Below are positions 1 through 64,000 of a stretch of DNA of 64,000 nucleotides, one piece after another. Both the position numbers and the translations under genes were made by a program. Positions within the stretch are counted from its first letter, which is position 1. The number at the start of each line of letters is the position of its first letter. Below the pieces are notes generated by a model. The model did not search any database, had not been told where the DNA came from, and saw only the letters and a list, made by a program, of their open reading frames with translations. Origin of the DNA: Octopus sinensis (Eukaryota); the NCBI RefSeq assembly GCF_006345805.1, contig NC_043000.1, positions 49,166,001 through 49,230,000 of the forward strand. The letters are read 5' to 3'.

Positions 1-420
<420 letters not shown>

Positions 421-560
421 TTGTGTCCTTGACCAACACACTTTATTTCACGTTGCTCTAGCTCACTCATCTGGTGAAAATGAGTGTTACCTGTATTTCA
501 AAGGGCCAGGCTCGTCACATTCTGTGTCAGGCTGAATCTTCCAGAGAACTACGTTAAAGA
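421..560 (+). mobile_element. SINE family C, 5'-truncated copy
   Basis: ttgtgtccttgaccaacacactttatttcacgttgctctagctcactcatctggtgaaaatgagt matches the body of the copies at 698-910 and 1078-1250; the tRNA head is missing. Confidence 0.75.
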
Positions 561-697
561 TCCGCCTGTCTGTGCTCAACTATAGACAGATACAATGCTA
601 TACGGAATATTTTATTTCAAAATAAGAAATCTGTGTTTATCTACGCGCGCACACACACACAGACATACACGCGCGTGTGTGTGTGTATTTGTGTGTA

Positions 698-910
698 CAT
701 GACTAAGTGGTTAGAGTATTGGATTCATGATTGTAAGATTGTAGTTTCGATTCCTGGGCCGGACGATACATTATGTTCTTGAGCAAAACATTTCTATTTC
801 ACATTGCTCCAGTTCAATCAGATAGCAAAAATGAGTAATCCTGCAACGGATCGGCGTCCTGTCCAGTACAGAATATAGATATCGCAACAGAATCCGGAAA
901 ACGGGCCTTA
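698..910 (+). mobile_element. tRNA-derived SINE family C
   Basis: A-box-like tgactaagtggttag and B-box-like gtttcgattcc, followed by the shared body ttatgttcttgagcaaaacat...ttgctccagttcaatcag...aaaaatgagta. Confidence 0.75.
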
Positions 911-1077
911 ATCCTTTTTGTCTGTGTGTGTATCCTTCCTGTCTAAAGATAATAGAATGAGAGTTTAATGAGACGGAGTTCTGATTTCTAAACGATCGAG
1001 CAACCTCCTAAATATTGGCTTGTTGGTTCATGCTCATGCTTATTTTCTTGTTAGTATTCGCATTGTTGGTGATTGTG

Positions 1078-1251
1078 AAGGCGCATGGCTTAGTAGTGTG
1101 GGATTTGGCTTATGATCGTAAGGTCGTGAGTTCAATTCCCGGCGGCACGTTGTGTCTTTGAGCAAAACAATTTATTTCAAGTTGTTCCAGTTCACCCAGC
1201 TGATGAAAATGAGTAATACTTGTCACGCTGAATCGCCCTGAGAACTACGTT
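1078..1251 (+). mobile_element. tRNA-derived SINE family C
   Basis: ggcgcatggcttagtag (A box), gagttcaattccc (B box) and the same body as 421-560 and 698-910. Confidence 0.8.
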
Positions 1252-2398
1252 GTGTGTCTGTGTGTCTGTGTGTCATTGGAGTGCTCGACCACTGGCGCGT
1301 TAATTTCACGGGCAGCCTGTTCTTTGATCGGATCGACCGGAACCCTTGTCATCGTAACCGACAAAGTGCCAGTGTTTTTTTTATGTTTGTTTGTTTTTTT
1401 GGTTTTTTTTATGTTTGTTTGTTTTTTGTTTTTTGTTTTTGGTTGGTGATGCTGGTAGCGCAAAAAACTTAAACCAAGCAACCATTTTTATATAACTACT
1501 AACTGTATTTATGAAAATGTCATTAGTCCACTATATTATTTCCTTATCAGTTTTATACTGTTTTTTTTTAGCTCAGCAAAAATGCTTTATATTTTAAATA
1601 TATTCGAAATATATAATTATTTTTTTATTTAAAAAGAAACATTATCTGTGATGTTCTTCTTTTATGTAATATTTTAACAACGTTCGGGAATTAACTTCTT
1701 AGATAATGGAATACAATTTATTTGATATTATTTTAATTCACTTTCATTAACTTGAAATTTCCGATATCGATACTGTTATATTGTATGTAAAACTTCCTAA
1801 ATGTCTTTACACAAAGCGCTGCAGCTAATATAATTTTTTAGGAGAGTTATTATATTAGCTATCATACAAATGCAAATATGTGGATGGATTTGGTGTGATG
1901 CTGAAATGAAAGTTGTCTACTTTACTGTCCTTATCTATAAAATACTTCCTTCATGCTTTGTTCTTTTTCATTTTTATTTTAATTCCCGTTCACTCGTTGG
2001 TATTTAATATCATTCCCAATAAATAAATTGACGTATTTCTGAAAATAAAGTAGAGTTTTCGTAGAGTTAATAACTTAGTTGCATCATTTAGATAAATGGA
2101 ATTGTCATCGTAATGATTACGTAGTCTATTACAGTTCCTTCTTCTTACCGAAAACAAGTGTGCGTTCGATTTTCTAGAGAATAAGATACGTCATTGTAAT
2201 AAAAAGCAGATTTTTCTTGTTGAAATACAGCATTACTAGAGTGTAATTATTATAAACTGTTCTAAAGAGAATACTTTATATTTATTCTAATTCGTATTCA
2301 TATTCTCCTCGCTTTTCTCTATTGGGACATAAAAATCGTTAAGGGAATAATATTGTTAATATTTAATTAATTAAAATTATTTTTTTTTTCTTTTGTTA

Positions 2399-2575
2399 TG
2401 GCAACGAGCTGGCAGTAACGCAAGCACGCCAGACAAAACTTATGGGCGTTATCCCTGTTCTGAGATCTAATTCTTCCACATTCGACTTTCTTTTGGAGGG
2501 GAGTGATCTATAAAATAACGGATTAGCTTTTGGGTCAATGTAATCGATGAGCCCTCTCCGCACAACAAATTTATA
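2399..2575 (+). mobile_element. Old, diverged SINE family B copy
   Basis: ggcaacgagctggcagtaacg...gttctgagatctaattc...ttcgacttt...gggtcaatgtaatcgat aligns with the young copies at 4294 and 31751. It accounts for the minus-strand 62-aa ORF. Confidence 0.7.
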
Positions 2576-3009
2576 ACCATCCATTTCTTTTATAATTATC
2601 CATTTTCTTAATAACCACCCATTTCTTATGGGTATCTAGGACCACATTATCACGTGTTCTTCTTCTGTTGAAAATGATAGTAGTAGAGGGATTTGCACCC
2701 CGAACGAAGACTTAAAAATTCTTTCATTGACTCGAAGGGAAGAATTTCTGTTGCTACGTGCCTAGATATTCATAGAGTGATGTTAATGTAATTTTAGTTT
2801 ATATCTCTATTCATATTGCTTAGAATTCAAAATTCATAAATTCTGTATTAGACACGAGAAGTGTTTATGAGAGAAACCGCTAATACTCACTTTGCCCTAT
2901 TGGTGGTTCCAAAACTAAATGTTCTCTAAAATAAAATAAATTCATACTTTCAGTCCAGTATTTCGATTATTTCCCTTTATTCCGTGTCAAGTATAAATTT
3001 AACTGTACT

Positions 3010-3412
3010 GAGCAGGCATGGCTGCACAAGTAGAGAAGTGCTCGCTTTCCATTCGAGCACTTCGAGTCCTGTCCTACTGCACGACATCCTGGGCAATTTC
3101 TGTCATCGCACCGATCTGACTAATGACCGAACTCTGTAGAGAGTTTGAATAAAGCTCCGTAGTATGTGTGTGTGTGGGCGCGTGCGCGTGCATGCGTATG
3201 AATGAATGGATGTATGAATGAACTGTGTTTTTATGTTTATCTTCCCTTCACGTTTAGCGACTGATGTTAGTGTATTTTTGTTCCCGTAGCTTAGCGCTTC
3301 TGTAAAAGAGACCGATAGAATAAGCACCAACTTTCAGTACTGGGGTCGATTTCCTTGACTAAACTTTCACGGCGGGGCTTCCAACACGGTGGCAATCCAT
3401 TGACAGAAATAA
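3010..3412 (+). mobile_element. Old SINE family A copy (head, internal GT/GC microsatellite, 3' module)
   Basis: Head gagcaggcatggctg...gtcctgtcctactgc...cctgggcaat; 3' module aaaagagaccgatagaataagcacc...ctggggtcgattt, as in 21885-22290. Confidence 0.65.
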
Positions 3413-3414
3413 CA

Positions 3415-3508
3415 GTGTGTGTGTGTGTGTCAGTGTGTGTGTGTGTGTGTGTGTGTGTGTCTGTGTATGTGTGTGTCTGTGTGTCTGTGTGTCTGTGTCT
3501 GTGTGTGT
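3415..3508. repeat. (GT)n/(GTCT) compound microsatellite
   Basis: Direct reading. Confidence 0.95.
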
Positions 3509-3510
3509 TT

Positions 3511-3630
3511 TAGGCGCAGGCGTGGTTGTGTGGTAAGAAGTTTATTTCTCAACCACATTTTTCCAAGTTCAGTCCCGCTACGTAGCACCTAACGAGTGGA
3601 TTTGGTAGAGGGAAACTGAAAGAAGCCCGT
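3511..3630 (+). mobile_element. SINE family A 5' half, internally deleted and joined directly to mariner coding sequence
   Basis: taggcgcaggcgtggttgtgtggtaagaag...gttcagtccc...gagtggatttggtagagggaaactgaaagaagcccgt matches the head of 21885-22290 but lacks its central ~45 bp. Confidence 0.85.
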
Positions 3631-4143
3631 TCGAAAAGGATGTAAAGCATCTGAAACTGCTCGCAATATCAACAAAACGTTTGTTAAGGAAATGACCAGT
3701 GAGTGTTCAGCTCGAAATTGATTTAAACGATTTCGCAGTGGCGACCTGAGCCTTGAACATCGTGAGCATAGTAGACTGCCATCTGTCATCGATAACGGTC
3801 ATTTAAAGACCCACATTGAGAAAGATCTACGTAAAATCACTCGAAAACTAGCAAATGAACTTCAAGTTAGCCAGAAAATTGCCTGTAACTACTTGCATGC
3901 GATCGGAAAATAAAAAAATGGGTACCGCATGATTTGAATGAACATTAGAAAATGCGCAGATATGAAATTTGCTCGTCGCTTCTTCTTCGCAACCAGACCA
4001 ATCCATTTCTCGACCGTATTATAACTTGCGATGAAAAGTGGATTCTGTACAATAATAAAAAAAATGTTCTTCGCAGTGGCTGTACCAACATGAAGCACCG
4101 AAAACCTTCCCTAAATCTGAGCGCTTCAGAAAGAAGTTTATGG

Positions 4144-4293
4144 CAACTGGTCGGGGGATCACTCGGCTCGTCCGTCGATGAAGAGCGCGGCTATCCGCGT
4201 GAACTGATGCGAATTGCAGGACTCATTGAACATCGACACCTCGAACGCACATTGCGGTCCCGGGATCCCATCGTCCCGGGGCCCCGTCCGAGT
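4144..4293 (+). rRNA. 5.8S rRNA-derived sequence: near full-length retroposed pseudogene without ITS1/ITS2 flanks
   Basis: Contains the conserved 5.8S blocks GGATCACTCGGCTCG, GTCGATGAAGA, GAATTGCAGGAC, CATCGACAC.TCGAACGCAC and the GC-rich 3' hairpin. Stems: gtcgatg (4174-4180)/catcgac (4231-4237), cgcgg (4186-4190)/ccgcg (4195-4199), cccggga (4259-4265)/tcccggg (4274-4280). About 150 nt long. Confidence 0.93.
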
Positions 4294-4526
4294 AAGGCGG
4301 CGAGCTGGCAGAAACGTTAGCACCCCAGACGAAATGCTTAGCAGTATTTCGTCTGCGGCTACGTTCTGAGTTCAAATTCCGCCGAGGTCGACTTTGCCTT
4401 TCATCCTTTCGGAGTCGATTAAATAAGTACCAATTACGCACTGGGGTCGATGTAATCAACTTAATCCCATCGCCTGTCCTTGTTTGTTCCCTCTATGTTT
4501 AGCCCCTTGTGGGCAATAAAGAAATA
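4294..4526 (+). mobile_element. Full-length tRNA-derived SINE family B (tail type X)
   Basis: Starts aaggcggcgagctggcagaaacgttagc, has B box gagttcaaattcc and ends gtttagccccttgtgggcaataaagaaata. Colinear with 31751-31981, roughly 90% identical by eye. Confidence 0.93.
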
Positions 4527-5474
4527 AGAAAGGTTATGGTGACTGTTTAGTGATGAACTGCTGGGATCATCCACTATAACTTCTTAAGACCCGGCAAAAA
4601 CAGTACTGCAGTAACATATTGTCATGAAATTGCCAAAATGAACGAAAAACTAATACTCCTCCGTCCCATACTGCTCAACAAAAGAGGACTAATCAGTCAA
4701 TGTGACAATGTTCGACCACACGTTTCACTAATGGCGCTCCAGAAGTTGAGGGAACTTGGCCATGAAGTTCTTTCCCAGTCAGCTTATTTCCCAGCCCTTT
4801 CTTCTACCAACCACCAATCTTTCAAGCACCTTGATGGTTTCCTGCGAGCGTAGGAGTTCAAAAAATCAAACCTATGCTGAAAGTGCGTCGAAAGAGTTCA
4901 TCAACCCCAGAACTCCAGAATTATATGTTACAGGAATAAACAAACTTGTTACTCGTTGGCAAAAATGAGTTGATTTTAAGGGTACTTACTTTGACGAATA
5001 AAATTCCCGCATTATTGAAACATGTTGCTCACTTTTTACTCAGCCTGACAGCTCAGTAGAATAAATCGATGTTATTTTCTGATCATGGCTCAGTGAAACA
5101 GAAAGCTAAGCCCACAGGATATGAACTAAGAACGCACAACAACGTAACTAAGAGCCACAAATTGGTTTGTACATTAATCTATTTGTTTGCCATTCAGCTC
5201 AATATTTTCAACTAATTTGTAAATTTAAGAGAGCAATATATACTGTTCCAAAATATAATGGTATGTAAATCAATTAATAGTGCCGATTTTGCATATTATT
5301 TTACATTTAAAATACATTGTTATATGAATACCCAAAGCATTCATATTGTAATTCTATGCCAAATTACAAACCATATTTTACTGTAAATATATGTGTTTAG
5401 TATAGTATGTATGACATTTCTTTGTTGGAAATCGATCCCATGATATACAGTGTAGCCAGAGAACTTACATGTAT

Positions 5475-5532
5475 GTGCGCACACACACACATGCACACAT
5501 ACACACAAACACACAAAACATATACATACATA

Positions 5533-5568
<36 letters not shown>

Positions 5569-5603
5569 TGTATGTATGTATGTATGTATGTATGTATGTA
5601 TGT
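5475..5603. repeat. (CA)/(TA)/(TATG) compound microsatellite
   Basis: Direct reading. Confidence 0.92.
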
Positions 5604-5899
5604 GTATAAGGAAAATAAGACAATATAGAAAATGCTAAAATAATTTTGTCATGAAAAACATTTTACTAAAAACTGGTACTAGAACCGGTACTAAAATGTT
5701 CTTCATGATAAAATCATTTTCGCATTTTCTACCTTGTCTTATTTTCCTTACATAAAACAATTTCTCACCGAACAAACACACAGATGATTTGATTATAGTG
5801 ATCAAATATTTGTGTAGATATATGCTCACTACCTCAATCAGATCGACATTACCTGTACAAGTGCGGCGGATGCCAGTTGTAAGATGCTGAAACGACTGT

Positions 5900-6020
5900 A
5901 GAGCAATGTGAACTGAAATGCTTTACTCAAGAACAAAACGCAACGCCCGGTCTGAGAATCGAACCCACGATCTCGCAATCGTGAGTGCAACACCTTAACT
6001 ATCAAGCCATCCACCTTCAC
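5900..6020 (-). mobile_element. SINE family C copy
   Basis: The reverse complement is gaaggtggatggcttgatagttaagg...gggttcgattctc...ttttgttcttgagtaaagcatttcagttcacattgctc (A box, B box, family C body). Confidence 0.75.
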
Positions 6021-6088
6021 ACGCACACACACACACACACACATATGTATGTATATATGTATATATACATATATATATATATACACAC

Positions 6089-6232
6089 TTTGGCGTTAGG
6101 AAGGGCATCTAGCTGTAGAAACACTGCCAGGTCAGACTGGGCTTGGCGCAGCCTCCTGGCTTCCCAGACCCCAGTTGAACCGTCCAACCCATGCTAGCAT
6201 GGAAAACGGACGTTAAATGATGATGATGATGA
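6089..6232 (+). mobile_element. 3' end of a SINE/LINE terminating in (GAT)n
   Basis: ttggcgttaggaagggcatctagctgtagaaac...gaaccgtccaacccatgctagcatggaaaacggacgttaaatgatgatgatgat has a retroposon-type simple-repeat tail; family not assigned. Confidence 0.6.
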
Positions 6233-7334
6233 TACACACACACACACTCACACACACACTCACTCACACACACACACACACTCACCAATAAAGTATCTAA
6301 ATGTATATTGGTCCGCATAAGTTACCTCCCTTATCCGATTTTAATGATGAATATGTAAATTTCAACTGCCAAGTATATTTGTAACATTTTGCAACTTCAG
6401 AATTTGTTTCCTCCACTATCTAGCAGGTTTTGTATTGGATATATTTTGTTAATGAGGTCAAGAAACACCGAAACATGTCTGTAGCTCTAATTCTTTGCCT
6501 CAAAAATGATCGAATTTTCCCACCAACATGAAAATTCTTTTCTATTAAATTAATTTCTGAAGATTATCTCTCCTTTCATTTGAAGACGCATAATTGCCGA
6601 TACGTCTTTGTTTTCTTCCGCAATCTAAGAAGCTAATTACATTTCATCAGGAAATATTTGTGCACATCATTCAATACATTGCATTATTTATCAACCTTTA
6701 CATGTAAATATGGGTGTTTGTGTACATATGTTCTGCGTATCTCGCTGTCTAAATAAGAAATAGTTTTTCTTTCAAACATAGGAAACACATGAATATGTTT
6801 GAGTTTACTCGTTTTATTAGGCAGTTGTCATATTTTCTTAGTCTTTTATACTTAGTAATAATTGATTATTCCTGAATACAATAACGTTTCAAGATATTAT
6901 CGGATTCATCAGTTAGATGAAATGAAAGTAGCATTGACGCGTTGTTAATGAACACTGCAGTTGGTTGCAAAGCACCATAGGAATTCTATTACACAGATAA
7001 AAATCTTCAAGCCAAATTTCAAATTGATCAAAGGTTAACTCCTGGTAGATTTTTATGGTTTAACGATAATGTGTAATAAATGTGTATTGATTTTTTTTAT
7101 TTCGTTTTGGCTATTAATTTACGTTCTAAAGTTAGCCTTGATTTTTCTATTCTAAAAAGGACAGTAGTGCTGTCAACTGGGGTGTTTTCTATGATAAATT
7201 TATTTCTTTTTCTATAGTATAGTGTGCTGCAATAGCCCTTACTTGGAAACCTGGTTTCAACGAATGAGGTAGTATCGCATTTGCATGTTCGAGATAACTG
7301 GTTTAGATAATTATTTTATGTTTAAAACATACGT

Positions 7335-7363
7335 TTGTGTGTGTGTGTGGTGTGTGTGTGTGT

Positions 7364-7411
<48 letters not shown>

Positions 7412-7424
7412 TGTGTGTGTGTGT
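7335..7424. repeat. (GT)n microsatellite
   Basis: Direct reading. Confidence 0.95.
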
Positions 7425-7920
7425 GATTTAAAATTGCAAGGTGAATGCAAGCACAAAGAATTTATCTAGATATTCACTTTCTGGTTCAGTAAACTATTAG
7501 TACTTAACGTTTTCATTTACACTTTAAATTATGAACGTATATTGTTTGTTAGCTCTTAAATTTGTCTTCAAAATAATTAATCTACATTTCCAACTTCTAG
7601 CCCATTTCCTGCCTGTCGTTGTTTATACTGAGTTATGTAGAAAGCATTTAATACAAGAAATAAAAGGATATTCCAGTTTTGTATGAACGTCTTTAACAAA
7701 AACTATGAGGACTAGCGACATCTATGGCAGGGTTTTAATACCTTTTTCTTATTTCAGATATGCATTTGCGGTCTAAAAGCTAAAGAAATTGTTAAACTCG
7801 GCGTAGAGAAATAATTAATCAAAAGCGAATGGTTACATACATGCATGATTGTATGTGTGCGTGTCTGTGTGCGCACGCGTGTGTGTATGTGTATGTGTAA
7901 CCTACGTACACATACATTGT

Positions 7921-8124
7921 TTCTACTACAAACAACAAAGTCTGAAATCTTGGGGCAAGGGACGTTGACCGAATTCACCTTAAGTATTCAACCGGTACTT
8001 ATTTTATCAACCACAAGAGGATGAAAGGCGAAATTGACTTCGGGAGGATTTGAAACAGGCACGTAAAGCTGGAAGAAATGGCGTTAGGTCCGGCGTACTA
8101 ACGATTCTGCCATCTGGCCGCCTT
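7921..8124 (-). mobile_element. SINE family B, diverged (tail type Z)
   Basis: Carries ggtacttattttatc...ggatgaaaggcgaaattgacttcg...ctaacgattctgccatctggccgcctt, the reverse complement of the family B head and body. Confidence 0.8.
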
Positions 8125-8434
8125 GTCTACACACACACACACTAATAGAAAGAGAGAACGAGAGAGAGATTATAGTGAGTAAAAGCGAGAGAGCGAGATA
8201 GCCAATGTACATTACAAGGACTTAGCCTACTTATTGATAGAATGTTTACACAAGTTATATTGGGGAAAAAGAAAAACACTGAAGATTTCCGATTACGATA
8301 TAGCTTCGATATACGATGAAACTTTCCCTGATATCACATGCTTTGTGAGAAACAGAAAACTTCATAACTCCTATCCTTTTTTCAATCATCCTTTAAGCTT
8401 GATATTATCATGCAACAAATATTGATTTCTAACA

Positions 8435-8625
8435 TAGGCACACGACCATGCATTTGAGGAAAGAAGAGAATTGGATTATATTGATGACTGTTCTTTACTG
8501 GTCTTTACTGTATTGACCACAGAAAAATTAATGTAAAGTAGACTTCGATAATAAGAAAGCTCAAAACGCGAAAACATGGCAAAGTATTTGTTCTGATGAA
8601 ATGCCGGTTTTACCATCTTCCGACA
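8435..8625 (-). mobile_element. Old SINE family B copy
   Basis: Degenerate match: ataggcacacgacc...ctggtctttactgtattgaccacagaaaa...gtaaagtagacttcg. Confidence 0.5.
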
Positions 8626-9274
8626 TGAAAATTGACAAAATATTTGATACATTGGAGAAGGAATTTGTTTAAACTTTAAGGAATGACAATTTATAAACGT
8701 AAACGTAAAGCAGATTTAACAAGGTTGGTATGAGGTAATGTGAGAATACGTATTCCCAGTACGTATTATTCTTTTAAAGGCTGGTATTTATTCCATCCTG
8801 ACGATGAGTATTCAAATATTCAGTCAACTAAAGTTGTGATCATTGTGTTAGCGTATAACTGGGTGAGTATTTCTCAGGCCTCTCTACTCTTAATGAAATC
8901 GAGTGAAATCAGCTGGGCGGGGCTGGACCTTGAAATTACAAGTAAAATCCAACCGACCAGCTTCTACACAGTTTATGCCAGTCCAATTTCATTGAGAAAA
9001 TATGGATTGATTGGAAGCTATAGAAAATAAAACTATTTTCTATAGCTTCCCAAGGTGCCATACGGTGGAAACAAAACTGTGACTAGCCGATTGTGAAGCG
9101 CGTATTTCTTAACCCCTTCAGTCATAATGTGCCTATGTCTGTCTGTCTGTATATGTGTGTGGGTACGCGCGCGAGCGTGTGTGGATGGATGGATGGAAAA
9201 TTTCAAGCTATCGTGCCACAGCCGTTCCTCAACCAGAAAAGAAATGACCTAGGTGGATTGCATTTCGACGGTTA

Positions 9275-9652
9275 TCTCTCTCTATATAAACGGCAGTTTG
9301 TCTGTGCGTTTTCTGTGTGTCTGTTTTCTCGTACCCTCACCCTGACCACGGCTTTCAACCGATTCTGATGAAACTTGACACACACATAGCCCAATGTCAT
9401 AATTCAAAACTAACGCAGCGAAAATTTTGAAAAGTTCCCCGTTCTGAAAAAAATCGATAAATTCGACATGGGGTCGAGAATCAGAACCCAAACCACAGAC
9501 CGTCTAGGGGACGCAACTCCACCTTTTTAACTCTCAAAAAAAATTTACCATCATTTTTTTCCATTTTTTTTCTATTTTTGGCTATAACTCTCTAAAAATG
9601 CTTTATAGTTATTTCCCTTACAAACCTGAGCAACGCCGGGCGATACTGCTAG
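9275..9652 (+). mobile_element. Non-autonomous Helitron, complete, 378 bp
   Basis: 5' TC terminus (tctctctctatataaa) after A9274, subterminal hairpin cctgagcaacgccggg (9625-9640), 3' CTAG (9649-9652) followed by T9653. Insertion between A and T with no TSD is the canonical Helitron signature. Confidence 0.85.
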
Positions 9653-10502
9653 TATTCAATAAAAGTAAAGTATCGTTTTATGTACACATTAGCATGATAG
9701 CAAATAAGTCTGGTAAGATAGATTCTGTGATCATTTAGTACAAGTGAGTAGCAAACAACACTGCTTTTGCAGAACATTTGTCCCTTGTCACTATGGTCAC
9801 CAAAGCAAATCTAGAAAGAGCCCACTGATGTTACAGTGACAAGTCTGCTTCAATGCAGCAGCTGAGATACTGAGAGCGCTTGGTAGTACTAAAGTTCTAT
9901 TCCCCGGAATGAAAACTGGAATGCTATACAGTAATATAGACATGGAAAATCCCTGAGGAGGATAACGCCAGCCTTCTTTATGAGGGGCTCTACCAATACC
10001 CGAACTATACCAATCACCACAGATTTTCAAAATATTGTCGAAGAACTTGAGAAATCTATATGGAGAGAAATTTATTTACTCTAGATATATTTTGATACTT
10101 TAATATCAGTGACGCCAGATAGACTGACGTCACGGCATGAAAAGCAAGGAATGGTAGTGGAATCTTAATTGATAGGAAACGGCATCAATTGTATAGATGG
10201 TGCACCAGCTTGTGTGTAGCGCTGGGTCTGCAACTAATAAAAGAATAAACAAACTATATATGCGTGCGTATGTATGTGCGTGCGTGTGTGTGTGTATGTG
10301 TGTGTGTATGTGTCTGTGAGAGCGTGAATATACACAGAGAGGATTCTGTCCAGTTTTCATTTAATAGATACTTCTCATATCAGATTGGCCAGCTCGAAGC
10401 TATACGTGGCATTTAACCAACGCACGCACTCAGTAAAATCGAACCCAAAGTGGTTGCAAAGCTAATTTTCTTTTTTGCGTACATTATTTTCATAAGTACT
10501 TT

Positions 10503-10505
<3 letters not shown>

Positions 10506-10557
<52 letters not shown>

Positions 10558-10564
10558 AAGAGAG
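10506..10564. repeat. (GA)n microsatellite
   Basis: Direct reading. Confidence 0.95.
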
Positions 10565-12855
10565 AGCGTGTGTGTGCGTATGTGTGTTGAAACTCTTTTC
10601 ATTTAAAATGATATCGATATATTAGATGGAAATATATGCATCAAATGTTTACGTGGAGAATATATTTTCTTTTATCTTATCACATTGTCTGATCCATATA
10701 CGAAGAGAACAGAAAGCAAATAGTAGCAGAGTTAATATACGAATACAATAGCTTTAAACTTGATGGATGAGCTGGAAGTATCATCAAGCATTATATAAAG
10801 TGTTATATCAATGTATAATATAATAATATCCTGCCTCAAATGGAAAATACTAAATTAACATTACCATATTTTTCATGATTTAGAAAGCGGCGTAAAGTGA
10901 AGGATAATCTGCCCGTGATCTAAATACGTGACCTGTTTTTGATTCTACTTCAAACCATTTTCTTTCACCCACGTCCCAATAGACAATCTCATTCCACTTT
11001 CGTTTATGTATTTGATATTTTACCGTGTGTTATTTTTTAAAAATCCATTATTTCTGATAGCTGTCACAGCACTAAGCAACTGTGAGTGCACATTATGTAT
11101 TCGACTGCAGTCTGATGCAAGTTCTCTTCGTTCTTTTGCTGCTAATATAGTCAGAGTATGATAGAGGCTATGGTATTTTTTAAAATATACCTTGCCTTTT
11201 TTTGAATGATTTGTGTGAGGCAGCAACAATGTGGGAAAAGTTTCAACTCCAAATACTCCTCCTCTACCCTAACTTACGATTTCTAGTTGGTACTAACACA
11301 CTGCAAAATCCCCCCCCCGGCCCCGAAGAGAAAATCAAGTTTCAAGACTATATATGTTGATAATAGATTTTTAGAGTTTAAGCAAAACTGTTAACATAAA
11401 TTAGTCGAGTTCTTTGAAGGCAATCCATGTGCCATCTTCATTTTATTTAACCAAGTGACTATGTTTTAATTTATTTGCAATAAACACTAAAACGTAACGT
11501 TGAAGATATATACTGCACTACTTTTGCTATATAGCAAAATCAGTTATTTCATCTGCTCGTTATTTTTACCAATGGTGTGTTATGTCGTACCTCATCAGGA
11601 TTAATTTTTATTTCTCTAAATCGTTAATTACCTTACTACACTCTTTTTAACGCTTTAGATGAAGTATGCGTAATGCTTTCGAAGGCGAATTTTCTTGACA
11701 TATATACCAGTTAACAATATCTCAAAGGACAAGCTATGCAACACAATGAAACATTCCTGACTTATACGATCTCATTGCTGCTTCGCGTGCACTCATTAAT
11801 GAGTGTACACGAAGGCGTTAACTACAACCCTATCAGTTATATTTAAACCATCGGCGATTTTGATTGCAAGGACAACAACATGTTGACTAAGACAACCGAC
11901 ATACTCTTAAACAAGTACAGAAAAAAATGTAAAACAATATCGAATTTTTGGCCCTTGCATAAACCACTTCCTATTAAAACTGATGCAGTTTCCTTTTTGA
12001 ACGTCATATTGTATTCTTTAAAGCTGAAATTTCAATCTCAACATTGTGAAGGGAATAAATCTATCCTGTTTTATATGCTTTTGTAACTAATTCTATGATA
12101 TCGACAAATCTACGCAATTTTCTGCAGGGAATCTAAGCGTACATTTTGTTCTAAACTTTCATCAATATCTAAAATGAAAATAAATGTTTACTATCACACT
12201 GCGTATGTTAGGTTATTTGCTTTCGTCTATAGGTAAAATGCAATCAATATCTTTTGATCTCTGGTGTTCTATTTATATAAAATATTGCTTGACATAAATA
12301 TTTCCAGATAGATATTTTGAATCAAAATTTGATATTGTTGTATATAAGCCAATCAAAATGAATTTATTTAAAGAAATTTAGATAGATGAAGACTGCAGGA
12401 CATGAATTCAAATATGAATATATACTAAACATAACACGCCATTTAATTAAAATATTTATAGACTGACAGAAATAAACTTATATAAATACGCTTTACTTTT
12501 AAAGTTCATACAACTTTTAAAAATCAGTTCCTCTAAATGAACCTGACCGAAAAACGTTCGCTCAAAGCCGCTCTAGTCATGACTCTTCCATCTTATTTTC
12601 ACATCATAGTCGGCGATATGGCTTCCAGCAGGCCTTGTTCGATATACCGCATTAAAAAAAACCATAACAATAAGAAAACATCAATGTCTATCGCCCCGAA
12701 AAGTGCCGTGATGTGAATTGTCTCGCTTGCATATCACTTACTTTCAGGTGTTTCTAACACCAGACTCATTGAGAGTATATTCTCTAGCGATTGAAATGTA
12801 GCCGACTCACGAACTAGCACACATACCTAATGTATGTGTGTTCAGTTTTGTGTGT

Positions 12856-12907
<52 letters not shown>

Positions 12908-13014
12908 CTATATATGTAAGTATGCATTATATATGTATATATATACATCCGTATGTATGTATGTATACATGTAAGTATGCATTATATATGCATGTGTAGA
13001 TATATACATACGTA

Positions 13015-13409
13015 TACTCTTTACTCTTTACTCTTTTACTTGTTTCAGTCATTTGACTGTGGCCATGCTGGAGCACCACCTTTAGTCGAGGATATCGACC
13101 CCAGGACTTATTCGATCGGTCTCTTTTGCCGAACCGCTAGTTACGGGAACGTAAACCCACCAGCATCGGTTGTCAAGCGATGTTGGGAGGACAAACACAG
13201 ACACACAAACACATACACACACATACATATATATATACATATATACGACGGGCTTCTTTCAGTTTCCGTCAACCAAATCCACTCACAAGTCATTGGTCGG
13301 CCCGAGGCTATAGTAGAAGACACTTGCCCAAGGTGCCACGTAGTGAGACTGAACCCTAAACCATGTGGTCGGTAAGCAAACTACTTACCACACAGCCACT
13401 CCTACGCCC
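13015..13409 (-). mobile_element. Full-length SINE family A (tRNA head, CORE-like segment, internal TA/CA microsatellite, 3' module)
   Basis: Reverse complement of 21885-22290: head ggcgtaggagtggctgtgtggtaag, B-box-like ggttcagtctc, segment gtggcaccttgggcaagtgtctt and tail gactgaaacaagtaaaagag. It may correspond to a published octopus SINE (OK/OR1/OR2), not verified. Confidence 0.92.
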
Positions 13410-13410
13410 A

Positions 13411-13411
<1 letters not shown>

Positions 13412-13464
<53 letters not shown>

Positions 13465-13517
13465 TGTGTATATATATCCGCATGCATGTATATATATGTA
13501 TATGTATGTATATATAT

Positions 13518-13549
<32 letters not shown>

Positions 13550-13931
13550 ATGTATATGTATATATGTGTATATATATATATATATATATAGATATATATA
13601 TATGTATATATATATGTATATATGTATGTATAAATTGTATATATATATATATATATATGTATGTATAAATTGTTATATATATATATATATGTATGTATAT
13701 ATATATATGTATATATGTATGTATAAATTGTATATATATTATATATATATATATATATGTATGTATTATATATATGTATATATGTATGTATAATTGTATA
13801 TATATATATATAATATATATATGTATGTATATATTATATGTATATATGTATGTATAAATTGTATATATATATATATTATATATATATATATGTATGTATA
13901 TATATATATGTATATATGTATGTATAAATTG

Positions 13932-13964
<33 letters not shown>

Positions 13965-14035
13965 TATATATGTATTATATATATATATATATATATTGTA
14001 TATATGTATGTATAAATGTATATATATATATATAT
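13412..14035. repeat. Compound (TA)n/(TATG)n microsatellite, about 620 bp, with an embedded GTATAAATTG motif
   Basis: Direct reading; explains the YI-repeat ORFs at 13356-14048. Confidence 0.97.
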
Positions 14036-14706
14036 CGGATAATGGCATCCGTTAACAGCACCGTGAATAAAATGCTAGAAGTACGAAGATTAAGCAACAG
14101 AACAGAATAATCGATTGTTTGACAGAGATGCAATAACATTATAAACGAAAAAGGTTAGATGAAGAAAAATAGGATATAAAAGTTGTATACGACCTTTAGT
14201 TTGATACGAAATACTTTTGCATTAGTCTTCTTGACAGAGTATGTGGAGTATGTGGAGTATGTGCAACAGTGAAGAAGGGACAAGCCCATATCTGTATGTG
14301 CCCCTAGAAAAGATGATAATTTAACAGATATTAAATATTTCTTATGGAAGCCGTTGTGATTCACGTTTGCAAAACATTTCATGAAATGTCGTCGTCATTT
14401 CATAAAAAAGGAAAACACATTTGGAAATTATAAAACGTGTGGGGTTCCTGTTCAACCGATGTTTTGAGCTAAGTGATTCGTCTGTTTATCTTCTCACAAT
14501 ATAAGAATACAATGATAGCGTTGGCGTGATATCTTTGTATACTTTCAAGAGATATATGATTTTTCTTTCTTCGAATTCTTACTGTTGTAATTTTTAACCT
14601 CAATTAAACTAACCATTATATTGATATTATATAAGATTATAATATAATCCACTTAGCATCGACAAGTCATAACTTAACTTAATCATAGTAAAAATGGTAA
14701 CTGTTA

Positions 14707-14708
<2 letters not shown>

Positions 14709-14797
<89 letters not shown>

Positions 14798-14815
14798 TAA
14801 TAATAACGATGATGA
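14709..14815. repeat. (AAT)n microsatellite
   Basis: Direct reading; source of the poly-Leu/Ile ORF on the minus strand. Confidence 0.96.
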
Positions 14816-16159
14816 TAATCGTTCTTTGGATGAAAGATAACACTAGACAATCTAGAAGTGCAGTAAAATATAAATGCAGTGATATAAATGCAATAAAATC
14901 TTGTGTATTATAAGCTTTGGTTATTTTCATATCACTTGAACTCCAGCTGTCCTGTAGCAATGATAAATTCAAATGACAGTGAAAGCTGTTGAGATAATCA
15001 ACCATTCTTTGATAGATACTTGATTTCTATTAATTAGATTAAAACTTCAGAATGTTATGAAAAAATACGTTGTTGATTCAAGCTATACCGTCAGTAATAG
15101 TATGATGCACAGAACTTTCTAATATTTTGCATTTTGGCTGTTATTTTCTTTTTAAACTGTAAATATATTACTGTTATCCTTCATTTATTTGTACTAGTGT
15201 TTGTTTTTTTATTTTTATATTAAAAAGATTTAAATATTGATAAGAATGTTATCAAAAGCATATAGATTTGTTTCTTAACATGGCTGTAAGAACAAACGTT
15301 TTATTTACATTAATTTGGTTGCAAAAGTTTGTGTACGTGAGTTTGTTCGAAGTCATGTGCTAAACGTTAACTCATATAAATCAGTGATGCTAATAGTTAT
15401 TGATCACCAACATCAGTATAGTTCCCTGAACTGAATTACTCTGATATTATGTATATGTACGTTAGAAATGAGTGTTGAAAAAAGAAATTCTAAAAGAATA
15501 GGGGCGGTCACTTAAAATATTATCCAAACACATATCTCAGCAGTGTTACCAGTTGCTTCCTCAAATATAAACATATAAACGGCTAAGTATTCTACACTCA
15601 CGTGTATCCTGAACATAATGATCAAGCTGTATGAATGTGATTACAACAGGTACAATCTAGACAAACACACACACAACTCCAGAGTGGACTGGTTCTTTAT
15701 ATATCGACCCGGGAGTATCAACGGTAATGTTGACCTCGACGGGATTTGACTTCAGAATGCAGAGTCGGAATGAACACTATAAGGTTCGATGCTCTAATGA
15801 TTCTGACAATTCTCAGCCTTTACTAAAATTGGTAGCCTTTACTAGATTTGGAAGACTAGGAAAGGATTGGTAGTGTGCAATTAATCATTTGCATTCTACC
15901 ATGTAGCTTACGTCCAGATTCATAGTATATTGTTTAGTCTTCTAGAGCAGATACTGAACTGCTTGCAGCAAAAGAACGGAACATTTATAAGCGGGAATTC
16001 TGAAATATACTCATTCTCCTCAGTTGTATACAATGGCTCTTGAAGTCTTAAGTAAAAGTAGTCAAGTAAAAAAAATTGTATTAAAAATTGCGCACCGTTT
16101 CTGAAAGAGTTCAATGGAAAATTTCAAAATGTTACCAAGAAAGGAGAGATGCATATTGT

Positions 16160-16380
16160 TTCAAAAAACAAAGATTGGCAGAAGGCCAGTAATTTCTGGG
16201 AAGCGGTTAATTCGATTTCATCGACCTCAGTACTATACTGGTATATATTTTATCGATCGCAAAAGGAGGAAAGACAAAGTCGACCCAGCAGACGTTATTT
16301 GAACTCGAAGCATTAAGTCGGAAGAAATGCCTCAAAGCATTTTTTCAGTGCAGTAACAATTTTGCCATCGCACTACCATT
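16160..16380 (-). mobile_element. Diverged SINE family B (tail type Y)
   Basis: ttggcagaaggccag...cgatttcatcgacctcagtact...ggtatatattttatcgatcgcaaaagga..gaaagacaaagtcgacc...atttgaactc is the reverse complement of family B. Confidence 0.75.
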
Positions 16381-17939
16381 GAAGCGATTCATATTAGCAC
16401 AAAAATGGTGCACGTTGCATATCCAAAGGTCCTAGCTTCAGCAACAATGCTAATAGTAAATACATGTTGAGCAAAATGAAAACAAAACGCTCGGAATAGG
16501 AAACGGAAACAATTTGCAGAGTAAGATTTTACTCTCCGTAAAATATAGAACATTACTTGTGTATTATATACGGCTTTGCACTCATATTTTTATTATTATA
16601 TTTTCATATTACAGTTTTATACTGAAATATGTAATAGCTACATCAAATGCCAGAACAGCAAAAGCATTTTCTTACATTCCTACGAAAGAATTGCCAAAAA
16701 GAATTTCGAAACAATTTTGTCTTCATATTTATCGATTGATCTGAGTCTCACATCGCTTCCGTTCTGATATCTAATTTTAATGCAAATATTATTAATTACA
16801 TGCAGATTTCACTATTTACAATTTGCAATCATATTTAATGGCCGCATTTTTAGATGAGCAATTAGTTAGCCTGTTTTTACTGTTGAATTAACAAGTGGTA
16901 TTTATGCATTGATATTTGCATAAACTTCTACTTTTCATCCAATAAAAGATCTTAAGACGTTTTTTGAAAATTTTTGAACTAGTTGCCTTTATGTGTTAAG
17001 CTTATCTCGGAAAATATTGTCTCTAAGAACAATTATTGTGCGAGTATGCAGCTCGTAAATAATGTTAAACTAGCCATGATCGTTTCATTTTCATGATGAT
17101 TACTGTAAAATATTTCTTCAGTTAATATACTTGAGTGGAAACTGTCAAAATTTCACCTTTTATATATGTTCTTATTTCTATTCTGATGCTTAAATTTATA
17201 GGTTTATGTAGCACTGTTCAAACATGGTAAAAATGTTGATTATGACTGCAAGATCGTTACATAGTTAAGAGTGTATAATGCTTTATGCTCGAACTTGTTA
17301 CCTTATGTTAAATTTCGATTATGGCTTCAATTTCGTTTCATCGTTAAGGGTATTAAAATACTTGAATATATGACGTGACACGTAGAATAATTTTAGAGAC
17401 AATTTAAAAGTAACATAATTTGTTGGATAATATCACGCTATTTGGTAAAATTATTACACGACGGTATTAATGCTGTGTGATTTGTTCCAGACACATGGAG
17501 ATGATTTGTCGATTATTTAAACGGCATTTCTTTTAGGTCTTCACAAAGTAAAAATATATAAATGTATGCCAACTGTTATTCGAAATATGAAATGCATTTG
17601 GTTTTCTTTATTTTACGTTGCTGCAGTTTACTCAGCCTAAAGTCGGTACCATCCGACAATTTCCCCCTGCCTCCAGTTGTCACTGGTCAAGGAGTGGAGG
17701 GATGAGAGGGTATCTTTGTGACCACAAAGACTCAATTAGCGAAAATTTGGTACAATCTATTATATCATATTTTTTCGCAAGTCACTATAAGGCATATGCT
17801 TATACTTTATAACTCAACGCACCCAGATTGGTAGGTAAACTAGTGACATTTCTCTCCTCAGTTTTACTATTCCTGTAGGACAATGGTGCGCACATAAGAT
17901 CAAAAGACTTAACTTTGAGGTAATAAATCGTCTGTGGAT

Positions 17940-18157
17940 AAGGCGGTGAACTGGCAGACTCGATAGCATGCCGGATAAAATGCTTAGCGGCATTTCGTCC
18001 GTCTTTACGTTCTGAGTTCAAATTCCGCCGAGGTTGATTTGGCCTTTCATCATTTCGGGGTTGATAAAATGAGGACCAGTTGATCACTAGGGTCGATGTA
18101 TCGAATTTAACCCCTTACCCGAACTTGCTGGCCTTGTGCCAAAATTTGAAACCAATA
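17940..18157 (+). mobile_element. SINE family B (tail type Y)
   Basis: aaggcggtgaactggcag...gagttcaaattccgccgagg...gggtcgatgt...ggccttgtgccaaaatttgaaacca. Confidence 0.9.
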
Positions 18158-21094
18158 TATTGTCTATGGACTTTAGGATATTGAAAAGCGTATCTTCGGA
18201 TGAGAGAAACAAGAAACAGCAATATAGACTACTTAATTTTAACAAGATCTGGACCTTCCTATAAGCTTCGTATCAAAGATTATTACAAATAATAGGAAGT
18301 AAAATTCAATCTCACAAATTTAATACCGTGCACTAAAGTTTAACTGGATTTGCGTTTTCCCCCTCTGATTTATATAAACAATAAATACTAATATATATAT
18401 CCACCAACGTAATATGGAAACTAAGGTTAACTAAATGGAACGTTACAAAGAAGCAGAAAATAGAGTGAAACAGGAATAATATTAAATGTGAAACAATTCC
18501 CTCCGAATCCAATTGCATATTTTCAAGGTTTTCAGTTTTAAAACTGTTTTTGACAAGCAGAAATATCACCTAATCTTTCTGGTGTTTCATTATGTATTAA
18601 CAAGAATATGCATAATATTTTGTTCATATCAAGTTATGGAAATTTATACTGTAAACTGTCTTTGAATATTTCTGTATATAATAGGAAATATATACTTGCT
18701 CGAAGCGAGGGGAATGTTTAGCGATCAGCAATGCTGTTCAGTTACAGGTATAAATTAACTTAATGATTCATATTTTTATTATTAGTTAAGAAATACAATG
18801 TTATAACTTAATCCATAAAACAAGTATGACACCACTGTATGTATTTATCAAAACATTCAATATATGATATAAAAAATGTTAAATCACTACATAGCAATAT
18901 GTTGAAAAATATTAAATAAACTAGTCTCTCAAGACAATGACTTTATTTAGCAGATAATCACATGCTGTCTTGTTTCAAATGTCTAAAAGGAGAACATATG
19001 CATTACAAACAATTAGATGCAAGGATGATAGTGGAGGTGAATGATAGCGAAGATTAAATAGAATTAGCTACTTAATTTCTAATCATACAAATTATATCCA
19101 AGTATTTCGAGTAGAGACATAGCATAAACAATGGCAACCGTCATACAACTAATGCAACAAATCCAAAACGAGAGTAACCATAGACCAATCAGCAGTCAAG
19201 ACTATTGATCGTATTATGGCGCTATTTGTAACTCTAAATGAAGCAAATATGTTGTTTTGTTAAATATACAATTTTCTTTCTGAATGTACTAAACGAAAAG
19301 ACAGGCAAAGCAAGAAAATAAACAGATAAAAAGAAATATAAAATACAATTTAGTCGATGGAAACTCTGGTAAGTTTTATAGCTAGTTAGTTTGCTCAATT
19401 ACGCGTCTATAGACTTTATTTGACTAGATGGAATTATTGCTTCATCCGTCATCAGTTGATACATTGCTCCGAGCAAATTTAGTGACAAATACTAGCTTAC
19501 ACCAATCACGTTGGCTACAAAATTACAAGGTATGAATCAGATACGTCCACCTGTCAGAAAAGGCGTCAAAATAACAGGATTTTTCTAGTAAGTGAATGTC
19601 GCCCTGAAACTGAAGCAATCACTTCGCTGACTACAATTGTTTTGTCCTCAATAAATATTCCCAAACGTAACAGATGATTATATGTTCACTTGTCGCAATT
19701 GCTAGCGATCACTTGAATATATGGTTTTTAAATACTTATCGGAAACTACCGAATAAATCAATGTATTTTATCTTCAGGCATGCATAAACTTAATTTTTAT
19801 TGATTTTTTAAAATACATTTCTACTGTTTTTTTTATTAATAATTTTATATTTTCCATCACTACGTAGGAAAACAGAAAATGTCGGTGATTTTTATTTACT
19901 TATAAATTTCTAATAATATATTACTCGTAATCAGCTTCTAGTTCGTGGTAAGAATTTAATTAAAACTCAGAAAGTGAATCGAATATATATCGATGCTGCA
20001 GCTTTTAAATATTCGCCTTCATGTATAACATTAACAACCCATTACATTACGAGTAATAACACTTCTTTACCGCATGTCTCGTATACACATACATCTATAA
20101 ATAAGGAAATACATATATTTACATATATGCTTACAGAATCACCGACACACACACAGCACTATGGCGTGAGTGTATTTGTTACAGAATAGTGAATGACACA
20201 GCAATCTTGTATCATTAGAAATAGTTTACTTATTTAATAACATACAATTTTAACCTTACAATGAAAATTAAATTATTTAAACTATAAGTCTCAATCTGTT
20301 GTGAGCAGAAATAGTGGGGTCGATGCGACTAGTTTCACGTCTTACTTATTATTTTTATATTCGAGAAAGCATGCCAATCTTCGGTCCATTGGGACATGTG
20401 AAATCTGTAGCTATTCGAAGCGCACAGAAACTATGATTTAGCTAAGCTGCCAAGTCTGATATGCATAGCTGAGCATGTCCATTAACTTAACATAAAGAGA
20501 ATAACATATCAATTGATCTCGCTTACTGTAAAGGCTTTCAGAAATTAACTCTGTACTTAAAACCTATCCCATGTTTCTTATGGGGTGCTTTCATTACACA
20601 AGTTCATTACGCAGCATGCTTTTCATAATCCTGATAATTCATCCATATAAGATATCCAGCCCTTCTATAGTATTGCCTCTATGATCAACGCTTTCGATAC
20701 ATTAAAATCACAGTTTCTGGAAATCGCATGAATCCGTAGCTCTATAGAATATATCTTAAAAATCTCTCATGAAGGATAAGGAGAGTGTTCACTTGGTCGT
20801 TGTAAAGGGCCCCTGTCCCACCAGGTGAAAGACAGGATGTCAATGCGCAAACACAATAAACAACTACTTAATTCAATTTCGTGTTGCAATGCTGCATCCT
20901 GACGTGACACTCAAGATTCCTGAACAAATCAGATATTTTCTGAAGTCACAGATATCTCTAGAGATTCAAAGATCAAGAAAAGCCGAGTATGCAACCTTTG
21001 TAGTCAAACTTGACAACTACTTAGTGTTCTTTTCCTTCAACAAACGCGGGTATGTGTATGTGTGAGTGTTTGTATGTATTTTTTATTTTATTTT

Positions 21095-22626
21095 ATTAGT
21101 ATTCCTACTGGAATGAGTAAGTTAGTTTCAAACAAAGAAACAACAGCTCCACCACTGGTGTTTGGATAATGACAACGATATTTATTTACATATCAATCTT
21201 TAAGAAAGTCTTGCTTATTTTTATTTTTCAACTTGGTGGTTGTCTCTGTAAGGCTTGTGGTAACTGCTCTATTTATTTGCTTCAAAGTCCTAGCTTATCC
21301 AGATTGTGGCTCAGGTATCTACTAATGTAATTGAGTGCACCAATGATTACTGGCATAAATGCAAATTTATAGTGCAGGTATAGGCGTTGCAGATCTCGAA
21401 GCAGTTTCCCACATTCTGTTTTTAGTTGATTTTTAGAAGAGATGTTCATTTTTAGAAGAGATGGTATGTTATGTTTGCACTTAGGCCTTGTACTGATATA
21501 TATGTGTAATCCTTGGTAGAGTTGTTAATATTTTTTCCAGGGCAGTCTTTTCTGCAGATAGCATTGTATATTGTTTTAGCAACAAAATCATATCTCATTA
21601 GGAGGTAGTACTCCATGCCATTTATGGACAACTGTCAGTTGCATGTTTAACGTCCTCCTTGAAAGAGTGACATAATCGCTACATGAGGTTAACTCTTGTC
21701 CCTTTAAGTGCTTTACTGTCATGCCCGTTTGTTCATGAAATATTTTATAGTTATCTCCTGCTGTTGGATTTCAAAACTATAGCCTTCAAGATGTGATGTG
21801 ATGCAGTGGCCATGATTTCAAGAGATGTTACATTTCATGTTAATTTCTTTTCTTTTTGTAATTTATGGGAAATCTACCCATACATAGGTGTAGGAGTGGC
21901 TGTGTCGTAAGTAGCTTGCTTACGAGCCACATGGTTTCGGGTTCAGTCCCACTGCGTGGCACCTTGGGCAAGTGTCTTCTACTATAGCTTTGAGCTGACC
22001 GAAGCCTTGTGAGTGGATTTGGTCGACGGAAACTGAAAGCCCGTTGTGTATATGTATATTTTTTTTTGTATGTGTGTGTATATGTTTGTGTGCCTGTGTT
22101 TGTCCCCCCACCATCGCTTGACAACCGATGCTGGTGTGTTTAGGTCCCCGTAACTTAGCGGTTCGGCAAAAGAGACCGATAGAATAAGTACTAGGCATAC
22201 AAAGAGTAAGTCCTGAGGTCGATTTGCTCGACTAAAGGCGGTGCTCCAGCATGGCCACAGTCAAATGACTGAAACAAGTAAAAGAGAGTATATATAACAT
22301 TTATGAAATATGCAGAGTGTTTCTTTTCCAGGTCTTTCTTGATATATGCAAGCCCTGCTCTTCTGTCTGCATATGAAATGTCTTCGAGAAGTTAGTGTCT
22401 GTAAAGCAGTTCCCTACCGACCCGCATTCGTTTTGGAGCAGTTTGGTTGATGTATTTATTTTTGCTGCGATTGCTCAGCAAGTGCTGTCTGAGTGACTTG
22501 CGACACTAGAAAGTTGTTTGCACTGGGATGAAGCTAGTCTCTCCCTATTTTCTTCTGAGAGAGAATTGGTCGGTATTGCTGTTTCAGTGGAATTGAGCAG
22601 AAAGTTGTATTATTCATGCATGTATG
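21095..22626 (-). mobile_element. REL-endonuclease non-LTR retrotransposon (R4/Dong-like group), degenerate 3' portion, interrupted by a SINE A at 21885-22290
   Basis: Minus-strand blocks: ..VQTTF*CRKSLRQHLLSNRSKNKYIN..RVGRELL (post-RT); HITSHLEGYSFEIQQQEITIKYFMNKR; RLCHSFKEDVKHATDSC (CCHC knuckle); MRYDFVAKTIY (RHD-like); KCKHNIP; LLRDLQRLYLHYKFAFMPVIIGAL (REL domain). Confidence 0.8.
21885..22290 (+). mobile_element. Full-length SINE family A
   Basis: taggtgtaggagtggctgtgtcgtaag...gggttcagtcccactgcgtggcaccttgggcaagtgtc...gagaccgatagaataagtac...ggtcgatttgctcgactaaaggcggtgctccagcatggcc...gaaacaagtaaaagag; colinear with 13015-13409 and 39029-39441. Confidence 0.93.
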
Positions 22627-24571
22627 TTGTATTATTCATGCATGTATGCAAGTCAGATAGATGGGGGGGAAAAAAGAAAATCTTGAGAGACTAGTAAATA
22701 TTTTATCGACAAAAATTGCATTTATTGGTAAAGTGGAAGTATGCCGTTGGAAGACATTTCCTTGTGATTGAAGCAGTCCTTCACAGGGAAGCAGGATAAG
22801 GAATTTTTTTCGTTTTTTGTCCCTGAGAGATGTTACAAGGAAAAGTGACACAGAATGGCAGATAAATTAAAGTAAATTATTTGGAGAGAAGATATCGTAG
22901 AGAGTGAGTATGTGTGTGTGTGTGTGTGTGCATGCGTGCGTGTGTGTTCGCGCGTGCGTGCGTGTGTGTGTGATGGGGGAGGTAGGGGAGGGAGAGAATG
23001 TGAGAGAGAGAGAGAAATAGAACGTGTGAGAGAAATTTAAGACCTGCCATTGTTCGGTATCCATATTTTCATAAACTAAAGACTAAGAAAATACTTTTTG
23101 ATTTCTGGAGGTCTTTATATGAAAGGTTCCGACCTTCTGAGCTTTTCTCGAAACACATACAGAATTTAGAAACTTGACATTTCACTTATACATACAACTT
23201 TTGCCGACTAAGATTATCATTAGCGTTCGGGGATCCGAACGTTTTACTTGTTATTTATCAAAGTTCAGTGTGCCATTATTTCTTTGCTCCTCAAATTTAA
23301 GTCTAAACTAAATTTGTTACATTTTCCTTCTATACAATATGCAACTCACACTCCGATACTTTACAGAGCTTGTCTAAAAAAAAATCCTCGCTTTTACAGG
23401 TGCACTTACGTTCCCAGACGCTGTTTCTACAATACTATCTTCTAATATAGGTTTCAGTAAAAGATAATCGTTTGCGCTACCGTACCACTTCATAGACTAT
23501 CGTCCCAACTTCACTCGAATCCATTTCCAAATGTCTTAGGCACGGCATCATACGCTTCATATATATCAATTACAACTAACGCGAACTGCGTCACTTCCGT
23601 TCTCTTCTCTTCATTATCTGCTCCTCTGCTTTTAGTCCATAACTCCTTATACGTCACCAGAGTGGGGATTTCTATGACAGATTGAACACTCTAAATCATT
23701 GCCAAACAACCAGGACAAAGTAATGAAACGGCTCTTCATATAAGCATTTGCATGCTTCTTTAATATTTTCATATGGATTCGATTTTAGATTCTACTAAGG
23801 TCCTTCCAAAGCGACATTGGTTCCAAGAATGTCAATTTTAATATATGTCTGAACCACCCTTATCAATTACTTAGCCGCATTTTTTTATGGAAAAAATGCG
23901 ATTCCAAAATCAGCTTTATTACCTCAAGAAAGTTCAGTTTGCTTTACATCTGTTTAACTTTTACAATGATATTGAAAGGAATTTATAACATTTTTTTAAA
24001 TTCTTGTTACAGACAGCAGAAACTATAAATCGCATCTCTCTCTGGAAGGGGGTGGTTCGAGTGTATTCGATCGAATAACATCAAACGCTTACTATGTCAG
24101 TAAGACGAATATGTATTATCAAATGTAACCGTAGAAATGCCGCATTCAGGGAGTATTTTTCTGTACAAATGTATTGTGCGCACATACAAACACACACACA
24201 AACATATATAGGGAGAATTCAAAAAAAAAAGACGATGACAGGTGTAGACAACAAACAGATGTATTAGAATAATGCTCGGGAAGTGAGCATTATATATATA
24301 CATATATATATATAATTAAATAATAAGGGCAGAAATTGATATAAATCAATTAAAACCAGTGGCTTAGCATATATAACAAAATCCGAAGATTAAAAATTGA
24401 GTTACAAATTTTGTAAACATATATATATATATATATATATGAATGGGAGCAGTGTGTGTATATGTTTATATGCATACGTATATGCATGCATATACTTATA
24501 TATACCTTATGCTTAAAAGCGCGCATTCAACATACATATAAACTTACACGTATACCACATGAATGTACACT

Positions 24572-24609
<38 letters not shown>

Positions 24610-24679
24610 GTGAAATAGAAAGATGAATAATCATGTAGTAGATAATCTGCGTTCAGCTCCATTTCTTCAATTCACCAAT

Positions 24680-24710
<31 letters not shown>

Positions 24711-25094
24711 AAGAAAAAGTGATATACATGTGTCTTTCGCAAGCAATCTTATCTATTTTACACTTTCTTATTACTTCAACGAAAGTTTCTTGTGAGAGTC
24801 AGTATGATGTATGAGTTACTTTGATGAGCTGTTGTTTTTTTTTATTTTATGCTGCAATATATCTTCTATTTGTCAGTAAAAAGGAAACATGCTCGTGGCT
24901 TTCTGCCAGGGGGTTTGAAGAGGAAATTTTTATTCAACGTATCAAAAACCGCTCCTAATGTATTTACTGTGCCAAAGGATATTTTCTGACGAAGCAATGA
25001 TACAAACCATGTTGTAGGAACAACTTGCTACTCAGCATTAAAAAGGTAAAGAGATGCCTGTTGAATATTTTCACGAATTGTATGGAAGGTTCTA

Positions 25095-26220
25095 CAGAAA
25101 ATGCATCAGCTATGAAACAAAACGAATATGGATTAATTCCAGCTTATCGAATGTGACAACTAATTGCATAGAGTTGTAAAAATTATACACAGCACTACCT
25201 AAATTTTTATAATACCCTATATGAAAAAACAATCCATATGCGCCGGGATCGATCTAAAATTATAAAATCATTTATCTATTTACTATATTTTATTAAGACA
25301 ACTTATTGATGAAATAGCCATTAATGTTAAAACTAACCTTATTGCTTTTCTCTAAAACTTTGTATTTTCTATGCGGTTGAAGGGACTACCATTGCAGATA
25401 ATAACACGTTATTGATTAACATATGTATTGTATTTTGATGAAAACAGTTCATTGTGCGAAGAACTGTTATTGGCTTTAAATCTGTTTATAGATACAGAAG
25501 TATTGTCAGTATTTACCGCTGTGAAATCATATTTTGTAAAAAATAACATAACCTTGACCGGTATTGTTTCATGCGCTACAGATAACGTCACTATTTAATG
25601 ATAAGTTACATTTTTCCATTGCTTTTCTTTTTACTTATTTAAAGAAGTGAGTGCCAAACGTCTCGTGTATTCATTGTGCAGTACCTAGGTGATATCTTGT
25701 TTGAAAATGTTGAAGTACAATCTTCATTCATCATCAAGTATAATATTAAGTGTTATAATAAGATAAATTCAAAGGTGCCAAAAATGATACAATGATTCGA
25801 TGCTAGTGCCAGGACAATAATGAGCAATATATAAGTTACCAACAAAAGTTTGTTGGCTCTGAAAGTGTTCATGCTTGACTCGTTTGAACAACTTATATGA
25901 ATGTCGCACTGTTTCTTGAAAATAAAATCTGAGGTTGATCGCAGCCAACAGTTAAAAAGAATATAACCTGATGCAATTTAGTTGACAGGCATTGTTAAGA
26001 AATTCAGTTAAATTAATTTTCTATTTCAAGGAAACAATATAACACTTACCAAGTGCAAAAATTTTATTCTTTTTACTTATTAAATCAACTTTTATAGTTC
26101 CATCATAATAATTTTAAACGCGAATTTCATCATTTTAAAGAATTACCGTCATTGAAGAATGTCTCTGCAAACGTGACCGAAAGGTTCAAAAGATGCGACG
26201 ATGAACTTCAACTGGGTATG
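25095..26220 (+). mobile_element. Highly degenerate hAT (Buster/Charlie-like) transposase remnant
   Basis: Frameshifted blocks resembling DNNTLL.TYV.YFDENSSLCEELLLAL..SVFTAVKSYFVKNNITLTGIVSCATDN (first catalytic D region, CATDG-like), RWLS.G.CL.RFEQL, and LFQGNNITLTKCK, in hAT order. It ends where the mariner starts. Confidence 0.6.
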
Positions 26221-26231
26221 GAAATAATATA

Positions 26232-27516
26232 TTGGGTCAGTCCATAAATAATGCGGCTTTTTGAACTGCTTATATTTTTAAAAAATTAAGATATACAAAG
26301 TTATTTTTAATCTGAAGTATACGCTGCTTCACTTTCTACAATGTTCTTCCATCTATCTGGTAGACTTGCAAGGCCCCTCCTCCAAAATTCACATGTCCGT
26401 GATGAAAAATACTTCTCCAATACTGTTCTGACCTCTTCTACAGAATTCATATTTTTTCTGTCCAAATAATTTTGGAGAATGCGGAATAAATGATAATCAG
26501 ATGGAGCAATGTCCGGTGAATATGCTGGGTGGAGCATCGTTGCCCATTCAAACTTCTCCAGCCTTTAGAATGTCATCCCCACTGTATGTGGCCGAGCATT
26601 ATCCTGATGGAAGAACACCTTTCGTCTTGAAACCAAAGATGGCCCTTTTCCTTATAGTGCTAACTTAAGCCACTGGAATTCCTCGCAGTGGATCTCCTTT
26701 GTTGTCATTTGGTTTGGGTTTAAAAGTCCAAAGTGCACTAAACCTTTCATATCCCACCACACAGATTACAACACCATACGTGGGTGAAGACTTCCTTTAG
26801 ACTAGGGTACTGGTGTTTCTCCTTTCGTTACCCACTATCTTCGGCGCTTGACATTTTTATAGAGAATCTATTTCTTGTCACCATTCACTATTCGGTCCAA
26901 AATATGTTCATTTATGAGACGTGACAGCAAAGAAGAGCACACATTCACTCGCTGTGCGCAATTAGACTCGGAAATTTTGTGACGCGCCCAATGACCCAAT
27001 TTTCTGACTTTTCCGATGGCACGCAGGTGTCGATGAACGGAGGAATGACCAAATCCAAGCTTCTCTGCTAGTTCCTCAAAAGTTACGATGGGATTTTCTT
27101 CCACCGGGGTTGCAGGGCGTCCTCATCACGCTCTGCAGATCTTCCAGTGCGAGGTTCGTCTTCTATAACCTGCAGTTTCCGGCTCGGAATTTCTGGAACC
27201 ACCGTTGACATTGGCTTACACTTATTTTACGATCTCCATATACTGCATAATTATTCCTCCCACATCCGTTGTGTTGTTGCCTTTATTGAACTCACAAAGC
27301 AAAATATACCGAATATGCTCCTTTGTCATTTCCATTATGGCCTAGAAAAAATAGCTGTTAAAATCGAACTGCATGCTTCAAAACTTGCATTGAGAATAAG
27401 GTTAGGTAAAATTACTACTTGCTTTTATAGCAAGATGATGCAGATAGTCTATACCGCCCCCCTCCGACTTTTATTCCATGCAATTGAAATTCCGCATTAT
27501 TTACGGGATGACCTAA
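26232..27516 (-). mobile_element. Full-length mariner element (D,D34D) with both TIRs; transposase pseudogene at about 27335-26307
   Basis: TIRs ttgggtcagtccataaataatgcgg (26232-26256) and ccgcattatttacgggatgacctaa (27492-27516) match at 21/25; TA on the left flank. Protein MEMTKEHIRYILL..WFQKFRAG..VNGDKK*ILY..QDNARPH-(34)-YSPDIAPSDYHLF..GLASLPDRWKNIVESEAAYTSD*, with several stops and frameshifts. Confidence 0.95.
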
Positions 27517-27523
27517 AATTTAG

Positions 27524-27712
27524 TGGAGCACCGCCTTTTGTCGAGCAAATCAACCCCAGGAGTTATTCATTGTAAGCCTCTTACTTATTCTATCGGTCTC
27601 TTTTGCCGAACCGCTAAGTTAAGGGGACGTAAACATACCAGCATTGGTTGTCGAGTGATCTTGGGGGGACAAACACAAGCACACATACATGTACACACAC
27701 ACATATGTATAT
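27524..27712 (-). mobile_element. SINE family A, partial 3' half
   Basis: tggagcaccgccttttgtcgagcaaatcaacccc...tattctatcggtctcttttgccgaaccgctaag...gacaaacac, the same module as in 13015-13409. Confidence 0.88.
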
Positions 27713-27780
27713 ACGATTTAAACTTTTCTTACATCGTTCCCCCTCTTTCTTTCACTCTATTTCCTTCCTTCTCTCTTTCT

Positions 27781-27823
<43 letters not shown>

Positions 27824-30352
27824 CACACATTTATGTGTATATATATTGTAATATATAAGTTGTAAAATATGCTAATACGTTTTCTGCGGTTAAAACATTA
27901 TTTGATATAGAGCTTAATAGGCTGGGCAATGTGAGCAGATGTGTCTTTTATATCAAATGTTGACAGCCTACTCATAATTTCGCCCCGGGCTTAGATGTTC
28001 ATGAATCTCGGGGCAAAATAAACCTATGTTTTGTATAAGTCTGTGTTATCTTGGAATGTTGTATGCGCTTAAGTTGATAACCTTTTTTGAAAAGTAACTT
28101 TATTGAAATTAGGTGTAGAAATTATGGTAGAAAGTTATTGTTATGGTGTGTGTGTATATAAGAATGTGTCGTGGCAATACTTAACTCTACTCAATAGATT
28201 TAAGTGAACCTGTTCGAATGAAATTAAATTATTGGAAATGGGATTTGTACCACCTCGAGCGATATATTTTCATCCATATTGTTAGAGAAGTTAAATATTG
28301 GGGATTGGTAATTGTTCTAGGTTATAGTTCTACTCTCTACTAAGGGTATGTATTGAGAAATGGAGATATATGTGTTTGTGCGTGTTTGTGTCTACAGATA
28401 TGTATATGTGGCGTATTCATACTTTTTTTATGAATACATATGTGTGCACGTAAGTTTCTCAACATATCGTATGTTAACTTGTTCGCGTAAATAAATAGAA
28501 TTTGTACGGAATCATGCAATAGAATAAAATATTCCAGTTCTAACATAAACTAGCGCAACTTCATATAAAACCAAGCAACTCGGTGTGTTAGAGTGACACG
28601 GATGGTATAGAGACGTCAGAAATGTCCCTCGACTTTCTGAGTATCAATTCAATATTGGGGATTTATATAATCTATTATCTTCTCCTTTCAAATTGTGTGG
28701 CCATGTGTTTGTATAAAAAGTGACTATGAAAGCATATTGGATTACTGTTTCCAGTCAATAAAACGAACTTTTAAATTTCTATTTTCACAGAGATGCGTTT
28801 GAATTCTCATCGAATGACGCTTTGTGAATAGCAACTGAAAACTTAATCTTTGCTAATGATTTGAACGCATGTTTAATATGTTGCACTTGTTTTGTTGCTA
28901 ATACAATACTTATGCACTGCCATTTTGTGAAACTTCTTGCGAAACTTTAGTCGGATTCTATAACTTTCGAGACATTATTGACTGTTTTTCCATTCGATTT
29001 AGTGCAACAAAGAATATCAATTTTCGATCACTAAAGATTTGTAGAATCGATAATACATTGTAAAACCTTTCCACGTTGGAGATAATCATTGCTTCAGTCA
29101 CCGTTAGACACAATAATCAAAATAAGTAGTAGTTTATGTTCAAAGTCTTTGAAGGTTACACTAAATAGCGGTTGTGAATTGTAGTCTCAAATTAAAATCA
29201 GAAACAGACAAAATTGGCGTAGTGCTTAGTCCTTTGCAGGTTTCAAATTGTTCTGTGTGACTTATAATATGAATGGTAGTCTAAATGTTTTGTATTACGT
29301 ATTGGCATTTTAAAACTCTAAACTTGAAAGTTATATGTTAAGATTAGTTACTGAGACAGCTTTTAAACTTCTGAGTTTAGACTGGTTGCATACTTCGCAT
29401 TTTATTATTTGCACAGAAATAAATGCAGCAGAACTATGATTCCATATGTGCGTAAATGTAACCTTCCCAGGTCAAAGTAGGACCCGTAGGTGGCCGCTAG
29501 ACAATTGCAGCTAAATATCTGTTTTAAAAAGGAACTAAAATTAGAAACATTATGTCTGAAAACGTTGAAAATATCACAGTCAAAATTACTTTGGTCCAAG
29601 ATATATTAGTCAACTTGGATGTAAACAACGCAGTATTTTTAGACACATAAGAAAGAAAATATTATTTTAAATTGATTTGAAAATCATCGGTTTTTATCTA
29701 AAACATTGACCATTCCATATAGTCGAACGTTAAAAATGATAAACATATTTTCTGATAGATCGTTAATGCCGGATGAACATTGATAATATGATTTCCTGTA
29801 ATAACTAAGAAACAACTATACATATAAAGAAAAATCTGAAGTATTTTATTTTTTTCATGCATCAAGAGGAGGTTTTACCGCCGAATTTATTGATCAATGA
29901 CAATCGACAAAGTAATGTCGGATATGAACATGTTTTATCTTCTTTTATAATTCAATTCACACTGGAATTGCGTTAGAGGAATAAAATTCGACACCAATAC
30001 TTGGCTGGTACTTTATTTTATCCACCTCGAAAGGATGAAACGCGACGTCGACTTTTAGAAAGTAAAGGGACATTAGATAAATAATGCCAGACTGAAGCCA
30101 TGACGATTGTGCCAGTTCACTGCCTCTTAAGTTTTACTAATTATGTATTTATTTGTCTGATTGTCTATTGAAACAGTTAGGTATTGCAATAGGTCACTAC
30201 ATATGTCATTATGTTAAAAGATAGTTTTCATTTGATACTCAGTATATATTTAAAATATGTGGTTGGATTTACTGAAATGTTGAGAATATTATATAGTGTT
30301 AATATATAATAATAAACATAAAAGATTAAAATTATATTATTATATAAAAATA

Positions 30353-30565
30353 AAGGCGGTGAGCTGCAGAATCGTTAGCACCCCGGGCGAAATACTTAAC
30401 GGCTTTTCGTCAGCTGCTACGTTCTGAGTTCAAATTCCGCTGAGATTGACTTTGCCTTTCATCCATTCGAAGTCGATTAAATAAGTACCAGTTACGCACT
30501 GGGGTCGATGTTATCGACTTAATCCTTTCTCCCAAATTTGAGAACGTGTGCTTTCAGTAGAAATA
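30353..30565 (+). mobile_element. SINE family B (tail type Z)
   Basis: aaggcggtgagctgcagaatcgttagc...gagttcaaattccg...ggggtcgatgttatcgact...gtgtgctttcagtagaaat. Confidence 0.9.
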
Positions 30566-31218
30566 TTATATAATAATGAACATATACAAGAATAAAATTC
30601 TATTTATATAATCTTGCCCGAATGTTTTGTCAATTATAAAAATATTCTGCGAAATTGTTTTCGAAATATTAAAATAAAACATCAATTTAAACTAAAGGGT
30701 TAAATATTTCAAACCTAAACGGGGTTTGATAAGAGAAACATTTTGAGTAGTCACCTTAAGTGTGAACATCTATAGTTAGCGTGTTTCTTGACGGAATACG
30801 TAGAGCAAAACGAAATAATTCATTATGTTTGCTTTTCTGTAAGCTTTCTTGATTTACTTTCCTGTTACAAGTCGTTTGCAAACTTGTCAGGGATACCTAC
30901 TCAGTAATGAAATAGATTTATGTTTAAATATATCAACCTATCATTTTCTCTAAGATTTTAACACTTAGTTGATAAGATATTTTCCATTATTAAATCGGTT
31001 TTTTTTCATTTGTCGTTTTTTGTTTTCAATTAGCTTTTCTTCAATGAAACGAAACCTCTATTCTGGAACATATTTGCGACTACTATGTTAATTTTATAGA
31101 AATTCAATGCCACACTTTGAGTAGGTACTTAGTTTGCTCCACACAATGAGATGAACTTCAGCAATGCGTTACATATAACTTTGAAATTCTTTGTTTTTTT
31201 TCAATACTTAAGTACCTT

Positions 31219-31400
31219 AAGGCAGCGAACTAGCAGAAGTGTTATGAAGCCGGACACAATGCTTCGCAACATTTCGTCCTTCTGTACGCCCTGAGTTCAA
31301 ATTCCGCCGGTCGATAAAATAAGTACCATTTGAGCACTGGGTCGACGTAATCGACTTACTCTTCTCGAAATTTACTGACCTTGAGCCAAAATTTGAAACC
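31219..31400 (+). mobile_element. SINE family B (tail type Y) with an internal deletion of about 30 bp
   Basis: aaggcagcgaactagcagaa...gagttcaaattccgccg|gtcgataaaataagtacc...ccttgagccaaaatttgaaacc. Confidence 0.85.
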
Positions 31401-31750
31401 AGGAAGTAGTCGTTTCAGATATTAAATTGAAACGATGTATGTGATTAAAGGTTTTGTACGAGGAACACGTTCAAAACAGATACCGCAGAAGTTACATTTG
31501 GGTGTCTTCTACGATGTCTTCAAGCTGACAATCAACTTTAATTAGAATTTAGTCGACAGTAACACGCATACTAAGATACTTACATGCGTACATACATTTA
31601 TACATACATAGACACACATGCACATATATATGTGCATATATGTGTGTGTTATTTTGTGTATTTGTGCGTGTTTGCGCTTGTGCGTATGTGTGTACATTGA
31701 GGATCACTTTTGTCGATATTCATTTGTGAATGAGGTATTAGTCTGTTAGA

Positions 31751-31981
31751 AGGCGGTGAGCTGGCAGAATCGTTAGCACGCTGGGCGAAATGCTTGGCGG
31801 TATTTCGTCTGCCGTTTCGTTCTGAGTTCAAATTCCGCCGAGGTCGACTTTGCCTTTCATCCTTTCGGGGTCAATTAAATAAGTACCAGTTACGCACTGG
31901 GGTCGATGTAATCGACTTAATCCGCGTGTCTGTCCCTGTTTGTCCCCTGTGTGTTTAGCCCCTTGTGGGTAGTAAAGAAAT
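31751..31981 (+). mobile_element. Young full-length SINE family B (tail type X) with a perfect 19-bp TSD
   Basis: TSD aggtattagtctgttagaa at 31733-31751 (the last base overlaps the SINE start) and 31982-32000. Confidence 0.96.
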
Positions 31982-32714
31982 AGGTATTAGTCTGTTAGAA
32001 AAATGAAAAACCCCTTATATTCTGCTTTTTTGTTTGTTTCTTTTTAATGAAGCCATCTGTGATACTTGTTCTACTCTGACTAGCACACTCCTTTGCCAAT
32101 CTTCTCATCAAAAATGAAGTAAATCTGTAAATTTCCAGTTGGTAATGACTAACTAACAATTACCGTCCAAAATGTCTCGCTGCCGGAAAACTGAGGGTGA
32201 ACACTCAGTATTGCTGCGAATAGTCGCCCGCGCGATTAAGCTTACATGTTTCACACTGTTTATTTGAAATAATGGTTGTGTATATAAATTCTGGTAAGGT
32301 GACGAAATCATTTTAAGTCGTTGGAGCTACGACCAGAATGCCTCGTAGTGCCTATTCCTAAAATTACATTCCACTGAGTTCAGTTATGCATTTCATCATT
32401 ACGGGACCAATAAAAAAATGTGGTACTACGAGATACTGAGTTGATGAAAATAAGAACATTGATACTTACTATTTCTCCTTGCTATTTGCGTTCTGAGGTC
32501 TAATCCGGCCATAACCTTCTCAAGAAACCTCTCAAGATCCTGGTTTTTGAAAAGCTAGATGGCGTTTGTTTTATATGCATTTTTTTTAAAGTAGCACACA
32601 TTGACATTTTGTTGATGTAACTCTGAACCCAGATGATGCTTCAGTGACATTAGCACAATAAATTCATTCCTATATTTATTTAGCTTTGTTTCCAAGTATC
32701 CAATAACGCACAAT

Positions 32715-32912
32715 ATGTGTGTATAATGTGTGTGTATATGAATAATGTGTGTATATATCTATGTGTGCGTGTCTTTATACGTATGGGTGTATGTATACTT
32801 ACATTTATTTCCATACATATGTACACACATATACTTGTATATATGCACATGTATGTATGTATTATGTATGTATCTATGTATGTATGTATGTATGTATGTA
32901 TGTATGTATGAA
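32715..32912. repeat. (GT)/(TA)/(TATG) compound simple repeat
   Basis: Direct reading. Confidence 0.85.
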
Positions 32913-33220
32913 TGTATAACAAAGCAATATGTAAGGTGCATACATTAAGCATTGCGTTATTGTGTAAATAAACTTGAATACAAATTCGAAGAACCAGAAT
33001 TTTAATCAAATCAGAGACTTCCTTTTTATATACTTTTATATATTATATTTCAATCTCAAAGTTCTTTTCTTATATTTTCTTTTCATTTTGCATCATATGA
33101 GTCATAGATGAAACCATGTGAATTTAGCTATTTTATTTTGCATTAATTTGTGAATATTGTGTAATGCTGAGCAGCATTAATTAATAGTAGGAGATAGATT
33201 TCGTATTAGACTCTTATTAG

Positions 33221-33265
33221 GTACATCATATGTTTCGACCCATCAGTCTGGGTCTCTTCAAGTAC
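33221..33265 (-). ncRNA. Decayed minimal type I hammerhead ribozyme-like motif (Penelope-type)
   Basis: Minus strand: GTAC-TTGAAGA-GACCCA-gactga-TGGGTC-GAAA-CATATG-AT-GTAC. It has a 4-bp stem I, a perfect 6-bp stem II and a palindromic short stem III. Two core changes relative to CUGANGA/GAAA/NUH (C3->U, U16.1->A) make it probably inactive. Confidence 0.55.
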
Positions 33266-35279
33266 ATTGATAAAGAAGCCTCACTAGAGATTTTTGGTAT
33301 CGGCTGACTTGTTATATGTCCATCAAGTTATTATGTACATATGTGTGGGGTGGATACGAGAAATTAAGAGAAATACAAACACAATACGCAATATGACTGA
33401 AATGCAGCTTTGCATATTTTCTTCACTAAATCCCGTATCTTTTCCTAAATTGCTTGCTAATGAGTAAATTATCATTCACGATTTGACGACCTATAATTAT
33501 TTGTACTTTAATTGAATATGCGATAGTTACAATACAAACCGTTCAGAATTAAAATCCATTAGTTTCATTTGAATGACATTTCTTAGGACGAAATTAAGCC
33601 ACCATAATTACTGGCTTTGCTTCTGGTTATGTAATGTTTAAAGAAGGAAACTGAAGATTCTCAAACTTGTCATCCACCGCTTTATTTGTTGAATATTTTT
33701 TGTCCCGACAAATACACACACGTTTGGAGAAAGAAAGTCTCGGTCGCTGTATAAGTCTTTGGCTTGCATTAGTCTTTAGTTTTATTTCTTTTGATATGTA
33801 GCACTCCAAACGTGGACAGCCATGTTTCTTCCTAGCAGCGTACCACAAGAGATATTACTCATCATAAATTGGATCGCACAATTAAATTTATACTTTAAGA
33901 AACATCATATGTAATACAGCTTAATCTAATATATAAAGTACGTGTATTTTATTAAGCAAATCACAAAAGTGTTCTTTAAGTAAATTCAAGGCAAGCTTTC
34001 ATATAATAATTCAATAAAAGAATAAATTATCTGCATATTTTAGAGAGAAAAGTTTTTTACATATTCACGACATTATGCGAGCCAAACAAAAAAGTTATGA
34101 AGAGCTGCATGTGACCCGAATGTTGCCAGTTGCCCACAATGAAAATAAATATATGTCTTCTGTGTATAGAAATCTTTATGGTTGTTGGCTATTATGTTTG
34201 TGCTGATAACTGAACATTTAAATCTTGTAAGTTTTTAGTGTTGTTGTTGTTTCAGCCCTTGTTTAAATTCGAAAAAGGTTTAGCTATTATTTGCTCAAAG
34301 ATTGCTATTTTAGGACTACCTTATGCAAAATACTCACATTACATATTTTTGCATTATTTTAGATAGATTTGGCTACTGTTTCTAATATATCGAATGGCAA
34401 CATATAAGCTATACTTCGATATTTATACATTTCTAAATGTTTAAGCTGTCGTTTCAATTTTAAATTAGTTCAGAACATTTAATATATTCAACCACCTTCA
34501 ACGTATAACAAATTAGTAGATTCGTAGAGTATTAATATAATGGCGTTATGTGATACGTTTTCTGTGGTAATGTATAATTCGACATAAGATGAGACTATAC
34601 CAAAAGATGTGGACGTGTATAAGTAGTTGTGATTTCATGTGTATTTATATGAATGCACATGGTGTGTAAATCCGTATATGTGTGATTACAATTGCGTTTA
34701 AACAGTCACAAAAACTATATAAAAAGTGATGAAGTGTTTTGGTTTTCAGTTAAATATTTATGATCCCATTTTGTATATTGATTTCTTGTCATAAGGTCAA
34801 ATATGAAATTTTGCAAGGAAGTATATTACATGGTGTCTAATACTGTACAGTTACTTTGGTATTATTGATACATCTATTGCCAGCTTCCAATAATAAACAA
34901 GTCGTATCTATTGTACCTCCATGAGTTGAAATGCAAAATTTCCTGCGCCAAGTTTGATCTCTGAAAAGAAAGGAGCCGCGAATAATTGAAGAGTATTTAC
35001 AATGGTGCTATACTTATTCATTTAGCTCTCCCTTCTACATTGCCGTTTAATAGATATTACAAATTATCGTTTTAACCCCCAAAACGCGGACATCATCACT
35101 TGTTGTTTCATTAGAGAACAGCAGGCAGTATCAAATACTGATTCAAAAAATTTTCATAGAGCGTATACTTTGTCAAATGTGCATAAATATAAGTGGCTCT
35201 TATCACAGAGAAATCAAGTCGCAAATGAAAGATTTATACAGAGATAAAGGGTTTTTGTTTTGGTTTCCTTTACTATCAG

Positions 35280-35386
35280 ATGAGGTAGATGATGATGATG
35301 ATGAGGAGGAGGAGGAGGAAGAGGATAATTATAATCTAGATTGCACAGATATCTCAAATGAAGTTATACTCACAACGAATGGATAG
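35280..35386 (+). CDS. Candidate terminal coding exon of an unidentified host gene (acidic C-terminus)
   Basis: A strong acceptor (gtttttgttttggtttcctttactatcag, AG at 35278-35279, about 30 nt AG-free) is followed by a phase-1 frame [x]AT-EVDDDDDEEEEEEEDNYNLDCTDISNEVILTTNG*. No upstream partner exon was identified, and it could be a chance (GAT)/(GAG) repeat. Confidence 0.35.
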
Positions 35387-36567
35387 TAAATTTTATTGTG
35401 CAAGGCCTAAGTTATCATTTTTTTTTATTTATTTAGAGCGAAAAAAAAAAGATATTTTTTGCTTTTCCCATCGTTTAAAGATTAAAATGGATGCCTAAAT
35501 GGAATGAAACGTACTCTATGATGCGCATCATCGTTCTGGATTAATATGTGCAGATATATTGTTATTGTTTTTGTTGTCGGTAGTGATGTTCAGCCGCTTG
35601 GCAACACTAATCAGATAGATATGTTATACATTTAAACCATGAAGATGCCATTTTTTTTGTTGTTGCCAACTAGCGTACACAGCAGTCTTGAGTGTGTCCA
35701 TATTTTAATGATGGGACACGATTTAAAGGAGACTTGACTGCCATTTATTTCCTTGCGCAGTCGGAGAACTAAATGGAATCTAATGTTCTCTATGTGTTTC
35801 TTTTCTAATCAGAATTGTTGTCCAAGATGTCATGAAAACAATTTTTATTTATAATTTAGAATACAAATTTAACTTGAGATACACAAATACTATTTTCACA
35901 CATCGGTTGCTATGAATTTGTCTACATACACACTGTTTTATTATAAGTTTATAGGAAAATGTTTCATGTTTCAGAAAATACATAAAATCAAATTTCGTAT
36001 ACATTGTATTCTACCGTTTGATTTTGATTCTATTACATTGTTGCTAAATAGCTAACGTATATTCCTTATGTCTGATCCTGATAGCAAAATATTTACAGAC
36101 ATCATAGCGTCTTCAAAATCATCATGTAATATTTCGTGTCAATAAATTTGGAAGCTTGCACTTGAACATGAACAATCTTTCATCTTGTATAACGAAGATT
36201 AATTACAAATGTCAACCTGAAAGCAGGTGACCGGTTAATATTTACGCAAACAACGCCGGTCATTTCATGCAACAGAATTCTATAATTATGCCTATTATAT
36301 ACATTATTTGGTCAGTATTTATTTTATAAGGATATGTAGATGTTCCAGATAACTTTTACTGACTTATATACTGAAACGTGCTCAAATTTGTATACTTTCA
36401 TATTCCCTAAAACTTTCTATAGCGTGAAAATTTTTAAAAGTACCGCATATTTCTATAGATAAACAAATAATTTGGGATACAAAAATATGATCTCTGAATC
36501 AAATGGCTTGTCTTTTATTCGGTATCGTGCATGTTTGTACGTATTGTATATGACTAGTGCAATCATT

Positions 36568-36608
<41 letters not shown>

Positions 36609-37722
36609 TATACAACAGTATGGAAATTGCATCATCAATCGCTGGAAGGTGACACTTGTAAATAGGATATTCAGATTGCAATAATCTCTGATAGAAAATG
36701 TAATATGTCGATTCAGAGATGATGAAGTGAAAGAAAGAAGCTCCAGTTTGGTGCTGTTCTCCTTTAGGTCATATATATCGTTTCAGATATAGTTTGTTTG
36801 CATACAGGTTTCAATGAAAGATTCGTGAGATTCTAATTAAAACGAAAAATTCCAAAGAATATTCGAAATGAAATAAATTTCACCAGTTAATAACTTCTTT
36901 TAGAAAAAAAGATAACTTTCTCAAGAAACTCTAGCATACGTTCCAGATCAATAGTAATATCTGTTTTATTGTTCATTTCGTTGTGAAATTAGTTCGTTGT
37001 TAAGAATACTTTTTTCTGAACACTTTCGTTATTAAGAAGTTGCAGAAGTTGCACAGCTGAAAATTGCAAATTACACCGACAAGGAATAAAGTAAGACTTC
37101 TTACAACTGATTCCTTACTATTTTTAGGTATAAAATCCTCTTACAGGCGATAATGCCGTTTTGTAAATTATTTACTTCAATGCTAATCAATTATTTTACT
37201 TCATTCACTAGATATATTCGTTAACTTATTACGTATGTTGGCACGATATTTCTATATCTGGCTAGAAATTGCTTCTCGGGATTATTTCCTTCGTCTTTAA
37301 TCGACCGAAGTAAGAGGAAAATCTGAGTGTAATAGTTCAGTATTTTTTTATTGTAGCAAACTGGTTCTTGCGATTATATTACTAATAGCGCATTATTTAT
37401 GCATGTCGTGCTCAGCGATCTTAGGCATGAGAAAGACACTTTAAAGGTTAGGCAAGTCCAAAAGGTCCAAAATTAATATAGAAATTGATGAATGAGGTGG
37501 AATTTAGTACTCAACAAATCCTCCTTGTCAGCGCTCTGCTGTATAATGTTGAAGGAGATTTAGCTTGCTCATTATTATTGAGGAAAAGAATCGACAACTT
37601 CACAAAAGCTGATTATATGTTAATTATTCTCTATAGTGACTTTGATGTATGTTAACTTCACACGGTATTAATGCTGTTGATTTTTTCACTTTCTACATAT
37701 TTCTCCTTTTCAAAATTCTTGT

Positions 37723-37746
37723 CTCTCTCTCTCTCTCACTCATTCT

Positions 37747-37784
<38 letters not shown>

Positions 37785-37968
37785 AAAGATATATATATAT
37801 GCATATATATACACATATGTATGTATAGAGATAGATATAGAGAGAGAAAGAGGGACATTAAGATGTCTATATACATGAAAAACCATTAGATATAGAAATA
37901 TTTGTGTATGTGTATGTATATGTATATACATGTATATGTCAATATATATATGTATACGTGTGTATATA

Positions 37969-38008
<40 letters not shown>

Positions 38009-38034
38009 TGTATATATGAATGTATATCTAGATG

Positions 38035-38086
<52 letters not shown>

Positions 38087-38101
38087 CATACACACATACA
38101 T

Positions 38102-38196
<95 letters not shown>

Positions 38197-38215
38197 TAGA
38201 TAGATAGATAGATGT
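37723..38215. repeat. Compound (CT)n, (TA)/(TATG)n and (GATA)n microsatellite block
   Basis: Direct reading. Confidence 0.95.
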
Positions 38216-38724
38216 ATATCTATATTACATAATGCAAGAACAATATTAAATTTTCGATGGCAGTCAATCTCAGGATCACATGAAGGTTAATACAATGGAA
38301 TAGTTCCTAGATGCATTCTCTAGACCCGGCAGAGTTGTTGATATTATCGCAATAAACATATAAAAAAGAAAAAAACAAATTCATGAACCACTCCTTCATA
38401 TCCGCATTCGCGTTAAGAAACACTAAACTTTCTCCGTGTGTTTGGAGGAAGTCAAATATGATTCTATCTACAAAGACAAATGACCTCAGATTGCAAAATT
38501 TCGAGAAAACAATTTCCCTTCCTAAATCTGCAAAGCCTGCAAGTGAAATTTACAAATCTGCAAGTAAAATTTACATCAACTCTTACCATTAGTTGAACAC
38601 ATTCTGACGTTGATTCAAAATGAGTTACGTCCTAGGAGATTAAACTTAGGCATGATTATTCACTAATCCATGAATCATTGATAATAATTCATTGCAACCC
38701 TGATATCGTATTAATATTTTAATT

Positions 38725-38921
38725 AGGGCGACATACTGACAGAATTGTTAGCAAGCCGGGCGAAATGCTTAGCGGCATTTTGTCTGTTTTTACGCTCTGT
38801 GTTCAAATGCTTCTGGGATCGACTTTACCTTTCATCCTTTCGGAATTGATAACATTTGTACCAGTTGAACACTAGGGTCGATGTAATCGATTTACTCTCT
38901 CCTCCAAAATTTGAAACCAAT
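38725..38921 (+). mobile_element. SINE family B, diverged (tail type Y)
   Basis: agggcgacatactgacagaattgttagc...gtgttcaaatgc...cgactttacctttcatcctttcgg...gggtcgatgtaatcg...ccaaaatttgaaaccaat. Confidence 0.85.
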
Positions 38922-39028
38922 ATCTGCACACCTCAAAATATCTCCTGATTCTGTTCAAGAGAATAAAAATGCTTGAGATATTACTCTTGTATTGAAATGC
39001 TCAAGCAGAAAAAATCCGGCCATTCAAA

Positions 39029-39441
39029 TACTCTTTTACTTTTTTACTTGTTTCAGTCATTTGACTGAGGCCATGGTGTAGTACCGCCTTTAGTCGAGCA
39101 AATCGACCCCAGGACTTATTCTTTGTAAGCCTAGTACTTATTCTATCGGTCTTTTCCCGAACCGCTAAATTACGGGGACGTAAACACACAAGCATCGGTT
39201 GTCAAGCGATGTTGGGAGGACAGATACAGAAGCACAAACATATATACACACACAGACATATATATATACATATATACGACGGGCTTCGTTCAGTTTCCAT
39301 CAACCAAATCCACTCACAAGGCTTTAGTCGGCCCGAGGCTATAGTAGAAGACACTTGCCCAAGGTGCCACGCAGTGGGACTGAACCCGGAACCATGTGGT
39401 CGGTAAACAAGTTACTTACCTCAAAGCCACTCCTACGCCTA
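39029..39441 (-). mobile_element. Full-length SINE family A
   Basis: Colinear with 13015-13409 from tactcttttac...gtttcagtcatttgact to aagccactcctacgccta. Confidence 0.93.
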
Positions 39442-42254
39442 CTTTACACAAATAAAAAATACCCTGTTCTTTATATGAAGTAATGTGAACAACAGTCCGT
39501 CACAAATACTTGTCCATAGCTATACTATTCAACCACACAGCCATGCGCATGTAATAACTGACAACCGTGATATATGGCGCTATATATTTCAAGGAATCTT
39601 GTGTAAATTAGGACAGATGAATTGAGTTCTATCCAAATTTGTAATATCGGTATGAAACTGTTCTTATTATCATCAAGGAAATTAGTTACCGAATTTGAAT
39701 GAAGCGGTAATGATGATTGAAACTAAGTGATTCAATTTCATTTTTATTAATTATGCAGAGAAAAACGTAGCTTTACCGCAGAATCAACAATTCACAATAA
39801 GATTTCAAAAATGCTTACCGAAGATATTCGCTCATTTTTACCTTGAAATTCTCTCTTTTAGTATGTTATTCTCTAACCGGTTTCAATCAGAGATCGTGGC
39901 CATGCTGAAGCACTGACATTAAGATGAAACATCCCCCGGATAAGGACCGAACACTCGACCTTTAGATTGCTTATTGTACTCTCGATTATTAGACGGATAG
40001 ACAGTTAGACAGACAGATATATACATACATGCATACATACATACATGCATACATACATACATAAATACATACATACATACACGATGGCATCTACGGTTTT
40101 CCTACTGCCGACTACCGCTCGCAATATATTGGCCAACCTGAAGTTATAATGCTCTAGGATACCAAGTAATTTTGGTACAAAAGAACTACACAAGTTTAAC
40201 TATATAAATCATTCATCCACGTAATATGTAAACATGAAGGAATTGTGATTCAAGACATTTGTTTCGCTAATTTTATATTATTTTTGTATAATTTACTCTT
40301 TGAAATTCAGAAAAAAAAATCTATTTTGGCAATATAGCTAAAGTACATTCTGTGTCTACTATTTGAACTTTTTAATACTCTAATCGCCATTTCATGAATA
40401 TTGAAATTGCAAGTGTTCATTCAAGAAAGGAATCAGCCAAGACTCTTGAGGAATAAACTTTGTTTTATATATTAAAATACAAGCCAGTTCATAAAGTTAC
40501 AAAATAGATATGTTATTTTCTTATAAGCATTCGACAAGGAACTACTATCCAATGCACATATCAAATTAATGACATGTTTTAGTTAGGTAGAGTACATTTC
40601 CATTCACACGGTATGTGAATGTGTGTATACATACGGAAGAATAACCAATTGATGGAACTGGAAAGATAAAGAATGGCATAGTTTGTATTTTCCAAAATTC
40701 TAGATTCATATGTGTATGATCTATCTATCATAGATTATATATAATGTAATATGTCTGCTAATATAGCAAAGTTACATGAGGGAGATATCATTCAAAGGCA
40801 AGTCCTAGCTGTATTACAAATACATTGTTCAGTAAAAGGCACATAGGCATTACTGCAACTAAGGAGGTACCTAAAATATCGCTCCAAGAAATGTGAGCCT
40901 TGAAATATACACTTACCCAACGTGGTAAAGAAAGTGATTGAGAGAGTGATTGGGAGAAATGGGTGAACATCTCAACACTTTCTGGCCTATATATCAGTCC
41001 CTGCTGTATTTTTAAATGGATATGTTTAAGTTTTAATCCTTATTGTACCCAATAAGGAGTAACCGTGATAGTTACTATGACAATTTACGATATCATCGAT
41101 AGACAAATCAAAACTATGTTGGAAAACCATCTTATAGATATACGTTTCAAATCTTAACACTGAATACAACCTCGGGCAAATAAGGTAACTTCTTATGGTT
41201 GGGCTCCTTTATCTTTAGTAAATATAATACAGAAATATAATTTAGCTTTTCTAGTAGTGGCAGTACTCTTTTCAAACTTGAAGACTTAGTTTCAACCCCT
41301 GAGGCTGTGGCAGTAGAAAATTACTCCACTGCATTCTTTCCCCAAATCACTACCAGAGATCTAACCAAATCCATCATTGCTAAGTCCACATACTCATACA
41401 GAGGGCACTACCTGCGTTTAATAGATACTCTCAATTCAACCAGACCAAGACCACTTCCATTAAAAAACAAACTCCCACTACTACAGTCATTGTTACTACT
41501 ACTATTACCACAAGTACAATAATTACTATTACTACAACTCCTACAGCCATCAAAGCCAGGCTTTCGCTTTTACGCTTTCTAAATTTTACCACAAAGTTTC
41601 ATTCTGAATGAAATACGTGAACTCCAAAGGAAGCAGCTGAAATCTATTATGATATGGTTATGTTTTATTGTGATATAAATATGGAAAATATTTCAATGCT
41701 ATTGACGAGATACTAAGTCTAAAATGCATGGATTGGAACAACAAGGTTTACTGGCATATAAACATAAATGCTGGCAACCAGACACAGCGCCCATGCATTA
41801 TATATATATATATTATATATATATATATATATGCTGTATACCTACATGTGTGAGGTATTTCTGAAATTAAGCTTACGCATAAGCAGTAGTTTCTTTTATC
41901 TCTAATGCGGTGGTGTCTATTTACATTTTGTTTGATATTTTCATCTCATCCGCAAATGTTAAAATAAAAAGCAAGCAACACGTGTACAATTGCATATATT
42001 ATTGTATAGTTTCACATATAAATGACATAAATGTTGCAACACATTTTGATAAATCTGGTAGAAATCCCAATACACTGATAAGAAAATCCTAAAGTTTATT
42101 AACCTTTTGAAGCACGCCAGTTGCTACATGGAAGGCAGATAACAACCAGAATTTACGCTACGTAATATATTACTGCAGGAAAACTTAACGATATTATTTT
42201 TATGAGCTTTATTCCGCTAGCTTGGCGTGACGCAGTTAGCAGTGATGTTATATG

Positions 42255-42530
42255 CATGGATATGTAAATGTGTATATGTATGCTTGTATACGTATATCAC
42301 TATATATGTATGTATACAAATGTTTATCTATACGTATATAAATATATATATATATGTGTGTGTGTGTACGTGTCTATATGAATGTATATGTATATATACG
42401 TATGCATACATATCTATGTATGTATAAGTATATATGTATGTATATGTATATATATATATGTATACGTATATATATGTATATATATATATATGTATACATA
42501 TATATATGTATATATATATATATATATACG

Positions 42531-42563
<33 letters not shown>

Positions 42564-42598
42564 GTATGCATATATATATGTATACATATATATAAATG

Positions 42599-42629
<31 letters not shown>

Positions 42630-42800
42630 ATACATGTATATATGTGTATATATATGTATACACACACATATAGATATATGTATATGCACGTATACTTATA
42701 TATTCATATATATATGCACATATGCATGTATAACTACATAAGCATTGGTGTTTGTGCGTGTGTGTGTATTAGTATGTGTTTGTGCATGTGTGCGTGTGGT
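42255..42800. repeat. Compound (TA)/(TATG)/(TG) microsatellite, about 550 bp
   Basis: Direct reading; explains the overlapping YI/MY ORFs at 42227-42854. Confidence 0.96.
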
Positions 42801-44011
42801 TGGAGACAGCAAATACGTTTTAAATGTCGAATGTTATATGCACGTAATATATGACGGCTTTAATTAGCATGTGTTGCGAAGAAATCTAGTTAAATTGGTT
42901 TCTTTCTTTAAACATGATGACCAAAGCATATCTTAGAGTAAGATCTTAAAGGTAACATCATGTACAACAACAAAACTAGCCATAAAAATAGTAATAAAAC
43001 CCTAACGGCATCCATTTCCTTAACATCAATATTAACAGCTGAAGAAACTACAAAAGTGATAGGATACATGTATGACAATGAGAAGAATTTGATGGTTATA
43101 TACAAATTGAATCGACTCTGTTATCATTTATGTTGCTAATATATATTTTATTGCTGCCGAAAGGATTAAAAGTAAGCTGATACCGAGTGAGCTTTGACCT
43201 CAGAACGTGAAGGAACGAAATGGAATATTGCACTTCATATAGACACCACTATTCTATAACGATGATACCGATCATAACAATAGACATTACTTAAAATTTA
43301 TAGATACTTGATCTATGATTATAAACAATTTTTTTTCAACAAATAACAGGATATGTTGTTTTTTATTGAATTCTTTTCTATGTTTCAAAAGCTTTCTCCT
43401 GGACCTTAAAATTGCTCTTTTATTTTCAAAAGCTGTGAAAAACTGTGAATATCGTAAAACGTTCTTTAAAAAAAAAACACTATGAATAGTGTTACATTAT
43501 CGCATATATTCTACCCCACAGTAAACTATATCCGAAAAAGAAAATAAAACCCCGGTTCAGTCCCTTTCTAGTTGCAGAATTGTTCTCTGTTTCACGAGTA
43601 ATATAATTCCAAACATTAATTCTGAAATACATTCTACGCAATTTTGATCACATAAGCTATGGAACATGACAAAATACACATCAAGTAAGTGTTAGTGTGT
43701 GCGCGCGCGCATGTATTCACCATTGCAGTGGACTATTTTAACTCAACAATCGTATGTACCAAATTAAAACGTGCACCGGGAAGCTATAAGACATTCATAA
43801 TGTTGCGTAAAGTATACCCGATATGCTTTTGAAACAGTTGTAGTACACGCCTACCTTTTACATTCTTTCTATTTACAGATTTGATTATCCTATTAGAAGC
43901 ATCATTTGTTGCTTTCAAAATGGAGTTGCATAGCACCTGCCATCTTACTGGAACTTTCTATCTAATCTCGATTTGAGACGAACTATATTTTATGCACGGA
44001 TTAATAAATTT

Positions 44012-44740
44012 GGATCTTTTCCTTTTGAACGGCACTTTGTAACATAATTTCTAGTTAACTAAACACTTTTAAACTTCGTATACTGGTAGAATGTGTTTAT
44101 AAAACATCATTTTCTCTTGGCTTTATTGAGAAAATTCTATAGGTTGTAAGATATTTCGTCTGAAATTTCGAGCATTTCGGCAATTTTAACCAATCGCTGC
44201 AGTCCATTTAGGTAAACAACATTCCGTGCTGTATGAATATGTCCCTCCTTTAAGAAACAGATTGGGTTTATTTACATTTGTGAAGAAAAAAAGATACTCT
44301 CCCCAACCCCTAACTAACCCTAACCTTAAATCTAAAATAGATTAAAATGCAAAAGATCGATACTAGGGTCGTAATTATGGGTGACATTTTCATTTGACAC
44401 CGCTAGAAAAAAAATCCCATTTTCCGTAGCGGTGTTGTATGAAATTGTCACACATAATTATGGCCCTAGGATCGATGTATTGCATTTCAATCTATTTTAG
44501 ATTTAGGGTGAGAGTTAGGGTTAGTTAGGGTTAGAGTTAGGGTTAGGGCTAGAGGTGGGGGAAGGGTATTGCCGAAATGCTCGAAATTTCAGACGAAATA
44601 TCTTACAGCCTATAGATTTTTCTCAATAAAGCCAAGAAAAAATCATGTTTTATAAACACATTCTACCAGTATACGAAGTTTAAAAGTGTTTAGTTAACTA
44701 GAAATTGTGTTGAAAAGTGCCGTTCAAAAGGAAAAGATCC
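44012..44740. mobile_element. 729-bp foldback MITE with long TIRs, GG termini, a probable 8-bp TSD and internal telomeric repeats
   Basis: 44012-44184 is the near-perfect reverse complement of 44568-44740 (ggatcttttccttttgaacggcac...). 44294-44405 pairs with 44427-44567 around a ~21-nt loop. Flanks are ataaattt (44004-44011) and ataaattg (44741-44748). GG ends with an 8-bp TSD fit MULE or Merlin, but the superfamily is not proven. Confidence 0.88.
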
Positions 44741-44903
44741 ATAAATTGTATTGGTCAGTTATCGATTCCTTTGTATTCCCTATACAAAACTCGTTTATGC
44801 GAGAGAGACAAACCAATTGCGTTTACGATGGTCACTTAACTGATCTATTCATACTTCCGGTTGATGAAATAAGTGCCGGAATCGTTGTTATTATTGTTGT
44901 TAT

Positions 44904-47234
44904 TTACTTTTAATCTGCATGTTTGTTGCAGCCACTTGCCGAGACGCCCCCAGCGTTCTGCAGCAAATAAAGGTTAAGAGATGTTACTGCATAACTGAGA
45001 GCTTGGAGTGGCTGGAAGGGGTTAGGACAGTAGCGAAATACCTCCATATAATACAACACTAACATTTAAATTGATAGGTTTTTTTCTAAGGATGTGGGCT
45101 GTAATTGTGAGCACAATCTTTTGGCTTTCTGTGAGACATGGTTCGCCTGGGATGTTTTCTAGATGTTTCTGACATCCCTTTTTTCTCTTATCTAGGGCAC
45201 GTACAATAACAAGAACGGTTTTTGCTTTAAGGTGCCACATCTTTTGTATTTCAATTTCCAGGTCCTTATATTTACTCAGTTTATCAAATTTCTTTACAGA
45301 TATATTTTTATCAGTGGCAACACTTATATCTATTAGTCTAGAAGTATTTTCTTCCTCGTATTCAATAATTATGTCTGGTCTATTAGCCTGGATCTTTCTG
45401 TCAGTGTTGACTGGAAAATCCCAGAGGATGGTGACATTTTAACCTTCAACTACAGGATAATGTTCATACCAGTTAGTAAGAGTACCAATTTTGCAGTGCT
45501 TACATATTTTCCTATGTAAATACTGTCCTACCCTATCGTGACGATTGTTGTATTCGTTTGGTGTCAGCACAGGATATTCCGAAACAAGATGGTCTATTGT
45601 TTTGTCAAATGTGCCACAGAATCTGCATTTAGGATCAATACCGTTTTGAAGAACGTTAGACTAGGAGTTCCTGGTAAGCAAGCTTTGATCGTGTTCCACC
45701 AGTATGAAGCATCCAGTCTCTACTTTCAATCGTTTACTTCTCAGCGACTGATGGGTTGTTACTTTATCTATATCATTTTGACTTCGAAGAATATATTTCC
45801 CATGCAGGGGCTTCTGGCTCCACCACTCCTCACTTTGTTTCTGCCTGTTCTTTTTTTAGTCTGCTTGATTCGTTTTGCTTGATAGCAGTAGTTTCAAGTT
45901 CTTCATCTTTTTCAGAGTTGATTGCAAGTTGCCTCACGAATTTATAAGCTTCTTTGGCAATCGAATGTAATTTTTTGCTGCTTTCATTTTTGCACACTGG
46001 TAGCAGCATCCAGTCCTCTGTGCTAGATAAGTACCTGTTCGTTTCTATAGCGATCATTCCTCTTTCTCCACTGCTTCTAGGCAGGTACAGATGGTCAACG
46101 TCTGCCTTTGGTTGGTATATGTACTTGAATGTCAATAATTTTCTTGTCATCCTGTCCCTGTGTTGGAGCTCCGTATAATTCCAATTAATAATGTTCAAAC
46201 TAATTTGAACTACTGGAAGTGCCAAGGTATTCAGAACTTCGATGCAATTTTTCGAGTTGAGTTCAGTACAAGTCTTTTTCTCTTTTAGTACTCGTTTCTT
46301 ATACTTTCCTTTATGGTAGCATGATGTACCTAAACTCTTTCGTTTATTCCCAGGTATTTATAATTTTTCGGTGGGTCAAGTTCCCTGATGGTAGCGTCGA
46401 TATCTAATTTAATGAAACCTGTTTTTCTGAGCTGCCTCTTAAAAGTTGCTTTAACACTCTTTTGACGCCAAAATCCATCCCGATGTCATTGCTAAACTCT
46501 TTAACAGCTATTAGCAGCCCTACTAGTTCTTTGTCATTCCTAGCCAACAACTTCTGGTTGTCCATGTAAAAAAGATAGTTTATTATATTCTTAAAATTTT
46601 GTACCCGTATCAGTTGTTAATCAATTCGTTTGAGAGTAGGATCAGTGACATGCAGAAGAAAGTAATGGAGAGAGGGGGTCACCTTGAAAGATGCCTAGTT
46701 TGATGTTGTTGCTGTTGGAGTGGCTCATCCCATTACTATTACTTAGAAAGACACCATGTGTTCCACTTGGCCATACTATTCTGTAAGAATTTGGAGATGA
46801 CAGGCGAGATCTTACATATCTCAAGTGCCTGAGTATCCATTTATGTGGGACATTATAAAACGCTTTCCTATAGTCTTTCCATGCCATATTCCGGTTCTTG
46901 TTCTTACTCGTAATTTTCTACAATTATTTTAAAAGTAATTGGTATTTGCGCCCATAAGAATTTCTTTTGCGACATTTTTGAGCTTGTAGAAGGACAAAGT
47001 TGTGTTCAAGGAAAGCGTATATTCTTTCAGTTAGTATGCATGTGATGATCTTGTACACGGTGTTGAAACATATTATTGGTAAGTATTTTCTTCAGTCAGT
47101 TAGGAAGATGCTTGCTCAGGGTTTTGAATGACATCAGCTAGAGTTGCAGCGAAATTTTCATGTACTTCTGTGAGACAATCCAGCCAGGAGTTACAGATCC
47201 GATCCAGTCTTGGGTTTTCCATTTATGAGACTTC
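44904..47234 (-). mobile_element. R4/Dong-like non-LTR retrotransposon, 5'-truncated, about 2.3 kb, degenerate RT + CCHC + REL endonuclease
   Basis: Minus-strand blocks in order: PIICFNTVYKIITCILTERIY; MAWKDYRKAFYNVPHKWI; GIFQGDPLSPLL; INYLFYMDNQKL; YKYLGIN; DHLYLPRSSGERGM; DPKCRFCGTFDKTIDHLVS; RHDRVGQYLHRKICKH; ILWDFPVNTDRKIQANRPDIII..LIDISV..KFDKLSKYKDLEIEIQKMW. Flanked by GTT/ATT repeats on both sides. Confidence 0.93.
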
Positions 47235-47235
47235 A

Positions 47236-47237
<2 letters not shown>

Positions 47238-47288
<51 letters not shown>
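47238..47288. repeat. (ATT)n microsatellite
   Basis: Direct reading. Confidence 0.96.
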
Positions 47289-47290
<2 letters not shown>

Positions 47291-47292
47291 GA

Positions 47293-47503
47293 AAAGCGGC
47301 TAGTTGGCAGAATCGTTAACTCGCCAGGCAAAATGCTTAACAATATTTCGTCTGCCGCTACGTTCTGAGTTCAAATTCCGCCGAGGCGACTTTGCTTTCA
47401 TCGTTTCGAGTTCGCTAAATTAAGTACCAGTTAAGTACTAGGGATCGATGTAATCGACTGTGCCCTTCCCGAAATTTCAGGCTCCGTGCCTTTAGTAGAA
47501 AAC
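47293..47503 (+). mobile_element. SINE family B (tail type Z), followed by (GTT)n
   Basis: aaagcggctagttggcagaatcgttaac...gagttcaaattccgccgagg...gaaatttcaggctccgtgcctttagtagaaaacg. Confidence 0.9.
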
Positions 47504-47557
47504 GTTGTTGTTGTTGTTGTTGTCGCTGTTGCTGCTGATGTTGTTGTTGTTGTTGTT

Positions 47558-47772
47558 AAGGCAGTGAGCTGGCAGAATCGCTTACACGCCCGTGCGAAAT
47601 GCTCGTTGCTATTTCGTCTATCATTACGATCTGAGTTCAAATTCCGCTGGGTCTGACTTTGCCTTTCATCCATTCGGAGGCAATAAAATAAGTACCAGTC
47701 GAACACCGGGGATCAATGTGATCGACTTACCTCCTCCCCCAAAATTTCAGGTCTTGCGCTTACAGTAGAAGG
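47558..47772 (+). mobile_element. SINE family B (tail type Z), followed by (ATT)/(ATC)n to 47866
   Basis: aaggcagtgagctggcagaatcg...gagttcaaattccg...aaaatttcaggtcttgcgcttacagtagaagg|attatt. Confidence 0.9.
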
Positions 47773-47819
47773 ATTATTATTATTATTATTATTATCATCA
47801 TCATCATCATCATCATCAC

Positions 47820-47867
<48 letters not shown>

Positions 47868-48190
47868 GAAGGTGGCTCCGGGACACTCAAGTCGTATCAA
47901 CAAATTCGTCAAATTGTTCAGTTCATGAATTTTCGTAGTGCTGTCATTTGTTCGGGAGATCGATGCCCTGAACGCGGTTGATCATCAAGCGACAAGTGAT
48001 CATTCCTAAAGCCTGGAAACCACTCGTAAACTTTTGTTGCTCATGGCAGCGTCCTTGTAAGCTATTCGAAACACGACAACTGTTTCAGTCGCCGTTTTCC
48101 CCAGTAAAAAAAGAATTTCACGGAAGCACGCTTTCCTTCGTTTCAGCCATCGCAAAATTCGACGAACAGGGAAGAAGTACTGCACAACAA
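47868..48190 (-). mobile_element. Mariner 5' fragment (N-terminal HTH domain, irritans/Hsmar2-like)
   Basis: ATG at 48150: MAETKE.RASVKFFFLLGKTATETVVVFRIAYKDAAMS.TKVYEWFPGFRNDHLSLDDQPRSG.. (frameshifted), a typical mariner N-terminus. Truncated at the ATT microsatellite. Confidence 0.8.
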
Positions 48191-51100
48191 AGTCATATAT
48201 ATAATATCATATCCTATATGTATACTTGTTCGTACTCTCTTTGCTTTGAGTTTAAATCCAACTGGGGGAAACTTTGCCTTTCATCTTTTCGGGGACAAAA
48301 AAAAAGTACGAAGCCAAGGCAGAAGATTGGTGGGGGGGTCTTCCAATTATGATTTTATATTCCATCAATTATTTAATACCCGTTTTAATGCTACCACGTG
48401 GAACTTCGGGTGCCTTTAGAAGAGTTCACTCTGGTTCAAGCATTTGCGCTCTGTTTTCACTTTGAACATACATATTTACTTCCTGGCCACCAGTTCAAGA
48501 GGAGCTCTAAGGGTCATTGGCACTGCCTTTCCGCCTGTATAAATGATGATGATGGTGACAGGCAGAAAGATAGATATGGAGAGAGAGAGAGAGTGAGAGC
48601 CACTGTCTACCCAGTGTCGAAGGGGTGAAAGATTAGTCCAAGAAACTGATATGAAGAAAAATACTTTTTTTTCAAATTATTCAATTCGTAGACCAAAACT
48701 GGAGAGAAAGAATTTGACAAACATTTCATCAATTAGATTAATATCAAATTTGAAATTACAAAAGCCGTTTTTATTCAACATGGCATTTTTTCCAAAGGAG
48801 AGTATAGTTAAAGATTGTTAGCTGTTCCTACTCTAATGCATTGTACATAGAGATGAGCACGAGAGAAGCCATCTTCATGCAATTCTATGCTAGTAAATTT
48901 CAATGCTTGCCTCTGTGATTTGTTGATTGATGTGATAAGGCATAATTTTACCAGAAATTGTATGTGGTGTCCTGGATATAGATGTATCTTCACCTTTACT
49001 ATGACCACTTTGAGTTTGTGTTTCAGTGACCCGAAGTTTTAATGATTATATTACCAGTCTGGTACCATTGCAGAGGTTACGCTGAACTAAATTTCAAAGA
49101 ATCACTGTAGTAGCTCTAATTTTAAATTGTACTTGCTAACCAATCAATCTTGGAGGTTCCAAAGAATTTAGAAATTCCATCAGATAGTCAACATCTTCAC
49201 TCTTAACGATAAGCTTATCAATTAATTCATAAATTTAATCATCCCCCGCAAAATCTCTCAAGATTTTCGTTGATACATTTATCACTTTTTTTTGTGCTAA
49301 TATTGCTTTCTTAAACACAAGAAATTTAAGTCTTTGTAGCAATAAGCAAAGCTATTAAATACTCTTATTAATTCATTAACTCTTAGGTGCACTACGCTGA
49401 TTATAGATACAATAAGTTTTAGAGTTTGTAGGAACGTCTTCCTCACTAAGCTGTAGAATGGAGCAAATAAATCTGAATTACAATCAGCATAAATTTTTGA
49501 CCATGTGTAAGCTTCAAAGTTTGTACATTGCGCTCCAAAAAGATGATTTAAGGCATACTGGTATATCATCAGCCCTTGTTCGCTTAGTTATAACTGGCAT
49601 AATTGAAAAGTTACCGATATCATAACAGTTACACGTCCTATCAAAATCTAGTTGATTACTTCTTGTGGAGTTCTGCTCAGTAATTCTAAAGCATTTAAGA
49701 AATTTTATTTGGCTTGCAAATTTGCTTCAGTAATAGATTTATGAGACATGTGTTTGCAGCACCACCAGTTGCGTCCCAAAATAATATGCTTCCATTCAGT
49801 TTAGAAATTCTATTCATTATATATGATAAAGCAGTTCACTGATTAAGCGACAACTTGGCTTCCTTTTCATATGTTCAATTAAGGAGTTGAAATGACAGCA
49901 AACTAATTTGAGCGTCTCATATAGTTTTGGTTTCAAGTTATGATTTTGACAGAAATATAATTTACGTAAAGATAGTGGGGCGGTCAAGGAAAGGATAGTA
50001 TAGTTTAGATTTTAATGCACACATATAAAAGGGACGTAGTTTATTGCTGAGAGAAAGATGCATGAGAATTTATAAAAAGTGCATTTTTGAAAAGGATAAA
50101 ACAATATTTTTCAACTTCAAGATTTTGTTTTTTAATTGTAATTAAATGGTCCTTCTGAAATTTACATTCGTTTAGAGGACGTTGCGAGCCATGCAATCCA
50201 AGGAAGAAAACCTTTTCTTTTTCTGTGGTATATACACTTTTTTAATGTATATACCACAATTTTTTTTTACATATAATACATTGTGTATTATATACTAATA
50301 GCAATTTTGGTAGTCAATTCTCTAATTAAAGACTGCACACGATACAAAATAATTAATATCGCTAATTCTTTGGTAATGAACTGGCCTTCCTGAAGTAATT
50401 TATAAATTTACAAGTTCAACCGTTTGACATTCGAGAGAAGAAACAAACTTTTTTTTTATGTGCATAGATATTTAAGAAATACAAGAATGAGAATGTGTTT
50501 TAGAGATAAAAGGAGTGTGACATTGAAAGAGAAAGTAAATTTCTGTTGCTTATACTTATATCCACTCTACTGCTATTCTAGTATGCATTTCAATCTCGAA
50601 ATATCTCTTTTTTATTTTGTTGTTATTGTTGTTGTTGTTGTTGTTACTATTCTCTGTTTTACACTAAGAGGATCTTGGATTCAAGATATTTGTCCATGCT
50701 AACCATGTTAGGGTTGCATTTTGATTTCGTTGAAAAATTTGATATTGTTGAGAAACGGTAATGTTGTGTCAAAATAAACAAAAATGGTTTCCAATATACA
50801 TATGTTTATGTGGAAGTATACGTGTGTGTTTGTGTTTACATGTGTTTAAGTGCAATCTATCTCACTTTTGGTCCCGAAATTTAAATCTTTTTTGATTGAA
50901 ATAATATAAACGGGAGAAAAAAAAATTATTAGCGTTGATGAAAATTTAATTTCCTAAAGGGCAATGGACAAACTCTGAATTTTCAATCAACCTAAAAATT
51001 TATTTAAATGAATGCTTGTAGTTGTGGAGGAGTGACTCATATATTTGGTTGCCAGTGTAACAAATTTCGTAAATGTTTTAGACATATTAGACCTTAGAAC

Positions 51101-52334
51101 TAAACATAACCGTGGCTCTCTTCGTGTATTTTATGGAAGATCATATTTTCCCATATCTATGCAAATTTATTCAGTGAAATCAATTCATTATTTGGCATTA
51201 TCTTCTCGTAGAGCCACTGACAATTACCTCAAGGTTCTTTTCTTCTCCAGCTAAGACAGATATTTCAGTTAATCTCATAACTTTTATGCGAATACCATCC
51301 ATTATAACAACTCTTACATTATTTACCTGAATTCATTTCATTCCTCCTCCGTGATTTATTGCTTTTAAATAATATTTTATTCTCGTTCATGCAAATTATT
51401 ACTGATCAAAACCTGCGCAACGCTTTTTCTATATATAAAAATATTGGAAGACTGATCTCGCAAGTTCAAGTCTGAGTACGTTTTGCTGACGATGGTCAGT
51501 GACACAGAAATATCTATAGCTCTCAAATTTTTTATGTCAACACTTTCTGTCGGTTTCCTTTAAATTTATGAAATCCAGGAATTCCTGCTAAATTTCGATC
51601 GTCTATTTAAAAAGATATCTTGAATGAATGAAGACTTGTCTAATGTTAAACTGTAAGCTACACAGTTTTTCACATTAGTCTGCACGTGATTGCAGCAGCA
51701 ATTTCTAAAATACGTTTACGGCTATGTATTATTCATGAATGTTCTGTGTCCTCTATAGCAAAAATTGTAATTGCATCACTATACCCATTACAAATTATCC
51801 ACGAATATCAGGAAGTTATCTTTGAACAATATTCCGAGCTATAACAAAACTAATTTCAGTCATGAAATCCTTTTTGCTTACAATGCAAGAGCAGGGTATT
51901 TTATTGAGGGACAAAGTAAGATTTTGATATTTTTATCATATTTCTTCAGTGTTCTGAGTCAGGAGGAAATTTGGGTGTCAGTAGCTTTCTTATCGATAGA
52001 TATTTTTATGTGTTTAAATAGTAGTTTAAAACTGATTCTTGCAAAGTAGATAAGAGACGGTCTTTTAATCGAGAGCTCAACAGACGAAAATCTTCTAATG
52101 CTGGTTGTAAGCTATTTTCTTGTTCGTATCTATTTTGGACTCTTCGCTTCCTCATTCACCACATTTGAGACATATATAACTTTAACTTTTGCAACTGGTT
52201 TCAAGAAATTAATCGTAAATTATCAACCACAAACGCAGATGTAATTTCTTAATCCGTGAAATTAAACTGTCATAAAAATATGTTTTGCGAAATATTTCCT
52301 AGCGTTTTTCATATCGAATAATGTATTCAATGTA

Positions 52335-53060
52335 CAGGTTGTTCGGGATAAATTTAATAATTTGCATTAAAGGGAAAGGAAAAACAATATCTTATCCAAA
52401 ACTAAAAGTACTCTAAACATCAGAACAATATTACCTAGATTAAAGTTGGTAGATAACAGGTTACTTAAAGTAGCTGCACTCAGTTTCAACAACGGCTCAA
52501 AACGACCCCAGAACCTGGTGCAGGTGTTCTTTACTGTGTCGCTGGGAAGATTTTCAAACGCTTCTTTGATCTTGGTCACCAGTTCAACCTCGCTGTTGTA
52601 GACATAGCGGTTGGAATCTTTATCAACCGCACCCGCTCATAAAAAATCGTTGGGATTAAGATCGGGGGTATTTAAAGGCCAGAAAACGGGGCTGATGAAT
52701 ACGTAGAAATTCTCCGATGATCACTTGTCTTTCTGGGGGTGTGGCAATGAACCAAATCCTTCTGTCACTCATTCGGCCTTCCAGTAGCAACTCTCGTCAG
52801 CTAGAGTTTGACCACAGTCTCCAGCAGCTTCATATGGTCGTCTGAATTGAGCCTCAGGCCCTCTTCAAAGATGTGGAGCGGTATCACGTCACCTTCATTA
52901 GTGACACCCCCCCCCAAGTCCATCATGGTTTGGGAGAGCTTGGATTTCATGATGTCCATATCATGTTCTACAGCGTTTATAATGTTGACAGAGCATTGGC
53001 CAGCAATCACGTGTTGGCGCAAATCATCATGATACAGGTAACTCTTTTTCATAATTAAGG
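52335..53060 (-). mobile_element. Tc1/mariner superfamily (maT/DD37D-like) remnant: C-terminal half plus one terminus
   Basis: Minus strand: IMKSKLSQTMM..GGVTNEGDVIPLHIFEEGLRLNSDDHMKLLETVVK..SENFYVFISPVFWPLNTPDLNPNDF..GAVDKDSNR..TKIKEAFENLPSDTVKNTCTRFWGRFE. The terminus is TA|CAGGTTGTTCGG at 52333-52346; no matching second TIR was found. Confidence 0.8.
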
Positions 53061-53689
53061 TAGCTTCCGGTACCACATGTCATCTAAAATTTTGTCAACT
53101 ACAGCTTTAAACCTTATGCTCTATAGCACCGTTGCCTGTTCCCCCAAACTTTGAACTGTTCCTGCAAAGGAGACATAAAATACCGTCACACTTAGCCTGC
53201 ACTTTACTACATCGTCAATCCATGAAAATAGATATCCCTATTCTAATCACTCGAGTAAAGACTGTTATACTCATTTAAAATACATCTGGATCGCATTCAG
53301 CCTCACAGTTTGGACAGGTAATCTTTAGGATGATTGAAATGAAAAGATAAAGGGAATTGCCTGTATATTAATTGTAATTAAACATTAATTACATCTTTTC
53401 ACAAACTTACCGTAGATAAAATCATCTAGGATTAGGTACACATGTTCTCACTATTCAAATATTCACTGTTAGGACACACTTCTGAAACTTTAAAAATATA
53501 TTGAATGAGTTAACTCTTGATATTCCGTTTTCTAGGTTGTCACTTTTGCAACTATTTGGACGCTTGTTTATATATGGCTGACTCTCCACCGTTCTTGTAC
53601 TTCAGCTTTCGATTGTATAACCAAACGTATTCCTACTCCTGAAATTAATGTGCAAATACTGAGTAGTCCACCGAATGACCCAGGTTCAT

Positions 53690-54121
53690 ATAACGTGAGC
53701 CTTCCTTGCGATCACAATATAACGGCGAAAGAATTTGACAAGATCTATAAATATAAAGACTTGCTAATAGAAATTGAAAAAATGTGGCATCTCAAGGCGA
53801 CTACAATACCAGTGATTGTAGGATCTCTAGGAATGATTTAAAAAAAGGTACTGAAACCTATTTGAAAAATGATACCAGGTTTACCATCCCTACAGGAAGT
53901 GCAAAAATCTCCTGTTAACTGGAACGACTCCTGTACTGAGAAGAGCATTATCGCTGTGAAAACAACATCCATTCATGAATTTATTTATTCATTAATTTTT
54001 TAAATACATATTTTATCTGTGAATTTGCGTGTGTAATCTGGGAATGCATACAATGAGTTCCTCTACCCTAGGTGTACGGAAAACACTCGACGAGAAATGG
54101 AAGAAAATATGAAGAAGGATA
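53690..54121 (+). mobile_element. R4/Dong-like LINE extreme 3' end (REL C-terminus + 3' UTR)
   Basis: VSLPCDHNITAKEFDKIYKYKDLLIEIEKMWHLKATTIPVIVGSLGMI, homologous to the C-terminus of the element at 44904-47234. It ends directly in (AAT)n. Confidence 0.88.
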
Positions 54122-54217
<96 letters not shown>

Positions 54218-54243
54218 GATGATGATGATGATGATGATGATGA
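54122..54243. repeat. (AAT)n followed by (GAT)n microsatellite
   Basis: Direct reading; source of the poly-H/Y/S/L ORFs. Confidence 0.97.
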
Positions 54244-54781
54244 TAACATCTCACTCCTCTGGAATTTCACAATTCAAACTGACAGAAAGATAGATGCGAA
54301 TAGGCCAAATTGTAAGAAACATGTAAATTAAAAGCAAATAATAATTATTATTTCAGTTTTGTATTTGGTTTGCAAGATTCTTTATGTGAATTCGTGTATT
54401 GGAGCATATTCTGTTTTAATGCCTTATTAATTAACACAATCACAGGTTCAGTTCCACTTATTTACTTCTTTTTATCTAAAATTCTCGTTGCTTCTTCAAT
54501 AGTTGCTGATTCTGTCCGTTATTCGAGCTGCGTTCTTTGCTGTGTGTGTGTGTACGTGTGAGCATCAATGTGCATGTGAAAATACACATATGTATGCATG
54601 TATGTATGCGTATCGGTGTGTATAAGCATATATAATAGCCACCTACATAATAGTCACCTAACGACTCTACCTGTATATGTATAAACTGAAGGTGCTAGAG
54701 TATTACTACCACCTACGTGTATCTCCTATTTATGACGCGGGATGTTTAATTTATTAAGACATACGCCTGTATTTTTTTTTA

Positions 54782-56560
54782 ATGTTAGGTCTTTCGGGTG
54801 CTTAGATAAAATGCGGATGTCAAGTCGACCCAGTGTGTCTCCGTGTTGGTGTTTGGCATGTTAATAGAGTAAGGAGGACTATTTTTCGTCGTCACATTGT
54901 CTCAAATGTTCATTTAATCCTTCCGCAGCATTTCTAGCTGTTTCATCAATATATGTCATGTTCTTGTCTTTATAAGCACCCTCTATGCACCTCATGCTGC
55001 AGTCTACATTTATAGTTTTACAGCCAATGCCTGGGTTAATCTCACACACCATGCAGTTCTAATCGGTGCATATGGTATTCTCAAAGGGGTAAGTCCTACA
55101 TAACTGTGATCTGATTGCTCTCACTGGTTTTTCAACGATCTTAATGTTAAGTTTGGTCTCTTTCAGAGTTTTGCTAAATCTTCGGATTAGTTCTCCATAG
55201 ACTATGGCCTCTACATAACTCAGTCCTTGTTATTTGTCGGCCTTGTACCATGTGTTCATCCTGTTTGCTTTGTCATAAACTCTCCGTATCATATTTCAAT
55301 ATTTACCTCTTTATCTTGGGCAGGTACCACTGCTTTCATTACATATAATGCTAACTTCTTTCTAGCTCCCCTATTGCATGTGCAATCATTCTTTTCACCT
55401 CATTGTTGTGTCTTGGGTCTGTATGGTCCAACAATTCCAGCGCCCTGTGGTGCTTTTCTTCACTGCCGAGGTGATTGTGGGTGGTCTTCTCCTCTGTGAC
55501 CTGGTGGGGCAGAATCTACTAAACTCATGGTTGTCTCACAAATTAGTCAAAGCTTAGTTTAAGGAGAAGGCCCAGTACCCAAGTGTTGATTTCACGGAAC
55601 TCTACTTCACTCTCACAGATAATTTCAATGCATCTTCCCACAGCAAAATCTACGTCTATAGATGGGTAGAGTGAAACTACATTCATACTACTCACTACAC
55701 AACTTGCAAGATTGTTGGAGTGGTTGCAACTACTGATTCTACTGAGGATATCCTCCGTGCTCCCACAACATTCGAGGACAGTTCAATGAGTAGTCGTAAC
55801 ACCTATGAGAGGAAGTAGGACAACCTATAATTGGTTAGAGATATTCGCTCTGAAAACTGGCCCCATAACAGGGTTTACGTAAGTTCTATGGTCCTTACGT
55901 AGCCCGTATAGCGTACGAACATCGTTGTTGAATGCTTGGAAATTTTGTGCGCTCCGTTTCTTGGGTTGGAGTAGGTTGCACCACATTCCCATGTTTGCTC
56001 TGAGAAATTTTTCCACTGGTTCATGTTCCTGTGGTGCAACTCCACTCATGCTACTGATGTGTTGTTGCATGGTCTGGACATGTTTCTGTGGGCCGTCTAT
56101 CGACAGACTGCCAGACTCGTCCGTAGGGAAGCACACTAATTCCCTGTACCTACTTCGCTGTTTCAATTTTTGTAGGCCTTTGGAAGAAGATGAATTGAGT
56201 TGGTGGATCTCCCCTTCATTATATTTCTTAGCGGTTTTGTTATATCTAAGATGTGTCGGAGTCTATTTCTAGCTAAGGAAATCTTTACTTCTGTCTCATT
56301 GTCAGTCTGTGGTGGGATACATACCCATTCGTTGAAGAGTAAGACTATGGGGTTAGATCCTCGTCATGTCGTATGATTTGTTGTTGGAGTTATAGGAGAC
56401 AGAGTGTCAGGTGCTACAGGTGTTACTATTGTTGTAGTTGTTGTTACGGTTGCTGGTATTGTTGTTACTGGTGGAGGTAGTGCTGCTGCTAGTATTGTGT
56501 TCATTGTTGTTATTGTTGTGGTTGTTATTGTTATAGATGGTGATGGCGGCGGTGTGGACG
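54782..56560 (-). mobile_element. Penelope-like element, degenerate, with an internal deletion of the RT core
   Basis: Minus strand in order: Thr/Pro-rich N-terminus; GLQKLKQRSRYRELVCFPTDESG; LYGLRKDH..GP (PLE YGLPKIHK motif); SMNVVSLYPSID (RT motif A, about 55654-55689); NTWYK; then GIY-YIG-like C..C...P...CKT.NV..C...YI.ET.R..EGL.EH..S.L..HAKHQH..DIRILSKHP. No motif B or YxDD block is recognisable. Confidence 0.8.
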
Positions 56561-56564
56561 ATGC

Positions 56565-57725
56565 TGTGGTTTATAACTTGTTTATAAATCGTTTTTGCTA
56601 TTTTTGTTTAGAGATGGATAAGTCGGAAATTCGTACAATTTTGAAATATGGGTTCTTTCTTGGAAATACAGCATCACAGACAGATCGGAATATTAACGGA
56701 GTATTTCATTATAATGTTATTATACAGCAGACAGTATCAAATTGGCTTGCAAAATTTCGTTCTGGTAATTTTGACCTCACAAATGAGCAATGCGGTCGAC
56801 CAGAAATAAAGGTAGATAATGAAGAACCTGAAGCCACCGTCGAGTTAGATCCATCTCAAAGTGCTCGTGAATTATCGTTGTTGTTTGGTGCTAGCAAGCA
56901 AACGATATTGACTCACCTAGTTCAAATCGGTAAAGTGAAAAAGTTGGATAAGTGGGTTCCACATAAACTCAATGAAAATCAGAAACAGTAACGGTTTGGA
57001 AGCCTGCATTATGCTACTTTCTCGTCACTAAAAGGAATAATTTTGTAATCGAATTGTAGCATGTGATGAGAAATAGATCCAATACAACAACCGTAAACGT
57101 TCAGCACAATGGTTGGGCAACGTCGAGCCACCAACACACCGTTTAAAAAGCAAAATTCATCAAAAGAATCTGACAGTATGTGTTTGGTGGTCTGGCGCAG
57201 GTGTGACCTATTATGATTCCATTCAACCTGGCTCATCAATCACAGCCGAAGTACACTGCAGCCAACTGGACCAAATGATGCAGAAACTTACAAAAGAACA
57301 GCCTAGTTTAGTCAACTGATCCACTCTTATTTTATTGCAAGACAAAGCCAGACCACACATCACAAAAAATTACATTGGTGAAACTATAGGAGTTGGAGTT
57401 GGAAGTTCTCTGTCTTCACTCTTACTCGCCTAATCTTGCCCCCACAGACTACCACTGCTTCCAGAATTTGGCTAACTTTTTGATAGGAAAAAAATTTAAT
57501 TCCGACGATGCTGTAAAACAGGAAACAGGTCTTCCAAGATTTTATTGACTCTAGATTGCCAGGATTTTACTGTTCCGGGTTGGACAAGCCACGGTTAAAA
57601 TGGCAAAAGTGTATTGACAATATGGGTGCATACTTTGATTACTAAAACTATTTCTTGTATTTATAAAACATCAGTTTTATAAAATACTTTTTTCTTTTCT
57701 ACAAATTTCATACTTGACGACCTAA
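56565..57725 (+). mobile_element. Mariner element lacking its 5' TIR; transposase pseudogene at 56614-57645
   Basis: MDKSEIRTILKYGF..WLAKFRSGNFDL..GKVKKLDKWVPHKLNENQKQ*, then IVACDEK, QKNLTVCVWW, QDKARPH, YSPNLAPTDYH, WQKCIDNMGAYFDY*. The 3' terminus is catacttgacgacctaa|TA at 57725-57727. Confidence 0.93.
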
Positions 57726-58489
57726 TACAACAACGAGAATCAAAACAATAAGAATAATAATATTGGTGCAGTACCAGGCACTGGCTCTCATAGCTTCTGA
57801 TCTTAACTGATTGGAAGTGTTATCATGTACATGCTTTGTCTTGGTGTAAAAGATGGGCTTCAGCAAATATTCTGCTCAATACCATAGATTTGCTTGTCAG
57901 TTGTTTGACCTCAACTAGTTGAGCATGTTCCTTAGTGGCTAACAATATATGCATCTCTGATCATAAGCAGGAGTAGTGGGAGAGCATCATAGCCATGTGT
58001 TGAGAGAAAATCTTTGGAATTTGAATAATTCACCTCTGGAAACATGGGCGTTTCGTTCAACATCCTCAAACAATCCTTATTGAAGTACCGTTTGGGCGGA
58101 ATGGTCTTGGAACTTTACGAATCCTCCACAAATTCTCGAATCCTCAATGAAGAGTATTGACTTTCATCCGCTGGTTGTCGACAGCTTACACGTTTTCACA
58201 TCCTCCACATCCTGAGCTAGTCCATATTTTATTGTACGTTGCCATTACTTTCGTAACTTTTTAACATCTGTTTCGTAAGCACTCTATTCTTATTTTAGAT
58301 AACTTCAATGTCATGAGATCGTTTGTATTATATAAGCAAAAATCTTAAAATTTGTAGAGAAGATAGTAGATGAAATATCTATTTCGTCCTCACCATCATG
58401 AGAAAAAATATCAAAAGTGGTACGAAATTTATATAAGAAAATAGAAAAACAGGTTTTGTTCGCCGGCAAAGATTCCACTGTGACTTACT

Positions 58490-59250
58490 CAGGTCAAAAA
58501 CGCACCACAGCCTGCATATACAGGACCCAAAGGCAGTGAGAGACTTGTAGATGAGTATGTATAATGATGATGCACATTATATAAGATGGCAGCGTAGTTC
58601 CGACAACTGGCAGGTGGATACTAAGGTCCTTCAAGACCGGAGTCAAAGACCTCATACTGACCATGTGAAGGAAATTTGCTCTGAGCCGCCTGGATTACTG
58701 CTCTCAGTTATGGTCGCCACATAACGCCAAACTAACATCAGAGCTTGCAGCGCTCCACCGTCATTATATAAAATGATTGTAATAGTGCAGCTGATGAACT
58801 ACGGGGAGAGACTAATAATATTACGACTTTACTCCCTGAAGCGAAGACGCGACAGGTGTGTAATAATTCACATATGGAAAATTCTTGAAGTACTAGTACA
58901 TAGTTTCGCCATCGAGTGTTTAATAAAATGACAGAATTGGACGTCATTGTATTGTACCAAAGGTACCGTCCACTCCAACTAGTTAAGAACAGTTACTGCA
59001 ACAGCCTTGGGTCAAAGGCCCACAGTCTTCAATATTCTGCCACAAAAACTAAGCAACTTATGCAAGGTGGTCGTGGATGTCTTCAAAAATGAGCCAGACA
59101 TTCTCTTCTCCACAATACCGAATGAAACAACGTCCAGGCACGAGTTATAGATGAGGGTAACAGTGTCAAACTCACTTATACACCAAATGAGCCAACAACC
59201 AAGGGGAAAACACAAAGGTGAGGTGAAACGAAACCCACCACTCTGAAGAA
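58490..59250 (+). mobile_element. CR1-group LINE 3' fragment (post-RT region), degenerate
   Basis: Frameshifted blocks QLAGWILRSFKT..LSRLDYCSQLWSPH..NYGERL..LRLYSLKRRRDR..IHIWKILE..FNILP..VFKNE.D..SNSLIHQ, typical of CR1/L2-group ORF2 ends. Confidence 0.82.
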
Positions 59251-61802
59251 ATCAGCACACGCACACACACACAGAAATGCACATACCAATATATATATAT
59301 ATATATATATTGTATTGATAAACTGATTCTTTTTAATTCTGCTCTCGAATATGCATATATATATGTGTGTGTGTATGTATGTATGTATGTGTACGCGAGC
59401 ATGTGCGTGAGTGTAGAACTGCATCTCGTAGCATATGTACAACTATAAATAATATCTTGTAAATACTGGGCTGAAAAGCCCTTTGGGGTAGAAAATATCA
59501 AAGGCTACCATTGGAACACGAACGCACACGTCTTGTAGACGTGACATACGTTCTACCATATATTATGAGGATGAAACTGCAACAACATTTTATATAAACT
59601 TGTCCAGTCTGTCGGTATATTACTGTCCATTGAGACATTCTATAAATATGGCGTTTAAGTCTGTCTTTTATATATAGTAAATTTATTTAATTTATGAACG
59701 CAGTAACGGCTAAATACTATTGGTATGTCAGTAATATATGTAACAGAACTAACAGCCGGAAACGTATCAAATATACAATTCAGTCTAACTGATTTACTTA
59801 TAAGAGTGATACGAGAAGCTATAAAAACAGTTATGCGGCAGCAATAATGTATAAAGTAACCGATTACTGATTAAACCATAAGAAAAGTTGAAATGACCCC
59901 GTCCACCAGTCTTTCATTTACCACCAACGGTAAGATTGTTTAAACAAGAGAAAGATTTAAGTCTTATCTTGAGTATCTACTAAAATTTATCTTACGGAAA
60001 CATTAATGGTTAAGATGCTTGGGTTCACCTCATAGCATGTTTGTGTGTGTGTACACTCATTTATATACATACACACACGCATTTATATACACAGACACAT
60101 ATGCATACATACAATTTTACTGCCTGTCTTAGAAATATATCCTGTTTGTCTCCTAATTCTACTCTCGCTCCTAATGTCTTAATTCGTCTAGAATTCGAAT
60201 TTATTCACTCCTTGTCTCCATGCTTCTTTTAGTTAACTAGATTCCCCCCGTTGCGTGTATAAAACTTCTCTATTTTAGTTGGCCTCATGCACCCGTTTTT
60301 CATATTGAGAAGTTTTATATGAATAAATTCGCTAAAAATATTTTTTCTGAAATTCTTTTTCTTATAATAATTCTGTTCTTTATAATATTTCTTCGTCAGG
60401 TTACTGTGAAATAATCTAGTGGCACTTTTTCTTACATTTTTCGTTGATATTTATTAGGCATCTGTTTTATTGCATTCTTCCCCATGGCTTCAAAGTAAAA
60501 TATTAATCTAAATAAAATGCATGTGATCCTAAACGTAAGTAAAAACATTGAGTTTACTTGGAACTTATTGATTGCTGCTTCAGTAATGATATTTTGTGGA
60601 AGCTAATGTTAAAATCGAAATAGTTTCGAAGACCTAACTCTTTACATTTTCTTTAAAATATGATATTGATGCAAATCCTAAGCCATCATCTTAGTGTAAG
60701 AAAGCGATTGAAAATGGCAAAATATGGAAATCTTGAAAGTGCATTGTTGAAATTGGTTTATTCTTCAACGATCTGTAATGTGAAAACGATTTAAAAATCG
60801 GAATGCAATGAATAATCAAATTTCTTAAAGTGAATGAAGCAGTGCTCGAAATGTGGAAATGGAATAATTCAGGGCGACTTTAAACGAACCAAGTTTAAAG
60901 CACTCTTAATGTCCCATTGAAATTAGTTTTTATAGACAGCTAGTAACCGGAGTAGCTGAGATTTTTAAGGGTGATAATTATGCCCATTAAAACGTTAATG
61001 TTCTGTTAAAACAAACTGAACTGCGGTAGATACTGTGAGAAACTTTCATATTGGCATTTGATGTAAAATGCATTCTTGTTTATATGGCTTGCGGGGAGAT
61101 AAATTCCCACCATCTCTAGCGTCGAGACCACCAGCTCACGCAATTTCGACCATTCTTGGTATCGTCCATGATGGACACTCGACGGCTAGAGATAGCAGTA
61201 ACTAATCTCTACGCCAACGTTATATAGAAAAACAATGTCAGAACAGGCGCTAGTTCCACGATTTGCCAGCAATCTTGTTAAAAAAGCCGATGAGCTTGTT
61301 TTTTAAGAATGACTCTTGTACACAAGGTCCCTAAATATACAAGGTATGTATTTCAGAGTATTATTCCACGTATGCAGACGATAAGGTAGGCAACGTCTAA
61401 ATTTAAAGAATGGGTGATCAGCGTGTCAATATAATTTGAAAGACATAGTACAACCTATTACCAGTACATTATTCTCATTATTTAAAAAAAAAAAGAAGAA
61501 AATATCTAGTACTTGTCACGTTCCTGTTGTTCTTAAATAGCAGAAGCATATCCTCAAAGTTTCTGCTAATGAGACAAAGGTATTACTAATGTGTGATAAC
61601 CCATCTTCTGAAACTGTTGACGATAACGATGATAAAATAAGAAAAATCGTTCATTGGCTTTTTCTTGCCACTCAGTGTAGCAACTACAAGAGATTATATC
61701 ACCCTAATCGTACGACTTCGAAGACATTAAGCTCTAAGTTTGAAATGTATGCAACAACTGGAAATATTTACATAGTGAATATGTAAAGATTTTACGTATT
61801 TA

Positions 61803-61907
61803 CGTGTGTGTGTGTTTGTGTGTGTGCGTGCGTGTGTGAGCGTGTGAGAGAGAGAGTGTGTGTGTGTGTGCGTGTGTGTGTGTACTCGTGAGTGAGTGCG
61901 TGTGTGT
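61803..61907. repeat. (GT)/(GA)/(GC) compound microsatellite
   Basis: Direct reading. Confidence 0.9.
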
Positions 61908-64000
61908 TATAACACTGTTAATATTGATTCGTCAAATTGGAAAATATACGAGATCAGTTTGTGGAAAATAAATATTAAATTTTACTCTAAATTTAATAGT
62001 AAAATCTCATATGTCATTTTCCCTCTGCAATCCGACTTATATTTACTCAGCACATATTCTAGAAAACCTTAATTAAAATACAAGCGCTTTGTCCCAAAAG
62101 ACATGTTTCTCAAATTAGTTGTCCAATTTGGTGATCACATTTATCTAGGTTGTCGATTCATTTGTCAAACTGTGCTTCACTCTGTTCTGTAGCAGTATGA
62201 TTAAGTATATGTTATATGTAACAGATGGGTAAATACAGGTTATGTATGTGTATGAGTGTTAGAGAAAAGAGGTGCGTGTGTTCGTGTGTGAGGAACGGAA
62301 AGTTGAGCGAGAGAGACAAAGAGAGAGAGAGATGATGATGAAAAAAATTACGTGGGAGTGTGAAGAAAATAGAAGTACAGTGAAAATGTATGTTGTTACC
62401 TGATTGGAATGACGCCAAAACAACGAAGAAGTAAGATGGGAATATTTAAAAAGAATATCTAAGAATATTTCTAGTCGTTTCCATCTTGTGTGGAATTGTC
62501 AGTTCTACAAACTAAACAGTATATTTAGTGAAGAATATATCAAGTTGACTTGTAGTAATAACAAATTGGCAACAGAACAATACAATTTAGAAAGAATATA
62601 CTAACATCGTTTTACTGGCAATTAAGCTAATTAATAGTGAATCTTGAAAATAGGAAGTCTGATCGACTTAGTTCAGTCTAATTCTTAATTAATTGGTGTT
62701 AATTAGTGTTTTGTATTTTTTGTTGTCTTTTCTGTCGTGTTGACCCACATTTGTAATCTGTTAATGAAATTATCAAATTGCTTCCCATTAAGCTAACCTG
62801 CTGCGATAGTACGTTAAGTGCATCAAAAAACGAGCTAACGAGTGCTACTGCATGTGATCGCTAAATATGGTGGATATAATAGCTACATCTCCTTCAGATG
62901 GTACCCAACTCTTTTTTCAAACATTGAAATACTCATTAGATGATGGTCCTAGAAACACATAGTGTGAAATCAAAACAAAGCTTAGATAACCACAATTGAA
63001 GAAACACCTTTCGCTTTTAAGTCTCAGCGCGTATGTGAAGTTAAACAATGGTAGTGCTCCAACATGACCCCAGCCTCATGGTTGAAACGCATAAAAGAAA
63101 TCACAACTGCTACTACTATTTCAGGCTCTTAAACGAAGAATAAATTGGTATTCTCCATAAAACCATTATTGAGTTGTGTCCAATTAGTGTTGACAAGTAA
63201 TGCTAACATTCCTTATTTGAAATGCATCTAGCATTAGAACATTTGAATGTATCGATTCTTCTTAAATGTCCATTGCTCAAGCTATTTAATATTTACTTTA
63301 GGGATGATGTATCGTCTTACTATAATGTCATTTTCTTCTTTTGAATAATGTTGTTGCATTTTCTCCACCGAAACCTATTCAATATATTTGACTTATCGTA
63401 AACTCTTATTGTCTCACCTTGCCAAATATCTCATTAAGCAATTTATTAAATGTTTGTAGTCCTCAGAAACATTGACAAGGTTTGACCATATATCTAAATA
63501 TGCATTCATTGAGTGCTTTAGATGTTTTGAAAGCAGTAGAAATAACAACAATTATAATTGTTTATGATTTTATATCAAGTTCAAGTCTGAATTTCAGTGA
63601 ATGCAAGAATAGATTTTAGTATAGATAAAGTGTTTTCCCGAATTATATATTCATTGTTGCACACCACATATTTCCGCATTTGCAGAATCTAAGGCACTGA
63701 CATTTAGACAGTTTCGAATCCCGTATGTACCTATCATGTTTTTAAGTTTCGAAAGTTCAATATATTTATTCATAATATAATCGTCATCGTACTTAACTAT
63801 TTCAAGTGCTTGAGATTGCTTTAATTTTTTTAACTTTAATTTTTAGGCAATTCCCACATCATACAACTTCCCGGATTTCAAAATTACACCCTCTAATATT
63901 GTTACATTCGATAACCTACTTTTCCACCTGTGTCTCGTTCTAGAAGTATAATACGTAGATTCAAATTAGCTTTAACTTCATCACATTAAACTAATAAGTA

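What the first reader, a model, noticed from the sequence alone, without database searches (positions are those of the whole stretch)
4131..4539. Chimeric 5.8S rRNA-SINE retrogene inserted as one unit into a mariner gene
Seen: a ~150-nt 5.8S rRNA copy with mature-like ends and no ITS sequence (4144-4293) is joined with no spacer to the first base of a full-length SINE B (4294-4526). The mariner reading frame stops at ...aagaagtttatgg (4131-4143) and resumes at aagaaaggttatgg (4526-4539; KVMVTV). So one imperfect ~13-14-bp duplication brackets both parts, and no TSD brackets the SINE alone. Established: small-RNA/retroposon chimeras such as mammalian U6-L1 and U6-Alu have this layout (full-length small RNA 5', retroposon 3', one TSD). 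They arise by RT template switching or RNA ligation before target-primed reverse transcription. SINEs with tRNA, 5S, 7SL, 28S and snRNA heads are known; I know of no 5.8S-headed SINE or 5.8S-SINE chimera in molluscs. Inference: an octopus LINE RT captured mature 5.8S rRNA after copying a SINE RNA. Because 5.8S has no promoter of its own and the SINE A/B boxes should initiate at the SINE start, the default prediction is a one-off chimera. A multi-copy result would instead mean a new 5.8S-headed SINE family.
Basis: partly seen in the sequence, partly recalled or inferred. Interest (0 to 1): 0.85.

Follow-up and report, generated by a model that had tools for sequence, protein, structure and literature searches.

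The report
5.8S rRNA–SINE chimeric retrocopy in octopus
A nearly full-length copy of 5.8S ribosomal RNA is fused head-to-tail to a complete octopus SINE, and the pair sits as one insertion inside a dead mariner transposon; this looks like a by-product of a reverse transcriptase jumping between RNA templates, a known process seen here with a new RNA partner.

Summary
Rfam finds a full-model 5.8S rRNA match (100.4 bits, E 4.5e-24), the only credible RNA-family hit in 64 kb. Real 5.8S homology runs from 4144/4145 to 4292. The 5' end matches the mature 5' end. The 3' end lacks about 5-8 nt, so it is not "mature-like". A full-length SINE (4294-4526) follows directly. It starts at the same base as six other copies in the window and ends like the copy at 31750-31982, which has a perfect 16-bp TSD. 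The host is a decayed Mos1-type mariner. The R-K-K-V/F-M codons lie on both sides of the insert, but intact transposases have them once. So one imperfect 10-16-bp target-site duplication brackets both parts, and neither part has its own. Best reading: a single retroposition event in which a LINE reverse transcriptase copied the SINE RNA to its 5' end, switched to 5.8S rRNA a few nucleotides inside its 3' end, and ran to its 5' end. Copy number could not be tested because no octopus genome was reachable. The weak evidence available (6 window copies, about 13 database SINE-derived ORFs) shows no second junction. This is a new member of a known kind, of moderate interest.

The parts
3638..4143 (+). 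Upstream part of a decayed Mos1-type mariner transposase gene (corresponds to aa ~36-208 of intact homologue P0002). It has several frameshifts and stops, and the N-terminal ~35 codons and 5' end are missing.
   Evidence: Pfam HTH_48 and Transposase_1; tblastn of P0002; frame translations
4128..4143 (+). 5' copy of the target-site duplication, AGAAAGAAGTTTATGG (ungapped core 4134-4143 AAGTTTATGG); encodes R-K-K-F-M
4144..4292 (+). Retro-copy of 5.8S rRNA. It has one extra C (4144), then Rfam model position 1 (4145) through about position 149 (...CCGAG). The last ~5-8 nt of mature 5.8S are absent and there is no ITS-like spacer. All model base pairs are canonical.
   Evidence: Rfam RF00002, 100.4 bits, E 4.5e-24; end mapping
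4293..4293 (+). Ambiguous junction base T. It could be the first base of the SINE (4 of 7 copies have T before AAGG), an untemplated addition, or a 5.8S-derived base.
4294..4526 (+). It is 6.9% diverged from a crude 7-copy consensus.
   Evidence: SINE-derived ORFs in Octopus bimaculoides proteins
4527..4539 (+). 3' copy of the target-site duplication, AGAAAGGTTATGG; encodes R-K-V-M
4527..4995 (+). Downstream part of the same mariner transposase fossil (aa ~203-358 of P0002); the WW codons are mutated to stops

Best explanation
This is a one-event chimeric retrocopy. Shown: a 383-bp insert (4144-4526) made of a near-complete 5.8S rRNA copy fused directly, in the same orientation, to a complete SINE. 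It sits in a dead mariner gene and is flanked by a single imperfect 10-16-bp target-site duplication. Inferred mechanism: an octopus LINE nicked the mariner copy. Its reverse transcriptase primed on the SINE RNA's 3' tail and copied the SINE to its very 5' end. It then jumped to a 5.8S rRNA molecule, landing about 5-8 nt inside that RNA's 3' end, and ran off at its mature 5' end. The cDNA was then joined to the upstream target end. Because 5.8S has no Pol III promoter and the SINE's own A and B boxes would start transcription at the SINE, the fused copy should be a dead-end, single-copy pseudogene with no function.
For: A full-model 5.8S match starts at model position 1 right after the TSD. 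The SINE starts at the same base as six other copies and ends like the TSD-flanked copy at 31750. There is no spacer, poly(A) or ITS-like sequence between the parts. The KKVM codons are duplicated on both flanks but single in intact transposases. No TSD flanks the SINE alone (best match 3 nt) or the 5.8S alone. Same-orientation chimeras are the expected product of template switching or RNA ligation, not twin priming (bioRxiv 10.1101/2025.02.02.635956). 3'-truncated small-RNA parts are known for U5 and U3 chimeras and are attributed to internal template switching, and L2- and RTE-clade LINEs also make such chimeras (PMC4476161). No second junction was found: there is one 5.8S hit in 64 kb against 7 or more SINE copies. 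In a phmmer search of the junction-spanning ORF against 1.84 billion proteins, 30 of 31 hits stop at or before the SINE's 5' end; the other, P0154, is an unrelated low-identity repetitive protein. The 13 SINE-derived sequences among the 14 fetched run into unrelated flanks.
Against: The mechanism is inferred from layout only. The TSD is imperfect (1 mismatch in 10 bp, or a 3-bp indel plus 1 mismatch in 16 bp) and weakly significant on its own. The partner LINE was not identified in the window. Small-RNA/SINE chimeras are very rare in mammals and were not reproduced experimentally (PMC4476161). Copy number across an octopus genome was not tested.
Confidence: 0.62

Rival explanations
1. RNA-level fusion before reverse transcription. 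A 3'-trimmed 5.8S rRNA was ligated (RtcB-type ligation, as proposed for U6/L1) or otherwise joined to the 5' end of a SINE transcript, and the fused RNA was then retroposed through the SINE tail.
For: It gives exactly the same DNA layout: same orientation, no spacer, one TSD. RNA ligation is listed next to template switching as a route to same-orientation chimeras (bioRxiv 10.1101/2025.02.02.635956).
Against: From general knowledge, not tested here: a primary Pol III SINE transcript carries a 5' triphosphate, which is not an RtcB substrate, yet the SINE here is full length. 5.8S 3' ends are made by exonucleases that leave 3'-OH rather than the cyclic phosphate that U6 carries.
Confidence: 0.12
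2. The source was a damaged rDNA unit. A SINE had inserted into a 5.8S gene near its 3' end, the Pol I co-transcript was processed at the normal 5.8S 5' end, and it was retroposed from the SINE tail. Alternatively, a DNA fragment of such a unit was captured.
For: This would explain both the exact 5.8S 5' end and the missing 3' nucleotides without invoking a template jump. TE insertions in rDNA are common (PMC10946416).
Against: It needs two rare events plus internal priming at a SINE tail embedded in a long pre-rRNA. There is no ITS, 18S or 28S sequence anywhere nearby. A single TSD derived from mariner sequence shows target-primed insertion, not DNA fragment capture.
Confidence: 0.07
3. The junction belongs to a multi-copy element: a SINE subfamily that carries a 5.8S-derived 5' extension and propagates as a unit.
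For: It cannot be excluded, because no octopus genome could be searched. SINE heads from 5S, 28S, snRNA and other RNAs are known (PMC4494074, PMC10946416).
Against: There is one 5.8S hit against 7 or more SINE copies in 64 kb. None of the other 31 database ORF hits continues from the SINE 5' end into the 5.8S-derived peptide. 5.8S is a Pol I product without an internal Pol III promoter (general knowledge). Four literature searches found no 5.8S-headed SINE.
Confidence: 0.06
4. Two independent insertions landed by chance at exactly adjoining positions (SINE first and 5.8S retropseudogene second, or the reverse).
For: Nested insertions are frequent in this window: the same mariner fossil also carries another SINE at its 5' end.
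Against: Neither part has its own TSD. 5.8S has no A-tail or LINE-type tail to prime its own retroposition. The boundaries coincide to the base with the 5.8S 5' end, the SINE 5' end and the TSD.
Confidence: 0.04
5. Assembly artefact that joins rDNA-derived reads to a SINE.
For: Both components are repeats, and no reads were available to check.
Against: The insert is bracketed by a duplication of unique mariner codons, and the mariner frame continues exactly across it. An artefact would not create a TSD.
Confidence: 0.02

Closest known systems
U6/L1, U6atac/Alu, U5/L1 and U3/L1 chimeric retrocopies of mammals (Buzdin 2002/2003; Garcia-Perez 2007; Doucet 2015, PMC4476161)
   Same: A small structured RNA lies 5' and a retroposon 3', in the same orientation with no spacer, and one TSD surrounds both. 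The small-RNA part begins at its native 5' end. Like U5 and U3 chimeras, the small RNA is 3'-truncated.
   Different: The captured RNA is 5.8S rRNA, which is not in the catalogue of L1 chimera partners (U1-U6, U3, 5S, 7SL, 7SK, Y, tRNA, 28S; bioRxiv 10.1101/2025.02.02.635956). The 3' part is a full-length SINE rather than a 5'-truncated LINE, which implies an end-of-template jump. The host is a cephalopod and the partner LINE is unknown.
Chimeric and tripartite retrogenes of Magnaporthe grisea (MINE/WEIRD; PMC2104539)
   Same: They show that LINE template jumping creates fused retrocopies outside mammals.
   Different: That case involves a fungal LINE and an uncharacterised RNA, and the MINE chimera became a multi-copy repeat. 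No sign of amplification was seen here.
rRNA- and snRNA-headed SINEs (SINE3/5S, SINE28/28S, SINEU/U1-U2; PMC4494074, PMC10946416)
   Same: An rRNA-derived segment sits at the 5' end of a LINE-dependent non-autonomous element.
   Different: Those are families with many copies and, except SINE28, a Pol III promoter in the head. Here there is a single observed copy, and the head is a Pol I product placed upstream of a complete SINE that keeps its own promoter boxes.
End-to-end template jumping of the R2 reverse transcriptase in vitro (Bibillo & Eickbush; cited from general knowledge)
   Same: The reverse transcriptase reaches the 5' end of one RNA and continues on the 3' region of another, which matches the full-length SINE at the junction.
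   Different: That is a biochemical property of an insect rDNA-specific element. No biochemistry exists for the octopus enzyme.

Membership tests
Chimeric retrocopy made in one target-primed reverse transcription event (U6/L1 type) | Two unrelated RNA-derived parts fused directly, in the same orientation | tested here: met
   5.8S runs to 4292 and the SINE starts at 4293/4294, both on the + strand, with no spacer
Chimeric retrocopy made in one target-primed reverse transcription event (U6/L1 type) | A single TSD brackets the whole unit and none brackets either part | tested here: met
   AGAAAGAAGTTTATGG / AGAAAGGTTATGG. The KKVM codons lie on both flanks but occur once in intact homologues. 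The best match for the SINE alone is 3 nt; for the 5.8S alone the match is off-boundary.
Chimeric retrocopy made in one target-primed reverse transcription event (U6/L1 type) | The 3' part ends with the complete retroposon tail used for priming | tested here: met
   The tail ...AATAAAGAAATA ends at the same position as in the TSD-flanked copy at 31750-31982
Chimeric retrocopy made in one target-primed reverse transcription event (U6/L1 type) | The 5' part begins at the native 5' end of the captured RNA (RT run-off) | tested here: met
   Rfam model position 1 is at 4145, one base after the TSD. The extra C at 4144 corresponds to position 1 of human 5.8S as recalled from memory.
Chimeric retrocopy made in one target-primed reverse transcription event (U6/L1 type) | No flanking gene sequence (ITS1/ITS2) of the captured RNA | tested here: inconclusive
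   There is no room for ITS on either side, and the 3' end is truncated. The species' own rDNA could not be obtained for a direct comparison.
Chimeric retrocopy made in one target-primed reverse transcription event (U6/L1 type) | Empty orthologous or paralogous site, and a target motif of the partner LINE's endonuclease | not testable with these tools
   No octopus genome was reachable. The closest mariner proteins are only ~50% identical. The partner LINE was not identified.
SINE family with a 5.8S-derived head | Many copies share the same head-body junction, each with its own TSD | tested here: inconclusive
   There is one junction in 64 kb against 7 or more SINE copies. None of 31 ORF hits in 1.84 billion proteins crosses the junction. 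No genome-wide search was possible.
SINE family with a 5.8S-derived head | The head supplies the promoter for transcription of the whole unit | not tested
   From general knowledge, 5.8S is cut from a Pol I precursor and has no internal Pol III promoter. The A- and B-box-like motifs lie in the SINE part (4306-4316, 4368-4380).
Functional 5.8S rRNA gene (Rfam RF00002) | Full-length match above the gathering score | tested here: met
   100.4 bits against 42, model 1-154. However, the last ~5 model positions are matched by SINE bases.
Functional 5.8S rRNA gene (Rfam RF00002) | Lies in an rDNA unit between 18S/ITS1 and ITS2/28S | tested here: not met
   It is flanked by mariner codons and a SINE, and there is no SSU or LSU hit in 64 kb
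Mos1/mariner transposon | Transposase with an HTH_48 domain and a DDE (Transposase_1) domain | tested here: met
   Pfam E-values 1.2e-06 and 1e-15, with ~50% identity to SETMAR-like or mariner transposases. The gene is decayed by stops and frameshifts, and no terminal inverted repeats were identified.

The most novel reading that the evidence does not exclude
The 5.8S-SINE junction is not unique. Either the fused unit was re-transcribed (for example by read-through) and founded a 5.8S-headed SINE subfamily, or octopus LINE particles recurrently switch to 5.8S rRNA, so the genome holds many independent 5.8S-SINE or 5.8S-LINE chimeras. Either case would be the first 5.8S-derived mobile module and a marker of LINE reverse transcription in contact with ribosomal or nucleolar RNA.
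Probability: 0.06. Interest if true: 0.7.

Novelty: new member of a known kind. Interest (0 to 1): 0.35.

Why it matters
It adds 5.8S rRNA to the list of cellular RNAs caught by LINE reverse transcriptases. It extends template-switch-type chimeras to a cephalopod, a lineage whose genomes are full of SINEs and LINEs. It is also a rare example of a small-RNA/SINE chimera, as opposed to small-RNA/LINE; in mammals that combination is almost absent. The full-length SINE at the junction points to an end-of-template jump, the step thought to create new SINE families by joining RNA heads to LINE-recognised tails. As a single decayed copy it has no likely function. Its value is as a mechanistic footprint and as a prompt for a genome-wide screen.

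Tried and rejected
1. Exact look-ups of four ORFs spanning the chimera in the contig index found nothing on record.
2. A word-indexed protein search with the 78-aa junction ORF found no candidates.
3. Metagenome scans found nothing, either for a 5.8S...SINE gapped pattern or for a 27-nt SINE core. The same SINE core also gave 0 hits in prokaryotic genome contigs and viral contigs. So no octopus DNA is in those collections.
4. I used the mariner and a LINE ORF from 45833-46357 to try to reach octopus loci. The best mariner hits are ~50% identical and not from octopus. The two ENA loci fetched (L001, L002) share only the LINE at ~64-68% and contain no copy of the SINE, 5.8S or mariner.
5. No partner LINE was found: the SINE tail matches only the other full-length SINE copy in the window.
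6. A tRNA origin of the SINE head was not confirmed. ARAGORN found no tRNA, and Rfam at E<=1 gave no tRNA hit. Only A- and B-box-like motifs are seen.
7. My impression that the SINE body resembles the MIR/CORE domain (octopus OR1 is a CORE-SINE, PMC4824008) was not supported.
8. CpG observed/expected ratios (5.8S 1.32, SINE 1.16, mariner 1.25 and 0.64) are uninformative about age.
9. Possible microhomology between the 5.8S 3' end and the SINE start (GGCGGCG here against GGCGGTG in most copies) could not be evaluated without the native 5.8S sequence.

Full report
**What is in the sequence**

Rfam places one 5.8S rRNA match at 4145-4302 on the + strand. It covers the whole model (1-154), scores 100.4 bits against a gathering score of 42, has E 4.5e-24, and no model base pair is flagged as non-canonical. 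It is the only hit above gathering in the 64 kb. At E<=1 the remaining hits are almost all microsatellite-driven miRNA matches, plus a few weak sub-threshold matches to other families. There is no 18S or 28S match, so this is not an rDNA unit.

**Where the 5.8S part really ends**

BLAST of 4294-4526 against the window finds one more full-length copy (31750-31982, 88.8%). It also finds at least five further copies that share the first ~170 bp but carry another tail. All of them begin AAGGCGG... at the base equivalent to 4294, and their upstream flanks are unrelated. So the last nine bases of the Rfam match (4294-4302) belong to the SINE; the global model alignment absorbed them.

True 5.8S homology stops at ...CCGAG (4292). 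This corresponds to about model position 149 of 154, and to position 149 of 157 of human 5.8S.

The 5' end is exact: model position 1 is 4145, preceded by one C (4144) directly after the duplicated target. T4293 cannot be assigned. Four of seven SINE copies have a T before AAGG.

**The SINE**

The copy is complete. It ends ...AATAAAGAAATA at the same point as the copy at 31750-31982, which is flanked by a perfect 16-bp TSD, GGTATTAGTCTGTTAG (0 of 2000 shuffles reach that score). It is 6.9% diverged from a crude seven-copy consensus. It carries an A-box-like motif at 4306-4316 and a B-box-like motif at 4368-4380.

The SINE is a genuine octopus repeat. A phmmer search with a translation of it recovers SINE-derived ORFs, including XP_052828027.1 and A0A0L8GQ56 of Octopus bimaculoides.

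A tRNA origin was not confirmed. A suspected CORE/MIR relationship was not supported either.

**The host and the target-site duplication**

The flanks are a decayed Mos1-type mariner:
- Pfam gives Transposase_1 at 1e-15 and HTH_48 at 1.2e-06.
- The copy is ~50% identical to intact SETMAR-like or mariner transposases.
- It has several stops and frameshifts.

In tblastn, aa 182-208 of homologue P0002 end at the insert and aa 203-324 resume right after it. In a protein alignment, the upstream end ...FRKKFM and the downstream start RKVMVTV... fall on the same single QKKVM columns of three intact transposases. The target codons are therefore duplicated.

The 5' copy is AGAAAGAAGTTTATGG (4128-4143) and the 3' copy is AGAAAGGTTATGG (4527-4539). 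They share a flush ungapped core of 10 bp with one mismatch, or 16 against 13 bp with a 3-bp indel. As a bare string match this is only modestly unusual (96 of 2000 shuffles). The homology argument is what makes it convincing.

Neither part has its own TSD. For the SINE alone the best flank match is 3 nt, and for the 5.8S alone only an off-boundary hexamer is found.

**Mechanism**

Shown: there is one insertion unit, 5.8S then SINE in the same orientation, with no spacer, A-tract or ITS. It is bounded by the native 5.8S 5' end, the SINE tail and one TSD.

Inferred: the insertion arose by target-primed reverse transcription started on the SINE tail. The enzyme copied the SINE to its 5' end, jumped onto 5.8S rRNA a few nucleotides inside its 3' end, and ran off at its 5' end.

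The literature supports this reading in three ways:
- Same-orientation chimeras are attributed to template switching or RNA ligation, and inverted ones to twin priming (bioRxiv 10.1101/2025.02.02.635956).
- U5 and U3 chimeras are 3'-truncated and are explained by internal template switching (PMC4476161).
- L2 and RTE LINEs also make such chimeras, while snRNA/Alu chimeras are very rare (PMC4476161).

Rivals are RNA ligation before reverse transcription, a SINE-disrupted rDNA unit as the source, two independent insertions, an assembly artefact, and membership of a multi-copy family. They are weighed in the Rival explanations section.

**Copy number**

No octopus genome is reachable with the tools:
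- Exact ORF look-ups failed.
- The word-indexed protein search found nothing.
- Pattern scans of metagenome, prokaryote and viral contigs found no copy even of the SINE core.
- Loci reached through a LINE ORF are not from octopus.

The only indirect evidence points to a one-off:
- There is one junction among at least seven SINE copies in the window.
- In the phmmer search of the 89-aa junction-spanning ORF against 1.84 billion representative proteins, the hits are confined to the SINE-derived residues (<=68). The one exception, P0154, is an unrelated repetitive protein.
- The 13 SINE-derived sequences among the 14 hit sequences inspected continue past the SINE 5' end into unrelated sequence, never into the 5.8S-derived peptide.

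This bounds the chimera to a minority of copies. It does not exclude a rare subfamily.

**Comparison with what is known, and novelty**

The layout is that of U6/L1-type chimeric retrocopies. The catalogue of L1 chimera partners comprises U1-U6, U3, 5S, 7SL, 7SK, Y RNA, tRNA and 28S. Reviews of rDNA-derived mobile elements list 5S and 28S heads. Four literature searches found no 5.8S chimera or 5.8S-headed SINE.

The finding is therefore a new member of a known kind, with a new captured RNA, a SINE rather than a LINE as the 3' partner, and a cephalopod host. As a single, roughly 7%-diverged copy inside a dead transposon, it has no plausible function. Interest is moderate (0.35). It would rise sharply only if a genome-wide search showed many copies.

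Noticed in passing
window 3514-3630 (+); other copies 13248-13407 (-), 39279-39438 (-), 21892-22039 (+): A second, different SINE (ending ...GGATTTGGTAGAGGGAAACTGAAAGAAGCCCGT) abuts the 5' end of the same mariner fossil, where the first ~35 transposase codons and the 5' terminus are missing. This copy lacks an internal segment that the other copies have. A (TG)n microsatellite lies just upstream (3420-3510).
   Followed up: partly
window ~56590-57700 (+): A second mariner-type transposase fossil of a different subfamily, with no DNA similarity to the first. It includes a 195-aa ORF at 56404-56991 and the motif ...KNLTVCVWWSGAGV....
   Followed up: partly
window 26310-27122 (-): A third mariner/Tc1-like transposase remnant (ORF fragments ...HLRAIGKVRKLGHWARHK... 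and ...AYSPDIAPSDYHLF...).
   Followed up: no
window 45025-46917 (-); also 53536-53838 (+): A LINE remnant with a reverse-transcriptase motif (FQGDPLSPLL) and a conserved C-terminal region. It is ~64-68% identical at the DNA level to LINEs on two ENA long-read metagenome contigs (ERZ25878469, ERZ25067561) from an unidentified non-octopus eukaryote.
   Followed up: partly
window 44300-44550: A ~240-bp near-palindrome (99-nt arms, 83% complementary, 7 nt apart). Its outer ends are degenerate telomere-like repeats, (CCCTAA)n on the left and (TTAGGG)n on the right. It may be a foldback or MITE-like element.
   Followed up: partly
window 5480-5620, 12900-14050, 37750-38100, 42250-42850: Long TA/TG-rich microsatellite tracts produce dozens of sub-threshold Rfam miRNA matches (mir-297, mir-466, mir-3149 and others). 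They also produce long spurious ORFs rich in I, Y and H.
   Followed up: yes
window 3952-4320 (+): A 122-aa ATG-initiated ORF runs from mariner codons through the whole 5.8S copy into the SINE. It is a chance ORF and is not on record in the protein or contig collections.
   Followed up: yes
window 4301: This SINE copy has C at its 8th base (GGCGGCG), where four of the six other copies have T (GGCGGTG). It could be a CpG retained from the master copy or a trace of the 5.8S 3' end at the switch point. This cannot be decided without the native 5.8S sequence.
   Followed up: no
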